A stretch of 48,796 bases of DNA, taken from NCBI GenBank assembly GCA_032249055.1, contig JAVVGP010000002.1:1-48796 (forward strand). Direction: 5' to 3'. This DNA comes from Thermoproteota archaeon. Lineage in GTDB: Archaea; Thermoproteota; Thermoprotei; Gearchaeales; Gearchaeaceae. Both the position numbers and the translations under genes were made by a program. The notes below the pieces were generated by a model, which saw only the letters and a program-made list of their open reading frames with translations, was not told where the DNA came from and made no database searches. Positions 1 through 48,796 of this stretch are shown piece after piece. Numbering within the stretch: the first letter of the stretch is position 1; each line of letters starts with the position of its first letter.

Positions 1-1
1 C

Positions 2-385
2 TTGAAGGATGAAAGAAGAAGTTATGCCAAAGCTTACACCAGTTTCTACAACAATCTTTGGTTTTATCTTTCTCATCAAGATATAAAATATTTCAGGATT
101 AGGATAGCCGCCATAACGAGATCTAGGAACTTTTGCTTGGATTTCATATATTTTTCTTATTATGTCTTTACAATTTCTAAGCTCAGAGTAATAATCCATG
201 AGTTCTTTTTTAGTTATACCTAATTTCTTGAGTTGTTTCATTAAATTGGCTTTGTAGAATTTACGCCTTAATAATTCCAGTTTTCTTGATCTTAAATATG
301 TTTCAGGGAAGTCATAATAACCTATAGTATGATATGGAAATGTAAGTTTAGATTCCCTATAGAAATTGTAAATTATAAAATACAT
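2..385 (-). CDS. class I SAM-dependent methyltransferase, N-terminal part (gene runs off the left edge)
   Basis: Not in the supplied ORF track. My translation of the minus strand from ATG at 385 stays open for 128 codons to the window edge (MYFIIYNFYRES...YPNPEIFYILMRKIKPKIVVETGVSFGITSSFILQ). VVETGVSFG resembles SAM-binding motif I of Methyltransf_24/CmcI-like enzymes. Confidence 0.45.
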   Translation of the reverse strand, partial: MYFIIYNFYRESKLTFPYHTIGYYDFPETYLRSRKLELLRRKFYKANLMKQLKKLGITKKELMDYYSELRNCKDIIRKIYEIQAKVPRSRYGGYPNPEIFYILMRKIKPKIVVETGVSFGITSSFILQ

Positions 386-423
386 TGAATTAGATTATAA
401 TTTTAGATAAAGCATTTAACATA

Positions 424-1002
424 TTAGATTATTTTTGAAATTTTTGCGGGAACTCCATAAGCCACGCTATTACTAGGAATATTCTTAGTTACGACTGAGC
501 CTGCTCCAATCAAAGAGTTTTCACCAATTGTTATTCCTGGCAAAATAGTAGCGTTAATGCCAATCTTTGCTCCTTTCTTAATTATTGGTCCTTTTATTCT
601 CTCTAAAGAAAAAACTCCTGTTGGATATTTTTCATTTGCTATCATAACTCCTGGTGCTATGAATACATCATCCTCTATTATTGTGAGCTGAGCAATATAA
701 CAATTGCAATGAATCTTTACATTATTACCTATTTTACAAGCATAATCTACTACAGTATTGCTCCAAATTTTCACGTTGTTTCCTATAATATTTTCCTCTC
801 TAATTATAACATTATGCCCAGTTTCGAAATTTTCTCCTATCTTCGAACCTAAATAAATAATAGATCCTGCTCTAATTATTGCATTGTCTCCAATTTCTAA
901 AGTTAGATCATTGATCTTTCTGCTAGGCATATAGCCAACTATTGCAGTATCATCGATTTTGCAGTTCTTTCCAAGCTTTACGAATTCCTTATTCAATATC
1001 AT
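424..1002 (-). CDS. hexapeptide-repeat (left-handed beta-helix) sugar N/O-acetyltransferase
   Basis: 192 aa with repeated [LIV]-G-x-x-x-x hexapeptides (IGDNAIIRAGSIIYLGSKIGENFETGHNVII..., IGINATILPGITIGENSLIGAGSVV). It overlaps the upstream dehydrogenase gene by 14 nt. Confidence 0.8.
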   Translation of the reverse strand: MILNKEFVKLGKNCKIDDTAIVGYMPSRKINDLTLEIGDNAIIRAGSIIYLGSKIGENFETGHNVIIREENIIGNNVKIWSNTVVDYACKIGNNVKIHCNCYIAQLTIIEDDVFIAPGVMIANEKYPTGVFSLERIKGPIIKKGAKIGINATILPGITIGENSLIGAGSVVTKNIPSNSVAYGVPAKISKII

Positions 1003-2002
1003 AACTTTTCACTTCAACCTTTCTACCTTTTTCTATAGATTCTTCAACTGCTTCTAAAATTGAAATGACTCTGATAGCTTGGGAAGCATTAGTTAAAGGC
1101 TCTTTGTTGAATCTGATGCAGTTAATGAAATGCTCAACCTGTTTCATTAAAGGTTCCTCCTTTTCTATTCTTGGCATATATAATTTACCTTTATAAATTT
1201 CGCTTTGTTTCTTTATTAACTCTTCTTGCTTAATTTTCTCGATATTGCTTTGATAAATTGCCAATGGCCATTCTTTATTCATATCATCAAACTTTATCAA
1301 ATATTTAGAAGTTGCAATATACCAGCTCCTAATTTTCTCTGCTGCATACCAGCTCGTGGTTATTGCGAATTGCATTTCAGGATATTCTAAATGAATATAA
1401 GCATAGTCATGAATATTTTTATCTTTTTGAAGAAAGGTGGTAGCGGTTGCAGTAACATAAATTGGCATGCTATTGAACAAGTAATCCAAAATGGCTATAT
1501 CATGGGTTGCAAGATCCCAAGTACAGCTTGCGTCTTGCCTTATTGGTCCTAAGCCTATTCTAAGTGCTATTCCATAGAAAACTTTTCCTAGCTTTTTATT
1601 TTTAATTAATTTGTGCAAGTATTGAATAGCAGGATGAAAACAGTATATATGACCGACCATTAGTATCGTTTTATTTTCTTTAGCGATTTTTGCTAGTTCA
1701 AATGCTTCCTTAACATTCATAGTTAAAGGTTTCTCAACAAGCAAGTGCTTACCTTGCTCCAAAAATAACTTGGCTATTTTGTAATGAGTTGAAGCAGGTG
1801 TTGCTAAGAAAGTTGCTTTAATATCTTCGTCTTTAGCTATTTCTTCATAGTCTAAAGTAGTCTTAACATTACTTGGAACACCCTTAAGAGCTTCAGGATT
1901 GCTATCGCAAACGTAACTTAATTTAATCCCTTCAATGTTCTGCAAAACTCTTAAATAATTTCTTCCCCAATAACCTAAACCTATTAGAGCTACCTTTATC
2001 AT
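989..2002 (-). CDS. Gfo/Idh/MocA family NAD(P)-dependent sugar-nucleotide oxidoreductase
   Basis: N-terminal Rossmann motif MIKVALIGLGYWGRNY and the EKP motif (LLVEKPL) typical of Gfo/Idh/MocA. It is paired with an acetyltransferase, as in WbpB/WbpD-like amino-sugar pathways. Confidence 0.8.
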   Translation of the reverse strand: MIKVALIGLGYWGRNYLRVLQNIEGIKLSYVCDSNPEALKGVPSNVKTTLDYEEIAKDEDIKATFLATPASTHYKIAKLFLEQGKHLLVEKPLTMNVKEAFELAKIAKENKTILMVGHIYCFHPAIQYLHKLIKNKKLGKVFYGIALRIGLGPIRQDASCTWDLATHDIAILDYLFNSMPIYVTATATTFLQKDKNIHDYAYIHLEYPEMQFAITTSWYAAEKIRSWYIATSKYLIKFDDMNKEWPLAIYQSNIEKIKQEELIKKQSEIYKGKLYMPRIEKEEPLMKQVEHFINCIRFNKEPLTNASQAIRVISILEAVEESIEKGRKVEVKSYDIE

Positions 2003-3630
2003 TTCTCAAATATCTCCTCAACAAGAATCTTTGAAATTTTATTTAGATTGTAGAAATTTTTTATACTTTCTATGGCTTTTAATGATAAATCTTTATAATA
2101 GTTTTCATCCTGAAGCAATCTTTTTATAGCTTGTTTCATCTCTTCAAAATTGCTTACTTTTATCACCCAAGGAAGATCATCCCCTTCTCTCCCCTTCTTT
2201 ATTAATCTTATGCAGGGTAATCCAAGTACTGCGTAATCGAATTCCTTTCCTCCACCTCCTATTGCTTTAAGATTTAGACCTATTTTACATTGAGATATGT
2301 AATGCTTTAATTGACTGTGAGGAACAGCTTCTATAATTTTAACAGAATCATGTAAACCTTCTTTTTCGATAATTCTTTGTAGTTTTATCTTTTGTTCTCT
2401 ATTCACTCCTATCCAAAGCATAGATATTTTATAGTCAAGTTCTTTTTGCAAAATTTTGATTAAAGCAAAAATATTATTTAAATTAGATATAAATCCGCCA
2501 GCATAACATAAATCGTAATTGTAATATCTTTCATTTAATTCAAACATCCATTCCAAAAATGCTCCGTTTGGTAAATAAACTGCTTTATTTTTATCTATTC
2601 GATATTCGTGCTTTAAATATTCTGCTGCATAAAATACTTTCTTTGCTTTATTAATAAAAATGGTAAGGAGAAGTTTATTTAAAGTTAACGAGCGTGTGAA
2701 AAAATCCAGATACGGATCCCTTACATCATTGAAGTTCGGTATTCTTCTTAGTTTACTTATAACATAGCCTAAAGCAAAATCAATTATATCGCCAGATATA
2801 ATTGCATCGTATTTTGTACTAAAAAGCAGATGGAAGGGTCTACGAGAGCTTATTGAATATTTTGCAACTGAAATCTTTTGATACTTTGCTAATGCAAATG
2901 CCATTTTTTCGTATCTGCTTGGGATTGTTGAGTTGGGTAATTGGTTAATCAATAAGATTGTTTTATCTGTTTTTATGGCATATTTCTCTAATTCATTTAT
3001 CTCATTAAAATCGAACAGATTATCCTTTATTGTCTCATAAATATTTTTAAAATCAGATAAATCGTTTTCGCTTTTAATAAAACAAGCAAGAGGAATAACT
3101 ATTCTTTCCTTTATATTTTTCATTTTTTCAATAAATTCGTTAACTTTTTCTGGCCTCCCAAAGCTTCCTTTAAAGTATCTAATTAGTATGTTATTTGGAG
3201 TAATTAAGGGTGTCAAAGGAAATTTTTTACATTTATCTTCGAATGATATTTTAATAAGTTTATCCTTTAATTGAGAGCTATTTAATGTTAAATATTTATT
3301 TCTTAAAAAATCATTAGCATTAATATTGAATTTTATTACTCTTTTATTTATTTCAATGTTTTTAAATTTATCTGAAATTAATAGGGTTAATATAAATTTC
3401 GGCGTTTCATTGCTACTTAATCCATATTCTTCTTTTACAATATTCCTAACTCCAGTAATCATGAAAATAATATCTTCAGCATTCAAACCAATAATATTTC
3501 TTTTAATTTTTTTCAAACTATTTTCTAAGTACAGCGGATTATAAAATATAGGATCAAATGTAAAGTATTCGACCTTATCGACCAAATCTTTCAGATGAAT
3601 TAATAATGAAAGTTTAAGATAATCTATCAT
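1999..3630 (-). CDS. hypothetical protein; divergent GT-B-like C-terminal half with an unassigned ~200-aa N-terminal extension
   Basis: 543-aa ORF translationally coupled on both sides (4-nt overlaps). The C-terminal part has a GT-B-like layout (NKAVYLPNG ... CYAGGF ... MLWIGVN ... DSVKIIEAVPHSQLKHYISQCKIGL ... LGLPCI). The N-terminal region matches nothing I recognise. Confidence 0.4.
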   Translation of the reverse strand: MIDYLKLSLLIHLKDLVDKVEYFTFDPIFYNPLYLENSLKKIKRNIIGLNAEDIIFMITGVRNIVKEEYGLSSNETPKFILTLLISDKFKNIEINKRVIKFNINANDFLRNKYLTLNSSQLKDKLIKISFEDKCKKFPLTPLITPNNILIRYFKGSFGRPEKVNEFIEKMKNIKERIVIPLACFIKSENDLSDFKNIYETIKDNLFDFNEINELEKYAIKTDKTILLINQLPNSTIPSRYEKMAFALAKYQKISVAKYSISSRRPFHLLFSTKYDAIISGDIIDFALGYVISKLRRIPNFNDVRDPYLDFFTRSLTLNKLLLTIFINKAKKVFYAAEYLKHEYRIDKNKAVYLPNGAFLEWMFELNERYYNYDLCYAGGFISNLNNIFALIKILQKELDYKISMLWIGVNREQKIKLQRIIEKEGLHDSVKIIEAVPHSQLKHYISQCKIGLNLKAIGGGGKEFDYAVLGLPCIRLIKKGREGDDLPWVIKVSNFEEMKQAIKRLLQDENYYKDLSLKAIESIKNFYNLNKISKILVEEIFEK

Positions 3631-4766
3631 AGTAAATAACTATTGTACTTCTCAGCGATTTGAGTCCAATCGAAAATTTTTGCTCTTTCTTTTGCTAACT
3701 TAGAGTATTTCTTACGTAACTCAATATCGGAAATTAATAGCTCTAAAGCATTTTTTAATTCTTCTGAACTAGCCCTAATTAGTATACCAGCGTTATTTAA
3801 TGCCTCTGGAGTCCCCCCTCTTCTTGTAGCAATAATAGCTTTACCTGCAGCCATTGCTTCTAAAATTGCAAGACTAAAACCTTCATAAAGCGATGGATGA
3901 ACAAATATGTCTGCTTCAAATAAAATGCTTTTTAATAATTCTCTTTCTCTTGAAGAAATGAATGGCAAATTCACTATTTTGTTTTCAATGTTTAAAGACT
4001 TTGATAAATTAATAAATTCTTCTCTACTTTTTAAATCCCCGCCGCCAACAATTATTAAAATCCAATCCTTTTCTTTAATTTCAGACAATGCCTTTAGTAA
4101 AATATGAATCCCCTTTCTTCTTGAAAATCCACCGACGAACAATATTATGTTTGAAACTCCTAGCTTATCTTTTAAACCAATTTTTATAATATTACTAAAT
4201 TCGTATTCCTTTATATCTATTCCATTATGAATCGTCACTATTTTATGAGATGGAAGATTATAATAACATATCAATTCTTTTTTTAAGAACTCAGAAGCTG
4301 TTATTATGATTTTACTTTTTTCAAATGTATCCTTTTCAAATCGAGAATTGACCAAATTAATTAAGCTCAAATAATTTCTCGATAAATTAAAAAGGCCTAT
4401 TTCAGTGCCTTGACAAGTTATTGCTAACTTATCTTTTTCTTTTATCATATGAACTATAGGGGAAATATGAACATGCTGAACGTCTATCAAATCCGGGTTA
4501 ATTTTATACTTTATTTCTTCAAATTTTTTATATGCTAGCAAGTTAAAGATTGAAACCTGTGGTAAAGGAACAGGGGGTATTTTAAAAATATGTTTTGGAA
4601 TTTGAACATGATAAGCGTTGACTTGATCGCTTACATATTCTCCTTCCTTTGTTATTACGTGTACTTCATGACCTCTTTTTGCAAGTTCACGAGATAAATA
4701 ATAAACTCTATTACCTACACCTGAATGCTGATTTGCGACATAAGATATGAAAAGAATTCTAGACAT
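3627..4766 (-). CDS. GT4-family (GT-B) glycosyltransferase
   Basis: 379 aa. N-terminal domain has SGVGNRVYYLSRELAKRGHEVHVIT. C-terminal domain has an EX7E-type motif, EGFSLAILEAMAAGKAIIATRRGG. Confidence 0.85.
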   Translation of the reverse strand: MSRILFISYVANQHSGVGNRVYYLSRELAKRGHEVHVITKEGEYVSDQVNAYHVQIPKHIFKIPPVPLPQVSIFNLLAYKKFEEIKYKINPDLIDVQHVHISPIVHMIKEKDKLAITCQGTEIGLFNLSRNYLSLINLVNSRFEKDTFEKSKIIITASEFLKKELICYYNLPSHKIVTIHNGIDIKEYEFSNIIKIGLKDKLGVSNIILFVGGFSRRKGIHILLKALSEIKEKDWILIIVGGGDLKSREEFINLSKSLNIENKIVNLPFISSRERELLKSILFEADIFVHPSLYEGFSLAILEAMAAGKAIIATRRGGTPEALNNAGILIRASSEELKNALELLISDIELRKKYSKLAKERAKIFDWTQIAEKYNSYLL

Positions 4767-5032
4767 TATTTTGTAAAAAGAACATTTAATCTAAATATTT
4801 TTCTAAATTTTCTCATGTAAAAATATAGATCTTGGTAATTTTAATAAGTTTACTTGTAATAAACTATAACTAATTCCAGGATATTTTAGTACATAGTATC
4901 TTATAAACTTATTATGTTTAATCTTTATTTAATCTTTTAAGATATTTGATAATGTTGGTGGAAAAGTAATACTACACGTTAGGTTTCAAGACACATTTGA
5001 GACATCAGTCATAATTAATTAATAAATTAGAT

Positions 5033-6088
5033 TCATTTATTTTCAATTAAATATTTATATAATTTTAATAATTTTGAAGAAACATATTTTGGTGAATACT
5101 TATCGTTAATATATTTAATTGCATTTTTACTCATATTTTTTAATTTATTTTTATCTTGTAATAATTCAATTACTTTCTCTGCAAAATTCTTCGCATTGTA
5201 TTCTTTTACAGAATAACCATTGAATCCATCAATAACATAGTCTTCTAACAGAGGATGATACGTTGATATGACAGGAACACCTGCAGAAAATGCTTCGAGT
5301 AAGCTTAAGCATGAAGGACTATTAAATTTGAAAGGAGCTAAAAATAAATCTGCATAAGGTAAATATTTTTTCTTTAAAACATCGTTTTCAATTGCTCCTA
5401 TAAAAATTACATTAACATATTTTTTAGGCGGAGAAAATTGGGATATAAAAATAAGCTTTGATTTAGGTATTTCTTTATTTATAATTTCAAATGCTTTTAA
5501 TGCAATATCTCCTCCCTTAAATTTGAAGTTGTAACCTACAAACAAAATAGTAGGTTCTTCATCATCAACTTCCTTAATTCGCTCTATAATAGGAATTGGA
5601 GGCGGTACATAATTTATTTTACTCTCATCAAAGCCTAATTTTCTTATTATACGCACATTTGAAGGTTGCCATGTAACAAGTATTCTATTTTTAGTTTTAA
5701 AGAATTTTTCAAAATAATGATATACATGCATTAATTTAAATAATGAAATGCCACCGTAATAATAAAAGAATTCAATGGGTGAAATATCTATTTCATATAA
5801 AGTGGGTTTGTTGTACTTTATTAATGAACCAATACAATGAACTATATCGATATTATTTAAAATCTTACAATAACTCCCATAGCCTGTTAAAAATAGTAAA
5901 GAATAACCAGAATAAATTAAGTCTACACTTCTTCTCACGAAGCCATATAAATTGTATAAGTCCACTTTAATAATTCTCGTATTTAGTTCATAAATTACCT
6001 CAGGAGGATTAAAAAGGAAACGTAATTTCCTCACTGTAGCAAGACCACGCTTCCAGTTTAAAGGAGGGCCATCTAAATAAACTCTCAT
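5033..6088 (-). CDS. GT-B glycosyltransferase (Glycos_transf_1-like C-terminal domain)
   Basis: 351 aa with TILFVGYNFKFKGGDIALKAF ... LSLLEAFSAGVPVISTYHPLLEDYVIDGFNGY. 4-nt overlap with the upstream GT2 gene. Confidence 0.7.
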   Translation of the reverse strand: MRVYLDGPPLNWKRGLATVRKLRFLFNPPEVIYELNTRIIKVDLYNLYGFVRRSVDLIYSGYSLLFLTGYGSYCKILNNIDIVHCIGSLIKYNKPTLYEIDISPIEFFYYYGGISLFKLMHVYHYFEKFFKTKNRILVTWQPSNVRIIRKLGFDESKINYVPPPIPIIERIKEVDDEEPTILFVGYNFKFKGGDIALKAFEIINKEIPKSKLIFISQFSPPKKYVNVIFIGAIENDVLKKKYLPYADLFLAPFKFNSPSCLSLLEAFSAGVPVISTYHPLLEDYVIDGFNGYSVKEYNAKNFAEKVIELLQDKNKLKNMSKNAIKYINDKYSPKYVSSKLLKLYKYLIENK

Positions 6089-7199
6089 TTTGTTACAATA
6101 AATTTTCTTGTACTTCTCATGATATCATCATCCGTTATCATCATCTTCTCATAATCTAATATCATTAATCGACCCAATATATTTTTAGAAGGGCTAAACA
6201 AAAATTTTTTAGAATTATTTAATTTTATTGATAAAGGTATGTAATTACTATAATCATTTATTGTTGATAATTTTTTTATCGAATATTTTAAATAAGTCAT
6301 CGTTAGAGATGGGTAGTATGCACATGCAAAATTGTAATTATTTTTGTGCAATAAATATCTTGGAAAATGAATTATTTCAATAATTGGTTGATATAAGATC
6401 AATTCTAAAAATTTTAATTCATATATTTTTGGTAACAATTTTCTATACACGGATAATAGTAAGGCAGAATTTTTGGCATAAGAATGACTAAGCATTCTAT
6501 TTAAAAATAAATTTCTCTTTGAAGCAACTTTTATACTTGTTCTAAGCTCATGTGAGCAAACAACAGCAGGATATAATTTCACATAATATCCTCGACTCCA
6601 TATTCTAAAGCAAAGTTCAACATCTTCTACAAAAGTAAAAAATTCTTTTGGAAACAATGTATCATTAATTGATTTCCTTCTAACTAGAAGAAAAGATGCA
6701 GGAATATAAGAATAATAAGATTCTTTAACTTCATCAATATTTATTTTATCTTTTGGAACTATCCAATTACCATAGATATCGCATAATTCCCCAAGACCTG
6801 TAACATTTCTTTTTTTGTAATCAACTTGAACACCGCCTAAGGCTCCAATTTTATTATCACTTATACCAACTTTAATTAATTCATTCAAAGAATCCTGTTC
6901 TGGTATTGCATCAGAATTTAAAAGAAGAACAAAATCTGATTTGGATCTTTTATAAGCAATATTGTTGGCATTGGCAAATCCTACGTTTTGTTTTAAATTA
7001 ATTATTTTTAAGTCTTTCTCATAATCTTCTAAAATTTCTCTTGTTTTATCAGTAGAACCATTGTTTACTACGATAACTTCATAGTTGTTATATTTCAAAT
7101 TTAAAGCTGAATCTAACATTGTTTGAATATATTTTTCATTCCTTCAGCATTATATGCTACTATTATTACTGTAACTTTAGGTTGATTCATTTTACTCAT
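6085..7199 (-). pseudogene. GT2-family glycosyltransferase interrupted by a -1 frameshift near its 5' end
   Basis: The main ORF 6085..7119 begins MLDSALNLKYNNYEVIVVNNGSTD and so lacks the first beta-strand/YN motif of GT2 enzymes. That motif (MSKMNQPKVTVIIVAYNAEGMKNIFKQC*) is encoded by a short ORF 7113..7199 in the +1-offset frame. The two frames overlap across an A5 run (T5 on plus strand, 7132..7136). Confidence 0.6.
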
Positions 7200-7245
7200 C
7201 GAATAATAGCAATCTATTATTACAGAGTATTATATCAATAGAGCT

Positions 7246-7527
7246 TTATTTTTGCAACATTATAACATTATCAGAGTTTAATAAGATATTTGCTTCCTTT
7301 CCTTTAATTTTATAAATAAAATTATTAATGATGTGTTTATCATAATATGCAGCGTTCCTTTCTATACTATATTTGCTAAAAATAAAAATAACATCATAGG
7401 TCTCATCTAATTTTATCATGTATAATGGTTTACTGTTACGAATTTCATTTTTAAGAAATAAATATAATATGTATTTAAGACTTTTATAATTAATTAGGTT
7501 TGAGACTTTTATGATTACTTTTTTCAT
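7246..7527 (-). CDS. hypothetical small protein (93 aa)
   Basis: ORF in the same orientation as all neighbours, with no recognisable motif. It could be spurious. Confidence 0.3.
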   Translation of the reverse strand: MKKVIIKVSNLINYKSLKYILYLFLKNEIRNSKPLYMIKLDETYDVIFIFSKYSIERNAAYYDKHIINNFIYKIKGKEANILLNSDNVIMLQK

Positions 7528-7708
7528 ATTATGATTTTATTAAATATATTCATAATAGTTCTAATGGAAAGATAACTATGCGCAATTCATGGGCATGTTG
7601 ATTTTATAAAACATAATAAATAAATATTTTCATCTGGTATTCCATATTTACCTGAACAATTTTTACGCAAGACAATGTTAACTTAGGGCTGATCATAATC
7701 ATTATTCG

Positions 7709-8413
7709 CTATATTTTTCTTAGCATGAAAGCTAAATTATGTGAAAGTGAAGCTTTTGATAAAGAAATTAGCTTGCCTAACAAAGAATAGTTAATTCCTA
7801 CAATCTTTTCAATCATTAAGCCATGTTTTTCGAAGAAGTACTTCCATTCGGATAAATTGCCCAATTTAACATGTTTTAAATCAATCCTTGGATCTTTGTT
7901 ATATTTTGTAGAAACTCCAGGATGAGTCCATGGAAATTTTCCCATCAAAAATAGCAATCTATTAATTGCAGAGTGCATGTTAGGAGTTGTTATGATTATT
8001 CTTCCATTGGGTTTAAGTATTCTTTTCAATTCTTCAATAAAGAAATCTGTATCAAATACATGCTCTATGATTTCTGAAGCTATTATCACATCATATCTTT
8101 CATTTTCTACAGGACAAGATTCTTCTCCAGCTTTCCACTTATATACCTTTGTTAATCTTTTGCTTGCTTTTTCTAAAGCCTTTTCTGATACATCGAAGCC
8201 TTCTACAATTTTTGCGCCATGCTTAAAATATTCTTGAGAGATTATTCCAGTGAAACAGCCTATATCTGCTACAATTTCCTTGTTTTTAATACTTTTAAAA
8301 ATTTCCATTAAGATTCTTATTCTTGGTAATTGATGCTTGTAATACCATTCTTCAGCTGAAGATATTTCATCAAAGGCTTCTTTATTCATTTCACTTGGAT
8401 TAACAGTTTTCAT
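7709..8413 (-). CDS. class I SAM-dependent methyltransferase
   Basis: Motif I VADIGCFTGIIS, followed by VIIASEIIEHV and LKPNGRIIITTPN (Methyltransf_11/23-like). 4-nt overlap with the upstream GT4 gene. Confidence 0.8.
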   Translation of the reverse strand: MKTVNPSEMNKEAFDEISSAEEWYYKHQLPRIRILMEIFKSIKNKEIVADIGCFTGIISQEYFKHGAKIVEGFDVSEKALEKASKRLTKVYKWKAGEESCPVENERYDVIIASEIIEHVFDTDFFIEELKRILKPNGRIIITTPNMHSAINRLLFLMGKFPWTHPGVSTKYNKDPRIDLKHVKLGNLSEWKYFFEKHGLMIEKIVGINYSLLGKLISLSKASLSHNLAFMLRKI

Positions 8414-9537
8414 TTTAAAACAGCTTCTAGATATTTTTGAATGTAATTCTCAGGATCAAAAACTCTTCTTGCATATTCCTTTGCTTTCTTGCCCAGCATT
8501 TCAATTTTATTTCTATCGCTCATAAGCTTATGGATGGCTTCAGCCAAAGCATACGGATCATTTGGAGGAATAAGCATACCGAGATCCTTAACAACTTCGG
8601 TAAGTCCACCAGTATTACTTGCTATGACCGATTTGCCTAAATACATTGCTTCGATAGCTGTTTGGCCAAACATTTCTTCATATGTAGAAGGAACGACTAC
8701 TATTGAACTTCTAGTTATTAGTTTAACTAACTCTTCAGTGGTTTGAGGACCAACATAAACTACTTGATTTTCTAGTCTATAAAATTTTATTAGATTACTA
8801 GGGTAATCTTTATTAGGTGAAGGCCCGCAAATAATTGCTCGGTAAATGATACCTTTATCTTTGAGAATACTTAAAGCCTTTATCAGCACATCTTCTCCTT
8901 TCCCTGCCATCATTCTTCCGTATAGTAAAATGTAATTGTCATCATTATTTGAATTGTTTAAAGGAATTTGATTTAAATTATCAAATAAAACAGGATTATA
9001 AATTATATGCCAATTTAACCTTCTTATAAATTCTCTAAATCTCGTTAACATGTAATAAGTTGTAACTATATGTGTTATTTTTTTATCAATTTTCGCAATC
9101 ATTCTACTAATATGAAAGCTTAACCAAAGAAGTATTCCAACCAAACTTCTTCTTAAATATGGTTCTAAAGTTTTAAAGAATCCTTTATAAATAGATGTTC
9201 CTCCTCCAACACTACATAAATCATAAGTATGGTGATACCAAACGATTCTTTTCTTAAGCAATTTAGCAAACAAATATACAAAAATATTAAATCCTTGCAT
9301 ATGAATTATATCATGATAAAATATAAGGAAACTTAATAATGCTATTGATGGTCTTCTTACAACTGTTATTTTTGGTTTTATTTCAATTACTTTATTTCCT
9401 GTTTGAGTTACAATGGTGACGGCATATCCTTTATTTATTAATAATTTCGCTAAATTATCAGTATGTCTTTCTACACCCCCTATGCTAGGGTAGTAAAAAT
9501 GTGAATAAATTAGAAATCTTAGATTCTTATTAAGCAT
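8410..9537 (-). CDS. GT4-family glycosyltransferase
   Basis: YYPSIGGVERHTDNLAKLLINKGYAVTIV at the N-terminus. EX7E-type EEMFGQTAIEAMYLGKSVIASNTGG in the C-terminal domain. Confidence 0.85.
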   Translation of the reverse strand: MLNKNLRFLIYSHFYYPSIGGVERHTDNLAKLLINKGYAVTIVTQTGNKVIEIKPKITVVRRPSIALLSFLIFYHDIIHMQGFNIFVYLFAKLLKKRIVWYHHTYDLCSVGGGTSIYKGFFKTLEPYLRRSLVGILLWLSFHISRMIAKIDKKITHIVTTYYMLTRFREFIRRLNWHIIYNPVLFDNLNQIPLNNSNNDDNYILLYGRMMAGKGEDVLIKALSILKDKGIIYRAIICGPSPNKDYPSNLIKFYRLENQVVYVGPQTTEELVKLITRSSIVVVPSTYEEMFGQTAIEAMYLGKSVIASNTGGLTEVVKDLGMLIPPNDPYALAEAIHKLMSDRNKIEMLGKKAKEYARRVFDPENYIQKYLEAVLK

Positions 9538-9666
9538 GATTGATTATTATTAAGCTTTTCGAATAAAATGGTAATATTTTAACGGGCAATTTATTATATT
9601 TGATATTCAAACATTATAATGCTCACGTCCTTGTAAGTTCGAAAGGCTATATATGCGATACACATG

Positions 9667-10395
9667 TTACACTTTCTTAGCTAATATAGCGAATCCATTT
9701 GAAAGTGAAGGTGAGAATGAAAGAACATTATTCATTATATTATAAAGTTTATTTATATATTTATTAGTAAGTTGTAAAGAATGCTTAATTGATGCCTGCT
9801 TAACTGGTATGAAATTATATAACTTCAAATGTTCCAAGAGAGCATGATATGTATATAATTTTATATGCCCACTAGCAATGTACTTCCTTGGTGATAATCC
9901 TATTACTGAATCACCCAATCTATATTCCCATGAAATTTCATACTGAATAGGAACTAAACCTAGCAATAAAAGAATTCTATTAAGCCAAGAAGCTAAATTT
10001 GGCGTAGAAATTAAAAAATATCCTCCTTTTTTTATTACTCTACTTGCTTCAGATAATAAATTATCTGGATTTGCTAAATGTTCAATAACTTCACAAGCTA
10101 TTCCTAAATCAAAATATTCATCAGGATATGGTATTTTATCATTGTTAAGATCTAATATTAACAATTCAATTATTTTAGGAATCTTTGACTTAACTTCTTC
10201 ATTAATATCTATTCCTACATAAATTGATGGTTTGAATAAATTAATTACTTTTTCAGCAAAATTTCCATAACCAATACCAAATTCGATAATCTTTTCAATT
10301 TTAATTTTCGTTAATTTTCTAAGTAAATTAAAGTTAACTTCATGAATTTCTTGTGATGAACCAGTTCTAGGTAAATATAACTTAAGATTGTTCAT
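9667..10395 (-). CDS. class I SAM-dependent methyltransferase
   Basis: IIEFGIGYGNFAEK (motif I), LGIACEVIEHLANP and IKKGGYFLISTPN. 14-nt overlap with the upstream GT4 gene. Confidence 0.75.
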   Translation of the reverse strand: MNNLKLYLPRTGSSQEIHEVNFNLLRKLTKIKIEKIIEFGIGYGNFAEKVINLFKPSIYVGIDINEEVKSKIPKIIELLILDLNNDKIPYPDEYFDLGIACEVIEHLANPDNLLSEASRVIKKGGYFLISTPNLASWLNRILLLLGLVPIQYEISWEYRLGDSVIGLSPRKYIASGHIKLYTYHALLEHLKLYNFIPVKQASIKHSLQLTNKYINKLYNIMNNVLSFSPSLSNGFAILAKKV

Positions 10396-11524
10396 TAATC
10401 TTAATAAATTGTTCAGCTATTTTTTCCCATGAAAATAGTTTGGCTCTTTTCAAGGCGTTTTCGGATTTTTCTTGGTATAGTTTTTCATCACTTAATAATT
10501 TAATAATCGCATTAGCGAATTTTTCATGATTTATTTGATCTATTAGAATTCCTGCATTTCCTATTACTTCAGGAATACTTGCCAGATTGAAAGCTACGAT
10601 TGGTTTACCCAAGGCCATTGCCTCTAAGAAAATTAATCCAAAGCCTTCAAGAACACTTGCTGAAGCGAAAATGTCGCAAGCAGCATAGTATTTAGGTAGC
10701 TCTTGATCGCTAACAAATCCTGTGAAAATAACATCCTTCTCTAGATTCAGTCTTTTTGTCAAATTAATTAAGTAATGTTTTAAAGGACCATCACCGACAA
10801 TTACAAGTTTTACATCATTGATCCGCGATTTTACCAATACAAAAGACTTTATAAGAAAATGAACCCCCTTATTTGGGTGCAGATTCCCAACAAACAATAT
10901 TTTTCTCTCATTGCCAAGTTTTTCATTAATATCTGAAGCATCAATGTCTCTGTTAAATTTTTCCAAATCTACACCTTCTGGAATAATCTTTATTTTTTTC
11001 TTCGATATTTTGAATAATTTTATGAACTGCTCAGCTGTGAATCTACTCGGTGCTACCCAATAGTCTGGCTTAGTTAATTTCCCATAAATATTTCCAAAAG
11101 GTACTGAGAGAGCATTTGTAAATTTCACAATAGGCTGTGCATGATGTAAAAGACCAATGCTTATAAAATTACCATTTATCAAGCTTAAAAACGGAAATGG
11201 CAAATTTATCAATAAGAAATCGGTATCCAGTAACTTTTTATTTAATGTAACATTTAAAGAAAAAGTTAAAAAATCCAGCTCAAATACTCCGCTTAGCTTT
11301 CCAAGTTTTCCTAAGATTGTTCTAAGATCCTTAAATCTGTAGATTTCTATACCGTTGAAGTTATGATAAGAGGTTCCGCCATTCCAATATGTAGTTATCA
11401 CTGTAACTTTATGACCTAATTTTTTAAAACCTTTGCATAAGCCTTCAACATGCCTTTCAATTCCTGTATAAACTCCCCGTTTAGGATATGGAAAAACAGG
11501 TGTTACAATTGTTATTCTTACCAT
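10382..11524 (-). CDS. GT4-family glycosyltransferase
   Basis: GIERHVEGLCKGFKKLGHKVTVIT; ILFVGNLHPNKGVHFLI; EGFGLIFLEAMALGKPIVAFN (EX7E). Confidence 0.85.
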   Translation of the reverse strand: MVRITIVTPVFPYPKRGVYTGIERHVEGLCKGFKKLGHKVTVITTYWNGGTSYHNFNGIEIYRFKDLRTILGKLGKLSGVFELDFLTFSLNVTLNKKLLDTDFLLINLPFPFLSLINGNFISIGLLHHAQPIVKFTNALSVPFGNIYGKLTKPDYWVAPSRFTAEQFIKLFKISKKKIKIIPEGVDLEKFNRDIDASDINEKLGNERKILFVGNLHPNKGVHFLIKSFVLVKSRINDVKLVIVGDGPLKHYLINLTKRLNLEKDVIFTGFVSDQELPKYYAACDIFASASVLEGFGLIFLEAMALGKPIVAFNLASIPEVIGNAGILIDQINHEKFANAIIKLLSDEKLYQEKSENALKRAKLFSWEKIAEQFIKINEQS

Positions 11525-12738
11525 TATTTTAGCAAGCTATTTATTAATCTTATCCACTGTTCCCCTATAACTTTCCAATCAAATTCTTTCTCAACCTTTT
11601 TTCGAGCATTTTCGCCAATTTTTTTGCGCAATTCTTTATTTTCGTACAATAACTTTATTTTATTAACGAAATCTTTTACATTTTTATCACAGAAAATAAT
11701 TTCTTCATAGTTTTTAAAAAGTCCATTCATTTCTGGCGTGTTTATTTTTATCAAAGGTTTACCGCAGGATAAGATTTCTAAATCTGACAATGAAAAATCA
11801 TAATATGTGCTTATAAACAAGCTTGCTTTATTAATAAATATCGGAAGCATATTCCTAGGCAATGTTTCTTGAAAGATTACATTTTTTAAATTCTTTAATT
11901 TAATTTCATAAGGTCCGGATCCTCTAATAATAAACTTAGCCTCTGGAAGCTCTTTTTCGCAAGTTTTTATGATATCATATAAAAGACTAGCTCCTTTCTC
12001 ATCTGTTAATCTTCCAAAAAAACCAATCAGAAAATTATTTTCAATGTGGTTATATGGCTTAAAAGTGTTCGTATCAACCCCTGCAGGAATTATTTCTATC
12101 TTTTCTTTTGGAATTCCATAACTGATCATTCCTCTTTTTATTAATATTGATTGTGCTCTAATCTTGGTAGCCAATTTACAAGCTAGTTTTGCAAAACTTA
12201 AATTAACCCCCCAACTAATCACGGATGGTTTTTTAGCAGAAAAGGGCGAATACCATGGATATGGATTGCCTTCAGAAAAGATTGTCTTTACTTTTAGTAA
12301 TCTTGCTACCAAAATTAGAATTACATTAGATTTATCACTTATTATTAATAATCTTAAATTTTTTTTATATTTAAGTAAATTTATGCTTACAATTAATGAG
12401 TAAAAAATTAGACTTCTAAAAAATCCAAATGCGATACTAAAAATACTCTTAAGCGGATAGTTTCTTACTGCAGGATAATAAATATATTCAATTAAAATAT
12501 CATTATATTGTACTCTATTAACATACCTATATAAAAATGGAGAGAAAATTATAATATGAAATTTATCCTTAATTGCTTCACTTATTTTAAGTAAAATTTC
12601 TTGAATTCCTCCTGGACGATTGGTAGGAATTTCAAGTGGACCAGGGTTTATTATTATTATTAAAGGCTTATAAAATGATTTAATCTTAAATGTTAATTTC
12701 ATAATTATCGCTTTATGTGATGGTAGAATTAATTGCAA
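11524..12738 (-). CDS. GT-B (GT4-like) glycosyltransferase
   Basis: GGIQEILLKISEAI ... IPAGVDTNTFKP ... IGFFGRLTDEKGASLL ... LEILSCGKPLI. The first ATG overlaps asnB by 26 nt. An alternative start at M13 (12702) would remove the overlap. Confidence 0.7.
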   Translation of the reverse strand: MQLILPSHKAIIMKLTFKIKSFYKPLIIIINPGPLEIPTNRPGGIQEILLKISEAIKDKFHIIIFSPFLYRYVNRVQYNDILIEYIYYPAVRNYPLKSIFSIAFGFFRSLIFYSLIVSINLLKYKKNLRLLIISDKSNVILILVARLLKVKTIFSEGNPYPWYSPFSAKKPSVISWGVNLSFAKLACKLATKIRAQSILIKRGMISYGIPKEKIEIIPAGVDTNTFKPYNHIENNFLIGFFGRLTDEKGASLLYDIIKTCEKELPEAKFIIRGSGPYEIKLKNLKNVIFQETLPRNMLPIFINKASLFISTYYDFSLSDLEILSCGKPLIKINTPEMNGLFKNYEEIIFCDKNVKDFVNKIKLLYENKELRKKIGENARKKVEKEFDWKVIGEQWIRLINSLLK

Positions 12739-14542
12739 ATGTTAATTTATACCAATTCAATATTAAAGCAATTGAAAATAATCTATTTGTATATTCATAA
12801 GATGGATAATATTCATAATATTTCTTTATTTCATTATAATTTAAATTTAATTCCTTCATTAAATAACTTAACTCATCTATTTTATTTATAAAATCTTTAT
12901 GATATTTCTTTAAAGATATGCTAAATCCAATTTTTTTTCTTAAAATTATATGTTTAGGTATTTTTAAATATTTAATTGCATATAATTTTAATAAATATTT
13001 ATCTATTCCATGATTTATTTTTACTTCATTTTTAAAGCTAAATATTTTTTGCATCAAAATATGATTTAAAAATGGTGCTCTTAGCTCCAATGAATTTTTC
13101 ATGCTAATTCTATCATCCTTATGCAAGAAATCATTCGGCAACACTTTCTTAATGGTAACATATGCGGCGCTTTTATATTCATCACCTTTTCTTAACATCT
13201 TTTCATATTCAATGAAAGGATCTTCGAAACTGTTTATAACTATATTTTTTAACTCTTCTTTACTGAAATGAGAAAGCCTTAGCAATCTTTTACCTGCGTT
13301 ATCCAATGAATAATATCTATATTTTTCATATCGCTTTAAGTCTTGAAATGTTCCTGCTAAATTTTTATTTAAATGGCTTCCTAAAGAAATTATAATTTTC
13401 CTAATGAACTTAGGCAAGCTAAACCATTTGCTAAGAATATCATTTATATTTATCCAAGGATATCCCCAGAACATTTCATCTCCTCCTTCTCCTGTTAAAG
13501 CAACTGTTACTTCCTTTTTTATTTCTCTGCATATATAAAACGTTGGAACAATTGAAGGGTCAGCTACAGGCTCATCTATTGCTAAAGTAATTTGATCAAA
13601 ATCTTTCATGAAATCTGTTTCTACATATATTGTTTTATGATCGCTTTTTATCAAATTCGCAACTTCTTCAGCAAATTTAACTTCTTCATCGCTACCAGTA
13701 ACGTGCATTGTTTTAAGCTTTGAATATTCTGAAGCAACCTTAGCTATAACGCTTGAATCTACACCTCCGCTTAGCAAAACTCCTAAGGGAACGTCGCTTA
13801 TCAAAGTATTCTTTACTATACTTTTTAAGTTTGCATCAAGAATCTTTAAGGCAGCATCCAAATCCATTTCATTATTTTCCTCAAAGTTCAAATCCCAATA
13901 AGAATTGAAAGTAATCTTTTTATCTTTTAAAGAATATAAAATGTAACTTGCGGGCTTTAATCTATAGACCTTTTTAATAAAACTTTCTTCTAAATGATTG
14001 TAAAAGAAAGCTAAATAACTTGCTATTGCATTAGGATTAATTTCAGGCTTTTCGATGCAATTGATAATAGCTCTTAGCTCAGAAGCAAATATGAAATTAC
14101 CATCAACAAAGGTATAATACAAAGGCTTCTCTCCAAATCTATCTCTTGCTATGAAAACAGTTTTTTCCTTTGAATCATATATTGCAAAAGCGAACATTCC
14201 TGTTATTTTATCTAGCATTTTCTCCTTTTCTTCTTCCCATAAATGGACTAATACTTCTGTATCTGTATTTGTATAAAATTTATGTCTTGATTTCAACTCG
14301 TTTCTTAATTCAATGAAATTATAAATTTCACCATTGAAGACAACCCAAACTGTTTCATCTTCATTATGAATGGGCTGGTCTCCGGTTTTCAAATCAATTA
14401 TACTCAGTCTTCTTACTCCTAAGCCAACATGATCATCGATGTAATATCCTTCGCTATCAGGCCCTCGATGAATCAAGCTATTGCACATTAATTTCAAAAG
14501 ATATTTATTAGGTTCTCCTATTATTCCGCAGATTCCGCACAT
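12713..14542 (-). CDS. asnB: asparagine synthase (glutamine-hydrolysing) family amidotransferase
   Basis: N-terminal nucleophile MCGICGI, GPDSEGYY and VFNGEIYN (Ntn glutaminase domain). SGGVDSS PP-loop in the synthetase domain. 609 aa. Confidence 0.9.
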   Translation of the reverse strand: MCGICGIIGEPNKYLLKLMCNSLIHRGPDSEGYYIDDHVGLGVRRLSIIDLKTGDQPIHNEDETVWVVFNGEIYNFIELRNELKSRHKFYTNTDTEVLVHLWEEEKEKMLDKITGMFAFAIYDSKEKTVFIARDRFGEKPLYYTFVDGNFIFASELRAIINCIEKPEINPNAIASYLAFFYNHLEESFIKKVYRLKPASYILYSLKDKKITFNSYWDLNFEENNEMDLDAALKILDANLKSIVKNTLISDVPLGVLLSGGVDSSVIAKVASEYSKLKTMHVTGSDEEVKFAEEVANLIKSDHKTIYVETDFMKDFDQITLAIDEPVADPSIVPTFYICREIKKEVTVALTGEGGDEMFWGYPWININDILSKWFSLPKFIRKIIISLGSHLNKNLAGTFQDLKRYEKYRYYSLDNAGKRLLRLSHFSKEELKNIVINSFEDPFIEYEKMLRKGDEYKSAAYVTIKKVLPNDFLHKDDRISMKNSLELRAPFLNHILMQKIFSFKNEVKINHGIDKYLLKLYAIKYLKIPKHIILRKKIGFSISLKKYHKDFINKIDELSYLMKELNLNYNEIKKYYEYYPSYEYTNRLFSIALILNWYKLTFAINSTIT

Positions 14543-14580
14543 TGTGTTATTTCTCTATTCATTTTGATCAATTTTAGTTA

Positions 14581-14658
14581 TATCTATTTAAAACAATAAG
14601 GCATAGATTGCCTGTATTTTATCTGAGGATGAGGACGGATTGGTGTTGTGCTCCTCAG
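14581..14658 (-). terminator. candidate terminator region: two hairpins followed by a T-run, downstream of the ATPase gene
   Basis: CTGAGGA(14623-14629)/TCCTCAG(14652-14658) forms a 7-bp stem. AGGCA(14599-14603)/TGCCT(14609-14613) forms a 5-bp stem, followed on the minus strand by TATTGTTTT. The region starts 12 nt after the stop at 14670. Confidence 0.25.
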
Positions 14659-14669
14659 CACTGTAGGTT

Positions 14670-15701
14670 TCATACTTTCATAAGTACACTCTTTATGGCT
14701 TCTCTGTGAAGGGGTGTTTGCCATGCGGCATATTTGCCTATGCCTAGCTCTAGGTCCTTTTCGGGAGGTGGTATGTCTATCCATAGGGACTGGATTCTGC
14801 TATACACGTCGCTTACCGCAAGGTTTATTTCAGCCAGCTTGTGCAATAGAGGCAATCTCTCCCTTGTGTAGAGAGTGTCAGGATCATCTAGCGCCTCTCT
14901 AAGCCAAGCCCGCCTTTCTTCTTTCATTGAGGTTACGAATCTTCTCAAAGCTTTAGCTTCAATTATTTCTGTTATTATATCATCCACGTTCCATTGCTTT
15001 CTATACAGATCCTGTAGCATGTAAGGATTTCCTCCTGTTAGCTTCCATGCTTCTTCAAGTGATGGCTTCGGACCTGGTATTTTCTGGTAGAGTTGCTCGA
15101 ATCCCTCTTTGTTCATGTTCCACATGGGTAATATATAAGCCCACCTGTGCCTGCCGATTTCGTAGCGAGTTAAGCCCTCGCTGGTTGCTACTAACACAAC
15201 CATTTTTTCGTAGTTATAGAATGGATGCTCTATCATGTTCAGCAGACCTTTGACATAAATTGCAGCTCTATTGAGTCCTATTGCTTGAAACACATCATCA
15301 GCTATTACGGCCACTTTCCTTTTTCTTCTCTTTAATACTTCGCGTACGAAATAGAATACTGCCCATGCTACTCTGCCCAAAGCATCCTCTGCCAGTGCTC
15401 TTTGGGCAAAGTCTAGAAACGCTCTTTTCACGTCTACTTCCTCTATCTCTGCTTCGAAGATTTTGTCTAGCGGATGTAGGTAGAAGACATCGTAGCCCAT
15501 CTCTTTAAGCATTGTTGTTGCTTGTAGAAGAAAGGCGGTCTTTCCACAACCCTCGGGCCCAAAGATTACTACTGGATTTCCGGTACCTTTATCAGCCCAT
15601 TCAGATACTTGACCAAGCGCTCTATCTCTATCTGTAAATTCAATTTGAAGATCATCAAAGCGTAGCCTTATTCTTTTCACGTTGCTACTCAAGGGTTGCA
15701 T
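14670..15701 (-). CDS. archaeal AAA ATPase (Arch_ATPase/PF01637, COG1672-like) with C-terminal helical/wHTH-like region; high-GC copy
   Basis: Walker A GPEGCGKT and Walker B VAVIADDVFQ. 343 aa, clearly homologous along its whole length to ORF 16679..17710. Visibly much more GC-rich than the rest of the window. Confidence 0.8.
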   Translation of the reverse strand: MQPLSSNVKRIRLRFDDLQIEFTDRDRALGQVSEWADKGTGNPVVIFGPEGCGKTAFLLQATTMLKEMGYDVFYLHPLDKIFEAEIEEVDVKRAFLDFAQRALAEDALGRVAWAVFYFVREVLKRRKRKVAVIADDVFQAIGLNRAAIYVKGLLNMIEHPFYNYEKMVVLVATSEGLTRYEIGRHRWAYILPMWNMNKEGFEQLYQKIPGPKPSLEEAWKLTGGNPYMLQDLYRKQWNVDDIITEIIEAKALRRFVTSMKEERRAWLREALDDPDTLYTRERLPLLHKLAEINLAVSDVYSRIQSLWIDIPPPEKDLELGIGKYAAWQTPLHREAIKSVLMKV

Positions 15702-15722
15702 TCTAATTTGTGCTGTGCATTA

Positions 15723-15736
15723 CTACTATTTTAGAG
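15723..15736 (-). promoter_or_regulatory. candidate TATA box for the high-GC ATPase gene
   Basis: The minus strand reads CTCTAAAATAGTAG, centred about 29 nt upstream of the ATG at 15701. This spacing fits a leaderless or short-leader archaeal promoter. Confidence 0.3.
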
Positions 15737-15773
15737 GTATCATGAATATAATTATGAATGGTATTTCTATTTT

Positions 15774-16211
15774 TCATATCTTTGCACATATTTTCCATCC
15801 CTTCTTGTACTTACGTATCTTTAACCTTTCTTTGACTTCCTCATATATTTTCCGCTTTTCCTTCCATATTCCATCATCATAAATTATTTTTCCTTCCTCA
15901 AATGCTTCTATGAGCTCATATTCAGCTGTTTTTATAGCATCAAAAAGTTCTTCTACTGTATATATCCTTGGATCCACTATTCCAAGGGATGGTAGCTCGG
16001 TATATGATATATCTTTATCCACAACTATTATGGCATCTATATCGCTACTTAACTTCCAATCTCCTCTAGCTCTAGAACCTATAACTACCACAGCTCTTAC
16101 ATTCGTAAGCTTTGATAACTGTTCTATATAATTTGCTAAATACTTTATTGCTGGTTTTCCATTCCAGATTTTGCCTATATCTATTCCAAGTATTTTCTTA
16201 GCGTATCCCAT
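15774..16211 (-). CDS. minimal nucleotidyltransferase (MNT, pol-beta superfamily)
   Basis: VVVIGSRARGDWKLSSDIDAIIVV matches GSxxxGx(5-7)SDxD. It overlaps the upstream HEPN gene by 31 nt. Confidence 0.75.
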   Translation of the reverse strand: MGYAKKILGIDIGKIWNGKPAIKYLANYIEQLSKLTNVRAVVVIGSRARGDWKLSSDIDAIIVVDKDISYTELPSLGIVDPRIYTVEELFDAIKTAEYELIEAFEEGKIIYDDGIWKEKRKIYEEVKERLKIRKYKKGWKICAKI

Positions 16212-16597
16212 AATTCTCTCATAACTTCAACACATTCTTTTGCAGTATTTAAATCATATTTTATCATAGCCATTCTTAATGCATCAGGATATCTAGAAGC
16301 ATGGTAGTGTATGGTTAACTTAGATAATTTATTTAATAAAATTGGTTCTTCAATACCTACTTCATGTGCTAGTTCCATTAGATCATTTATTGGTATGAAC
16401 ATGCCTCGTTTAATCAAGATAGTCTTAAGTAACTTTTCACAGGATTGTTGAGCATGAAAGCATGCTTCTTTAAAAGAATTTCTACTAAGTGCAGAAATAG
16501 CTTCTTCGTAGTCACTCTTGGCATATTGGAACCATTCCTTCCAATCATCTGAAGCTAACCTTGGCATAAATTTAAGGTTGAAAGTAAAGGATGCCAT
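16181..16597 (-). CDS. HEPN domain protein (partner of the MNT)
   Basis: 138-aa all-helical protein with YEEAISALSRNSFKEACFHAQQSCEKLLK and HYHASRYPDA, typical of COG2250-type HEPN proteins. It sits immediately upstream of an MNT. Confidence 0.7.
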   Translation of the reverse strand: MASFTFNLKFMPRLASDDWKEWFQYAKSDYEEAISALSRNSFKEACFHAQQSCEKLLKTILIKRGMFIPINDLMELAHEVGIEEPILLNKLSKLTIHYHASRYPDALRMAMIKYDLNTAKECVEVMRELWDTLRKYLE

Positions 16598-16678
16598 TTT
16601 CTATTATAAATAATGACATCATAACTATATCTTTGTCCATGAAATTCATTTGATTTCTGTGAATAAGAATTAATTCTA

Positions 16679-17710
16679 TCACATCAAAACTTTCTTAATA
16701 CTTTCCTTATATAATGGTATTTGCCAAGCAACATGCTTTCCTATACCTAATTCCAGATCTCTTTCTAGTGGAGGCACATCTATCCATATTCGCTGATCTC
16801 TTTCTGGAACTGCATCGATAATTAAGTTTAGTTCGACTAACTTGTTAAGTAGAGGTATTCTATCTCTGGTTAATAATGAATCTGGGTCTATAATAGCTTC
16901 TGAAAGCCATTTCTTTTCATCATCACTAAGAGAAGATATGAAGGTGTCTAGCTTCTTAGATTCTATAAGGTTTCTAATAACTAACTCTATATCCCATTTA
17001 AACTCATAAAGTTGTGCAAGTATCCTTGGATTGCCACCAGTAATTTTCCAGATGTTCTCAAATGATGGTTTTTGGCCTGGTATTTTTTCATATAGTTCTT
17101 CAAAACTGCTCTTAGACATGTTCCACATAGGTTTCAATAGAGCCCATAAGTGTCTACCAATTTTACCCCTCGTTATTACCTCACTTGTAGCTATGATTGA
17201 AACAATTGCTTCATAGCTTGCTGGAGGATATTCAATTAAATTCAGCAAACTCTTTACATAGATCTCAGCCTTATCAAGTCCAATAGCTTGGAAAACCTCA
17301 TCAATAAGTATAGCTACACGCTTCTTTCTCCATCTGTTTATAAGATCCTTAAGAATGTCTAGAGCAAGGGTAGCTAATTTAACTTGAGCAACACCAATAA
17401 CCTCTGAGGTAGCTTCAGCAAGTTTATTAACCGCTTCACTTGTATCGGTATTAGCAATAAAGTCTTTATGTAATGGATCAATATAAATAGCTTCAAAACC
17501 GAGTTCTCGTAAGATAAAAGTAGCTTGTTTTAACCATGCGGTTTTGCCACAACCTTCAGGTCCGAAGACAACTATTGGAAATCTGGTGCCTTTCTCAGCA
17601 AGTTCTTCTACTTGTTTTAAAGCTCTTTCTCTATCAACGAACTCAATTTCTAATCCGGGTGCAAATGAGAGCTTAATCTTATTGGTATCCATAATATTCT
17701 TACTTAACAT
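16679..17710 (-). CDS. archaeal AAA ATPase (Arch_ATPase/PF01637-like); lower-GC paralogue
   Basis: Walker A GPEGCGKT and Walker B VAILIDEVFQ. 343 aa, the same length as ORF 14670..15701, and alignable end to end (e.g. IEFVDRERAL/IEFTDRDRAL, MWNM, ITGGNP/LTGGNP, DLELGIGK). Confidence 0.8.
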   Translation of the reverse strand: MLSKNIMDTNKIKLSFAPGLEIEFVDRERALKQVEELAEKGTRFPIVVFGPEGCGKTAWLKQATFILRELGFEAIYIDPLHKDFIANTDTSEAVNKLAEATSEVIGVAQVKLATLALDILKDLINRWRKKRVAILIDEVFQAIGLDKAEIYVKSLLNLIEYPPASYEAIVSIIATSEVITRGKIGRHLWALLKPMWNMSKSSFEELYEKIPGQKPSFENIWKITGGNPRILAQLYEFKWDIELVIRNLIESKKLDTFISSLSDDEKKWLSEAIIDPDSLLTRDRIPLLNKLVELNLIIDAVPERDQRIWIDVPPLERDLELGIGKHVAWQIPLYKESIKKVLM

Positions 17711-17759
17711 GAAGTTAATTATTACAAAAAGAAAGCATCTATCTTGCTGTAACCTTTAA

Positions 17760-18119
17760 TTAAGCTCTTGCTATGAAAGTTCTCGTAGGCTTAACTTCTC
17801 CTGTCACAGGATCCACAGCTAATCCTAAGGCTTCAAGTGCAAAGACCCCAAGTAATGGCTCATCAACATCGAAAACTCTAATTGGAATTAAATCACCTCT
17901 TCCCATAATTTCTAGATAAGCTGTCGTATACCATGCCTCAACCATCCTTCCATCAGCTAATGTGACCATAGTCTTAAATTCCAATCTCAAACCTAACGCT
18001 TCAGCTAGCCATTTAGGGATACATGAATATGTTGCACCAGTATCAATAAGCATCTTAACATCTCTAATCTTTTGCTTAAGCGGATCTCCCAACTTAACTG
18101 TAATGTAAACGTGACCCAT
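17760..18119 (-). CDS. retropepsin-like (clan AA) aspartic protease
   Basis: 119 aa with MLIDTGATYSCIP (the D-T/S-G-A catalytic motif), a size typical of homodimeric retropepsin-like domains. Only 14 nt downstream of the GT4 gene stop. Confidence 0.65.
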   Translation of the reverse strand: MGHVYITVKLGDPLKQKIRDVKMLIDTGATYSCIPKWLAEALGLRLEFKTMVTLADGRMVEAWYTTAYLEIMGRGDLIPIRVFDVDEPLLGVFALEALGLAVDPVTGEVKPTRTFIARA

Positions 18120-18133
18120 TATTTTGTCATTAC

Positions 18134-19273
18134 TTATTTATATTGCATTACTTCTTCATATAATTTGTAATATTCTTCTACCATTCTTTCATAGCTATAA
18201 TTTAAAGATTGCCTATGATTATGCTCACCCATTTCTATCATTAGTTTAGGATTTTCTACAATTTCAATTATTCTTTCACTCATTTCTTTGTAATTTTCAT
18301 GATTTACAATGAATCCTCCTTCTTTTCCTATGAGCTCCTCAGCTATACCTACAGGTGTGCTTATAATCGGTAATTTAAAGTAAGCTGCTTCTACCAAAGC
18401 ATGTGCGAAGTTATCATATCTCGAGCTCCATATAAATAAATTTGAATTGCAATAAACTTTCCATAATTCTTCGCCGCTTAGCCATCCTTTGAAGATTACT
18501 TTATCTTGCAAACCTAAATCTTTGCATAATTTAATTAACCTTTCTTTATATCCTTTTTCTTCCTTTCCGTATCTGCTAGGAATCACATCTCCCACTATTA
18601 TATAACGAAGCTTATTATTTCTTTTATAAGCTTCATAAAAAGCTCTGATTGCCATTTCTAAATTGTTTTTATAAGTCAATCTGCTTACAGTAAGTAAATT
18701 TATTGTTTCTTTATCTTCTTTTCTTATATTAATATTTGGAAATTCTATACCGTTTGGTATTATTTTTATTTTATTTTCTGGAATTCCAAAGCTAATTAAT
18801 TCTTTTGCTTCACTTTTTGATGTTGCAACGATTTTCTTGGCAACTCTTAAAGAAAACTTCATTGTTATTGCATCGTAGATTATATTTGGCAATCTTGATT
18901 TCAAATCTAAATTCAAGAATTCATAGCCTCTAACAGTTCCATGTGTTGTAATTATTAAAGGTACTTTTCTAAGGAAAGAAGATATAGCCCCAGCATCTGT
19001 CTGGAAATTCCTATATCCATGAACATGAATTATGCTGCAATCTTTTTTTAAAGAATCAAGTAGCATTTTCAAAGATAGCTTGTAATGGCCCGAGCCAAAA
19101 AATGGTTTATATTCGATTATCTTACTTCTCTTTAATTTTACAGTTCCTTTTTTAAAGGTTAAGATTATTGAACTAATACCTTTCTTTTCTAAACCTTTAG
19201 TTAAAAGATACGCCTGTTTTGAAGGACCTGTGAATTCACTTCCAAATTCGCCAATCAATCTTAAAATTATCAA
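18134..19273 (-). CDS. GT4-family glycosyltransferase
   Basis: GPSKQAYLLTKGLEKKGISSIILT; IPNGIEFPN; LLTVSRLTYKNNLEMAIRAF; C-terminal LVEAAYFKLPIISTPVG. Confidence 0.8.
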   Translation of the reverse strand: MIILRLIGEFGSEFTGPSKQAYLLTKGLEKKGISSIILTFKKGTVKLKRSKIIEYKPFFGSGHYKLSLKMLLDSLKKDCSIIHVHGYRNFQTDAGAISSFLRKVPLIITTHGTVRGYEFLNLDLKSRLPNIIYDAITMKFSLRVAKKIVATSKSEAKELISFGIPENKIKIIPNGIEFPNINIRKEDKETINLLTVSRLTYKNNLEMAIRAFYEAYKRNNKLRYIIVGDVIPSRYGKEEKGYKERLIKLCKDLGLQDKVIFKGWLSGEELWKVYCNSNLFIWSSRYDNFAHALVEAAYFKLPIISTPVGIAEELIGKEGGFIVNHENYKEMSERIIEIVENPKLMIEMGEHNHRQSLNYSYERMVEEYYKLYEEVMQYK

Positions 19274-20472
19274 TTCAGTTTCAAATCGAACTCTCTTAGA
19301 TCTTTAGCATTACCTTCAACTATTGCTTCCATAACTTTGAAATCCTGATAAATTATATTTTTCCAATCTAATTTTTTAGCAGTGTTTCTCATAGAGCTGA
19401 AATCTTTATTTTCAACTTCTTTCAAAGCGAGTTCTAAGTCTTCAGCGATCATATTTGCATTTGAAGGATCTCTAAAATACATTGCTACGTTGCCCAAAGA
19501 TCTTGAAATACCTTCAGTTTTCGTAACCAAAAAAGGCTTGCACATGCTTAAATATTCTCTTATTCTTGTATGAAGATTTGCGCGGTTCATTCTTGTTACA
19601 GGTAATAAAGGTAATGCGCATAATGATGCTGAAGCTATATAGTTTGGCAATTCTTCATATTCTATCCATCCTGTTAGTTTAACTTCTTTAGCTAAACCAT
19701 TTTCATTTATTAAAGATCTTAAATAATTCATATAATTTGGCTTACCTTCTCCTACAATTAATAGAGAAGCTTTTTCTTTTAGTTTATTAAAAGCTTTTAC
19801 CAATAAATGAACTCCATCATAAAGTCCCATGTCACCATGATAAAAAATTACTTTATCATTCAGTTCAAGCTTACTTTTTATAATATCAGGATTTGTTTTA
19901 TCAGGATTGAAATGCTCTGTATCAACACCATTTGGTATTACTGCAACTCTTTCTTTGTTAAGACCATATTCATTCCAATAATCTCTGCCTAAATCTGTTT
20001 CAACGTTTGCATAATCTACATTTCTAGCTATTTTCTTCTCCATTCTTTTTAAAAAAGGTACCACCAAATTTTTAAAAGGCATATCAAATTGAACGTAAAG
20101 GTCGCTTATAAAGTCGGTTAGCTCTGCATAAATTGGAATCTTTATTTCTTTTTTGTTTGATATTGCTGCATAAGTTGGCAAGATATTAATAGTTCTAATT
20201 ATATCAAATTTTTCTTGTTTACATAGTTCTTTTATTTTCTTTCTCATTTCCCTCATTATTTTTATTCTTGAAAAAATGTTGAATTGCTTAAATTCTAAAT
20301 TTATGTATTCATAATTAGCTAAGTTATCTTCTGGCAAATCTGATTTAGGACAAATAACTGTTATATCGTTTCCTAATTCTGAAAGATACTTAACGCTATA
20401 ATTTGGTCTTCCTGCTCTTTTCTTAGATGGCAGAGACTGTTCGCAAACCAGCAAAATTTTAAGTTTATCCAC
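19270..20472 (-). CDS. GT-B (GT4-like) glycosyltransferase
   Basis: IPNGVDTEHFNP; VIFYHGDMGLYDGVHLLVKAFNKL; LLIVGEG. GTG start codon. 4-nt overlap with the downstream GT4 gene. Confidence 0.7.
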   Translation of the reverse strand: MDKLKILLVCEQSLPSKKRAGRPNYSVKYLSELGNDITVICPKSDLPEDNLANYEYINLEFKQFNIFSRIKIMREMRKKIKELCKQEKFDIIRTINILPTYAAISNKKEIKIPIYAELTDFISDLYVQFDMPFKNLVVPFLKRMEKKIARNVDYANVETDLGRDYWNEYGLNKERVAVIPNGVDTEHFNPDKTNPDIIKSKLELNDKVIFYHGDMGLYDGVHLLVKAFNKLKEKASLLIVGEGKPNYMNYLRSLINENGLAKEVKLTGWIEYEELPNYIASASLCALPLLPVTRMNRANLHTRIREYLSMCKPFLVTKTEGISRSLGNVAMYFRDPSNANMIAEDLELALKEVENKDFSSMRNTAKKLDWKNIIYQDFKVMEAIVEGNAKDLREFDLKLN

Positions 20473-20597
20473 TGAAAAAGTTAAAAATTACATTAATTAT
20501 TCTGCAAAATAATTTTAGAATATGAATATTTTTTTATTATCTTAATTTTAAATAACAAAATCGCAATGAAATTTAGTTTTAAGAATAATCTTATCGA

Positions 20598-22415
20598 TTA
20601 TTTAGAAATTCTAATTAAATATGAGTCCCTGTTATTAAAAAGTATATCATTATTGTTTTTGTATATCAAAAAATTTAAATAATTTGAAAACGATGCTGGA
20701 GATATATCGTTAGCCCATCTTTCAATAGTATAGGTACTTATAGCTATATAAGAATTGCTCATATTCATATCAAGCGATAATTTATAATAAGCTATTGAAG
20801 AAGGGAGAGTTCCATTAAAATGATAAGGCAAAATACTTGGGTCTATTGTTCCAAAAATTTTTGTATGAGATTTCATATAAAGTATGAATTTAGCTAAGGA
20901 AAATGATTGCTGAGTAGTGTACATTATTCCTTGTGATGGATAACTATATTTTGCAAAATAAGGAGAGTCATCTGTTAATAAATTAGATGAAAAGAAAGCA
21001 AAAACAATAAGAAGCAATAGCAAAGCAAACGTGGTTTTCCTCTTGAAAACAATAAAGGATCCAGCTAAAAAAGATACAGGTACTAATATGTAAAGTATTG
21101 CTATAGTTTGTTCCACTGCAGTACCAGAAAAAAGAACAATAAAATTATATGCTACAATAGTTAAGGCAGTCAAAGCAAGAAAATAACTTTTAAAGTTTCT
21201 TCCGTTTATAAAAGCATATAATAAACCTACTGTTCCTAGATATATCACTATAGAATACCATGCATGGGATAAAGTATAGAATGTTAAAGAATCTAAATTT
21301 GGATCAAAATAAGGAGTTGAAGGACTTTCTAGTTTCAAACTATATGCTGGATATATTAGACGGGGTAAAATCTCGGAAAAAAAAGGAAAAGCATGGAAAA
21401 ACAAATAGAAAATGATCAATCCAAAATAAATTATTGAATATGTTCTCAGGTACTTATTATAAGTAATTAAAACAAATGTCAAAACTAACATTACGATCGC
21501 AAAAATAATTGCTGCTGTAGGATGGAATAAAAACATGGTAATTGAACTTAAGACTAAAATTATTATGAATTTCCTATTTTCTTCAATCCTTATTAATGAG
21601 TAAAAAGAAATTATGAAAAAAATGAATGAAAAGGGATGCAGAGTATAGGAATTGAAAGATGTATAGCTATAAATCAAGCTAAAAACTATTGTTGATATCA
21701 ATGAAACTCTTATGTTATTTGAAATTCTATAAACAATAATATAAGCAAAAAATAAAGAAACACTAACTATTAGCGAATTGATTAACATATACATGAATGT
21801 TACTTTACCAAATGGGATTAGCCAAATTATTGAATTAAGAATATAATATAATGGGAAGTATGTATAACCACCTAAGTAATCAGGGACATGTGCTAAATTA
21901 TAAACCCTTACACTATTAAAGTAATGGTAATAAGGATCCCACCATGGTGGAACGCCGTTAATTAAATACAAGCTTATTCTTTGTACGAAATGTAGAATAA
22001 CTAGCTGTACTAATATAAGCAGTGCTATTTTCTTTGAAATTTTAAAAAATATAGCTTGAAAAGTAAGCAAGGCCATCGCTACTGTAATGAATATGTAAAA
22101 CTCTATTACTCTGTAAACATTGCTGATATAAATCGAGTAAATTGTTGCTGAGATAAAGAATGAAAAAATGATAGTTAAGGCAAAATTAAGTTTATCATTC
22201 TTAATATTAAATTCATTAAAGTTTGGTTTTTGAATTAAATATAAATATGTAGCTATTCCAAGAACAACGCCTAAAAAGTTCAGGGTTATAAAGTATCCTG
22301 TTACTGTAAATTTTATAAAAAGAGAAATAAGTAGAAAGATAAGTAGTATAATTGATAGAGGAAATAATATTTTAATAGTTCTTAAATTTATTATTTTTTC
22401 AAAAATAATACTCAT
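20598..22415 (-). CDS. polytopic membrane protein, possible GT-C-type glycosyltransferase or polymerase
   Basis: 605 aa and almost entirely hydrophobic helices. It has an early loop motif VPPWWDPYYHYFNSVRV and a ~110-aa C-terminal soluble tail. Confidence 0.4.
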   Translation of the reverse strand: MSIIFEKIINLRTIKILFPLSIILLIFLLISLFIKFTVTGYFITLNFLGVVLGIATYLYLIQKPNFNEFNIKNDKLNFALTIIFSFFISATIYSIYISNVYRVIEFYIFITVAMALLTFQAIFFKISKKIALLILVQLVILHFVQRISLYLINGVPPWWDPYYHYFNSVRVYNLAHVPDYLGGYTYFPLYYILNSIIWLIPFGKVTFMYMLINSLIVSVSLFFAYIIVYRISNNIRVSLISTIVFSLIYSYTSFNSYTLHPFSFIFFIISFYSLIRIEENRKFIIILVLSSITMFLFHPTAAIIFAIVMLVLTFVLITYNKYLRTYSIIYFGLIIFYLFFHAFPFFSEILPRLIYPAYSLKLESPSTPYFDPNLDSLTFYTLSHAWYSIVIYLGTVGLLYAFINGRNFKSYFLALTALTIVAYNFIVLFSGTAVEQTIAILYILVPVSFLAGSFIVFKRKTTFALLLLLIVFAFFSSNLLTDDSPYFAKYSYPSQGIMYTTQQSFSLAKFILYMKSHTKIFGTIDPSILPYHFNGTLPSSIAYYKLSLDMNMSNSYIAISTYTIERWANDISPASFSNYLNFLIYKNNNDILFNNRDSYLIRISK

Positions 22416-22479
22416 TTAAAATGACAAAATCTTATAATTTTGATAATTTTTAATTTTTAAATTATAGATATTTTTAAAC

Positions 22480-23760
22480 TCATTCAGGAGTTGGAATAAC
22501 TTTAAAATTCAAAGACCTAAGATTTTCAATAGTTCTCTCTAAATATTTCTTTGCCATATAGCTTTCCTCTAGACTTTCAGCATCAAGATAAACTTTTGGA
22601 TAGTAAATTATATATACATCAAGATTTTGAAATGAATCTACAAATTTCTCAATATCCTTGATTAGACTTGTTATTATATAAGCCGTATTGATATTCCCAC
22701 TTTCCATATTTTTATCATCAAATAAAACTTTGGTTTCAAAATAATTTTGATTGTTCATATCAAATATTTTAAACAAAATCTCATTTTTAAACAAATACAA
22801 AATTTCTTTTAACTTTTCTGATGGTATAATGTCTTTTATTTTATATATATCTTCCAGCTTTATCTTATAATAATCGATGATATACTTTAAAACTTTTTCA
22901 AGGATGCTTGATTTATTTCCTATTTCTTGTTTTATAATTAATTTATCTTTTCCGTAAATTTCAATTATTAAAGGAACTTCCCTTGAGACATAGTTCATTA
23001 TAAGACTTAAAAAATAACTGCCAAGCTCATCTTTCGTTATTTCGCCTGGAAATCTTGTATCGAAAAGAATATAAAGAGTCCCTCCCTTTTCTTCATGGAA
23101 TTCTTTTACAAATAATTTTGTATGTCTTGCTGTAGCTTTCCAATCTATCCTTCTTATTGTTTCTCCTTGTACATATTCCCTACTGTAAGCATATTCGGTT
23201 CCTAATCCTATTTTTGGTTGTGGAAACTCTCCTATACCATAATATCCCATTTTAGCAAGCAAACCTATCGCTTCAATTATTTTTAAATAAATTAATGGAT
23301 AAACTGTAAGTTCAATTTTTATGGGAATTTTATATAGTCCTTCGAAGAATGAAAACTTGCTTTTAAACCTAGATTTTATTCCATCAAGCTTGTAAATTCC
23401 AGAATGATTTGGTTTAAGAAGTAAAGTTAGTTCTTTCTTTCCCTTTTTTAATTCCTCTTGGGAAAAACTTAACCATGATTCCTTTTCTATTTTTAAATCG
23501 ATTTCACTTTCAATTACAATATTATATGATATTACGTTTTTCCTGAAAATACTTGCTTGAATATGGTTTGGCTCTACTTTAATTTTTTTAAATTTTTTAT
23601 ATATTGTTTTAAAACTAAGGAAATCATAGAGAAGTAGTGAAGCCAAGCTTATCGAAATAAACATGATAATCCAATCGAAGAAAAAAATACCAAGTAATAA
23701 TGCTACTAAAGAAGAAAGTGATATCTTAATCCCTTTGGAGGTTAACTTAATATGTTTCAA
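22480..23760 (-). CDS. DUF58 domain protein (MoxR partner), N-terminally membrane anchored
   Basis: IRRIDWKATARHTKLFVKEFHEEKGGTLYILFD is the classic DUF58 signature. The TTG start is embedded in a TTGA overlap with the moxR stop. Confidence 0.8.
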   Translation of the reverse strand: MKHIKLTSKGIKISLSSLVALLLGIFFFDWIIMFISISLASLLLYDFLSFKTIYKKFKKIKVEPNHIQASIFRKNVISYNIVIESEIDLKIEKESWLSFSQEELKKGKKELTLLLKPNHSGIYKLDGIKSRFKSKFSFFEGLYKIPIKIELTVYPLIYLKIIEAIGLLAKMGYYGIGEFPQPKIGLGTEYAYSREYVQGETIRRIDWKATARHTKLFVKEFHEEKGGTLYILFDTRFPGEITKDELGSYFLSLIMNYVSREVPLIIEIYGKDKLIIKQEIGNKSSILEKVLKYIIDYYKIKLEDIYKIKDIIPSEKLKEILYLFKNEILFKIFDMNNQNYFETKVLFDDKNMESGNINTAYIITSLIKDIEKFVDSFQNLDVYIIYYPKVYLDAESLEESYMAKKYLERTIENLRSLNFKVIPTPE

Positions 23761-24692
23761 AATTTTGGAACAGGAATGCTTTCTAGAACAGCATTTATGC
23801 TCTCTCGAACTTTAATTCTCTCAGCTTGAAGTTCAGGTAACAAAGATACCCTATGTGCTAAGACATAAGGTGCAACAAATTTCACATCATCTGGAATGAC
23901 AAAATTTCTTCCTTCAAGTAAAGCTTTTACTCTTGCAAGTTTGAAAAGCCAAATAGTTGCTCTTGGACTTAGAGAAAATTTGAAGAAGGTTTTATCTTCT
24001 CTTATTCTTTGAATAATATCAATAATGTATTCTTTGACCTTATCTGAAACATATATTTGTTTTGCTTGTTCAGATAATTCCTCTATTTGTTCAGGAGTCG
24101 TAACTTGCTTAACATCGAAAAGTTCAATTTTATCAATGTTTGAGATTATTGAGATTTCTTCCTCTCTTTTTGGATATTCTAGCTCAATTTTTACTGCAAA
24201 TCTATCCAATTGATGTGGAGCCAAAGGATAAGTTCCTGGATATCCATAGGGCAATTGAGTAGCTATTACTAAGAATGGTCTCGGAAGTTGAAAAGTTTTC
24301 CCTTCAATTGTAACCTGTAGCTCTTGCATTGCTTCTAAAAAAGCAGCTTGTGTTTTAGGAGGAGCTCCGTTAAATTCGTCAGCCATAACAACATGGGCAA
24401 ATATCGGTCCTTTTTTTATCTCAAACTCCTGAGTTTTTTGATTATAAACACTAGTACCAATTATATCTCCAGGTAATGTATCAACAGTAAGCTGAATTCT
24501 ATTAAATTTTCCTCCTATAACTCTAGCTATAGTCTTTGCTAAAGTTGTTTTTCCTACTCCAGGAGGACCTTCAAGAAGAATGTGACCTTTAGCTATCAAC
24601 GTCATTATTGAAATTTCAATTATTTCTTTATTTCCTACTATTATTTTAGAAATTTCGTTAACAATTGCATTATAAATTTTATTGACTTCCAT
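23757..24692 (-). CDS. moxR: MoxR-family AAA+ ATPase
   Basis: GHILLEGPPGVGKTTLAK (Walker A), VVMADEFNGAPPKTQAAFLEAMQE (Walker B region), QLDRF and LSPRA. Confidence 0.9.
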   Translation of the reverse strand: MEVNKIYNAIVNEISKIIVGNKEIIEISIMTLIAKGHILLEGPPGVGKTTLAKTIARVIGGKFNRIQLTVDTLPGDIIGTSVYNQKTQEFEIKKGPIFAHVVMADEFNGAPPKTQAAFLEAMQELQVTIEGKTFQLPRPFLVIATQLPYGYPGTYPLAPHQLDRFAVKIELEYPKREEEISIISNIDKIELFDVKQVTTPEQIEELSEQAKQIYVSDKVKEYIIDIIQRIREDKTFFKFSLSPRATIWLFKLARVKALLEGRNFVIPDDVKFVAPYVLAHRVSLLPELQAERIKVRESINAVLESIPVPKF

Positions 24693-25632
24693 ATTTCTCT
24701 CTTTCCTCTTTTATTTTTCTAAGAAGATCTATATCCCAATCTGGATTCTCCCTAATTATCCTTTCTAATTCATTTGATTTTGCTAACATATTATTTTCTT
24801 TAATTTTAAACAAAAATATAAATGCAATACACCCAGCTAAGATAATATATTTAATTAAAGAAGTAGAGATCGCTGAATATAGCAAGTACGCATATTCTTT
24901 TAAATATGTTAAGGCATCGGCTTCCCAATGTAATACATCTAGAATAGCTGTTCTGTTTTGAATTAGAAAATATAAAAGCTTTGCATTATCTCCTTCATTT
25001 ATGAATGAATTGACCCAAATGTAAGGAGTTGCTATTAGTATAATTTTTCCTTTACCATAATTAATAGAAGCTGCGACAGTAAAAGGACCGAATTTTTCTG
25101 TATTGTTGATTTTTATGTAGCTGAATACACTTGTGCTTGCAATTAAATCATGTTTTGAATCTAATATTAAATACGTAGAATAATACAAGCTCAAGTTTTT
25201 TAGATTTTGAATTGAAGAAAAACCACGCAAAATTAATGAATTACCAAAGTTAAAAACCGGATCATTTACTGTTTGATTTCCAAATCTTGCATCCAAACCT
25301 AGGCCATTAAGTAACTGGTTTCCTGAGCCAAAGTTATCTGCGAGGATTAGCAATCCACCATTATTTAAAAATCGTTCTATGTTATCTATCTCCTCCTCAT
25401 AAAAAGGCTTTTGAGGACCTATGATTATTAAAACAAAATCTTGACCAAAAGTTGGCAAAGAAGAATAAGTAGTTAACCTTATGGCGTTCAATTTAGATTT
25501 AAGTAAAGATAGTCCATTCCAATAAGGATTGAGATCACTAAAAACTTGAACACTTGGCAAATAATTTATTATATATAGAATAGCAATCAAAATTGTCAAG
25601 GTAGCAACAAATAAGATTATTCTACTTTTCAT
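24679..25632 (-). CDS. DUF4350-like membrane-anchored protein
   Basis: N- and C-terminal TM helices flank a domain with VLIIIGPQKPFYEEEIDNIERFLNNGGLLILADNFG and GKGKIILIATPYIWVNSFINEGDNAKLL. It sits directly upstream of moxR, as in DUF4129-DUF4350-MoxR-DUF58 neighbourhoods. Confidence 0.5.
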   Translation of the reverse strand: MKSRIILFVATLTILIAILYIINYLPSVQVFSDLNPYWNGLSLLKSKLNAIRLTTYSSLPTFGQDFVLIIIGPQKPFYEEEIDNIERFLNNGGLLILADNFGSGNQLLNGLGLDARFGNQTVNDPVFNFGNSLILRGFSSIQNLKNLSLYYSTYLILDSKHDLIASTSVFSYIKINNTEKFGPFTVAASINYGKGKIILIATPYIWVNSFINEGDNAKLLYFLIQNRTAILDVLHWEADALTYLKEYAYLLYSAISTSLIKYIILAGCIAFIFLFKIKENNMLAKSNELERIIRENPDWDIDLLRKIKEEREKYGSQ

Positions 25633-27511
25633 AGATTTCTCTTAGTTTGTTAAATAATATAATATCATTCTTAATTTCTTCTTCGCTTAGACCAAAGCCG
25701 TAAATTTTCTTTTCATGATCGAGGCTTATTTTCTCGTAATATTCGTATCCTTTAAGAATATCTTTTACTATTCTAAGATATTCCCTTATGGTTTGGTTCT
25801 TTTTAGGAATTTTACCAGTTACTTGTGAAACAAATAATGTAGCTTGCCAATAGATATCGCTAACATCAATTTTCTCGAGAATTTTAGTTTCTTCTCTTTT
25901 TTCCTCAGTAGATATTTCGCTTTTTCTGCGACTATTTAGTTTCATCATAATAGGCGTAAGAATCAATGCTGCTGGTAAAAAGACTTCCAAAGGATTCAAA
26001 ACAAATATGGATATATTCTGTTTTAAAGGAGAGATCCATGCTTCATTTGGTTTAACATATATTGTTAATTCCCAGTTTCCAGTAGAGGTAAAAAAATTAG
26101 AGTTAATATAAATTTTAAACGAGCCATTAGAATTTGTTAAAGTATAAGAGTTAACTCCATGACCATAAACTTGAATTTGCGAATTATTTAAAGGAGTATC
26201 ATTTGAAAGTACTTTTCCTGATATAATTAATGCAGATCCGCTGAGTATAAACTTAGGATAATCTATAAGCAATTGAATTGAATACCTTTCTACCGTTATA
26301 ATTGAAGCATAAGATACTGGAGCTATCAAATCTTTTGCAACAGTTTGAATTGAAAAAATTATATTGCCTGCTGTTTGATCTTCAGGAACAAAAATTATGA
26401 AGTTAAAACTGCCTTCATCATTTGTTGTTGTATTATAAATTTTGTTAAAAATTTTCAAGAATACTGTAATATTTGAAACTGGTATTGAGTTAAGACTTAA
26501 ATTTCCTTTGATTTGAAAACTCTCACCAGGATAAACCTTTGAGGGTACATGAACATGTAATGTTGGAGTAAAATAGAGTAAAGTCAAACTTATCTTATTT
26601 GAAACTGCAGGAGAATACTTTTTAGTATCATTGCCTGTAGGGAAATAGCTTGCAAAAATATATGTTATACTTTTATAAATATAAGGTATTCGTATAATTC
26701 CTGAAAAGCTTCCATCATTCTTTGTTGTAAAGTTATTGAGAAATATATTTTCTAAAAATATAGATATTTGCTTTTCACCTATTCCTGTATCATTTCTTGC
26801 CATAAGTCTTCCTTCTAATAATATTTCAGAACCAATGTATGCTTCGGTTGTATTCGCAATTAAAAATAATGATGTAGGTGTTATTTCATCATTCAAAATT
26901 CTTGTTTGGATATCCTTTATTAAATAAAACAAATCAAGAAATTCATGCAAGTATTTTAAATAAACATCGTTTAAGCCCTTCAAATGTTTAGCTAGTAAAG
27001 CTGATTCTTCTCCCAATGAGTTAGAAATTAAATGGAAGGCTTGGTTTAATTCATTCAGAGTTGAATTCACAGAAACTAAAGTTGCATTAACAGAGTTAAG
27101 AATAATTGTTGCGTTTCCAAGATCCGAAATTTTTACATAAAACTTAGCTTCATATAAAGAGGAATTTAATTGTAAGAACTGCTGGTTAAGCCGATTAAAA
27201 AGCTCATTTATCCTTTTAAAAATTATTCTCAAATCTGAAGGATATTTGACATAGTTTAATTGATCTAGAATTTCAGACGCTGAGGCATTATCTCCTCTTT
27301 TTATTGCATCAATCAACCTTATATATAGATTTACAATCGATAAACTAGGCGCTGTTTCTTGTTTAAGTTCATAAGGATTGTGAGGGATCACCAAATTTTT
27401 TGTTTGTTTGATTTCATAAGTCGGCAAATAATTATACAAACCGTTTGTTAAAACTAAAATAAGAAGCACTATCGATAATATTCCCAAGATATCATATTTT
27501 CTGAATCTCAT
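25622..27511 (-). CDS. large envelope protein: N-terminal TM, coiled-coil region, three CarboxypepD_reg/Ig-like repeats, TM, C-terminal DUF4129-like domain
   Basis: Three repeats end in ...NDGSFSGIIRIP, ...NDEGSFNFIIFVP and ...NSNGSFKIYINSN. The C-terminal QTIREYLRIVKDIL...KKIYGFGLSEEE resembles DUF4129. Many N-x-S/T sequons. Confidence 0.5.
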   Translation of the reverse strand: MRFRKYDILGILSIVLLILVLTNGLYNYLPTYEIKQTKNLVIPHNPYELKQETAPSLSIVNLYIRLIDAIKRGDNASASEILDQLNYVKYPSDLRIIFKRINELFNRLNQQFLQLNSSLYEAKFYVKISDLGNATIILNSVNATLVSVNSTLNELNQAFHLISNSLGEESALLAKHLKGLNDVYLKYLHEFLDLFYLIKDIQTRILNDEITPTSLFLIANTTEAYIGSEILLEGRLMARNDTGIGEKQISIFLENIFLNNFTTKNDGSFSGIIRIPYIYKSITYIFASYFPTGNDTKKYSPAVSNKISLTLLYFTPTLHVHVPSKVYPGESFQIKGNLSLNSIPVSNITVFLKIFNKIYNTTTNDEGSFNFIIFVPEDQTAGNIIFSIQTVAKDLIAPVSYASIITVERYSIQLLIDYPKFILSGSALIISGKVLSNDTPLNNSQIQVYGHGVNSYTLTNSNGSFKIYINSNFFTSTGNWELTIYVKPNEAWISPLKQNISIFVLNPLEVFLPAALILTPIMMKLNSRRKSEISTEEKREETKILEKIDVSDIYWQATLFVSQVTGKIPKKNQTIREYLRIVKDILKGYEYYEKISLDHEKKIYGFGLSEEEIKNDIILFNKLREIYEK

Positions 27512-27753
27512 ACTAAAAACAATGCTTTAATTATGTAAATAACTACTATATAAACAAAAATGATAAATAGCGATAAGCCCAAATAATCAAAATACTTTCT
27601 TCTAGGAGAATAAATTTCAGAAACTAAAAAATACACAATAATATAAGCAAGTAAATATACTTCAATCAAGTTTACATTATAGGATATAAATAATATATCT
27701 AGAAATACAATGATTAATACTAATGTAAGTAAGTATTTTGTATGTTTATTCAA
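27508..27753 (-). CDS. small integral membrane protein (81 aa, about 3 TM)
   Basis: Hydrophobic throughout. TTG start in a TTGA overlap with the upstream gene and a 4-nt overlap downstream. Confidence 0.5.
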   Translation of the reverse strand: MNKHTKYLLTLVLIIVFLDILFISYNVNLIEVYLLAYIIVYFLVSEIYSPRRKYFDYLGLSLFIIFVYIVVIYIIKALFLV

Positions 27754-28448
27754 TATAAAAGTCTTAAATGTATATAAATCTTATCTTTTTGAACTTCTTC
27801 TTTAACTATTCTTACAGGAGTTTTTTTCATTGTTACTACTGTTAAAGCAGCTAAGCTAGCAGGTAAAGAACCTAAACATTTTGAAAATTGAGGTAGCTTT
27901 TCCTTCGTATTTGGTTTGGTTATTTCTATAATTATATTTTCAGCAGTTTCAACAGCTATAACTTTGGAACAAAATTCAGTCATATCGACAAGGACTTTTT
28001 CCAAAGCTTCACTCAAAGAGAAATCATAATTTAAAATATTCTTAACTATTGTACATCCTGGAGGATAAAATTTTATAACAGGTATATTCCTAACAAGCAA
28101 GAAAACATTTCTTTTATCGATTTCTTCAATAGGCAAACTCTCAATCGTTTTAATGGGTAAAATAACTGAAGCATAACCTTCATTTGGAGGGAGGTAAATA
28201 GCCTTAGATTCAATTTTAAGTTCTTCAAGAATAGCCTCTATAGTTAAAGCTGAACTTTCAATCAAAGATCTTATCGTTGCTGGCGGAGTCGGTTCTTCGG
28301 GAAGCATTATTGCTGCAATTCCTATAATTATTGCTCCTATTCCTATTGCTGTTAAAGGTATGTTTCCATAAAAAACATAAAAGAAAAATGAAACTATAAT
28401 ACCGAATATTATTAAGACCTTTCCAAATAACGAATAACTTTCTCTCAT
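27750..28448 (-). CDS. membrane-anchored hypothetical protein (232 aa)
   Basis: Two N-terminal TM helices, then a soluble domain with no motif I recognise. Translationally coupled on both sides. Confidence 0.5.
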   Translation of the reverse strand: MRESYSLFGKVLIIFGIIVSFFFYVFYGNIPLTAIGIGAIIIGIAAIMLPEEPTPPATIRSLIESSALTIEAILEELKIESKAIYLPPNEGYASVILPIKTIESLPIEEIDKRNVFLLVRNIPVIKFYPPGCTIVKNILNYDFSLSEALEKVLVDMTEFCSKVIAVETAENIIIEITKPNTKEKLPQFSKCLGSLPASLAALTVVTMKKTPVRIVKEEVQKDKIYIHLRLLY

Positions 28449-29047
28449 ATTTTTTCAGCTTGATTTAATAACTTTAAGTAAGGTAATTTTCTGAAAATTG
28501 ATATGATTGAAAAAATTAAAGTTGTAGAGATCAAAGCTACCAAAACTGGCTCAAGTCGAATGCCCCATGGTGTATAATTAAGAATAAAACCTTCTAAAGC
28601 TACAATTCCAATACTTAAAGCGATTGAAAGACTTAATCTTTCAATACCGTTTAATTCATCAGGTTTAGGAAAAATGCTCTCAATTAATACGTAACCTGGC
28701 AAAAATAGAATAAAAATTGAACCTAGAATATATCTGAAGTATAAAATAGGATATATCTGGGGCATTAAATATATAGTGTACAAAGTTATTAGACTAATTA
28801 CTAGAACACTCCAAAACCAAGAAGAATATCCTGATTTTAAATAACTAAAAAAATTTGTTGGAGGATTATAGTCAATTTTAGCTAACAGACCTTCATCTAT
28901 TAAATCATTTATTATTTTCAATACTTTACTCCTTTTTAAACCTGTTTTAATTCTAATTTGTTTAACAATTTCATTAACTGTCAACGTTTCTTTTTCCAAC
29001 AGTTCTAAAATCATTGATCTAACTTGTTTATCTGATACTTTTTGCAT
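28445..29047 (-). CDS. winged-helix DNA-binding-like domain fused to a DUF1616-type multi-TM module
   Basis: The N-terminal 60 aa, LELLEKETLTVNEIVKQIRIKTGLKRSKVLKIINDLIDEGLL, is wHTH-like. It is followed by 4-5 TM helices with FLPGYVLIESIFP...IERLSLSIALSIG, reminiscent of the membrane part of archaeal DUF1616 proteins. Confidence 0.45.
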   Translation of the reverse strand: MQKVSDKQVRSMILELLEKETLTVNEIVKQIRIKTGLKRSKVLKIINDLIDEGLLAKIDYNPPTNFFSYLKSGYSSWFWSVLVISLITLYTIYLMPQIYPILYFRYILGSIFILFLPGYVLIESIFPKPDELNGIERLSLSIALSIGIVALEGFILNYTPWGIRLEPVLVALISTTLIFSIISIFRKLPYLKLLNQAEKI

Positions 29048-29048
29048 C

Positions 29049-30062
29049 TTATTTAGTCACGTTTAAGTATAGTTGATTCCAAATTCCCATGTATTTAAAA
29101 TTATTTTGTGTAACCGAATAAGCCCAAAGCTCGAAGATTAGCTTAATATTTTCCCCTGTCATGTTTAATGCTAAGGTAATTTTCCTTATCTCAATTTGAT
29201 GATTAAAAAGAATGAAGCTATATACAGCTATTGGAGGAACATCTAAATAATTAGTTTGATTTACTATACTTGTAGCGTTACCAACTTTTATCAAGACTTG
29301 GTAATACATTATATGTCCTTCTTTATTTTCGACATAAAGATACAAAGTAAAGTTTTGTCCTAAGGTTACATTTTTAGGATAATCGCCAATTTTTCCATCA
29401 GGTCCAAGTATACCGAGTGATGAGAATGGATTTTTGTTTAGATCTGCTAAAAAATAATTCGAAACAAGAAATGCTCCTATTATTATTATTACTGTTAATG
29501 TAACAATCGTAATTTGCTCATCAATCTTATATGAACCTTCTTTATTCTCATTTCTTCTTTTATTAGATTTCAATTTAATTATTCTCCAATCTTTATGTGC
29601 TCTATACCAAAGCTCCCAATACAAGGATGGTAAGTATTTGTAAAGCATAAAGCCTATAATTACTAACATAACTATTTGAAATATGAAAAGAATCATGGAA
29701 TTCCTTTGGTTTATCATGGCTTCTTGTGCAATGCTAGGAACTTGATTCAAAACGTTTTCTGCAATTAAAAAAGCTTCATTATAATATTTTGATGCTAAAG
29801 TTGAGTTTATTTTTGAATAATAATTACCTAAATCTACTAGCTTAACTGCTTCATTAAGCTTGTTTGACAAATTTGTTATATTACCACCATTTTGTTCGGC
29901 ATGTAATAAAGCTTTATAAGCTTCTATAATTTTATTTTGGACCTCATCATAAGTAATTTGAGCATTTAAATACACAGAGTTATTTGATATAATAAGAATA
30001 GAAATAATTAAAGTAATTAGTAAATTTAATAATTTCTTTTTAAGATTATTTGGATAAATCAT
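29049..30062 (-). CDS. secreted/membrane protein with DUF1616-like C-terminal beta domain
   Basis: Signal/TM segment, helical region, two TM helices, then LGILGPDGKIGDYPKNVTLGQNFTLYLYVENKEGHIMYYQVLIKVGN, reminiscent of the extracellular part of DUF1616. First gene of the MoxR operon. Confidence 0.4.
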   Translation of the reverse strand: MIYPNNLKKKLLNLLITLIISILIISNNSVYLNAQITYDEVQNKIIEAYKALLHAEQNGGNITNLSNKLNEAVKLVDLGNYYSKINSTLASKYYNEAFLIAENVLNQVPSIAQEAMINQRNSMILFIFQIVMLVIIGFMLYKYLPSLYWELWYRAHKDWRIIKLKSNKRRNENKEGSYKIDEQITIVTLTVIIIIGAFLVSNYFLADLNKNPFSSLGILGPDGKIGDYPKNVTLGQNFTLYLYVENKEGHIMYYQVLIKVGNATSIVNQTNYLDVPPIAVYSFILFNHQIEIRKITLALNMTGENIKLIFELWAYSVTQNNFKYMGIWNQLYLNVTK

Positions 30063-30188
30063 TTGAATAACTTAATTTTTTTAAGAATGAGATAATGTGT
30101 CTATTTATTTAAAGTTGGAATATTTAATTCTAACCATAAGATTAATTAGCATCTTTCTTTGCTTTTGCCAGTCTTTGTGGATATTCAC

Positions 30189-30419
30189 CTATCTTTCAAC
30201 GAATCCAAGCGAATATGCTGCGACTAGATGCCTGTGTATATCGAGCATTGCTTCTATAATTCTATGCATTGCCTTTTCTAAAGCTAACATATCTTTGTAG
30301 TCTAGGTCTTCAATTTTCTTCGATAGTATTTCGTTTCTGATAAACTGCGTATTTCTTCTGCTTTCTTCGATTCTTGATGAAATAACCGTTTTATTTAATT
30401 TTGGATCAAAAGTTATCAA
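30189..30419 (-). pseudogene. HepT/DUF86-like HEPN toxin remnant (C-terminally truncated)
   Basis: EKAMHRIIEAMLDIHRHLVAAYSLG resembles the central helices of DUF86 proteins. The ORF has only 76 codons, starts at TTG and stops before any Rx4HxY motif. Confidence 0.4.
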
Positions 30420-30461
30420 AAGTTTAATTTCTATTAAAGCATCTGGTTTTCGTTCTGCTTT

Positions 30462-30794
30462 TTATGAGAGATGTTCAGTAATTTTAGGCTGTGCTTTGAT
30501 TATGATACCTTCTTTGAGTATTTTTGAGAGAATTATTGGATTTGTTTGGTTTAAGAGCACAATATCTATATGATCTTCGTTGATCTGTAGAGTTTTTGCT
30601 ATCTGGGTTACAATATATCCAATTTCTAGCAAATCTTCTTTTTTTAATTTTAGGGCTATATCTATGTCATGGACGCTGAACTTATTTTTTGCTATGGAAC
30701 CAAATAATATTGCTGTTTCAACACTTTCAAATCTTTCAAATAACCTTTTTAATTTAGGTAATACGTAATCCAGTATAAGCTTGTTCTTAATCAT
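30462..30794 (-). CDS. MntA-type minimal nucleotidyltransferase (antitoxin-like)
   Basis: ILFGSIAKNKFSVHDIDIAL fits the GSxxxGx(5-7)SDxD-type pol-beta NT motif. 110 aa, directly upstream of the DUF86-like remnant. Confidence 0.7.
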   Translation of the reverse strand: MIKNKLILDYVLPKLKRLFERFESVETAILFGSIAKNKFSVHDIDIALKLKKEDLLEIGYIVTQIAKTLQINEDHIDIVLLNQTNPIILSKILKEGIIIKAQPKITEHLS

Positions 30795-30832
30795 TTAAGG
30801 ATTTGTAAGTTTATTTTTTAGAAATGAGTTAT

Positions 30833-31174
30833 TTATCTTTTTATATTCGAATATGTTAATCCTAACCAAAAGATATAATTAGTATCTTTTAACCAATCTT
30901 TTATTTTTGGTATCATTATTACTGTTTTGATTTTTAATAACGCTTCTGCAACTTCTTTTCCTTTCTTCATTATTTTTTCTTTAAAAGAATTTAATTTCTT
31001 CATTATTGATATTACTGTTTCGATGATCTCTTTGTTTATTATCTTTTTAATTTTTGATAATTTCATGCAAGCAATGTAAAATGCTTTATCAATTGCTGAA
31101 AGATTATTCCATAATCCTTTTCTTAAGCATGATCTATAAAATCTTGATAGATCTGAAAATGATAAACTATGCAT
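30833..31174 (-). CDS. conserved hypothetical 113-aa protein, copy A
   Basis: MHSLSFSDLSRFYRSCLRKGLWNNLSAIDKAFYIACMKL... By my manual alignment it shows 15 mismatches in 342 nt against ORF 40744..41085, with both reading frames intact. Confidence 0.6.
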   Translation of the reverse strand: MHSLSFSDLSRFYRSCLRKGLWNNLSAIDKAFYIACMKLSKIKKIINKEIIETVISIMKKLNSFKEKIMKKGKEVAEALLKIKTVIMIPKIKDWLKDTNYIFWLGLTYSNIKR

Positions 31175-31197
31175 TTAATTAATTAATCACCTTATTG

Positions 31198-31205
31198 TTT
31201 AAAAA
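31198..31205 (-). promoter_or_regulatory. candidate TATA box of 113-aa gene copy A
   Basis: The minus strand reads TTTTTAAA, 24-31 nt upstream of the ATG at 31174. The same element sits at the same distance in copy B. Confidence 0.35.
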
Positions 31206-31250
31206 CTTTAAAATAAGACTATTCTTATTAAAGAGAATCTAGCGCCATAC

Positions 31251-31448
31251 TCAATTTTTTAATTAAATAATTACTTGAGGCTAAATTTTTAGCCTAAATT
31301 TTAAAAGTCAATGCAAGGAGCCATGTTTTCTTACAAAGGGGAATCATACAAATAAAACTCATATAAAATGGCTCTTACGTCTCTAAATTAAAAACACTTT
31401 TCCAAAAGCTAAAATTCTTCTACAAATAAGTAACCATTTAAAGTTTGA
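31251..31448 (-). pseudogene. remnant of the 3' end of a carbamoyltransferase gene
   Basis: The nucleotide sequence aligns collinearly with 41161..41355, the C-terminal coding end of ORF 41160..42866. The corresponding frame here carries multiple stops and indels. Confidence 0.5.
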
Positions 31449-31582
31449 TGTTATTGGTATAAAAATTATAACTAGCTTTGTGTTTTTCATTAAGACCATT
31501 TAAGGAGTCCTTAAATATTAAATATTTAGTTTTGGTTTAATGTTTGTTTTTCTTTTTATATATAATAATATTATATAATCCG

Positions 31583-31602
31583 GATTGAAGTATACTTCAA
31601 TC
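31583..31602. repeat. perfect 20-bp palindrome GATTGAAGTATACTTCAATC within an AT-rich imperfect dyad
   Basis: Read directly from the sequence. It is flanked by tatatataataatattatataat on the left and atatatataatatattact on the right. Confidence 0.9.
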
Positions 31603-31744
31603 TCAATTTCATATATATAATATATTACTATTTTATATGAGTATTCTGTTTCTTAGCGAGAATGCATTAATGCTATTATTGTATCATGAATACAATTATA
31701 AATGGCGCTCCTCAGAATTTTTGAAGTAAACAAGTCTTTCTTTT

Positions 31745-33154
31745 TTATGCTGCGCTACTATATTTATATAAGGCTAGATTGCCTCGTTGTGATATTTTTT
31801 TAAATCCGAGTGAGTAAGCTTCATAATCATTCCAATATAATAAATATAGGTTATGTTTTGGTACATTTTCAAATGCTTGTTGTAGACTAGGAAACATGTT
31901 ATATGTTCCGCCTCCACCAAATCCTATGATTTGTGCGTTTGTGTAATATAATGCCCATCCTGCGAAGTCTCCATATACTAATAGTATTATGTCTTTTTCG
32001 TTTTTTATTTGGTTTAGTAATGTTATTGTTGGTTCAATATCGTATAATGGTATTGATGTTTGGACCATACTAGTTGGCATCTTGCCTGGCATTTCATAAT
32101 ATGGGGGGATTATTTTTAGTCCTATGAATGTGAATGTTGATAAATTCATCAAAAGTATTATTGCTATCGTTATTGTTTGATTTTTACTAATTTTCATTTT
32201 TATTTTCCATACTGTATTTGTTGCGTATATTGCTAACGGTATTGCTAGTAATAGTATAATTCTCCATGGCTCTACCATTCCAAGTAGAAATGATGGTGAA
32301 ATTATTGTTGATAATGAGCCTAACAGTATTAATATTAACCAAGTAGTCATTACTTTATCTTTGAAGTAACCTATTATAGAAAGCGGGATAATAGGTAAGT
32401 AAAGTTTCATGATCATTATGATGTTTTGTGATTCATACATTATTGATTGAAATGTTGGGTATGTAAATATTGGGATCTGGTATAATTTGAGTAAGTTATC
32501 TATGTTTAAGTATTTGTATATGAAAAGTGTGAATGCTATAAATAGGATTGCTAGGAAGATTAGACCATGTTTGTTTTTAATATTAGTTAATGCTAGGATT
32601 AGTAATAATGATATTAGTATTACGCCTGTTAATTGGTGTGCTAAAATTGTTAGCGTTGTTAATATTATGAATGTTATTGTAATATGGGGTTTTTTTGTTA
32701 TTGATTTTATTATTGATACTGTCAATGTTAGAAAAACTAATCCGAGCATCTGGTCATGCAAATCCCAAGATATGCGTAGGTTAGCTATTGAAAGAGTCGT
32801 TATTATGGATGCGAGTAATGATTTTGTATTGTTCCATTGTAAGTAGTTTTTTGTTAATAGATATATTGATAATCCGAAGAATCCGTAAATAATTATTGGT
32901 AAAATTTTCATTGCTATTACTACATCGATTCCTATTGCGTATAATCCTCCTAATATAACAGTTTGGAACAATCTGTATGGCGGCCATAAACCTTCTTGTG
33001 CATGATATTTTGCATATGCAAAATATAATGGCGTATCGTATCCTATTGGATATGGGAATTGTATTTCTGGTATTGCTCTTATTGTTGCAGGAATTATAAA
33101 TGATAATATTATTGCGTGTTTTTTTAGATTTATTGTAACTTTTAGAGATTTCAT
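31745..33154 (-). CDS. GT-C-like polytopic membrane protein, short paralogue (469 aa)
   Basis: Hydrophobic throughout. It has an early loop PYPIGYDTPLYFAYAKYH. After the last TM comes DIILLVYGDFAGWALYY, which parallels the post-TM motif of the three longer paralogues upstream. 4-nt overlap with the upstream gene. Confidence 0.45.
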   Translation of the reverse strand: MKSLKVTINLKKHAIILSFIIPATIRAIPEIQFPYPIGYDTPLYFAYAKYHAQEGLWPPYRLFQTVILGGLYAIGIDVVIAMKILPIIIYGFFGLSIYLLTKNYLQWNNTKSLLASIITTLSIANLRISWDLHDQMLGLVFLTLTVSIIKSITKKPHITITFIILTTLTILAHQLTGVILISLLLILALTNIKNKHGLIFLAILFIAFTLFIYKYLNIDNLLKLYQIPIFTYPTFQSIMYESQNIIMIMKLYLPIIPLSIIGYFKDKVMTTWLILILLGSLSTIISPSFLLGMVEPWRIILLLAIPLAIYATNTVWKIKMKISKNQTITIAIILLMNLSTFTFIGLKIIPPYYEMPGKMPTSMVQTSIPLYDIEPTITLLNQIKNEKDIILLVYGDFAGWALYYTNAQIIGFGGGGTYNMFPSLQQAFENVPKHNLYLLYWNDYEAYSLGFKKISQRGNLALYKYSSAA

Positions 33155-35394
33155 GTTCTAGTATCTAATATTATTACTTTATTGTTCATGTATGCTATTT
33201 TGAATTGTTTGATCAAATGTTGATATTCTGGCCATGTTTGTATAGTTGCCGTTGGTATTCTTGGTATTACTATATAAGTTATATTGTTTTGTTTTATAAT
33301 TTGCCTTGTGTCTAATATTGACAATTCATTTTGAGTTGCGTCTTTTTGTGGATTTTGTCTTTTAATGTTTATTATTATGTTATTTTGTGTGCATGTTAGT
33401 CTAATTTGTCGATTATCTGGCGTATTTGTTACTGTTTCTGCATTTGTTGTAATAATTATTGTATCTATATCTGTATAAATTTTGGTATCTTGTGCTATTT
33501 CTATTAAGTTTACTTGTCTTTGTGGCGATATTTCTATTATGAGTGTTGTATTTTTGATTTGAAGATTTGTTTTTATTATGTAGTTTATAGTTAATGTAGG
33601 CATTGTACTTATTGTTATCGTTTTATTTATCATGACATCTTGGTTATTATATATTGTTTGAATTACTGCTATGCTTTTTTGCGCTTTTAATGTTGAGGTT
33701 GCTGTGAAGTTCTTCGTCATTAATATAGCAGTTGTAAAATCTTTTGTTGATGTTTTGTTCGTTGCAATGATTAGTTTTTGGTCATTTACGATTAATGTTT
33801 CATGATATTTCCCTTGTTTCCAGATACTTATTATTGGTGTAAAGGACTGGTTATAAGGGTTTTGATCTTGTATTCTAAAATATCCGTTTCTAATGTCATA
33901 TGTTGACTTTAATATTGCTGATGCTATATAATATCTTTCTAATTGTCCTTCTAGGAAAAAGAATCGGGGGTCAGCGTACCTATATACCCTCCTTTGCGAA
34001 TATCCTTCTATCCATTTCCCTATCATCTCATCTGCTATGAAAGTTTCGTTTGGTAATGTGTTTGTTTTTATCCAGTTTAGTGCCGCAAGCTTTTCATGAT
34101 CTCCATATGGATCATGTATTGGTACCCATGAGTTTACATTATTTATTGTTTGCAATCCTAGCGTAAATGTGTTTATTGATGCAGTTAGTGTGAGTATTAT
34201 AATTACTATTCCCTCTATTGTTTTATATTTCATTATTTTCTTTATAGCTTTGGATGGATGGATTGGTATATCTAGCATTGTAAGAGCTGTTGCTAGTAGA
34301 AGCGGGATTGGTTGTATTGAAAAGAAGAATATTCTGTTGTAATCGATTGCTATGCCTAACAAATATCCTTGTGTAGCTATTATTGGAAATAGGGACCAAC
34401 TAATTATTAGTGTTAAGTGTTGCGGTTTTATTAATTTATACGTTCCTAGCGATAGTAAGATTATTAATATGATCATAATTATTAGTATAATTAGGGAGAT
34501 AAACGGTAATGGGGATTTAAATACCCATGGTATTGTAACTATTGGATTAAATCTTAATTCATAGTATGCTGCTTCATTATATGTTAAGAATTGTGAAGGA
34601 TATGCGAGTGTGTATCTATATATTATGAATATGGTTAATGATATTATCAGCGAAGTAAGTATTGGTTTTGTTATTTCTTTTAGTGCGATTTTGTTTTTGT
34701 AAAGTATTAGCAAGAGTAACCATAGTAATGTTACTCCTAAATATATGGTGTAGGTTAAGTGGTGCGTTAATGGTAATAATATGCTTAATATTACTAGGAT
34801 AATTTTGTCTTTGGTTATTGGATTTTCTATTATTTTTATTATCATATAAAATGTAAATCCTAACAATATTAACCCTAATAAATTGGGATATCCTCCCCAT
34901 CCTAACATTTCTGAATATATTGGCATTACTGATGCATAAGCTGTTATTAATGCTGGTATCGGTTTTTTAGTTATTTTCTTTGCTATTAAAAATATAGGTA
35001 ATGGCTGTAATGAAAAAAATACTATTCCAAGTATTTTTAGTGTTGTTATTGGATCTAGAAAAATTTCTAGTAGCAATATTATAAAGAATGGTAATGGTGG
35101 GTACTGCCACGCTCCTATATTCCACATTGGATAAAGTCCTTGTTCTACTGTTGGATTGTTTACACCAAATGCTTTTTCTATTGTTGATTTGATTGCGTTT
35201 GCATACATTAACCATTCTCCTGGATCACTCCACCATGGCAAACTTCGTTGTGAAAATATTATTGTTACATAAGCCATAGGTATTAGTATTGATAAGGATA
35301 ATAATACAAGTTCTATTTTTCCTGAAGTCTTCTGATTAATAAAGTTCCATGCTTTTGTTATTTTTTCATCTAAAACGTTTATTTTACTGTTCAT
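33151..35394 (-). CDS. AglB/STT3-like-architecture GT-C membrane protein (747 aa), no WWDYG motif
   Basis: More than 10 TM helices, then a ~330-aa Thr/Asn/Ile/Gln-rich soluble domain. Motifs are SLPWWSDPGEW (first loop), SEMLGWGGYPNLLG and ALNWIKTNTLPNETFIADEMIGKWIEGY just after the last TM. Confidence 0.5.
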   Translation of the reverse strand: MNSKINVLDEKITKAWNFINQKTSGKIELVLLSLSILIPMAYVTIIFSQRSLPWWSDPGEWLMYANAIKSTIEKAFGVNNPTVEQGLYPMWNIGAWQYPPLPFFIILLLEIFLDPITTLKILGIVFFSLQPLPIFLIAKKITKKPIPALITAYASVMPIYSEMLGWGGYPNLLGLILLGFTFYMIIKIIENPITKDKIILVILSILLPLTHHLTYTIYLGVTLLWLLLLILYKNKIALKEITKPILTSLIISLTIFIIYRYTLAYPSQFLTYNEAAYYELRFNPIVTIPWVFKSPLPFISLIILIIMIILIILLSLGTYKLIKPQHLTLIISWSLFPIIATQGYLLGIAIDYNRIFFFSIQPIPLLLATALTMLDIPIHPSKAIKKIMKYKTIEGIVIIILTLTASINTFTLGLQTINNVNSWVPIHDPYGDHEKLAALNWIKTNTLPNETFIADEMIGKWIEGYSQRRVYRYADPRFFFLEGQLERYYIASAILKSTYDIRNGYFRIQDQNPYNQSFTPIISIWKQGKYHETLIVNDQKLIIATNKTSTKDFTTAILMTKNFTATSTLKAQKSIAVIQTIYNNQDVMINKTITISTMPTLTINYIIKTNLQIKNTTLIIEISPQRQVNLIEIAQDTKIYTDIDTIIITTNAETVTNTPDNRQIRLTCTQNNIIINIKRQNPQKDATQNELSILDTRQIIKQNNITYIVIPRIPTATIQTWPEYQHLIKQFKIAYMNNKVIILDTRT

Positions 35395-35399
35395 ATTAA

Positions 35400-37535
35400 T
35401 TATGTTGTTTGCTTCTTTACTTTGAAGATTATTATTAAATTGTTCTCAAATACTGGTATATATTTATCATTTTTTAGGAATTTTACATAATCTTGTACTG
35501 ACTTTGATAATGCTATGTAATCAATATTATATTTTTTGATTATTTCATCTACTGTATAAGCCCATAGGTGATCATTCCACCAACTTTTTTTTGCGGTTAT
35601 GAACGTCATACTGAGCTCTGCTTTAACTGTATTATTTGTTGGCGTGAATGTGTATAATACTCGAAGTTGCCCCCATTTTGGATCTGATCCTACCGTATAG
35701 TTCTTAGCGTTTGTTTCAATTTCAATTATTTTTTCATCTATGATTAGTCTAAGTTTATTTGAATAATACGTGTAATCTTTCAATTTTGATTCAAAGGGTA
35801 TCCATATTGGTATTTTTGTTTCTTGTAGTGTTGCATTTATCGTTGGTATTATTATGTAATTTATATTTACTGTTTTAGAATCTTTTGCGAGCCCTATTGT
35901 TTTTATTATTTTGAGAGATTTTGAATTATATGTTATTGATATTGATGCAGACGTTGGTGTTTTATTTATCCATGTTATGTTTGATATCGTTGCTTTATAT
36001 GGTGATTCAATCCATGTATTGTTAGCATATATAAATGATGTTTCTACTGTGCCATCTACTAGATATATGGCTTTTGTGTAGTCTGGTCCTGTTGATTGTT
36101 CTATCCATGGTGTTTTGTCTGTTTCATATGGTATTCCGTCTAATATTCTTAGATATTCATTTCTCATTTCTATGTTATATCCGCTAAGAATTAAGCTTGC
36201 TGCTTCATACCTTTCTAATTCTCCTATCATGAATATTTGAAATGGAGGTAATTGTAATAATGTTCTTCTTTCCGCATATCCTTCTATCCATCTTCCTAAA
36301 GTTTCATCTGCTACAAATATTGCGTTTGGCGAAGTATTTGTTTTTATCCAGTTTAGTGCTTCTAATCTTTGGTCTGAAGCATATGTATAATCTGTAATGT
36401 AATGATAATATTCATTTACTTTATATACTGTTATTACTCCAGTTAAAATGTTAATCATAACTGTAAGTAGCAAGAGTGATGCGACTATTATTTGGGGATT
36501 CAGGTTTTGTGTAAGTGTTTTGGAGTCATTCTTTTCTTTTAATATCGCTATGGTTATTGAGCTTAGTATTATTATCGCTGGTATTGAAAAAATAGGGAAT
36601 CTTCTCGGGTCTAATGCTATTCCTAATATGTATGACTGTGTGAAAAGAAATGGAAAAAATATCCAAACTAGTAATATTATTAATTCTTCTTTTTTGTTAA
36701 GGTAGTATAGTCCTAGTGAACCTATTGTTGCTGTTAGAAAAAGAAGCGATGCTGCTAATGGATCTTTAAATATCCACCAAAAAGCATCCATATCAAATGG
36801 TCTGTTTAATTGAGATGCATAATTAAATATTATATATTGAAATGGTCCTGCCAAGATTCTCCAAATTATGAAGGTAATTACAGATATTGTAATTGGAATT
36901 AATATTTTAAGTTGTGATAATTGAGCGCGTTTTCTGATGATACTTAAAAATGTTAATAATATAATTATTGAACCTATTACTGCGTAGACTATTAATGTTA
37001 AATGATGTGTTATTGAGAGTAGTGATGTAAAGATTGATGCCATTAATATGTTTTTGTTATTCTTTTCTCCTTTCATTATTTTATAAAGGTAGTATAATGA
37101 TAAGTTAAGAAACATTATTCCTAATAAATTCGGGTATCCTCCCCATCCGTACATTTCTGAAAAAGCTGGATGGAATGCTGTTAGCCATACTGCTATTATT
37201 CCTGCTTTGTAACTATTTGTTATTTCTTTTGCCAGTGGATATACTGTGAGGGGTAATAATGATATTAAAGTTATGCCTAGCATTTTTAATGATAACAATG
37301 CATTATGTGTTAGAATGATAAATATAGCCAATATTATATTAAAAAATGGAGGATATTGAAGTACTGTTTGATCCCAAAGTGGATATGTATTACCTAGTAA
37401 TGCGTTAGCATTTTTTAGCCATATTGCAGGATCATTAATTGGAGGAAAAGGATCTGGTCCAAATATTAATAGATATACAACGAAGTTTATAAACGAGGGA
37501 AGTATTAATAAAATGATTTGATTTTTTCTTTTCAC
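35400..37535 (-). CDS. AglB/STT3-like-architecture GT-C membrane protein (711 aa), paralogue
   Basis: PPINDPAIWLKNAN, SEMYGWGGYPNLLG and ALNWIKTNTSPNAIFVADETLGRWIEGY are clearly paralogous to ORF 33151..35394. GTG start in a GTGA overlap. Confidence 0.5.
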   Translation of the reverse strand: MKRKNQIILLILPSFINFVVYLLIFGPDPFPPINDPAIWLKNANALLGNTYPLWDQTVLQYPPFFNIILAIFIILTHNALLSLKMLGITLISLLPLTVYPLAKEITNSYKAGIIAVWLTAFHPAFSEMYGWGGYPNLLGIMFLNLSLYYLYKIMKGEKNNKNILMASIFTSLLSITHHLTLIVYAVIGSIIILLTFLSIIRKRAQLSQLKILIPITISVITFIIWRILAGPFQYIIFNYASQLNRPFDMDAFWWIFKDPLAASLLFLTATIGSLGLYYLNKKEELIILLVWIFFPFLFTQSYILGIALDPRRFPIFSIPAIIILSSITIAILKEKNDSKTLTQNLNPQIIVASLLLLTVMINILTGVITVYKVNEYYHYITDYTYASDQRLEALNWIKTNTSPNAIFVADETLGRWIEGYAERRTLLQLPPFQIFMIGELERYEAASLILSGYNIEMRNEYLRILDGIPYETDKTPWIEQSTGPDYTKAIYLVDGTVETSFIYANNTWIESPYKATISNITWINKTPTSASISITYNSKSLKIIKTIGLAKDSKTVNINYIIIPTINATLQETKIPIWIPFESKLKDYTYYSNKLRLIIDEKIIEIETNAKNYTVGSDPKWGQLRVLYTFTPTNNTVKAELSMTFITAKKSWWNDHLWAYTVDEIIKKYNIDYIALSKSVQDYVKFLKNDKYIPVFENNLIIIFKVKKQTT

Positions 37536-39559
37536 TGTATTATTACTTTATAGATCGTTAGATAATCGTTTTGGTACAGCGATTTAAATATTTCATAATA
37601 GAGACCGAATTTATCCATGTTTTCTTTTTTAACTACTGTTGGTATTATAGCATAGCTTATTTTATATTTAGCTAATAATTCTTTTATGTCTGCTGCTATA
37701 ACTTTGCTATTCATCCAATTGATTGGTTTGGGATTCAGTATTTCTACCGTTACTTTAACTCTTATACTGTTTTGTATTGGCACGAATGTTGCTAATACTC
37801 TTGGCTGCGTCCATGTTTCATCTGGACCAAATGTTAATCTCACTAGAGTACCATTAAAAGTTATTTTATATTCGCCTATATCTGTTGAGAAATGAAATGT
37901 ATTTCCTATTACCTGTGTGAATCCAAGTTTTCTTTCCCATGGTACCCACATTTTTAGTGTAAATGAGTTTATTATTGAAGTTGTTGAAGATATGTAATAT
38001 TCTATTGTAGCTTTAGGGTCTGTTGTAAGTGTTAATTGTTTAATTATTGTCACCCCTCCTTCAAGCGAAAATATGTGTTGAATTGTTGCTATATTCTCTG
38101 TACGTATAATCCATGTTGTATTAGTACCCTTGTACTGGTAAAAGTCTGGACTTAATAGTTTGTTATTATATGTATATGATACACGTGCGTGATTTTCATC
38201 AATATATATGAATTCGGAATAATTATTTCCGTCTGATGATGCTATTGTTGGCAATCTTTGTGGCGCTTTACTTCCCCAATCTCTTAGTCTTATGAATTGA
38301 TTTCTAAGTTCATAGTTAGCATTGAGTATCGTATCTGCATCATAACTTTTGATAAAATTGTTTATGTCGTTTGGATTCGTAGGTAAATTTGTTATTACTG
38401 TTCTTTTAGTATATGATTGTATCCAACTACTTAAAGGATATTCTGCAAGGATTACAGCATCTTTTGGTGTATTTTCATTTATCCATGCTAATGCGTTAAG
38501 TAAGTCAATATCACCGTATCTATCAATATATATTGAATAGTTCTGGATCGTTTTATTCACTACATTATAGGTTATAAACGTGTTTGAGATTATAAGGAAT
38601 GCTATAAGTATGAGCGCAAAGAGTTTTGCTAAGTCTATTTCTACTACTTCCTCATTTTCAACCCGTTTGCTTAATGCTAAACCTTTTATTATTTCAGGAA
38701 GCAATACTGATGTTGATATCGCTAACGGATAGAAAAGGTAAATTATAGCCAGTTGCGGACTTATTATAACTATAGAAATTATTGATGCTAGTAACCATGA
38801 TGCAATTACAAGAAAATCTTCTTTTGAGCGTTTTAATATGAGATAGAGTCCAAAAATTCCGCTTATAAAACCTATTATAATTGTTTGGTAGATATCTGTT
38901 GGAATGTTAATAGTTTGCTGTTTATATAATAAAGTGATTGGTAGTGAAATATATGATGCTAATGGATACATAAAATTAAGTTTGATCTTTTTATTCATTA
39001 TAATGTTTATTATTACAATCAACGAAGATGCGATAACTAAAATAGACATTGCGTTTGAATCAGCTAAGGCAGTTAAAAGTGAAAATATTGCTATAATTAT
39101 TGATTTTTTTGCTACATTAAGTTTAGTAAATCTTGTAATGAATATGATTGAAACTGAAAGGAATAATAATCCTTGTAGTTGTGCATAATTAGAAGACATT
39201 ATTAACCATGAATGTAATGGATAAATTATAACTAATATGCCTGCAATAAATGATGCAATTTTATTATTTGTTATTTTATATGTTATGTAAAAAGCAGGAA
39301 GAGGTAGCAAGATAAAAGTAAGAAGTGCAGAGCTCATTATAGCATAAGATAAGTTTGCGAAAAATGGAGAAAATATCCATGCAATATATGGGAAAAGTAT
39401 TATTGTATTTGGTTTCCCTTTAATAATTTCATTTAGAAGTGTAAGCCATTTTATATCATCAGGTCTTGTCGCTATTATTAGTCCTAATGTTGATACATAA
39501 AATACCAATATAGCTAGGGGTATAAGTAAAAATATTAGAATTATGTTACTAGTTTTCAA
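37532..39559 (-). CDS. AglB/STT3-like-architecture GT-C membrane protein (675 aa), divergent paralogue
   Basis: Same layout as the two paralogues. ALAWINENTPKDAVILAEYPLSSWIQSY follows the last TM, and RPDDIKWL sits in the first loop. TTG start. Confidence 0.45.
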   Translation of the reverse strand: MKTSNIILIFLLIPLAILVFYVSTLGLIIATRPDDIKWLTLLNEIIKGKPNTIILFPYIAWIFSPFFANLSYAIMSSALLTFILLPLPAFYITYKITNNKIASFIAGILVIIYPLHSWLIMSSNYAQLQGLLFLSVSIIFITRFTKLNVAKKSIIIAIFSLLTALADSNAMSILVIASSLIVIINIIMNKKIKLNFMYPLASYISLPITLLYKQQTINIPTDIYQTIIIGFISGIFGLYLILKRSKEDFLVIASWLLASIISIVIISPQLAIIYLFYPLAISTSVLLPEIIKGLALSKRVENEEVVEIDLAKLFALILIAFLIISNTFITYNVVNKTIQNYSIYIDRYGDIDLLNALAWINENTPKDAVILAEYPLSSWIQSYTKRTVITNLPTNPNDINNFIKSYDADTILNANYELRNQFIRLRDWGSKAPQRLPTIASSDGNNYSEFIYIDENHARVSYTYNNKLLSPDFYQYKGTNTTWIIRTENIATIQHIFSLEGGVTIIKQLTLTTDPKATIEYYISSTTSIINSFTLKMWVPWERKLGFTQVIGNTFHFSTDIGEYKITFNGTLVRLTFGPDETWTQPRVLATFVPIQNSIRVKVTVEILNPKPINWMNSKVIAADIKELLAKYKISYAIIPTVVKKENMDKFGLYYEIFKSLYQNDYLTIYKVIIQ

Positions 39560-39584
39560 ATTCCTTATTCTTAGAATGTATTTT

Positions 39585-40733
39585 TTAAATTAAATTTCTA
39601 TAAACCCTATCATACTCTTCCGCAATATTATTCCAATCATATCTTTTTATAAATTCATAACCATTTTGTTGCAATTTTAACCATAAATTTCTATCATTCA
39701 TTATCTGTAATATTGCTTCTGCAAGATGATAAGGTGAAAGTTTTGCTACTAAACCGCTTTTACTTTCTTTTATCAAATCTGATGCTCCATTTCCTTCAAC
39801 AGAGACAACTACTTGAGGTGTTCCTGCAGCCATTGCTTCAAGTGTTGTAATGCTTTGCCCCTCCCTTATTGATGGAAGAACATATACATATGCACTTTTT
39901 AGCCTTTTAACTAATTCCTCATCACTCACATCGCCAAGTATAGTAATACAATTTTGAAGCCCCTTCTTTTTAATGTATTCCTCATATTTAGCTTTCATAG
40001 GACCATCTCCAATGATTTCTAAATGAACATCATTAATGTGCTTTTTTACTATAGGTATTGCATCTATTAATAGCTCAATCTTTTTATGCCAATTTAATCT
40101 GCCTATGTATACTATTTTATTATGCTTTCTTTCTGATTTAATTCTATTAAAAAGCTCCAAATCAACGCCATTGGGTATTACGACAACTTTGCTTTTATCC
40201 ATCTTTAATAAAGATATTAAACGTAATGCCGTTGTATTGCTTACCGCTATACCAATATTTGGCATCTTTACATAGATTTTTTCCAAAATGATTCCTAATG
40301 GAACATGAAAGATTGTCGGAGAATACCAATACCAATGAGAATACCAAACTTCATGAAATGTAACGCTTAACGGAATTTTGTTCATTCTGGTATGTATCCA
40401 CGAACTTATAACAGGAAATATTGGACAATGATTTGCCTCTATGATTTGATAATCCTTATTAGAAGTCTTTTTAATAGCCCATGCTGCATAGAGTAGAACT
40501 TGTGATATAGAACGAAATCCATCTTTAGTTATGTAATTTGTTAAAGGAATTTCAGTTCTATATACATTAATGCCATGAATATTCTCATATGTTGGCCATT
40601 CTTTATTTAATCTAACTGTGTATAAGTCAATCTCATAATTTCTCTTTACTAACCTTCTCAATACTTCATAATATCTTTTTGCCGATCCTCCTTTAAATGG
40701 ATAAAACGTTTCAGTTATAACTGCAATCTTCAT
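39585..40733 (-). CDS. GT4-family glycosyltransferase
   Basis: FYPFKGGSAKRYYEVLRRLVKRNYEIDLYT; IPNGVDLELFN; EGQSITTLEAMAAGTPQVV (EX7E). Confidence 0.85.
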   Translation of the reverse strand: MKIAVITETFYPFKGGSAKRYYEVLRRLVKRNYEIDLYTVRLNKEWPTYENIHGINVYRTEIPLTNYITKDGFRSISQVLLYAAWAIKKTSNKDYQIIEANHCPIFPVISSWIHTRMNKIPLSVTFHEVWYSHWYWYSPTIFHVPLGIILEKIYVKMPNIGIAVSNTTALRLISLLKMDKSKVVVIPNGVDLELFNRIKSERKHNKIVYIGRLNWHKKIELLIDAIPIVKKHINDVHLEIIGDGPMKAKYEEYIKKKGLQNCITILGDVSDEELVKRLKSAYVYVLPSIREGQSITTLEAMAAGTPQVVVSVEGNGASDLIKESKSGLVAKLSPYHLAEAILQIMNDRNLWLKLQQNGYEFIKRYDWNNIAEEYDRVYRNLI

Positions 40734-40743
40734 CTCATGCTTG

Positions 40744-41085
40744 CTATCTTTTTAAATTCGAATATGTTAATCCTAACCAAAAGATATAATTAGGATCTTT
40801 TAACCAATCTTTTATTTTTGGTATCATTATTGCTGTTTTGCTTTTCAATAACACTTCTGAAACTTCTTTTCCTTTCTTCATTATTTTTTCTTTAAAGGAA
40901 TTTAATTTCTTCATTATTGATATTACTGTTTCGATGATCTCTTTGTTTATTATCTTTTTAATTTTTGATAATTTCATGCAAGCAATGTAAAATGCTTTAT
41001 CAATTGCTGAAAGATTATTCCATGATCCTTTTCTTAAGCATAATCTATAAAATCTTGATAAATCTGAAAATGATAAAGCAAGCAT
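40744..41085 (-). CDS. conserved hypothetical 113-aa protein, copy B
   Basis: MLALSFSDLSRFYRLCLRKGSWNNLSAIDKAFYIACMKL... 10 of 113 residues differ from copy A. Only 10 nt upstream of the GT4 gene. Confidence 0.6.
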   Translation of the reverse strand: MLALSFSDLSRFYRLCLRKGSWNNLSAIDKAFYIACMKLSKIKKIINKEIIETVISIMKKLNSFKEKIMKKGKEVSEVLLKSKTAIMIPKIKDWLKDPNYIFWLGLTYSNLKR

Positions 41086-41108
41086 TTTATAATATAATTA
41101 CTTCATTC

Positions 41109-41116
41109 TTTAAAAA
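41109..41116 (-). promoter_or_regulatory. candidate TATA box of 113-aa gene copy B
   Basis: The minus strand reads TTTTTAAA, 24-31 nt upstream of the ATG at 41085. Spacing is identical to copy A. Confidence 0.35.
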
Positions 41117-41159
41117 CTTTTAAACGGGGATTTTTGCAATTTTGAAACTCCATACCGAG

Positions 41160-42866
41160 TTATTTTTTGATCAAATAATTACCAATAGCTAAATATTTTA
41201 AGCCTGAATTTTTGAAAGTCCATATAGCAAGCTCAGGTGTTCCTACAATTGGATATCCATGCAAATTAAAGCTCGTATTTAAAACAGCTCCAACTCCTGT
41301 AATTTTTTCAAAAGTTTTTAATATTTTTCTATAAGAAGGATTCCATTCATTTAAAGTTTGGGGTCTTGCTGTAAAATCTTGGGGATGAATAGCCGCAATT
41401 ATTTCATCTCTTTTTTCTGTTGTATCAAAGGCAAGTATCATATATCTCGCAGGTCTCGCATTTACTAAATATTCATGCATTCTTTCTTCAAGTATTGTTG
41501 GTGCAAATGGCATCCAAAAATCTCTTTGCTTTATTGCGCTATTTAATTTTCTTACAACTCTAAAATCTCTTGGATCTGCTAAAATACTTCTGTTGCCTAA
41601 CGCTCTTGGTCCCCACTCAACTCTTCCATTAAATCTTGCTACAATTTCTCCTTTAGCTAATAGTTCTCCTACAACTTCTTCTATACCATCATATTTTTCA
41701 GTTTTATTTTCCAATCCTTCTCTCTTTATTACTTCTCTTATATAATCATCATCAAATTCGCATCCGTAATAAAGATCTTCTAAAGGATGAAATTCTGGTT
41801 TTCTTCCATCTCTTTTACAAAGCTCATAGTAAATTTGTAAAGCAGCACCAACAGGAGTTCCGTCATCTCCAGCTGCAGGATAAAAGAAAGCATCATCAAC
41901 TTCTTCCATTTCCAAAACTCTTTTATTTGCTTTAACATTCAATATATTTCCTCCTGCAAATACTACTTTATGAATACCTGTAATATTTATGGCATTTCTT
42001 ACCCATTGTGTAAATAGTTCTTCATAATAAGCTTGACATGCAGCAGCTATATTATCAAATCTTTCTCCTTCAAGTAGCTTTCTTAATTTTTTCTGCATAG
42101 ATTTCAAGTAGCTTCTGAAAGTATTCTGAAATTCCAAAGGATTTTTTGGATTTATTCTTATTATTTTTCTCATCTTATCAATGCAATATTCTGGCTTTCC
42201 ATATGGAGCAAGACCCATTACTTTATATTCATGATCCCAAGGTTTCATTCCCAAATATCTAGTTATTTCGCTATAGAATGCATTGCCTAGAGAATCGTAG
42301 AAAGTTGACCATGCAATTCTTCTAATTTCTCCCTTTTCTCCTATTGAAACTGTTGAAGAAACGCCATCGCCAGCACCATCTGCAGTCATTATTAGAATCT
42401 TTTCATCGTAGCCAAAGGGGGAAGTTCTGTAAGCACATGAAGCATGGGCTAAATGATGTTCTACAAAGAATACTTCTTTGTTTTCAATTCCTAGTTCTTC
42501 AAATATTTTCTTTAATTCCTTTATATTTCTAAATTTACTTAATATTTTTACGTAAAATTTTACAAAAGATTTAAAATGAATATAAGGAGAAATTTTTTCA
42601 AATATCTTTACTTTTAAAGGATATTCTTCCAAAGGTGAATAAACTCGATTTAGACTTACTATAGCTATAGCATCTGTTTCGGAAGGGTCAACTTTTGCTA
42701 TTTTATATACTTCTTTTATAGATAATTTAGGTATTCCGCTGTGATGCTTTATATTTGATAATCTTTCTTCTTGTATTGCTGCTAAAACTTTTCCATCTCT
42801 TATTAAAGCTGCTCCACAATCATGTCCATCGTTTATACCTAGAACTGTTATTGGTCTATGTGGCAT
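41160..42866 (-). CDS. NodU/CmcH-family carbamoyltransferase
   Basis: ITVLGINDGHDCGAALIRDGKVLAAIQEERLSNIKHHSG and HHLAHASCAY in the N-terminal ASKHA-like domain. GPRALGNRSILADPR and VLNTSFNLHGYPIV in the C-terminal domain. Confidence 0.9.
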   Translation of the reverse strand: MPHRPITVLGINDGHDCGAALIRDGKVLAAIQEERLSNIKHHSGIPKLSIKEVYKIAKVDPSETDAIAIVSLNRVYSPLEEYPLKVKIFEKISPYIHFKSFVKFYVKILSKFRNIKELKKIFEELGIENKEVFFVEHHLAHASCAYRTSPFGYDEKILIMTADGAGDGVSSTVSIGEKGEIRRIAWSTFYDSLGNAFYSEITRYLGMKPWDHEYKVMGLAPYGKPEYCIDKMRKIIRINPKNPLEFQNTFRSYLKSMQKKLRKLLEGERFDNIAAACQAYYEELFTQWVRNAINITGIHKVVFAGGNILNVKANKRVLEMEEVDDAFFYPAAGDDGTPVGAALQIYYELCKRDGRKPEFHPLEDLYYGCEFDDDYIREVIKREGLENKTEKYDGIEEVVGELLAKGEIVARFNGRVEWGPRALGNRSILADPRDFRVVRKLNSAIKQRDFWMPFAPTILEERMHEYLVNARPARYMILAFDTTEKRDEIIAAIHPQDFTARPQTLNEWNPSYRKILKTFEKITGVGAVLNTSFNLHGYPIVGTPELAIWTFKNSGLKYLAIGNYLIKK

Positions 42867-43927
42867 TAACTTCTTTCAAAAAGCAAATAATCAAGTTTTT
42901 TCTTTATTTCTTCAGGATCTTTTGTAGAAAAATACCATTCTATTGTTCTTTTCAATCCTTCTTTATAACTAACTTTAGGTTCCCAGCTAAGTAATTTTCT
43001 AGCTAAAGTTAGATCTGCAGCTCTAGACAATACTCCAACAGGTTTGTTTGTATCATAAACAATCTTATTTGGTCTCCAGTTAACTATTTCAAATATCATT
43101 TCAGCTAATTCATTGATCGTTATGCTATCTTCCCTTCCAGCATTTACAGCAGTACCATCTTCAATTTTTTCACAAGCCAAGATCAAGGCATCTACAATAT
43201 CATCTATATAAGTATAGTTTCTTTTTTGCTTACCGTTCCCCCAAATTACAAACGGATCCATTTTTATGAAAGCTTTAGCTATTAAAGCTATAACAGAATG
43301 TGTTTCATTTTCCCTTGGTCCATAGGCTGTAAATATTCTAACAGAAGAAGTTTTCATTCCGTACTGTCTATGATAAGCTTTTAAAGCCATTTCTCCCATC
43401 AATTTAGTCCAACCATATTCTAGATCTGCATTGGCTTTACCATAAGTAAAAGGATCAGCATCTTCTTCTTTTAATTTATAATTACCTTCAGGATCTTCCT
43501 GTAAATAAACAGGGTAAACACATGCAGAACTAGCATAGCATATTCTTTCTACGTTATTTTTACATGCTTCTTCAAAAACTAGCTGATCTATTATCATTCC
43601 TGTACAAACATCTGCAGGATGTGTAGCTATGTATCCTCTTCCTCCATGAATTGCTGCTAAATGAAACACAATATCTATATTTTTAACTGCTTTTCTTACA
43701 AATCTTCTATCTTTTAAATCTCCAACATAAACCTTTAAATTTGCTTCCTTTGCAATATATTCTCCTCTTGCAATTTTTGAAAAATTGTATTGCAAATTTT
43801 CCCATTTTCCGCTTGAGAAATTATCAGCTACAATAACTTCAGCACCTTCTTTTAACAATCTATCTACAAGGTGACTTCCTATGAATGATGCCCCTCCTGT
43901 AACAAGAACTTTTTTACCTTTATACAT
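42866..43927 (-). CDS. NAD-dependent sugar-nucleotide epimerase/dehydratase (extended SDR)
   Basis: KKVLVTGGASFIGSHLVDRL (GxxGxxG), ASSACVY and YGWTK (YxxxK). Confidence 0.85.
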   Translation of the reverse strand: MYKGKKVLVTGGASFIGSHLVDRLLKEGAEVIVADNFSSGKWENLQYNFSKIARGEYIAKEANLKVYVGDLKDRRFVRKAVKNIDIVFHLAAIHGGRGYIATHPADVCTGMIIDQLVFEEACKNNVERICYASSACVYPVYLQEDPEGNYKLKEEDADPFTYGKANADLEYGWTKLMGEMALKAYHRQYGMKTSSVRIFTAYGPRENETHSVIALIAKAFIKMDPFVIWGNGKQKRNYTYIDDIVDALILACEKIEDGTAVNAGREDSITINELAEMIFEIVNWRPNKIVYDTNKPVGVLSRAADLTLARKLLSWEPKVSYKEGLKRTIEWYFSTKDPEEIKKKLDYLLFERS

Positions 43928-44903
43928 TGTTCAATTTCTTATAAGCCCATTCTATTGTTCTCCTCAACCCTTCTTCTAATTTTGTCTTTGGCATCCATTC
44001 AAGCTTTTCCTTCATTTTTGTAAGATCTGCGCAGTATCCTTTTACTCCTACTGTTCCATTTAGATCATATTCTATTTTTATCTCCTTACCAAGAATTTTA
44101 ATAATTTTTGAAGCAACTTCATTTATTGTAACTACTTCATCACTTCCAAGATTTATTGGTTCAGCATCATTAGCTTTTAGCATGCATCTAAGAAGACCTT
44201 CAACACAATCTTGAACATATAAGAATGCTCTTTGCTGACTTCCATCACCTAATATTACAAATCTTTCCTTTGGATACATTATTGCCTTTCTTATCAATGA
44301 TGGAATTACATGAGCCCATTTTAGATCAAGATTTTCATTTTCACCATAAGCATTAAATATTCTAGGAACTGAACATTTTATACCATAGTCTTTATAATAA
44401 GCTTTACATGCTATTTCTCCCAATATTTTTGCCCATCCATATGTTGTAGGTGGATTTGCTGGATAAGCATCTTCTTCTTTAAATACATTCAATCCATTTG
44501 TTTTGCTTCTATAAACACAAGCAGAACTTGTAAATAAAAAGCCTTTAACATCATTTTTTCTTGCAGCTTCAAGCATGTTTATATTCATTGTTACTGAAGG
44601 AGATAATTGTTCAACATTCACCTTTGAAATATAATGAATTCCACCAACAGATGAAGCTAAATGAAAAATGTAATCGACTCCTTGACTAACTTTTATGCAA
44701 TTATTTATGTCTGTTAAATCTACTTTGTAAAATTTTATTTTATTAATTACCTCGCTTAAATTTTCTAAGCTTCCTCTGGAAAGATTATCCGCAACTATAA
44801 CATTTGCACCTATCTCTACTAGTTTCTTAGCCAAATTTGAACCTATAAATCCTGCACCGCCTGTAATTAAAACGTTGCTTCCTTCAAATTCCTTAAAATT
44901 CAT
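43920..44903 (-). CDS. NAD-dependent sugar-nucleotide epimerase/dehydratase (extended SDR)
   Basis: NVLITGGAGFIGSNLAKKL, TSSACVY and YGWAK. 8-nt overlap with the downstream SDR gene. Confidence 0.85.
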   Translation of the reverse strand: MNFKEFEGSNVLITGGAGFIGSNLAKKLVEIGANVIVADNLSRGSLENLSEVINKIKFYKVDLTDINNCIKVSQGVDYIFHLASSVGGIHYISKVNVEQLSPSVTMNINMLEAARKNDVKGFLFTSSACVYRSKTNGLNVFKEEDAYPANPPTTYGWAKILGEIACKAYYKDYGIKCSVPRIFNAYGENENLDLKWAHVIPSLIRKAIMYPKERFVILGDGSQQRAFLYVQDCVEGLLRCMLKANDAEPINLGSDEVVTINEVASKIIKILGKEIKIEYDLNGTVGVKGYCADLTKMKEKLEWMPKTKLEEGLRRTIEWAYKKLNNV

Positions 44904-44937
44904 TTCTTTAGTTAATGCTTTATCTGTTTAAATATTT

Positions 44938-46122
44938 TCATTCGAAGATTTTCTTAATGGCTTTCTTTAATTTATTTTCTGAAAAATATTCATCCAGAAC
45001 TTTAAAATTCCTCAATTTAAACTCTTTTAATGAATTTTTTTCTTTGGAAATTTTTATTAACAAGGATGCAATTTCTTGATGGTTAGCTTCTTCAAATACA
45101 AAACCAATATTTTTTTCTTTTGAAAACTTTGCTAAATATCCTTTTGATATTATTAACATTGGTTTCCCAAATCCTAAATATTCTACAAATTTTATTGGAA
45201 AGGATGCATCTGGAAACATTGAACTTTTTAAAGGAAGCATAAAAATATCTGAATTGCACATTTCTTTTAAATATTCTTTATAAGGTAAAGGCTTATTTTC
45301 AATTTTTACATTCTTTAAATCATATTCTTTTATTAATTTGCTTAGAATGCTGTACATTTCTCCTTGGCCTCTTATGATAAACTCTATCTTTTCGTTATTC
45401 AAAATTTTAGCGACTTCAATTATTGAAATTAGATCATAATTTTTACCAAGATTTCCTGAATAAACGATCCTTAATTTATCCTTACTAACATTTTCTTCGC
45501 AATCATGTTTTTTTGCTATATTTGGCAAAATTTCAATTTTTTTAGGTTCAATTTTATATTCTTTTGCAATAAAATCCTTCATCGAATCTGTTAATACAGT
45601 TACTTTATCACTTAACAAGTAGACAATTTTAGCCAAAAGTCTGCCTATTTTATAAAATGTACTATTATATCTTGCATAACCAGTGTTTACTAAAGCCTCT
45701 GGCCAAAGATCTGTAATGTCGCTTATCAATTTGCATTTATGAAAAATTTTAAATATTATTCCAGAAATGGAAGAAAATATTCTTTGACTAAAAGCCCAAA
45801 CGTAATCTGCTTTCTTTAAAATAAACAATGGAAAGAGAGAAGTGAAAGTAAATGTAATATATAATATTAATCTTCTATGTAAACCTTCATGCTTTAAAGG
45901 AGGAATGTAAACTCTTATTATTTTAATATTTTTTCCTTTCTCTATTATAATAGGTTTCGATTTGTAACCCTTTCTATCTCCATATGGATAATGCGGTAAA
46001 GATGTTATTAAGGTTACCTCATACCCGAGATCTATTAAAACTTTTATACAATTCTTTAATCTAATTACATCTCCATTTAAATCTGGAAGCCAATATTGTG
46101 ATATTATGCATATCTTTTTCAT
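44938..46122 (-). CDS. GT-B (GT4-like) glycosyltransferase
   Basis: ISQYWLPDLNGDVIRLKNCIKVLIDLGYEVTLIT; LRIVYSGNLGKNYD; FPIKFVEYLGFGKPMLI. Confidence 0.75.
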   Translation of the reverse strand: MKKICIISQYWLPDLNGDVIRLKNCIKVLIDLGYEVTLITSLPHYPYGDRKGYKSKPIIIEKGKNIKIIRVYIPPLKHEGLHRRLILYITFTFTSLFPLFILKKADYVWAFSQRIFSSISGIIFKIFHKCKLISDITDLWPEALVNTGYARYNSTFYKIGRLLAKIVYLLSDKVTVLTDSMKDFIAKEYKIEPKKIEILPNIAKKHDCEENVSKDKLRIVYSGNLGKNYDLISIIEVAKILNNEKIEFIIRGQGEMYSILSKLIKEYDLKNVKIENKPLPYKEYLKEMCNSDIFMLPLKSSMFPDASFPIKFVEYLGFGKPMLIISKGYLAKFSKEKNIGFVFEEANHQEIASLLIKISKEKNSLKEFKLRNFKVLDEYFSENKLKKAIKKIFE

Positions 46123-47003
46123 TTAGATTTTGATATTTCTTCCCTTATTAAAGAAACAAGTATAAATATTAACAAACCAGTCGTAGCTAAAATTATTGAA
46201 ATTATCAAACTCATTCCAGATATTATAAGCAAATTTGTTGGTAATTGTCTAGTAGTATTAAAGTAATCCATAGCTAATATTCCAGCAATTATGGAAATTA
46301 GTAAGAAAATAAAGGATGGAATTCCAAACAAAATTAAAGGATGTCTTATAGCATGTCTTTTTAAAACTGTAAGCAAAACATCTAAGCCATGTAAAATAGG
46401 ATTTGTTTTTGAAGGCTTTGGAACGTCATATTTAACAGAAATAGGAATTTCTATTACTTTTAAGTTATTATCTAAAGCTTTTAGCAAAATTTCAGAATCA
46501 GCTCCATAACCCATTTCTGATGGAATTAAGAGCTTTAATACTTCTTTTTTATAAGCTCTAAAACCGCATTGGGAATCTGTATATTTTTTGTTTGTAACAA
46601 TGTTTAATATTTTATTACCAATAACTCTATAACCTGGTACTTCCTTGCTTTTTGAATTTAAAAATCTTGAACCTATTACAACATCAGCATCATTTTCTGT
46701 TAAAGTATTTATAAAAAAAGGTATTAGATCTGGATCATGCTGCATATCAGCATCTAAAGTTATTACAACATCAGCATCTTCTTTCAAAGCTCTTTTAAAT
46801 AATTCAGCTAAACAATATCCTTTGCCATAATTTCTTTCATTTTTTATTACTTCAGCTCCAAGACTTTTGGCTATTTCATATGTCATATCTTGAGAGCCAT
46901 CATCACAAACTATTATTTTATCAACATATTTTTTCGCTTTTAATATGACTTTTGCTATTGTATTTTCTTCGTTATAAGCAGGAATTAAAGCAATAACTTT
47001 CAT
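46119..47003 (-). CDS. GT2-family polyprenyl/dolichyl-phosphate sugar synthase-like glycosyltransferase with C-terminal TM helices
   Basis: VIALIPAYNEENTIAKVI, IIVCDDGSQDMT and ITLDADMQHDP (DxD), followed by two C-terminal hydrophobic helices as in Dpm1/GtrB/ArnC-like enzymes. Confidence 0.8.
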   Translation of the reverse strand: MKVIALIPAYNEENTIAKVILKAKKYVDKIIVCDDGSQDMTYEIAKSLGAEVIKNERNYGKGYCLAELFKRALKEDADVVITLDADMQHDPDLIPFFINTLTENDADVVIGSRFLNSKSKEVPGYRVIGNKILNIVTNKKYTDSQCGFRAYKKEVLKLLIPSEMGYGADSEILLKALDNNLKVIEIPISVKYDVPKPSKTNPILHGLDVLLTVLKRHAIRHPLILFGIPSFIFLLISIIAGILAMDYFNTTRQLPTNLLIISGMSLIISIILATTGLLIFILVSLIREEISKSK

Positions 47004-47022
47004 TCAAAAGATTAGTAGTTTT

Positions 47023-47034
47023 AAAAAATATAAA
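47023..47034 (-). promoter_or_regulatory. candidate TATA box for the GT2-GT4-SDR operon
   Basis: The minus strand reads TTTATATTTTTT. The TTTATAT core lies 25-31 nt upstream of the ATG at 47003, within a 168-bp intergenic spacer. Confidence 0.35.
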
Positions 47035-47171
47035 CTTGGTGAAAAATCGGGTAAAATATATAAAACTATGTTATTGAAAAATGAGCTGTTATTAGAATAA
47101 TTAGCTATTAAATAATAAGCAGAAAACATAGTTTTATCTGGTTCATAGTTTTAGGTTTACTTTATCTTTTT

Positions 47172-48794
47172 TTAAAGTACAGTTACGGATTTGGCTAAAT
47201 TCCTTGGTTTATCAGGGTCGAGTCCTTTTAATACTGCAGTATAATATGCTAAAAGCTGTAAAGGTAAAATGTATAAAATAGGTGTAATTATGCTATTCAT
47301 TTTAGGCATTCCTATGAATATATTGCTTAAAGATCTTATTTCTTCATCATCTTCTTCTGCTAAAGCAATTATTTCTGCTCCTCTTGCTTTCATTTCCATT
47401 ATATTTCCAATTATTTGCTTCCTTGTTTCATCCTTAGGAGCTATAAAAATAACTGGCACTCCTTCTTCTATCAAGCTTATTGGTCCATGCTTAGATTCTC
47501 CTGCAGGATAGGCTGTTGAAGGAATATATGCTATTTCTAAAAGCTTTAATCTTCCTTCCAAAGCTGTTCCATAATTTAATCCTCTAGCTAAAAAGAATAC
47601 ATGGTTCTTATTCATTATTTTCTTTGCTACTTCCTTTACTTCTTTGCTTTTTTCTTTTAAAATTTTTCCTGCTAAAATTGGTATTTCGCTAAGAGTTTCT
47701 TTCATTTCATCCATTTCATATTGTGAAATTTTTCCTCTTTTTTTAGCTAAATTCAAAGCTAAAAGTAAATGTATTATTAGCTGCGATGTATATGTTTTAG
47801 TAGCAGCTACTCCTATTTCGGGTCCTGATTGTTGCAAAACATATGCTCTTGCTACTCTTGTTAAAGTTGAACCTATTACATTACAAATAGCTAATATTGT
47901 ACATGCTCTTTTTCTTGCAAAATCTACTGCATTTAATACATCAGCTGTTTCTCCTGATTGAGAAACAAACAATATTGCTGTGTTAATATCTATTGAGGAG
48001 CCATAATTTTCTATGAATTCTGAAGCTATTACAGGAATTGTAGTAATTGTAGCAAGCTTTGAATAATAATATGAACCTACAACACATGAATGATATGAAG
48101 TTCCTGCTCCTACTAAAAATACTTTATTTGCTTTATCTATAAATTCTGAAATTAAATCTAAATAAATCTTTTGAGCATTTAAAGACCATCTCATAGATGT
48201 TTCTTGTTCCATTATTTCCTTTAGCATATAATGATCATAACCTTCCTTGCTTGCTTGTTCCAAGCTCCAATTTAAAATTATAGGCTTTCTATTAACCTTT
48301 ATTTTACCTTCTAATTTGTATATTTCATAACCATTAAGAGAAATTATTGCTATTTCGTTATCTTCTAAAGGAATGCATTCCTTAGTTTTATCTATAAAAG
48401 CTATAGTATCTGAGGAAGCAAAATTGAATTCTTTTCCTATTCCTAATAATAAAGGAGCACCGTTTCTTGCAAGGAAAATTTTATCTGGTTCATAAATTGT
48501 AATTACCGCAATAGCATATGAGCCTTGCAATCTTTTTATAGCTTGTATAAAAGCTTCTTTAAAATCTTTTGTTAGCTTGTAATATTCTTCAATTAAATGT
48601 ACTATTACTTCTGTATCTGTTCTTGAAACAAATTTATGATTGAGCTGTTCAAGTTCCTGCTTTAACTCCAGAAAATTTTCTATTATTCCATTATGGACTA
48701 TTGCTATGTTTTTAGTACAATCTAAATGAGGATGGGCATTGATCTGTGAAGGAGCACCATGTGTTGCCCATCTTGTATGAGCTATACCAATGTT
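47172..48794 (-). CDS. glmS: glutamine--fructose-6-phosphate aminotransferase (isomerizing), N-terminus beyond the right edge
   Basis: The track ORF starts at an internal Met. The same frame stays open to the window edge and reads NIGIAHTRWATHGAPSQINAHPHLDCTKNIAIVHNGIIENF...SRTDTEVIVHLIEE (glutaminase domain). Two SIS domains follow, and the protein ends in KPRNLAKSVTVL. Confidence 0.9.
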   Translation of the reverse strand, partial: NIGIAHTRWATHGAPSQINAHPHLDCTKNIAIVHNGIIENFLELKQELEQLNHKFVSRTDTEVIVHLIEEYYKLTKDFKEAFIQAIKRLQGSYAIAVITIYEPDKIFLARNGAPLLLGIGKEFNFASSDTIAFIDKTKECIPLEDNEIAIISLNGYEIYKLEGKIKVNRKPIILNWSLEQASKEGYDHYMLKEIMEQETSMRWSLNAQKIYLDLISEFIDKANKVFLVGAGTSYHSCVVGSYYYSKLATITTIPVIASEFIENYGSSIDINTAILFVSQSGETADVLNAVDFARKRACTILAICNVIGSTLTRVARAYVLQQSGPEIGVAATKTYTSQLIIHLLLALNLAKKRGKISQYEMDEMKETLSEIPILAGKILKEKSKEVKEVAKKIMNKNHVFFLARGLNYGTALEGRLKLLEIAYIPSTAYPAGESKHGPISLIEEGVPVIFIAPKDETRKQIIGNIMEMKARGAEIIALAEEDDEEIRSLSNIFIGMPKMNSIITPILYILPLQLLAYYTAVLKGLDPDKPRNLAKSVTVL

Positions 48795-48796
48795 TC

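Follow-up and report, generated by a model that had tools for sequence, protein, structure and literature searches.

The window, the whole stretch of 48,796 nucleotides that was analysed, carries a large co-directional glycan-biosynthesis cluster of an uncultured low-GC hot-spring archaeon of the Thermoproteota, in which the junction between a GT4 glycosyltransferase gene and asnB is variable. As shown in Table 1, gene calls and Pfam searches placed five minus-strand genes, a 3.6-kb block, at this junction: a retropepsin-like protease, two AAA+ ATPases (A and B) and a HEPN/MNT pair. The gene content and coordinates agreed with those in the initial annotation of this DNA, which had been made from the sequence by eye. 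Its block start at 14584 did not stand; that coordinate belongs to a 66-aa ORF (14584..14784, minus strand), and comparison with a sister lineage put the true border near 14543. We judged this ORF to be spurious, since it lies out of frame over the conserved GC-rich 3' end of the ATPase A gene, and a Pfam search with it gave no family match.

Table 1. Features at the GT4-asnB junction (window coordinates)
Feature	Position	Strand	Description
asnB-type asparagine synthase, glycan cluster flank	12713..14542	minus	Pfam Asn_synthase + GATase domains
Block	~14543 to ~18133-18152	minus	lineage-specific; spans asnB start codon to GT4 stop codon
ATPase A	14670..15701	minus	PF01637 AAA+ NTPase, 343 aa, Pfam 224 bits
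MNT, COG1708-type, predicted antitoxin	15774..16211	minus	Polbeta 33.2 bits, NTP_transf_2 32.5 bits
HEPN-T (PF05168/COG2250-type), predicted toxin	16181..16597	minus	Pfam HEPN 71 bits
HEPN codon AAT (Asn71)	16385..16387	minus	position of the family's near-invariant His
ATPase B	16679..17710	minus	PF01637 (ATPase_2) AAA+ NTPase, 343 aa, Pfam 239 bits
Retropepsin-like clan AA aspartic protease, 119 aa	17760..18119	minus	Asp_protease_2 38.7 bits, gag-asp_proteas 36.1 bits
GT4 glycosyltransferase, glycan cluster flank	18134..19273	minus	Pfam Glycos_transf_1 + Glyco_transf_4

The synteny comparison proposed in the initial annotation showed that the sister lineage (L087) has the same GT4-GT4...asnB backbone and none of the five block genes. 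Homology to L087 ends at 14542 and restarts at about 18152, and the block's place is taken by a 2.6-kb stretch with a gene for a 613-aa membrane protein. The backbone of the glycan cluster is conserved, and the strains differ in individual genes or cassettes, namely methyltransferases, membrane proteins and a 10-kb segment. Both flanking genes gave low dN/dS (asnB, 0.07-0.10; GT4, 0.05-0.11), and asnB is 87% identical to its sister-lineage counterpart at the amino acid level.

The composition of the block also set it apart. Its GC content was 37.2%, against 28.7% for the remaining window, and was the maximum among all 3,536-bp windows (mean 29.2%, SD 2.2%), so the step noticed by eye was real. 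By gene, GC was 43.6% in ATPase A, which had correctly been placed in the 40s, 39.7% in the protease, 35.5% in ATPase B, 33.8% in MNT and 32.6% in HEPN, the last two lying in the low 30s rather than the mid-to-high 30s first estimated. Compared with 36 host genes (GC3 0.20 ± 0.03), ATPase A was the sole strong outlier among the five (0.41, +6.3 SD); the protease stood at +2.5 SD, and ATPase B (0.26), HEPN and MNT at +1.7-1.8 SD, estimates that are noisy for the three short genes (119-145 codons). A k-mer check pointed the same way, the ATPase A region being the window's top tetranucleotide outlier (z = 3.2). Taken together, the step in GC and GC3 and a sister lineage with another gene at the junction, where homology breaks at gene ends, support the view that the block is foreign to the glycan cluster both compositionally and functionally, its genes belonging, as first proposed, to conflict-type or accessory families.

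We found the block at the identical site in nine distinct related contigs (~91-95% DNA identity), which have lost differing parts of it. DNA identity was 88-97% over the island and 92-95% in the flanks, with similar dS, indicating an old, vertically inherited block. The ancestor shared by strains that have since diverged by about 5-9% in DNA already carried the block at this junction. Blocks of 100% identity alternate with blocks of ~91% between the window and L008, which indicates recombination between strains, and inheritance since that ancestor has been vertical with such inter-strain recombination.

The block is eroding module by module. Deletions are clean and independent (window 17467->15818 and 18149->17682): L001-3 and L092 have lost HEPN, MNT and most of ATPase B, of which an 81-aa stub is left, and the protease is deleted in L004 and L006. 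ATPase B carries a frameshift in L005 and a stop in L006, and HEPN a nonsense codon in L008. ATPase A, open in all nine contigs, is the only component that is always intact, and in some close relatives it is left alone with asnB; the window is the only genome in which all five ORFs are open. dN/dS was well below 1 for all five genes (0.16-0.22 for ATPase A, 0.13-0.19 for ATPase B and 0.28-0.44 for the protease), and thus none of the block genes is plain neutral debris in the lineage as a whole.

Both ATPases have intact Walker motifs (in ATPase B, Walker A GPEGCGKT and Walker B ILIDEV), and the purifying selection on them indicates functional proteins, which most likely act on their own as NTP-dependent switches. 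They are 50% identical to each other and fall into different subclades. The nearest outside relatives of ATPase A are Desulfurococcales MAG proteins (61%; L010 and L011), its closest relatives overall coming from Desulfurococcales and Thermoproteales, and that of ATPase B is from a Nezhaarchaeales MAG (63%; L041). Given this modest identity, the closer relatives elsewhere and the differing GC3, A and B are not a duplicated pair. The fixed layout of paralogues bracketing HEPN-MNT that had been suggested is not supported. The structure model of ATPase A resembles DnaA/ORC/Cdc6, PDB 2qen and STAND proteins; at the sequence level, neither ATPase has a PDB relative. With PABY2304 (2qen), the solved PF01637 protein (ATPase_2/Arch_ATPase, COG1672-type), they share full-length Pfam matches, Walker A/B and the AAA+ core. 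They differ in having no DUF234/PD-(D/E)XK C-terminal domain and in a conserved C-terminal motif that is particular to their subfamily, WIDxPPxEKDLELGIGK...AWQxPL. They are members of a birth-and-death family of Thermoproteota, ORC/Cdc6/DnaA-like with a helical C-terminal domain; in Pyrobaculum and Vulcanisaeta, PF01637 paralogues are numerous, with tandem arrays and the debris of pseudogenes.

The 31-bp overlap of the HEPN and MNT genes, the Pfam HEPN match, the intact GS...DxD motif of MNT (GSRARGDWKLSSDID) and the known COG2250/COG1708 pairs identify the two genes as a predicted toxin-antitoxin pair. HEPN has PDB relatives 1ufb, 1wol and 1o3u, and probably starts at Met11 (16567), as family matches and relatives begin at residue 11-19. 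MNT has PDB relatives 2rff and Cmr1-MntA; against NCBIfam MntA it scored 21.9 bits, where the cut-off is 60, and it is 100% identical to the MNT of L008. The closest known class is COG2250/COG1708 (HEPN-T, PF05168; PADLOC candidate PDC-M05), which likewise consists of small overlapping HEPN and MNT genes with GS..DxD, in the same usual order, HEPN then MNT, among the loci examined. These pairs are typical of thermophilic archaea and are mobile two-gene modules known to insert within operons (PMC2701414). PADLOC models matched MNT only weakly and HEPN not at all.

Like many HEPN-T proteins, the window HEPN has no canonical Rx4-6H His. In HEPN-T proteins without it, an “alternative” His has been proposed to be catalytic (PMC3710099), and this too is absent from the window protein (Asn71), which is unusual for the class. 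The corresponding residue was His in 131 of 139 HEPN family representatives (94%) and Asn in none. The window codon is AAT; L008 has CTT (Leu), and three other relatives (L004, L005 and L006) have CAT (His). Judged by this conservation, the window toxin is probably inactive. The same two-domain logic is found in type VII HepT/MntA (DUF86 HEPN + MntA; Shewanella, Aphanizomenon, Legionella), the only HEPN/MNT class with a shown mechanism, an RNase toxin neutralised by AMPylation (PMC7641770, PMC11586414); MntA adenylylates HepT and thereby inactivates it (PMC7641770). The window pair differs from it in HEPN clade (PF05168, not PF01934), in having no Rx4H and in its reversed order, with HEPN first.

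The protease has the motif LIDTGAT and begins 14 nt past the GT4 stop, which leaves no space for a promoter of its own. Its TIGR03698 score (50.7 bits) was below the cut-off of 57.35. It resembles the small archaeal retropepsin-like proteins (TIGR03698, Saci_1895-type CRISPR type III accessory) in length (about 100-120 aa) and in its single DTG, and would presumably be active as a homodimer. Those proteins likewise lie in variable, conflict-rich neighbourhoods (PMC3973734); the window gene differs in having no CRISPR-cas beside it and DTGA instead of DTGF.

On one reading, which builds on the suggestion of the initial annotation, the block would be a composite conflict or defence system, with the ATPases as NTP-dependent sensors or switches, HEPN as RNase effector, MNT as regulator and the protease as activator or processor. 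In other Thermoproteota, HEPN, MNT and retropepsin genes were denser within ~1-2 kb of subfamily ATPases than further off, beyond a distance-random expectation (9 of 17 MNT matches fell within the closest 12% of the flanking space; p = 5e-5), in a census of ATPase-selected loci with HMMs bootstrapped from the same loci. All four families lie within about 6-12 kb at two unrelated MAG loci (L073 and L031), though in orders other than that of the block. ATPase/HEPN/MNT layouts are near-operonic in L024, L062, L050 and L085, with a 35-bp gap in L024 and an MNT/ATPase overlap of 17 nt in L062, and a retropepsin gene lies upstream on the same strand in the three most A-like ATPases (directly so in L010 and L011; also L012). 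Some functional coupling of the ATPase with the HEPN-MNT pair may exist. The composite reading would also draw on the modelled likeness of the ATPase fold to STAND/NLR/Avs NTPases, on the purifying selection on all five genes and on the small retropepsins that are accessory genes of Sulfolobales type III CRISPR cassettes (PMC3973734). However, for 83 of 97 outside ATPases (86%) the surrounding 700 bp contain none of the partner families; where there is one (14 of 97), order and strand vary. Genes closely related to that of the protease mostly lie away from such ATPases, and one of six protease-centred contexts has an adjacent PF01637 gene. Components are lost independently in close relatives, down to ATPase A alone; A and B differ in subclade and GC3; no PADLOC system was matched; and the predicted effector lacks its near-invariant His in the one genome with five open ORFs. 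The fixed five-gene module of the initial annotation was essentially not borne out, as the full arrangement was found only in this lineage, conserved at one site, and we regard a single composite system as unlikely.

More doubtful still is a remnant of an integrated provirus, plasmid or other integrative element that has lost its integrase and ends. Such elements often carry toxin-antitoxin pairs and AAA+ ATPases, and the foreign composition and the sister lineage without the block would fit; but, as already noted by eye, there is no integrase or tRNA, and the block edges have no meaningful repeats. In addition, the borders match gene ends exactly, inside an operon-like cluster, the components are unequal in GC3, and the ATPase had no relatives beyond the P-loop level in IMG/VR, none in PLSDB plasmids or INPHARED phages and no matches in PHROGs. 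It is very improbable that these are native ancestral cluster genes lost by the sister lineage, with a GC excess due to amino acid composition: GC1 is high in all five, GC3 is only slightly raised in ATPase B, HEPN and MNT, and the ATPase family exceeds local GC in several low-GC hosts, but the GC3 of ATPase A is a synonymous-site signal, none of the families is linked to glycan synthesis, the sister junction holds a different gene and no empty scar, and both A and B find their nearest outside relatives in other orders.

The independent losses, the divergence of A and B, the GC3 gap and the rare, unordered partners outside the lineage argue for a modular origin over one system. We think it likely that three or four accessory modules, independent of one another, accreted into this lineage-specific block; these would be the retropepsin-like gene, ATPase B, the HEPN-T/MNT pair and ATPase A. 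GC3, mainly, points to at least two acquisitions, and ATPase A may be the latest arrival or come from a higher-GC donor. Entry and exchange would have been by illegitimate or flank-homologous recombination, not site-specific integration. If the pair works like the HEPN/MNT modules that have been studied, HEPN would be an RNase-type toxin restrained by covalent nucleotidylylation from the co-translated MNT, and such an addictive pair may have helped the block to persist; loss of toxin activity through Asn71 would leave the pair free to decay. This decay is already seen in relatives, from the HEPN nonsense codon in one and deletion of the whole pair in others. The locus would then represent ordinary accretion of selfish or accessory genes at a recombination-prone junction rather than a five-gene defence machine. 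Accessory cassettes in surface-polysaccharide clusters share the conserved backbone, strain-variable genes and mosaic identity; here, in contrast, the cargo is toxin-antitoxin and ATPase genes, not glycan-related ones.

The glycan cluster also contains a second HEPN toxin gene, an MNT-HepT (PF01934) fusion that is a decayed remnant, truncated in the window; in L001 it reads RNMLVN instead of RNILVH.

The five minus-strand genes that separate asnB from a GT4 gene are likely an accretion of independent accessory modules (a retropepsin-like gene, ATPase B, HEPN-MNT and ATPase A), horizontally acquired from presumed donors in what would be at least two events. Three observations argue for several modules over one system: their independent loss, the finding that A and B are no duplicated pair, and an arrangement that is not fixed elsewhere. 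ORF and Pfam analysis showed that the initial annotation had described exactly this content, five genes of unrelated function between the two glycan genes, which read 5' to 3' on the minus strand as retropepsin-like protein, ATPase B, HEPN, MNT and ATPase A. The start of the block, which it had placed at 14584, had been set by a 66-aa ORF that lies over the end of A and has no family match; we judged this ORF to be spurious. The GC step seen by eye was borne out by calculation, with 37.2% in the block versus 28.7% in the rest of the window, the top value among all 3.5-kb windows. The signal at synonymous positions was unequal across the five genes: GC3 of ATPase A was 0.41 versus a host mean of 0.20 (SD 0.033), or +6.3 SD, with the protease at +2.5 SD and ATPase B, HEPN and MNT at only +1.7–1.8 SD.

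Coordinates of the block, its flanks and other features of the glycan cluster
Feature	Window position	Strand	Assignment or observation
asnB flank	12713-14542	minus	glycan cluster
ATPase A	14670-15701	minus	PF01637, 223.9 bits
C-terminal motif of ATPase A	~14700-14813		residues ~297-334
MNT, minimal nucleotidyltransferase	15774-16211	minus	Polbeta 33.2 bits, NTP_transf_2 32.5 bits
HEPN	16181-16597	minus	PF05168, 71 bits
HEPN codon 71	16385-16387	minus	window AAT (Asn); L004, L005, L006 CAT (His); L008 CTT (Leu)
ATPase B	16679-17710	minus	PF01637, 239.1 bits
Retropepsin-like protein, 119 aa	17760-18119	minus	Asp_protease_2, LIDTGAT
GT4 flank	18134-19273	minus	glycan cluster
Region compared with L008	12735-20473		L008 3226-10965
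Blocks near-identical to L008, including	19873-19474, 17073-16674, 16273-15674, 15073-14874, 14473-14274		16273-15674 holds the whole MNT
Segment missing from L008	20474-30148		~9.7 kb
MNT-HepT fusion, interrupted	30195-30794	minus	MNT-only ORF, 110 aa, 30462-30794
113-aa ORF pair	30833-31174, 40744-41085	minus	91% identical (103/113), no Pfam match
GT4 genes matching PF20706	3627-4766, 8410-9537, 10382-11524, 39585-40733		GT4-conflict, "GT4 in conflict systems"

By protein searches and contig look-ups, the block was found at the same site in nine distinct related contigs, which come from hot-spring metagenomes and from the MAG "Thermoproteota archaeon PSS.bin.16" (GCA_032249315.1). Flanks and island alike share ∼91–95% DNA identity with the window, and dS inside the island (0.09–0.43) is comparable to that of the flanks (0.21–0.37). 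The block was therefore in place here before these strains diverged, and cluster and block have since been passed on together. The sister lineage (contigs L087–L091), whose asnB is 87% identical to that of the window at the amino acid level, retains the backbone order of the window (carbamoyltransferase, small ORF, GT4(400), GT4(377), ..., asnB, GT), and none of the five block genes is present in it. Its homology to the window ends at ∼18152 and restarts exactly at 14542, and the junction is filled by a gene of 23% GC for a 613-aa multi-pass membrane protein. These results indicate that the block was inserted, or replaced other DNA, in this lineage specifically, at a junction whose content differs from lineage to lineage.

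The identity profile of the closest contig, L008, is a mosaic in which blocks of 99–100% alternate with stretches of 90–93% (∼91%), which indicates frequent homologous recombination among co-existing strains. PSS.bin.16 holds two versions of the locus, one with a deletion of HEPN, MNT and B (L001/L009, JAVVGB010000001.1) and one with the full block (L008, JAVVGB010000010.1), so this bin is probably a mix of two strains.

Among the window and the nine contigs, all five reading frames are open in the window only, where HEPN carries Asn in place of His71 and the other four genes are intact. The same four are intact in L008, whose HEPN has a nonsense codon where the window encodes Tyr30, and a His-to-Leu change; a HEPN frameshift at ∼16580 in this contig was ruled out, the indel being in a non-conserved N-terminal extension. 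ATPase B alone is frameshifted in L005, the protease alone is deleted in L004, and L006 combines a deleted protease with a stop in B, leaving HEPN, MNT and A intact. In L001, L002, L003 and L092, B is an 81-aa stub and HEPN and MNT are deleted, with protease and A intact, and the 1.4-kb contig L007 covers an intact A and the 3' end of MNT. The L001-type contigs have a clean deletion in common, from window 17467 to 15818, that takes most of B, the whole of HEPN and almost the whole of MNT, and L004 and L006 have in common the deletion from 18149 to 17682 that removed the protease. All nine related contigs have an intact ATPase A. Pairwise dN/dS versus the relatives was 0.05–0.18 for the flanking glycan genes, 0.13–0.19 for ATPase B, 0.16–0.22 for ATPase A, 0.20–0.25 for HEPN, 0.13–0.38 for MNT and 0.28–0.44 for the protease. 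Purifying selection has acted on the island genes, though in a more relaxed way than on the flanks, and the ATPases especially look functional.

The HEPN and MNT genes overlap by 31 bp on the same strand, and their HEPN, Polbeta and NTP_transf_2 matches are all above the Pfam gathering cut-offs. MNT has the motif G[SG]-x(9-12)-DxD as GSRARGDWKLSSDIDAIIVV, aligned with family members and PDB 2rff. By this two-small-gene layout and motif, the predicted pair belongs to the COG2250/COG1708 class (HEPN-T, PF05168), in agreement with the toxin-antitoxin-type module recognized by the initial annotation. The class is a thermophile hallmark, a mobile two-gene module that inserts inside operons, as in the Thermus lysine operon, where it is present in strain HB8 and absent from HB27 (PMC2701414). 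As described in PMC7641770 and PMC11586414, HepT/MntA, an RNase toxin neutralised by MNT-catalysed AMPylation, is the sole HEPN/MNT class whose mechanism has been shown by experiment. The window pair differs from type VII HepT/MntA (PF01934 with Rx4H, MntA equivalog) in that its HEPN matches PF05168 only and its MNT scores 21.9 bits versus NCBIfam MntA_antitoxin (cut-off 60). Like many HEPN-T members, the window HEPN has no His in Rx4-6H (RYPDAL). PMC3710099 proposes that the catalytic residue of such proteins is another conserved His, located N-terminally of this motif; the window has Asn71 there.

When 139 representatives of the family (from clusters at 50% identity) were aligned, the alternative position was His in 131 sequences (94%) and Asn in none. 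The residue is conserved as much as Arg102, Tyr103, Pro104, Gln51, Glu54 and Lys55, all of which the window HEPN keeps, and the Asn71 protein is probably inactive. With the pair deletion of the L001 group included, these alleles amount to at least three independent hits on the predicted toxin among close relatives. MNT is intact in every contig that has it, and it is HEPN that is damaged; such toxin-first decay is the order expected of an addiction module. Close natural strains damage the same predicted toxin differently, by His to Asn, by His to Leu plus a nonsense codon, and by deletion of the whole pair. This natural variation supports the predicted role of the "alternative" His as the functional residue of HEPN-T proteins, and the allelic series at a near-invariant position makes the published prediction directly testable.

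A second HEPN toxin is found in the cluster as a 273-aa MNT-HepT fusion (Polbeta + PF01934), which is intact in L008 (2370–3191) and absent from the sister contig L087. The window copy is interrupted by an in-frame stop at codon 111, with its homology ending ahead of the RNILVH (Rx4H) motif; in L001 (5212–6033), RNMLVN stands in place of RNILVH. On the basis of the window stop and the L001 substitution, this second predicted toxin follows the same trend of decay.

Both ATPases match the whole PF01637 profile (cut-off 33.2 bits), with an intact Walker A (GPEGCGKT) and Walker B (IADDV or LIDEV). They are 50% identical to each other, whereas ATPases in Desulfurococcales MAGs are 61% identical to A and one in a Nezhaarchaeales MAG is 63% identical to B. 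Together with their strongly different GC3, these identities indicate that the two ATPases are not a duplicated pair. The AlphaFold model (pLDDT 78, pTM 0.53) most resembled DnaA, ORC/Cdc6 and the PF01637 structure 2qen, with weaker matches to the STAND NTPases Avs3, plant NLRs, SAMD9 and MalT. All TM-scores are low (∼0.3 overall; ∼0.25–0.34 for Avs3, NLR and SAMD9) because the model is multi-domain, and they support the AAA+/ORC-like class only. PDB searches with both ATPases, as single sequences and as profiles, returned P-loop-level matches only. The STAND models were not reached (nSTAND_NTPase5, 24.1 and 19.2 bits, cut-off 34; NB-ARC, 15.6 bits, cut-off 23.5), and at 343 aa the ATPase has no repeat or effector domain of the STAND multidomain architecture. 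From the model, the ATPases would be ORC/Cdc6-like NTP-dependent switches with a helical, possibly DNA-binding C-terminal domain. An exact-sequence look-up of ATPase A gave no record, and a literature search on PF01637/COG1672 function found nothing usable. The subfamily-specific C-terminal motif WIDxPPxEKDLELGIGKxxAWQxPLxxE is (near-)invariant over 12 sequences that are only ∼50–60% identical overall. It was modelled at low confidence (pLDDT <50 for residues 297–302 and 308–312) and may be an interaction or processing motif.

The retropepsin-like protein falls in clan AA by its Asp_protease_2 (38.7 bits; cut-off 24.3) and gag-asp_proteas (36.1; 28.2) matches, is below the TIGR03698 subfamily cut-off (50.7 versus 57.35), and has its LIDTGAT kept in relatives. 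Searches that started from the protease led to six distinct contexts, with 49–76% identity to the window protease. An adjacent PF01637 gene was found in one of them, in Infirmifilum lucidum, where it is convergent and split, and toxin-antitoxin or mobile-element genes (PIN, MazE, an MNT-type gene, AbiEii, TnpB) lay nearby in five. At the loci of the three most A-like ATPases (L010, L011 and L012), a retropepsin gene lies directly upstream on the same strand and is roughly 40–45% identical to the window protease by alignment. These loci gave the idea of an original protease–A cassette split by B-HEPN-MNT, which is unsupported: the window protease is 71–76% identical to proteases in other contexts and differs from A in GC3. 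In L010, from a Desulfurococcales MAG, the retropepsin beside the ATPase closest to A (3077–3364) is only 95 aa long and has AGTAI in place of the DTG motif; a second, intact copy is located 1.4 kb upstream.

A scan of species-representative genomes for the ATPase subfamily gave 79 loci, with hosts including Pyrobaculum, Vulcanisaeta, Thermoproteus, Caldivirga, Ignisphaera, Desulfurococcales, Thermofilales and Nezhaarchaeales, and many of the loci are tandem arrays with pseudogene debris. Arrays of at least four copies occur in L029 (Vulcanisaeta distributa), L032 (Vulcanisaeta sp. JCM 14467), L013 and L081, with at least 12 ATPase ORF matches each in L029 and L032. Many array copies are broken into fragments, which is a birth-and-death pattern.

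When HMMs bootstrapped from the window proteins were run on all ORFs of the 79 loci, HEPN, MNT and protease genes were denser near the ATPases: ∼0.03–0.12 per kb within 500 bp, ∼0.01–0.08 per kb at 0.5–2 kb (with one zero bin), and ≤0.017 per kb beyond 3 kb. Nearness was clearest for MNT, with 9 of 17 matches in the nearest 12% of flank space (p = 5e-5; HEPN, p = 0.07; protease, p = 0.04). Any partner family within 700 bp was found for 14 of 97 full-length outside ATPases, in varying order and strand, and the two loci with all four families (L073 and L031) are arranged differently from the block. No system was matched in PADLOC-DB v2, where HEPN and protease had no matches, MNT matched PDC-S09, PDC-M05A and PDC-M70A weakly, and the ATPases matched mad8 marginally (E ∼0.003–0.005). 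The families share variable neighbourhoods and sometimes form local pairs; a conserved multi-gene system was not seen. The initial annotation had read two ATPases around HEPN-MNT as a fixed arrangement and hence a possible composite conflict or defence module. The arrangement did not hold, as its parts are lost independently, order varies elsewhere and partners are rare, and a single composite system, which the proximity statistics and a few operon-like outside loci would favor, is unlikely given this piecemeal loss, the variable gene order and a predicted effector that is probably dead.

The proximity of PF01637 ATPases to HEPN-MNT and retropepsin genes, recurring and non-obligate, gives a countable hypothesis for a very large, uncharacterised archaeal ATPase family. 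It is a long shot that these ATPases, HEPN-T/MNT pairs and small retropepsins form a loosely coupled, mix-and-match, NTPase-centred conflict toolkit of hyperthermophilic Thermoproteota. If they did, the ATPase would serve as sensor or switch and HEPN as the RNase effector, with MNT as its covalent regulator and the protease as an activator; placement in a surface-glycan cluster that varies between strains would be selected, with receptor variation and abortive infection inherited as one unit, and the piecemeal losses would be turnover of a real system and no proof of independent parts.

The borders matched the initial annotation, which had seen no integrase, tRNA or att repeats: no integrase or recombinase gene was found among the window ORFs by Pfam, no tRNA in the 48.8 kb, and the direct and inverted border repeats were all short and at chance level. 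A 13-nt pair close to both borders (14647 and 18331, one mismatch) equals chance expectation in 4.3 kb, and only 14 nt separate the GT4 stop from the protease ATG at the upstream border. The ATPase had nothing beyond P-loop-level matches in IMG/VR and no relatives among PLSDB plasmids, INPHARED phages or PHROGs. The block thus has two marks of a genomic island, deviant composition (GC, and GC3 of A) and absence from relatives (L087–L091), and lacks the integrase, tRNA/att insertion and direct repeats of a classical integrative element. With these hallmarks and viral or plasmid relatives not found, a remnant of an integrated mobile element is very unlikely. Native genes with biased composition are the least probable explanation, in view of the GC3 of ATPase A and the sister-lineage comparison.

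Under the favored accretion of modules, genes acquired horizontally on at least two occasions would have entered the recombining glycan cluster at its variable junction. The block would for a time have been stabilised, probably by the toxin-antitoxin pair and some benefit from the ATPases, with the predicted HEPN RNase toxin held by MNT AMPylation if it works as in HepT/MntA, and would now be eroding one module after another. An eye-catching five-gene "defence island" resolves into a patchwork of independent accessory modules at a recombination-prone junction, a pattern to be anticipated in thermophiles from HEPN-MNT modules and paralogous archaeal ATPases. Both features, the insertion of HEPN-MNT within an operon-like cluster and the expansion of such ATPases, are of known kinds.

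The window is one co-directional cluster, with every gene-like ORF of at least 110 aa on the minus strand. It is dominated by surface-glycan biosynthesis genes, which include at least 12 GT4/GT2 glycosyltransferases, methyltransferases, an epimerase/dehydratase, a carbamoyltransferase, asnB, a SIS-domain protein, a hexapeptide acetyltransferase and large membrane proteins. The segment missing from L008, where 30149 joins ∼20473, encodes a 605-aa membrane protein, DUF58, a MoxR-type AAA_3 ATPase, DUF4350, a 629-aa protein and two DUF1616 proteins; this MoxR-DUF58 module is therefore a strain-variable cassette within the glycan cluster. The pair of 113-aa ORFs flanks a ∼10-kb segment with one GT4 gene and four proteins of 469–747 aa that have no or marginal Pfam matches (DUF6541, Dpy19-like). 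The related contigs examined, L001 and L008, have a single matching ORF copy and no such segment. Unlike the remaining minus-strand cluster, the segment has positive GC skew, and no other part of the window has so deviant a dinucleotide signature (z up to 3.1); the segment has the look of a further inserted cassette. Among the GT4 genes that match PF20706, three score 28–35 bits (cut-off 26) and the one at 10382–11524 falls below, at 22.6 bits; generic GT4 models score much higher for all four.

Follow-up and report, generated by a model that had tools for sequence, protein, structure and literature searches.

Copies of a small leader gene probably anchor the exchange of glycosylation cassettes in a thermophilic archaeon

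Blocks of glycosylation genes are probably added, removed or swapped between strains of a Thermoproteota archaeon by recombination anchored at repeated copies of a gene for a 113-aa protein. The window, i.e. the whole stretch of 48,796 nt that was analysed, contains two intact copies of this gene, copy A (30833..31174) and copy B (40744..41085), which lie in direct orientation with their starts 9911 nt apart; these and all other features described below are on the minus strand. The source organism is a hot-spring archaeon. The two ORFs differ at 15 of 342 nt (14 mismatches over 341 nt plus the last base of the stop codon), in agreement with the initial annotation for both the spacing and the number of differences. 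The self-alignment proposed there showed that the repeat is significant (30834-31374 against 40745-41290, 85% over 552 nt, E 7e-171 in blastn). A third, partial copy (30077-30156) had been overlooked. In the intergenic regions upstream of copy A (31175..31249) and copy B (41086..41159), we found the BRE/TATA-like box AAAGTTTTTAAA at 31198-31209 and 41109-41120, at equal distance from each ATG as previously noted. Among 32 unique upstream regions, nearly all had this box at -39..-28.

Copy B follows the gene of a 568-aa carbamoyltransferase (CT) of the NodU/CmcH type (41160..42866; Pfam Carbam_trans_N E 1e-41, Carbam_trans_C E 1e-57), which is 97-99.6% identical at the amino acid level in relatives and anchors the variable region on its conserved left side. 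The duplicated segment includes the final ~215 nt of CT. Upstream of copy A, the left part of this segment is a decayed CT pseudogene fragment that corresponds to the final ~200 nt (31250..31451); this remnant is ~69-72% identical to CT 3' ends up to about 31451 (nhmmer E 2e-22) and carries stops and frameshifts throughout. The homology does pass, much diverged, into the 3' end of CT, as had been claimed. The left boundary of this remnant was identical in all strains with the same cassette, whereas remnants in different cassettes had different left boundaries, indicating that the segment made of the CT 3' end, the intergenic region and the 113-aa gene was duplicated repeatedly. A spacer (31452..31744) separates the remnant from the cassette; a similarity search and Rfam gave no match for it.

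Exactly five ORFs lie between the two copies, the number given by the initial annotation. The first cassette gene (39585..40733), beginning 10 nt past the stop of copy B, encodes a GT4 glycosyltransferase of 382 aa (Pfam Glycos_transf_1 1e-35, Glyco_transf_4 8e-19). It is followed by three genes for PMT_2-like GT-C membrane glycosyltransferase paralogues, each with ~10-11 N-terminal transmembrane segments. The 675-aa paralogue (37532..39559; ~11 TM-like segments and a C-terminal domain) shares 25-27% identity with the other two and showed weak Dpy19/DUF6798 matches in Pfam. Homologues of the 711-aa protein (35400..37535), 38-52% identical over the full length, carry PMT_2 (PF13231) and are named glycosyltransferase family 39 (GT39). 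The 747-aa protein (33151..35394) is 32% identical to the 711-aa paralogue over the full length, and an orthologue of it gave a weak DUF6541 match. The last gene (31745..33154) encodes a 469-aa polytopic membrane protein with ~8 TM-like segments. Its sole Pfam match was EpsG (E 0.0085, below the cut-off), and NCBIfam and PDB searches gave no match; it is possibly an EpsG/Wzy-like polymerase. Thus, the proposed content of one GT4 and four GT-C proteins stands for the GT4 and three GT-C proteins, while the fourth has just this sub-threshold EpsG match.

We compared the window with ~60 related loci, all on metagenome contigs. The basal architecture is CT, the 113-aa gene, MNT/HepT and two GT4 genes. 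Variants lacking 31175-40743 were found among the relatives, with a single copy and no cassette between CT and MNT/HepT (L001, L020-22, L024-25, L028 and L031). Others had different genes between two or three copies: a DUF1616 and ABC transporter cassette in an otherwise basal locus (L006-L011), a ~17-kb rhamnose/GT2 sugar block (L004/L005) or a GT4/PMT block (L048/L036). The GT4/GT-C cassette of the window was also present in L014, L016/17, L049 and L059-61, and one 80-kb contig (L061 plus L002) had three copies of the 113-aa gene. The loci L034-37 represent a 70%-identity lineage with one copy of this gene. These comparisons support the initial proposal of a strain-variable glycosylation cassette that is gained, lost or swapped by homologous recombination. 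The proposed landing pad, CT together with the 113-aa gene, held for the 113-aa gene with its promoter but not for CT, since copies were also found after a flippase, an ABC ATPase or the 469-aa gene; among the related loci, the 113-aa gene had 12 distinct downstream and 6 upstream contexts.

Footprints of recombination were seen in the near-isogenic pair L001/L006, whose flanks are 99.91-99.93% identical and whose sole difference is a 7-kb cassette (deletion or insertion). Up to position 10246, the single-copy gene of L001 agreed with copy 1 (215/215 informative sites); from 10251 onwards, it agreed with copy 2 (91/91 sites), which places the crossover within a 4-nt identical stretch at codon ~83; a switch in so short a stretch is not a k-mer misjoin. 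A recombinant junction of this type was also present in L031, so that a junction of the suggested kind, from a deletion or an insertion, was seen in two contigs. Contig L044 (9983 nt) has an exact 77-nt terminal overlap and corresponds to one repeat period, circularly permuted; its junction gene is of the copy A type at the 5' end and of the copy B type at the 3' end, with the switch near the 5' end. A circle, a tandem copy or an assembly cycle could each account for this contig, which is thus a possible counterpart of the circular excision product suggested initially. Within the 113-aa gene, 1004/2278 site pairs failed the four-gamete test, and Rm was at least 30 in 339 nt (PHI-like p = 0.016). 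CT also recombines (Rm 33 in 1704 nt), with 0.019 events per nt versus 0.033 in the 113-aa gene, and pi was 0.038 versus 0.104. The population recombines heavily everywhere, and the 113-aa gene is just moderately hotter.

The 96% identity of copies A and B is due to recent gene conversion of copy B by copy A, not to selection. The dS between them was 0.049, as compared with ~31% divergence of the adjoining CT remnant and a strain-level CT dS of 0.15-0.20; 11/14 codon differences were non-synonymous; and the nearest relative of copy B in the whole data set was copy A (96.1%), its positional orthologues being 90.9% identical. Copy A has a positional orthologue in L016/L017 that is 96.7% identical. 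Conversion is sporadic, since same-contig pairs in other strains were 86-93% identical. Of the two causes initially offered for the likeness of the copies, conversion is therefore retained; selection is not, in view of the non-synonymous differences and of frameshifts in the CT-side copy of several strains. The CT-side copy was a pseudogene in many contigs, indicating that not every copy needs to make protein. With a family dN/dS of 0.24, the 113-aa gene is nonetheless a real coding gene. Its full-length relatives formed 92 clusters. The family is very basic, all-helical and without annotation; the 113-aa protein itself has a pI of 10, and searches of Pfam, NCBIfam, PDB and BFVD gave no match for it. 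The basic character tentatively suggests a regulatory, nucleic-acid-binding role, which we consider possible rather than probable.

Downstream of copy A, the window contains a disrupted MNT/HepT toxin-antitoxin fusion (30150..30794; Pfam Polbeta 4e-15). The fusion has 273 aa in relatives; in the window, a stop interrupts the ORF after 110 aa, and HepT is cut short near aa 214 (tblastn, q1-200 at 77%). Homology to L002 stops at 30149. The third copy of the 113-aa gene (30077..30156), consisting of the last ~57 nt with a 1-nt deletion and ~20 nt more (blastn 84% over 58 nt against copy B), is joined to the truncated HepT ahead of a DUF1616/MoxR block. This junction, also found in L016/L017, is illegitimate, not homologous. 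The block (20598..30062) is a second extra one with respect to basal strains and encodes, according to Pfam, two DUF1616 proteins, 232-aa and 629-aa proteins, DUF4350, MoxR AAA+ and DUF58 proteins, and a 605-aa membrane protein. L016/L017 have this block, whereas L001 and loci like it lack it between MNT/HepT and GT4_400. The conserved GT4-GT4 pair comes after it, at 18134-20472.

We propose that the 113-aa gene is a promoter-bearing leader gene of glycan-biosynthesis operons in this low-GC Thermoproteota lineage; members of its family also stand at the head of glycan clusters in distant archaea, which supports this proposal. A single unidirectional glycosylation supercluster of ~50 kb contains one to three or more direct copies, each at the head of a different block, and each copy with its ~40-100-nt promoter region would provide a portable stretch of homology of ~0.4-0.6 kb. 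Through general homologous recombination, with the partner copy located in cis, on a sister chromosome or on DNA taken up from outside, the cassette in between could be lost, gained, duplicated or exchanged, and one copy could be converted to another. The CT remnant next to copy A would be a relic of the original duplication or of a Campbell-type insertion. The machinery would presumably be RadA-type recombination, with a putative circular or tandem intermediate, and viruses may select on the surface glycans.

An alternative is that each glycan operon brought its own leader gene of the family, so that ancient paralogues were juxtaposed by operon acquisition and later homogenised, the repeats being a consequence and not the vehicle. 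Distant family members (21-42% identity) do indeed occupy the first position in glycan clusters of other Thermoproteota, and gene-by-gene modules would be expected to have their homology end at the stop codon. We consider this explanation rather unlikely, since the CT 3' remnants upstream of non-CT copies indicate that those copies came from a duplicated CT-adjacent segment, not independently, and since recombination between copies changed the cassette content in the L001/L006 pair. It overlaps with our main explanation, and may explain how some copies arose, for instance those beside a flippase, which have a different upstream region. The stop-codon boundary, which holds within a few nt in every context, would also suit a site-specific, integron-like system in which the gene, or a site in or beside it, is an attachment site and the 113-aa protein or an unlinked recombinase moves cassettes as circles; the one-period contig L044 and a small basic protein of unrecognised fold point the same way. 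This is very unlikely: the scanned ORFs of at least 100 aa in the window and the genes called in related loci contained no integrase, transposase or recombinase domain, the crossover and mosaic switches are spread along the ORF, the left boundaries of the duplicated segment vary between cassettes, no site with inverted repeats was reported for the ends, and no relatives were found on viral contigs.

The repeat could also be a static leftover of a single ancient tandem duplication of the CT 3' end and the 113-aa gene that trapped five genes, with no continuing role and no variation of the locus through it. The age of the CT remnant and its constant left boundary do indicate that the bracket in the window arose from one event, and no empty-site strain near-isogenic to the window was found among the related loci. 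We nevertheless regard this as extremely unlikely, because the copies bracket at least five different cassettes, a clean crossover inside the 113-aa gene distinguishes the near-isogenic strains, and this gene is highly mosaic with copy B recently converted. Repeat-induced misassembly of a mixed population has a negligible probability. Several strains evidently co-occur in the metagenome from which the window comes, and L044 could be a graph cycle; yet 15 positions and their unique flanks distinguish the two copies, the arrangement of CT and two copies around the cassette recurs within individual contigs obtained from other samples and with other assemblers (L049, L059, L060, L061), and the pieces L014 and L016/L017 match the window at 95-99%.

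Recombination-anchored exchange at the 113-aa gene shares features with several known systems. In Campbell-type integration and loop-out, a direct repeat brackets a segment and the reciprocal product is a circle of one repeat period. The window likewise has a direct-repeat bracket with a truncated upstream gene (CT') at the junction, and L044 has the length of one period, but the bracket contains no plasmid or phage backbone and the circle is putative. Integron arrays consist of co-directional cassettes bounded by a repeated element, with a boundary promoter and possible exit as circles. The co-directional array, the repeated element, its promoter and, in principle, the circle exit are similar here, whereas an IntI-type recombinase and attC hairpin sites are lacking, the repeated element is a 342-nt protein-coding gene within which crossover positions vary, and the cassettes are multi-gene operons of 7-18 kb.

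The UpxY/UpxZ leader genes of Bacteroides capsular polysaccharide operons (PMC11685472) are also paralogous small genes that come first in each operon, straight after the promoter. UpxY is a NusG paralogue, while no NusG/KOW or other recognised domain was found in the 113-aa protein, for which a regulatory role is only presumed. UpxY/UpxZ copies are locus-specific, divergent and part of dispersed loci, whereas the 113-aa copies are tandem, near-identical and recombining.

Classical glycotype-type examples are the E. coli O-antigen cluster (galF/gnd) and the pneumococcal cps locus (dexB/aliA). Replacement flexible genomic islands, among them 'glycotype' islands, are exchanged by homologous recombination (Lopez-Perez, Martin-Cuadrado and Rodriguez-Valera 2014, PMC4033161). 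As in these islands, the chromosomal position is fixed, the glycosylation gene content varies, mobility genes are lacking, the boundaries carry recombination signatures, and the presumed pay-off is an altered cell surface. They differ from the present locus in that the homology here is also in a short gene repeated inside the island, not in the outer flanks alone, which allows serial addition of cassettes (one to three or more copies) as well as their loop-out or exchange one by one; the host is a thermophilic archaeon and the anchor gene family has no annotation. We conclude that this is probably homologous-recombination-driven glycan-island replacement in a new form, an archaeal, repeat-anchored counterpart of the surface-sugar switching known in bacteria.

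The window has a GC content of 29%, and all ORFs of at least 100 aa in the region under study lie on its minus strand. As claimed in the initial annotation, it contains two ORFs of 113 aa in direct orientation, copy A (30833..31174) and copy B (40744..41085), which are spaced by 9911 nt and differ at 15 of 342 positions. Self-blastn of the window, which had been proposed as a check, gave a highly significant match between 30834-31374 and 40745-41290 (85% over 552 nt, E 7e-171). The box AAAGTTTTTAAA is located at the same distance from the start codon in both copies, also as described. Further upstream of copy A, the similarity extends to roughly 31451 at about 70%, here matching the carbamoyltransferase gene (CT, 41160..42866) at its 3' end; this CT-like stretch, the CT remnant, is interrupted by stops and frameshifts. 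The count of two full copies was correct, but a third, partial copy had been overlooked: self-blastn detected the last ~57 nt of the 113 gene at 30077-30156.

Close homologues of the 113-aa protein were found in metagenomes (70 sequences, 69-96% identity), and 1 of 185,579 GTDB species representatives contained one, MAG Thermoproteota archaeon PSS.bin.16. A literature search found no paper mentioning this MAG. We retrieved about 60 related loci (numbered L001 and following) and mapped the window proteins onto them. The left flank, CT, was 97-99.6% identical at the amino acid level in the relatives and the right flank, formed by the GT4 pair GT4_400-GT4_379, 92-96%; taken together, the CT and GT4 flanks were conserved at 93-99.6%. 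Between them, a locus has none, one or two cassettes out of at least five different kinds, and clustering of the sequences adjoining each copy gave 12 downstream and 6 upstream contexts. The basal form, with one copy and no cassette (CT-113-MNT/HepT-GT4-GT4), was present in L001, L020-22, L024-25, L028 and L031. In L006-L011 and L013, CT was followed by a 112-aa ORF, a cassette (DUF1616, two FtsX, a 534-aa protein and an ABC ATPase), the 113 gene and MNT/HepT. The form seen in the window was found on single contigs in L049, L059, L060 and L061, and in pieces in L014, L016/17 and L012. In L004/L005, CT and a first 113 gene preceded a cassette of ~17 kb (GT2, DUF2079, rhamnose-pathway, methyltransferase and flippase genes), itself followed by a second 113 gene and by GT2, DUF1616 and other genes. 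L048/L036 carried, after the gene for a 469-aa protein, a cassette with GT4, epimerase, GT4, GT4, 881-aa PMT, 2-epimerase and flippase genes between two 113 genes, and then MNT/HepT. Finally, three 113 copies occurred on an 80-kb contig (L061 plus L002). The cassette-free and other-gene variants that the initial annotation had suggested looking for are therefore abundant. The GT4_400 and GT4_379 genes, otherwise adjacent, are separated by an additional 0.8-1.6 kb in two strains of the basal type (L020 2928-4545 and L021 12438-13230).

Direct evidence for recombination within the 113 gene was obtained by comparing L001, which has one copy, with the near-isogenic L006, which has two copies and a 7-kb cassette. 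The two loci differ at only 2 of 2839 nt upstream and 9 of 10,000 nt downstream. Over 760 nt centred on the 113 gene, L001 agreed with L006 copy 1 at 215/215 informative sites up to position 10246 and with L006 copy 2 at 91/91 informative sites from 10251 onward. The switch point, near codon 83, is a stretch of just four identical bases, and the same junction was present in L031, an independently listed contig. Misassembly as the source of this junction was rejected, since a k-mer assembler could not switch within only 4 identical nucleotides. L001 is therefore a genuine recombinant: either a two-copy chromosome lost its cassette by deletion, or L001 represents the recipient of a Campbell-type insertion. 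Another contig, L044 (OGCE01000858.1), is 9983 nt long, and its two ends overlap exactly over 77 nt; closed into a cycle, it would measure 9906 nt, or one repeat period. The contig carries, in order, the 469-aa gene, the CT remnant, 113, GT4 and three GT-C genes, and its 113 gene combines an upstream region and 5' end of copy-A type (58/58 sites) with a 3' part that is mostly of copy-B type. L044 may be the reciprocal type of molecule; judged from its contig sequence, it could be a circle that was excised, a tandem duplication or a cycle in the assembly graph.

Recombination was also apparent in the population. Among 25 unique intact 113 genes, 1004 of 2278 informative-site pairs failed the four-gamete test, with a minimum number of recombination events (Rm) of at least 30 in 339 nt; p was 0.016 in a PHI-like permutation. 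For comparison, Rm was 33 in the 1704 nt of CT. Thus, the population recombines generally, and recombination is hotter per nucleotide in the 113 gene, where pi was 2.7-fold higher than in CT (0.104 vs 0.038). Taken with the L001/L006 junction and the different cassettes found between copies, these data support, with refinements, the proposal of a strain-variable surface-glycosylation cassette exchanged by homologous recombination.

The initial annotation had attributed the good conservation of the two copies to selection or gene conversion. Copies A and B showed 3 synonymous and 11 non-synonymous codon differences (dS 0.049, dN 0.041), whereas the adjacent non-coding CT remnant is ~31% diverged; the strain-level dS in CT is 0.15-0.20. 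Purifying selection was rejected as the reason for the 96% identity, because dS is also very low and most of the A-B differences are non-synonymous. Since purifying selection cannot cause a low dS, the coding part of this pair was homogenised recently, and it is the gene-conversion half of the proposal that stands. The direction could also be assessed. Among 30 unique sequences, the nearest relative of copy B was copy A (96.1%), while its positional orthologues, L014 and L049 copy 1, were only 90.9% identical to it despite flanks that are 95-97% identical to those of copy B. The nearest relative of copy A was its own orthologue in L016/17, and copy B had the A-type state at 7 of 8 diagnostic sites. 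These observations indicate that conversion ran from A to B. It is episodic, as the copy pairs of other genomes are only 86-93% identical.

Wherever a copy follows the 469-aa gene, the DNA upstream of that copy matched a profile of the CT 3' end and intergenic region. In these copies the left boundary of the CT remnant always lies ~210-220 nt before the CT stop, even where the 469-aa gene is only 79% identical, which indicates that the window-type bracket traces to one old event. No donor of the CT remnant could be named: it is about equally far (69-72%) from all CT lineages tested. Shorter CT remnants were found behind other cassettes (~50 nt in L005, ~20-30 nt in L006 and L011), and the flippase-side copies have none, their upstream region differing from about -20. 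The differing ends of the remnants imply that the segment comprising the CT 3' end, the intergenic region and the 113 gene underwent several duplications, whose illegitimate left ends differ. Scrambled debris from earlier rearrangements is found at L004 4120-4390, where a second copy of the promoter region (54 nt, 89% identical to window 41082-41135) lies right after the 113 stop and is followed by a GT4_400 fragment (aa 131-204). At L043 2962-3451, some 3 kb downstream from a 113 copy, there are short fragments of an epimerase (aa 260-343 and 1-24) and of CT (aa 1-34), which again point to illegitimate rearrangements within the island.

The cassette of five genes between copies A and B was said to contain one GT4 and four GT-C-like proteins. 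The GT4 glycosyltransferase (39585-40733) was confirmed, with a Glyco_transf_4 N-domain (68.7 bits) and a Glycos_transf_1 C-domain (123.2 bits) both exceeding the Pfam cut-offs. Three membrane proteins (675, 711 and 747 aa) are paralogues with a mutual identity of 25-33%. By a crude prediction, they have ~10-11 hydrophobic segments in their first ~350-400 residues and a non-hydrophobic C-terminal part of ~300 residues, a layout corresponding to that of GT-C enzymes (~10-13 transmembrane helices, then a large extracytoplasmic domain). Pfam gave only sub-threshold matches for these window proteins (DUF6541, DUF6798, Dpy19), but full-length homologues of the 711-aa protein (38-52% identity) carry PF13231 (PMT_2) and are named glycosyltransferase family 39 / GT39 by NCBI. 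A GT-C assignment therefore seems reasonable for these three. It was not supported for the fourth, a polytopic membrane protein of 469 aa that stays unassigned and had no significant GT-C match in Pfam, no match in NCBIfam or PDB and no similarity to the three paralogues; its one weak match was to EpsG (E 0.0085; 15.7 bits vs a cut-off of 30.1). Sequence searches against PDB itself yielded no meaningful match for either the 711-aa or the 469-aa protein. Two patches shared by the 747-aa and 711-aa paralogues (33989-34083 vs 36265-36359 and 34865-34915 vs 37111-37161) are 81-86% identical at the nucleotide level, while the proteins are merely 32% identical; they are either very conserved motifs or traces of local gene conversion inside the cassette. 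The GC skew over the membrane-protein genes (32001-40000) is +0.05 to +0.27, compared with -0.1 to -0.25 in flanking genes on the same strand, and the GC content is unchanged (~0.29-0.30). This sign change is probably an effect of the codon and amino acid composition of membrane proteins.

The entire 48.8-kb window is a single co-directional glycosylation supercluster. In transcription order, it starts with GlmS-like, GT2, GT4, two epimerase and CT genes, followed by the studied region, then by GT4, GT4, a retropepsin-like protein, ATPase_2, HEPN and MNT, ATPase_2 and AsnB, and ends with further GT4, methyltransferase, GT2, GFO and hexapeptide-transferase genes. A scan of the whole window with Rfam at the gathering threshold gave 0 matches to ncRNA families, spacers included. 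By annotation, the island contains GT4, GT2, GT-C/PMT, flippase, sugar epimerase, dehydratase and aminotransferase genes, and so presumably encodes exposed cell-surface structures. Downstream of copy A, the toxin-antitoxin fusion MNT/HepT (30150-30794), which is an intact 273-aa protein in relatives, has an in-frame stop after 110 aa and a HepT part cut at about residue 214 of 273; the Polbeta domain is kept and HepT is incomplete, and in this window the gene is a pseudogene. Its truncated end is joined directly to the 57-nt remnant of the third 113 copy, after which comes a ~9.5-kb block encoding DUF1616, DUF4350, MoxR and DUF58 proteins. The fragment indicates that this block was once preceded by a full 113 copy, and an illegitimate deletion later joined its 57-nt rest to HepT. 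Genes of the same kind (DUF7982-like, DUF4350, MoxR AAA+, DUF58, DUF1616 and a ~630-680-aa CarboxypepD_reg-like gene) lie beside a 113-family gene both at 20598-30062 and at L054 1-7777, from a distant archaeon whose 113-family member is only 21% identical, suggesting a conserved functional link between the MoxR module and glycan clusters. Elsewhere in the supercluster, GC rises to 0.34-0.38 at 14001-18000, compared with 0.26-0.30 in the rest of the window. This segment contains an MNT (15774-16211) and HEPN (16181-16597) pair between two ATPase_2 genes (14670-15701 and 16679-17710), which are direct paralogous repeats ~2.0 kb apart with 68-71% nucleotide identity and constitute a second gene-repeat bracket within the glycan cluster.

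The 113 gene is clearly a real coding gene by its pattern of substitution, with a family-wide dN/dS of 0.24; it is less constrained than CT (0.01-0.07) or the GT4 (0.07-0.15). That a 342-nt frame would be open by chance in 29%-GC DNA is unlikely. Searching 1.8 billion cluster representatives with a profile gave 92 clusters of full-length relatives (105-190 aa), which share motifs such as RNGxW and YIFWLG and are consistently very basic (pI 9.9-11.6). No relatives were found on viral contigs by a scan of IMG/VR, and no domain was found in Pfam and NCBIfam for the 113-aa protein or by a Pfam scan of 52 family members. Structure prediction, as had been recommended, was also carried out. AlphaFold predicted an all-helical protein (pLDDT 86; two models, pLDDT 79 and 86), and Foldseek found no match for either model better than E 0.5 in PDB and BFVD.

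In the close lineage, nearly all copies have a box, AAAAGTTTWTAAA, at -39..-28 from the ATG, the apparent BRE/TATA arrangement of a promoter with a very short leader, and the first gene of the cassette begins 10-50 nt past the 113 stop. Each of four distant family members (21-42% identity) stands first, in the same orientation, ahead of a glycan gene cluster. The L045 member is preceded by UDP-glucose dehydrogenase and an Ig-like surface protein, and followed by a defence-like AAA_21/DUF4276 pair, epimerase, GT2 and GT4. The L051 member is followed by NTP-transferase, epimerase, UDPG-DH, methyltransferase, two GT2 and a radical-SAM enzyme, and the L057 member by GT2, GFO, two GT4, DegT and epimerase; that of L054 has the DUF7982/DUF4350/MoxR/DUF58/DUF1616 block on one side and, on the other, GT2, ATP-grasp, deacetylase, GT4, GT2 and GT4 genes. 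The box, the closeness of the first cassette gene and the position before glycan clusters led us to regard the 113 gene as the leader gene of glycan operons and the carrier of their promoter, and a regulatory, nucleic-acid-binding role of the protein is plausible. In L045 (6001-20324 of an 843-kb contig), the homologue, 42% identical, starts an island of 38-41% GC in a genome of 47% GC, and the pair directly after it is of the OLD/RloB-like defence type, which parallels MNT/HepT in the lineage of the window. The CT-side copy is frameshifted to ORFs of 67 and 45 aa in four loci (L044 1988-2326, L059 10001-10341, L060 10001-10341 and L061 7054-7394), owing to the loss of one G that yields an A9 homopolymer; the 67-aa product is on record in 17 contigs. 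This copy may simply be a pseudogene, or the site may be prone to slippage and phase-variable. The protein is thus not required from every copy, and it is the DNA (promoter and homology) that persists.

Other explanations had to be weighed against exchange by homologous recombination. The two copies cannot be a static leftover of a duplication, given the polymorphism and the recombinant junction, and independent contigs with the same gene order exclude an assembly artefact. An integron-like, site-specific system is disfavoured, because crossover points vary along the 113 gene and the left boundaries of the duplicated segment differ. Furthermore, no recombinase was found: Pfam detected no integrase, transposase or recombinase domain in the window ORFs of at least 100 aa, and the gene tables of L001-L009, L047-L050 and L059-L061 list no integrase or transposase. 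A repeat search of the window also revealed no inverted repeat at the cassette boundaries, where such sites would be expected. The right end of the homology, which is always within a few nucleotides of the stop codon, fits Campbell-type insertion or unequal crossing-over with later recombination inside the 113 gene. It fits modular operons each starting with a 113 gene too, and the copies could be native leaders of separately acquired operons. This last reading overlaps the main explanation and may cover some of the copies.

Archaea meet their viruses mainly at surface glycans, whose diversification in uncultured thermophilic archaea is poorly documented. Under homologous exchange, the locus offers a concrete sequence-level mechanism by which entire multi-gene glycosylation modules are stacked, deleted or exchanged one by one via a short leader gene repeated in the island, and natural before-and-after pairs of strains can already be found in public metagenomes. 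The 113 family consists of widespread unannotated small proteins marking the start of glycan operons in Thermoproteota; it provides a handle to find and delimit these operons, and the 113-aa protein is a candidate regulator. A bolder and rather doubtful proposal is that the family is a so far unrecognised, Thermoproteota-wide glycan-operon leader, a very basic, all-helical nucleic-acid-binding regulator that lacks known relatives in fold and whose gene doubles as a portable recombination anchor. Superclusters would then be cassette arrays, an integron analogue working by homology, with circles looping out and reinserting at other copies within or between strains.

With regard to known systems, surface-glycan islands exchanged via homologous recombination have been described in bacteria and in one archaeon (PMC4033161), and the present locus is functionally of this known kind. 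As in flexible genomic islands, the same place holds different content in related strains, exposed surface structures are encoded (here by annotation), and mobility genes are lacking, likewise in the scanned window ORFs and listed loci. Breakpoints of such islands lie in conserved boundary sequence; here, they appear as the clean L001/L006 switch and a mosaic 113 gene. In contrast, integrons have an adjacent IntI tyrosine recombinase, while no recombinase domain was found in the window or related loci, and their cassettes end in attC imperfect inverted repeats, whereas the ends are here a 342-nt ORF. The 113 gene resembles Bacteroides UpxY/UpxZ (PMC11685472) in position, being the first gene of its operon in the lineage and in four distant members, just as UpxY/UpxZ come first in polysaccharide operons. 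The proteins are unrelated in sequence and predicted fold: UpxY has a NusG/KOW-type fold, while the 113-aa protein has no Pfam/NCBIfam domain and an all-helical model without match. What is new is that the anchor is repeated within the island, which makes a serial cassette array, that it comes from an unannotated family leading glycan operons across Thermoproteota, and that natural near-isogenic before-and-after pairs exist.

Follow-up and report, generated by a model that had tools for sequence, protein, structure and literature searches.

Tandem arrays of divergent STT3-like GT-C proteins co-conserved with a GT4 glycosyltransferase in Thermoproteota

To our knowledge, no GT-C enzyme of archaea other than AglB has been well studied, and the enzymes of archaeal O-glycosylation and of glycan elaboration outside the membrane are, as far as we know, largely unknown. 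Among multi-paralogue GT-C sets, Emb/Aft and ALG3/9/12 act stepwise from monophosphate donors; Emb and AftD carry C-terminal carbohydrate-binding domains, and EmbA and EmbB form a heterodimer. In oligosaccharyltransferases (OSTs), the WWDYG motif of the C-terminal domain provides the pocket for the Ser/Thr at position +2, and the roles of all OST motifs are given here as described in the same source (PMC8342417). Three-component systems combine a polyprenyl-phosphate-sugar synthase, a flippase and a GT-C, often with a CBM (PMC11127046). The family presented below is uncurated and previously undescribed, and its members are distant cousins of the STT3-type enzyme that glycosylates proteins in every domain of life.

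A four-gene array in the window

The window, a stretch of 48,796 nucleotides from a Thermoproteota archaeon contig (JAVVGP010000002.1), contains four minus-strand ORFs arranged head to tail, namely paralogues A (37532..39559, 675 aa, TTG start), B (35400..37535, 711 aa, GTG start), C (33151..35394, 747 aa) and D (31745..33154, 469 aa). The array reported in the initial annotation was recovered, with a GTGA overlap at the A/B junction, an ATGA overlap at the C/D junction and a 5-nt gap between B and C. Homologues at 98% and 80-84% identity in other metagenomes indicate that the array genes are real.

The AF2 models had a pLDDT of 92.3 and a pTM of 0.90 for B, with values of 85 and 0.88 for D. 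From the AF2 helices and the positive-inside pattern, each family protein is estimated to have about 11 TM helices. B is modelled as about 11 TM helices with an STT3-like alpha/beta core split by a beta-supersandwich of about 190 aa, and C has the same architecture. In A, the GT-C membrane domain is divergent and is joined to an alpha/beta unit, which contains AEYPLSSW, and to a beta-supersandwich, while D combines a GT-C membrane domain with a small alpha/beta domain, without the beta-sandwich. The soluble tail spans about 330-340 aa in A-C and about 120 aa in D. The domain inserted into the alpha/beta unit of A-C is predicted to be galactose-mutarotase-like; Foldseek matched the C-terminal domain of B to the GH38 C-terminal, GH65 N-terminal and YidC P1 supersandwiches, and the family had a weak Pfam match to Glyco_hydro_38C.

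Judged from their sequences, A, B and C are full-length paralogues of one another, with 32% identity between B and C (E 1e-65) and 25% between A and B (E 2e-37), in both cases over the full length. D resembles C weakly in pairwise comparison (E 4e-4), and its paralogy is supported by hhalign of alignment A2 (38 sequences, A, B and C among them) against alignment A3, with a probability of 99% (E 1.9e-18). The earlier view of four tandem paralogues holds for all four genes, with the short ORF now seen as a truncated copy from which the beta-sandwich is missing. A distant fifth relative, a 605-aa polytopic membrane protein (20598..22415, minus strand), gave no match in a Pfam search; hhalign against alignment A4 yielded a probability of 96.6% (E 6.5e-10) and aligned its PPWWDP with the first-loop PPGxD of the family.

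The first-loop motifs SDPGEW, NDPAIW and PDDIKW quoted in the initial annotation are all present in the translations, as are ALNWIKTNT..F(V/I)ADE(T/M)(L/I)G(R/K)WIEGY, AEYPLSSWIQSY, YGDFAGWALYY and SEM(Y/L)GWGGYPNLLG. The conservation claimed for the last motif at the nucleotide level was also found, the DNA for SEMYGWGGYPNLLG in B (37111..37161, minus strand) being 86% identical to its paired copy in C (34865-34915); only the second range quoted for it was about 10-20 nt off. A stretch absent from that annotation, the DNA for ALNWIKTNT..VADETLGRWIEGY in B (36265..36359, minus strand), is 81% identical to its paired copy in C (33989-34083). The conserved residues of B comprise D35, E127, W131-G-G-Y, H177, R312, W396, W416 and R423. 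Among 98 family members, D35, H177 and R312, the putative catalytic core, are at least 90% conserved, and D35 is invariant in alignment A2 and at least 90% conserved in A4. For D, the invariant residues are R26, P29, G38, D40, R127, D131, R298 and M363.

Paralogue A has lost most of the membrane-domain motifs common to the other paralogues. It keeps few shared motifs, being without E-M..WGG, HH and D..R (the TQ..D..R loop), and its clade is conserved mainly in the external domain, with 13 conserved positions in the membrane part and 66 in the C-terminal domain. This pattern would fit a reading in which some copies, or all of them, have no catalytic activity and serve as scaffolds or in transport or assembly, with A especially organising the other enzymes and not transferring sugar itself. 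We consider this highly improbable, as the first-loop Asp of B, C and D is strongly conserved and accompanied by basic residues, B and C keep His177, and the first-loop Asp (xDIxWL) is retained in 10 of 11 A-clade sequences.

Relationship to STT3 and oligosaccharyltransferase motifs

Foldseek searches with B and D placed STT3 and PglB at the top, followed by DPY19, AglB, ArnT and AftA. With B, STT3 was matched at 5.5e-9, PglB with a TM of 0.50 and DPY19 at 2e-6, while D matched STT3, AftA, ArnT and AftD. The Foldseek probability of B and D to STT3, PglB, DPY19, AglB, ArnT, AftA and AftD was 1.00, and the matches to STT3/AglB/PglB ranged from 5.5e-9 to 1e-5, with TM 0.44-0.54. Additionally, the 98-sequence family profile matched human STT3B (E 2.2e-13), C. 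thermophilum STT3 (E 1.8e-10), yeast STT3 (E 7e-6) and, weakly, TMEM260 (E 0.0067). The top Foldseek matches and the STT3B match bear out the GT-C fold with OST-like architecture that had been proposed. The features of the GT-C_A class, namely a polytopic domain, a conserved Asp in a long first external loop and Foldseek likeness to several GT-C_A families, were all found.

The motif W[WFYH]D[YWFN]G was absent from all ORFs of at least 200 aa in the window and in 84 related loci, in agreement with the missing WWDYG first reported. HMMER aligned the family sequence 'vadeslGwWIeGyaeRrtl' with 'MSWWDYGYQIAGMANRTTL' of STT3B, confirming the placement of ADE..GxWIEGY in the WWDYG slot. Against STT3B, CtSTT3 and yeast STT3, this slot holds D-E-s/T-l-G, so that the family has (A/S)D(E)xxG(R/W)W in place of WWDYG. 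The second DXD (D-x-D, D-x-E or D-H-H; EL2, divalent cation) was not found at the aligned position, where W-G-G-Y-P-N aligns with STT3 A-G-S-(Y/F)-D-N-E ('SRSVAGS(Y/F)DNE'), with the Asp replaced by Pro and the Glu position deleted. E127, a conserved Glu, is found 8 residues ahead of the YPN Pro, and a T-H-H follows one loop later. TIXE/SVSE (EL5) was likewise not found; 'ASVSEH' of STT3B aligns with 'WIFKD' of the family, and the position after K is unconserved. For the DK/MI region, D-Y-V-K-F-L of B aligned non-significantly with yeast 'SYEILKEHDVDYVLV', the family consensus there being only R/K-F. Neither a placement in a well-characterised non-GT family nor an overlooked canonical WWDYG motif was found.

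The first DXD motif (the external loop 1 Asp, for metal and acceptor binding in OST) is represented in B by D35, an equivalence that rests on position and fold and not on direct alignment, with counterparts in the invariant D40 of the D family and in the first-loop Asp of the A clade. The Arg in 'MVRLM' of STT3 has its aligned counterpart in R312. The family thus retains no more than the first-loop Asp and a single Arg, with WWDYG, the second DXD and TIXE/SVSE all missing. It is therefore a divergent GT-C family, STT3-like and a remote branch of the lineage of STT3, AglB and PglB, but not an AglB. Having lost the Ser/Thr pocket (WWDYG), the metal site of the second DXD and the loop with TIXE/SVSE, it is unable to read the N-X-S/T sequon in the STT3 manner. 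Lacking the motifs for protein recognition and metal binding, the four enzymes probably serve another function at the cell surface than OST does. An STT3-lineage family of this kind would show the OST scaffold re-used for other chemistry.

No Pfam or NCBIfam model was above threshold for the family. The array proteins gave no match in the NCBIfam search, and the Pfam matches of the window's own proteins (DUF6798, Dpy19, DUF6541) were all sub-threshold, which supports the initial suggestion of an uncharacterised GT-C subfamily. The DUF6798 and Dpy19 matches fall exactly on the post-TM alpha/beta unit (A residues 314-396), and relatives weakly match PMT_2 and PTPS_related. None of these weakly similar models, PMT_2 (PF13231), PTPS_related (PF10131), DUF6798, DUF6541 and Dpy19, covers the full family architecture. 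An EpsG/Wzy-type polymerase was considered for D and rejected; a single one of 35 relatives matched EpsG, with E 0.0085 and a score of 15.7 bits where the cut-off is 30.1, and Foldseek places D with STT3, AftA and ArnT instead.

NCBI names some members 'glycosyltransferase family 39'. Automatic names are unreliable for this family; the label 'GT39 family protein' derives from a weak similarity to PMT_2, and '7-cyano-7-deazaguanine synthase' is apparently an error.

Within alignment A2, PMT_2 was matched by 19 of the 38 sequences (best E 3e-12) and Dpy19 by 3. These matches, the family 39 names and the similarities to TMEM260 and DPY19 would be compatible with PMT/TMEM260/DPY19-like protein glycosyltransferases, which would transfer single sugars from Dol-P-hexose to Ser/Thr (or Trp) of secreted or S-layer proteins and would make the family candidates for archaeal O-glycosylation enzymes. 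PMTs also act as heterodimers of paralogues (PMC12705809). We judge this reading quite unlikely, as the PMT loop 1 DE motif, the MIR and the TPR domain are all missing, the extra domain is a supersandwich of the carbohydrate-enzyme type, the window's Pfam matches are under the curated cut-offs, and the tight linkage both to a GT4 and to a large glycan cluster suggests that the acceptor is a glycan. Membership of PMT/GT39 itself was rejected: loop 1 reads N-D-P or S-D-P without the Asp-Glu motif, no beta-trefoil was found, and A, B, C and D had no Pfam match to PMT or PMT_2 at E<=1.

Distribution and genomic context

The family is widespread in Thermoproteota, with 164 genome loci and 469 clusters (E<=1e-30). 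Its carriers are Bathyarchaeia, Nitrososphaeria and Thermoprotei, groups that are abundant and mostly uncultured and whose envelopes are poorly known. Within the contig stretches fetched, 2-4 family genes were present in 71 of 85 loci. Gene position matches clade in the NJ tree, in which A groups with the first-position genes of loci L001-L008 in a separate clade, and C sits in the third-position clade along with single-copy Nitrososphaerales genes. Furthermore, the order GT4-A-B-C-D is the same in the window and in Bathyarchaeia loci L002-L007. The multi-copy loci, the correspondence of position and clade and the constant gene order argue that the tandem paralogues are non-redundant, and such position-specific paralogues offer a natural case for hetero-oligomeric or assembly-line GT-C action.

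The first gene of the conserved five-gene module encodes a GT4 glycosyltransferase of 382 aa (39585..40733, minus strand; Pfam Glycos_transf_1, E 1e-35). Its orthologue, 58% identical in Bathyarchaeia L002 and 48% in L001, occupies the same place relative to the array, and its relatives (phmmer E<=1e-20) occur near family genes in 23 of 65 loci; these neighbourhood counts refer to loci of at least 12 kb. Besides the four-gene array, the co-conserved unit takes in this upstream GT4. The GT4-A-B-C-D module is a compact testable gene set. It is bracketed by a 300-nt direct repeat with a 113-aa ORF in each copy (upstream, 40744..41085; downstream, 30833..31174; both minus strand; 91% amino-acid identity), and the upstream repeat copy is 97% identical in nucleotides to 30834-31133. 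Synteny with a close relative (locus L088) ends at 41124, just upstream of the 113-aa ORF at 40744..41085.

A candidate donor supplier is a GT2 of the polyprenyl-phosphate-sugar synthase type (46119..47003, minus strand, 294 aa; Pfam Glycos_transf_2). Its best solved relatives are the P. furiosus Dol-P-Man synthase (5mlz, E 2.3e-17), then ArnC and GtrB, and its C-terminal hydrophobic tail, as read from the translation, looks like two TM helices. In loci L001-L004, D is followed at a distance of 276-348 nt by a DPMS-like GT2 (5mlz, E 3e-27), and between them is a small conserved ORF (78-99 aa) read as having two TM helices. The window holds at least ten GT4 genes; Wzy, WaaL and AglB were not recognisable in it, and no GtrA-type or MATE flippase was recognised there. 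In L088, a Polysacc_synt (Wzx-type flippase) gene lies just upstream of the module.

Proposed action and comparison with known systems

The fold and homology of the proteins, their motif losses and topology pattern and the conserved synteny are observations, to which we add inferences on the donor, the acceptor, the mode of action and the role of A. With moderate confidence, A-D are read as GT-C_A enzymes that would act on the outer face of the membrane, stepwise or in a complex, to elaborate a surface glycan. The donors would be dolichyl-monophosphate-linked sugars from the DPMS/GtrB-type GT2 enzymes of the cluster, and the acceptor a surface glycan whose lipid-linked core would be built by the co-conserved GT4 and other GT4/GT2 enzymes. 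Each paralogue may add a different residue or linkage, the beta-sandwich may hold the glycan acceptor, and the paralogues are possibly hetero-oligomeric, with A mainly an acceptor-binding subunit. Lipid-monophosphate donors and stepwise action would depart somewhat from the initial suggestion, in which the glycan made by the GT4 enzymes would be transferred or polymerised onto protein, lipid or S-layer.

Several observations speak against this reading. The closest relatives by sequence and structure are OSTs, which use pyrophosphate-linked oligosaccharides; no more than 8 of the 65 loci have a DPMS-like GT2; the window has no recognised GtrA-type flippase; the Wzx-type flippase ahead of the module in L088 fits an oligosaccharide donor; and A is without most shared membrane-domain motifs. 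The proteins could instead be non-canonical OSTs, ligases or polymerases that would take a Dol-PP-oligosaccharide, built by the surrounding GT4/GT2 enzymes and flipped by a Wzx-type transporter, and transfer it en bloc to an acceptor outside a sequon, be it Ser/Thr, a lipid, a residue of the S-layer or the growing chain. STT3 and PglB as the best structural and profile matches, the flippase gene in L088, the unrecognisable Wzy, WaaL and AglB, and the number of GT4 genes in the window, as expected of a lipid-linked oligosaccharide pathway, would all agree with such transfer. We regard it as somewhat unlikely, because all three metal/pyrophosphate- and sequon-binding motif groups are missing at the aligned positions, one transferase would suffice, yet 2-4 position-specific paralogues are conserved, and PglL and WaaL, which transfer en bloc without being STT3 proteins, have a fold of another class. 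A further, unlikely reading is a second, sequon-independent glycan-transfer machinery of Thermoproteota, OST-derived and working as an obligate hetero-oligomer of 2-4 STT3-like subunits that attach or polymerise glycans on a non-Asn acceptor. If true, it could be the long-sought archaeal O-glycosylation or envelope-polysaccharide ligase system.

The preferred reading, stepwise transfer from Dol-P-sugars, resembles the GtrB/GtrA/Gtr*, ArnC/ArnT and GT136 systems, in which an outside-acting GT-C is combined with a DPMS/GtrB-type GT2 (PMC11127046). Some three-component GT-Cs carry an extra carbohydrate-binding domain, to which the family supersandwich may be likened. The window differs from these systems in having four GT-Cs, not one, and no recognised GtrA-like/MATE flippase, and across the family a GT2 is adjacent in a minority of loci only. 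In the Emb/Aft, ALG3/9/12 and ALG6/8/10 sets, the paralogous GT-Cs divide the work, each adding one residue or linkage with a lipid-monophosphate as the donor, and mycobacterial AftA and AftD are among the Foldseek matches of the family. However, no sequence relationship is detectable beyond the fold, and the extra domains and the archaeal dolichol chemistry differ. AglS, an archaeal Dol-P-Man mannosyltransferase, may be a further parallel.

STT3/AglB/PglB (GT66) share with the family an N-in polytopic GT-C_A membrane domain with a first-loop Asp and an alpha/beta unit directly past the last TM helix. The STT3 frame 'W-I/L-x-x-N-T ... G-x-x-I-x-G-x-x-x-R' aligns residue for residue with the family, and the layout of D resembles the short AglB-S. 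They have 13 TM helices, against the number of about 11 predicted for the family. Unlike them, the family is modelled with a supersandwich inserted in its core domain and has 2-4 tandem, position-specific paralogues that are co-conserved with a GT4.

Coordinates and paralogy of the tandem array

The ORF calls placed four tandem genes on the minus strand at the positions proposed in the initial annotation: A (39559..37532, 675 aa, start TTG), B (37535..35400, 711 aa, start GTG), C (35394..33151, 747 aa, start ATG) and D (33154..31745, 469 aa, start ATG). The A/B and C/D junctions are GTGA and ATGA overlaps, respectively, B and C are separated by 5 nt, and an AT-rich spacer of 570 nt follows D. 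All the peptide motifs quoted previously were found in the translations, and the conservation between B and C at the nucleotide level was borne out by two stretches, SEMxGWGGYPNLLG (34865-34915 vs 37111-37161, 86% identity) and ALNWIKTNT...GxWIEGY (33989-34083 vs 36265-36359, 81% identity). At the protein level, full-length identity is 32% between B and C (E 1e-65) and 25% between A and B (E 2e-37). D exhibited marginal pairwise similarity; it is considered a genuine paralogue without the large C-terminal domain because a profile-profile comparison of both families (99% probability, E 1.9e-18) matched across the membrane domain and into the beginning of the external one. Since homologues with 98% and about 80% identity occur in independent metagenomes, A-D represent real genes.

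STT3-like fold and loss of the oligosaccharyltransferase motifs

No NCBIfam match was obtained for any of the four proteins, and Pfam returned only sub-threshold matches for the window's own proteins (DUF6798, Dpy19 and DUF6541, with EpsG for D). Within the first family alignment of 38 sequences, PMT_2 matched 19 members, PTPS_related 14, DUF6798 9 and Dpy19 3, and the Pfam STT3 model matched none. No relevant description of a WWDYG-less STT3-like archaeal family was found in the literature, in agreement with the earlier proposal of an uncharacterised subfamily. Public names of family members are generic or wrong.

An AlphaFold2 model of B, built on the 38-sequence alignment (pLDDT 92.3, pTM 0.90), matched yeast and human STT3 best among solved structures (E 5.5e-9 to 1e-6). 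PglB was matched with E 6.5e-8 and a TM score of 0.49-0.50, and further matches were, in descending order, DPY19, A. fulgidus AglB, ArnT, AftA and ALG9. The D model (pLDDT 85, pTM 0.88) matched STT3 first, followed by AftA, ArnT and AftD; the Wzy/EpsG polymerase identity hinted at by the sub-threshold Pfam match was therefore ruled out. Among sequence searches, STT3 was reached by profiles only: single-sequence phmmer with B against PDB gave nothing meaningful, and the D-family profile had no match there. The 38-sequence profile reached fungal STT3 at E 0.007, and a 98-sequence profile, built from an exhaustive representative search, reached STT3B (E 2.2e-13), C. thermophilum STT3 (1.8e-10), yeast STT3 (7e-6) and TMEM260 (0.007). 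Based on these profile matches to STT3, the family is distantly but significantly related to the oligosaccharyltransferase (OST) catalytic subunit. The OST-like GT-C architecture proposed earlier is thus upheld by both structure and profile matches, and A-D belong, as GT-C_A enzymes, to the STT3 lineage. No PMT, ArnT or DPY19 chain was among the matches of the 98-sequence profile, and PMT membership of the family failed. A PMT/TMEM260/DPY19-like protein glycosyltransferase, favoured by the DPY19 structure match and the TMEM260 profile match, is considered unlikely.

A-D are predicted to contain about 11 TM helices in an N-in/C-out topology, as read from AlphaFold2 helices and the Lys/Arg distribution rather than from a dedicated predictor; a hydropathy script, which gave overlapping segments, was used for soluble-tail lengths only. 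The hallmarks of OSTs are 13 TM helices, two DXD motifs, TIXE/SVSE in EL5, WWDYG and DK/MI; WWDYG and DK/MI form the Ser/Thr pocket, and the metal is held by the DXD motifs and the Glu of TIXE (PMC8342417). HMMER alignments of the family with STT3 revealed the corresponding positions. The family sequence A-L-N-W-I-k-x-N-T...v-A-D-E-s-l-G-r-W-I-E-G-y-a-x-R aligned with A-Y-x-W-L-R-Q-N-T...M-S-W-W-D-Y-G-Y-Q-I-A-G-M-A-N-R of STT3, confirming that ADE..GxWIEGY occupies the WWDYG slot; W-W-D-Y-G reads D-E-x-x-G in the family, so the Ser/Thr pocket is lost. S-E-M-x-G-W-G-G-Y-P-N corresponds to S-R-S-V-A-G-S-(Y/F)-D-N-E, with the metal-binding Asp replaced by Pro and the Glu missing, and W-I-F-K-D corresponds to S-V-S-E-H, without a conserved acid. 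The Arg is retained where L-D-x-x-R (R312 of B) aligns with V-M-V-R-L-M. A-D retain the first-loop Asp and one aligned Arg, without the sequon and metal motifs. Lacking three defining OST features (WWDYG, the second DXD and TIXE/SVSE), the family is not to be filed as AglB/STT3.

Nine positions (D35, P63, W131, H177, R312, W396, W416, R423 and P476, B numbering) are at least 90% conserved in 98 diverse members. According to per-clade logos, B, C and the first-gene clade of two-gene loci, nearly all from Bathyarchaeia, share the first-loop Asp, E-M-x-x-W-G-G-Y-P-N, T-H-x-L-(T/S), which reads H-H in B and C, and T-Q...D-x-x-R. They also share an Asp-containing x-D-x-x-x-G-(R/W)-W unit, which takes the form ADExxGRW in B/C and, in the first-gene clade, S-D-A-L-Y-G-W-W. 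A different set is conserved in D (R26, D40, R127, D131 and R298, D numbering). In the A clade, the first-loop Asp is present in 10 of 11 sequences, the other membrane-domain motifs are absent, and conserved positions number 13 in the membrane part vs 66 in the external domain. This pattern in A favours the very improbable reading that the paralogues are partly non-catalytic scaffolds; the motifs of B and C and the separate conserved set of D speak against it.

In the B model, the last TM helix is followed by a beta-alpha-beta unit in the WWDYG slot of STT3, a beta-sandwich of ~190 residues and a C-terminal alpha/beta unit. The beta-sandwich, absent from D, exhibited a weak Pfam Glyco_hydro_38C match and structure matches to GH38 C-terminal domains, GH65 N-terminal domains and the YidC P1 domain, all of which we take to be galactose-mutarotase-like supersandwiches, a domain type occurring in carbohydrate-active enzymes. 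The external domain of A-C is therefore of a carbohydrate-enzyme type. Residues 570-673 of C, within the beta-sandwich, matched QueC with E 0.019. A JGI metagenome protein (P0032) of 747 aa, the length of C, is 32% identical to B and probably the C counterpart. Its public name, '7-cyano-7-deazaguanine synthase in queuosine biosynthesis', looks like a misannotation, probably derived from a similar chance QueC match. The name 'glycosyltransferase family 39 protein', given to other members, rests on weak PMT_2 similarity.

Ordered paralogue sets within an apparently exchangeable block

Upstream of A lies a GT4 glycosyltransferase gene (39585..40733, minus strand, 382 aa). The same gene order was observed in Bathyarchaeia contigs, as GT4(382)-A(670)-B(714)-C(722)-D(468), and one related locus (L001) exhibited the variant order A-B-C-GT4-D. 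The GT4 is orthologous in these loci, with 58% identity in the Bathyarchaeia locus L002 and 48% in L001; A-D are co-inherited with it as ordered sets. Scanning the genome collection with EMxxWGGY[PA][ND] identified 164 loci encoding relatives, of which 80 were kept for inspection; nearly all of these belonged to Bathyarchaeia, Nitrososphaeria, Geothermarchaeales and Thermoprotei, with one in Nanoarchaeia. An exhaustive HMM search of 50%-identity clusters yielded 469 at E<=1e-30 and 1795 at E<=1e-10. Among 85 sequences (the window and 84 loci), four family genes were present in 8, three in 15, two in 48 and one in 14. In a neighbour-joining tree, A, B, C and D each formed one clade with the window copy and its counterparts, and the first and second genes of two-gene loci formed two separate large clades. 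Since gene position corresponds to clade, the paralogues are old and non-redundant. The family is a motif-divergent, STT3-like one, arranged as conserved multi-paralogue modules, of STT3 descent and working like a GT-C.

A fifth, distant relative is encoded at 20598-22415 (minus strand; hhalign probability 96.6%, E 6.5e-10). This 605-aa polytopic membrane protein has about 130 extra N-terminal residues and no Pfam match; its 'PPWWDP' (in 'VPPWWDPYYH') aligns with the first-loop Asp motif of the family, not with the OST WWDYG.

A direct repeat of 300 nt (30834-31133 and 40745-41044, 97% identical) brackets the GT4-A-B-C-D block plus an upstream 113-aa ORF; the repeat itself consists of two copies of the 113-aa ORF (91% amino-acid identity). 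A close relative (L088) is 97.3% identical to positions 41124-31520 and completely different upstream of 41124, with a Wzx-type flippase where the window has a carbamoyltransferase. The module therefore behaves as a cassette in a variable glycan locus, and the block looks like an exchangeable unit with its breakpoint at the repeat. No support was obtained for homology between the 113-aa ORF and the 123/143-aa ORFs that precede the module in L001/L002 (BLASTP E 2.1).

Glycan cluster, and proposed donor supply and function

The window is one large, AT-rich glycan-synthesis cluster (G+C about 26-38% over 2-kb windows, mostly 26-32%) with almost all genes on the minus strand. It encompasses at least ten GT4 and two GT2 genes. 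Also encoded are an oxidoreductase, a SIS protein, an acetyltransferase-like hexapeptide protein, a carbamoyltransferase and an asparagine-synthase-like amidotransferase, as well as two methyltransferases and two epimerase/dehydratases. Between its two halves (22480-25632, minus strand) are a MoxR-type AAA ATPase, a DUF58 protein, a DUF4350 protein and a 629-aa CarboxypepD_reg-like repeat protein. Further interruptions of the cluster are two archaeal ATPase_2 genes (14670-15701, 16679-17710), the nucleotidyltransferase/HEPN pair between them (15774-16597) and a nucleotidyltransferase gene standing alone at 30462-30794. The higher G+C at 14-18 kb (0.34-0.38 vs about 0.27-0.30) suggests inserted or foreign DNA.

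One GT2 (46119-47003, minus strand) is closest to P. furiosus Dol-P-Man synthase, ArnC and GtrB; its hydrophobic C-terminal tail looks like two TM helices in the translation, making it a candidate donor supplier. In four related loci (L001-L004), D is followed on its 3' side by a small conserved ORF (78-99 aa) and a DPMS-like GT2 (best solved relative 5mlz, E 3e-27). The small ORF (L001 13701-14662; L002 11681-12764 including the GT2) is 42% identical between the two loci and appears to encode two TM helices. The adjacent GT2 (239-242 aa) has no TM helices of its own, and the pair recalls the eukaryotic arrangement of DPM1 with a DPM2/DPM3 membrane anchor. As a universal family neighbour, the DPMS-like GT2 was ruled out.

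In 39 of 77 loci, a DUF1616-N-like membrane ORF is found no more than 6 kb from family genes. Its Bathyarchaeia copies are always part of a divergent MtrH-like operon, at a constant ~1.5 kb upstream, and the remaining four-gene loci lack the ORF; it may therefore reflect lineage synteny only and was not adopted as a functional partner. The literature found lists DUF1616 as a glycoprotein and nothing beyond. In the window, a DUF1616 protein is apparently split into two adjacent ORFs (28445-29047 and 29049-30062, minus strand), the first with a putative N-terminal winged-helix segment by eye.

The fold and general role of A-D are no surprise inside a glycan cluster. Of note for archaeal glycobiologists are a family of STT3 descent that has completely lost the sequon and metal motifs, its organisation in ordered sets of paralogues and its wide occurrence in uncultured Thermoproteota. 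Our best explanation, held with evenly balanced confidence, is that A-D are external, stepwise or hetero-oligomeric GT-Cs. Located on the outer membrane face, they would use dolichyl-monophosphate sugars supplied by DPMS/GtrB-type GT2s, each paralogue contributing its own residue to a surface glycan with a GT4-made core. Their action may be stepwise, as in the Emb/Aft or ALG3/9/12 sets, or that of a hetero-oligomer such as EmbA/B or Pmt1/2, with A mainly binding the acceptor. The weak points are that a DPMS-like GT2 adjoins in only 8 of 65 loci (at least 12 kb), that no flippase was recognised in the window, that the nearest homologues use pyrophosphate-linked donors and that the module of the near-identical L088 comes after a Wzx gene. 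The last two observations would favour a non-canonical en bloc transferase, ligase or polymerase, a reading we regard as rather unlikely; the loss of the metal and sequon motifs speaks against it. The preferred explanation, external GT-Cs extending a surface glycan from dolichyl-monophosphate sugars, is in line with how bacterial three-component systems work (PMC11127046).
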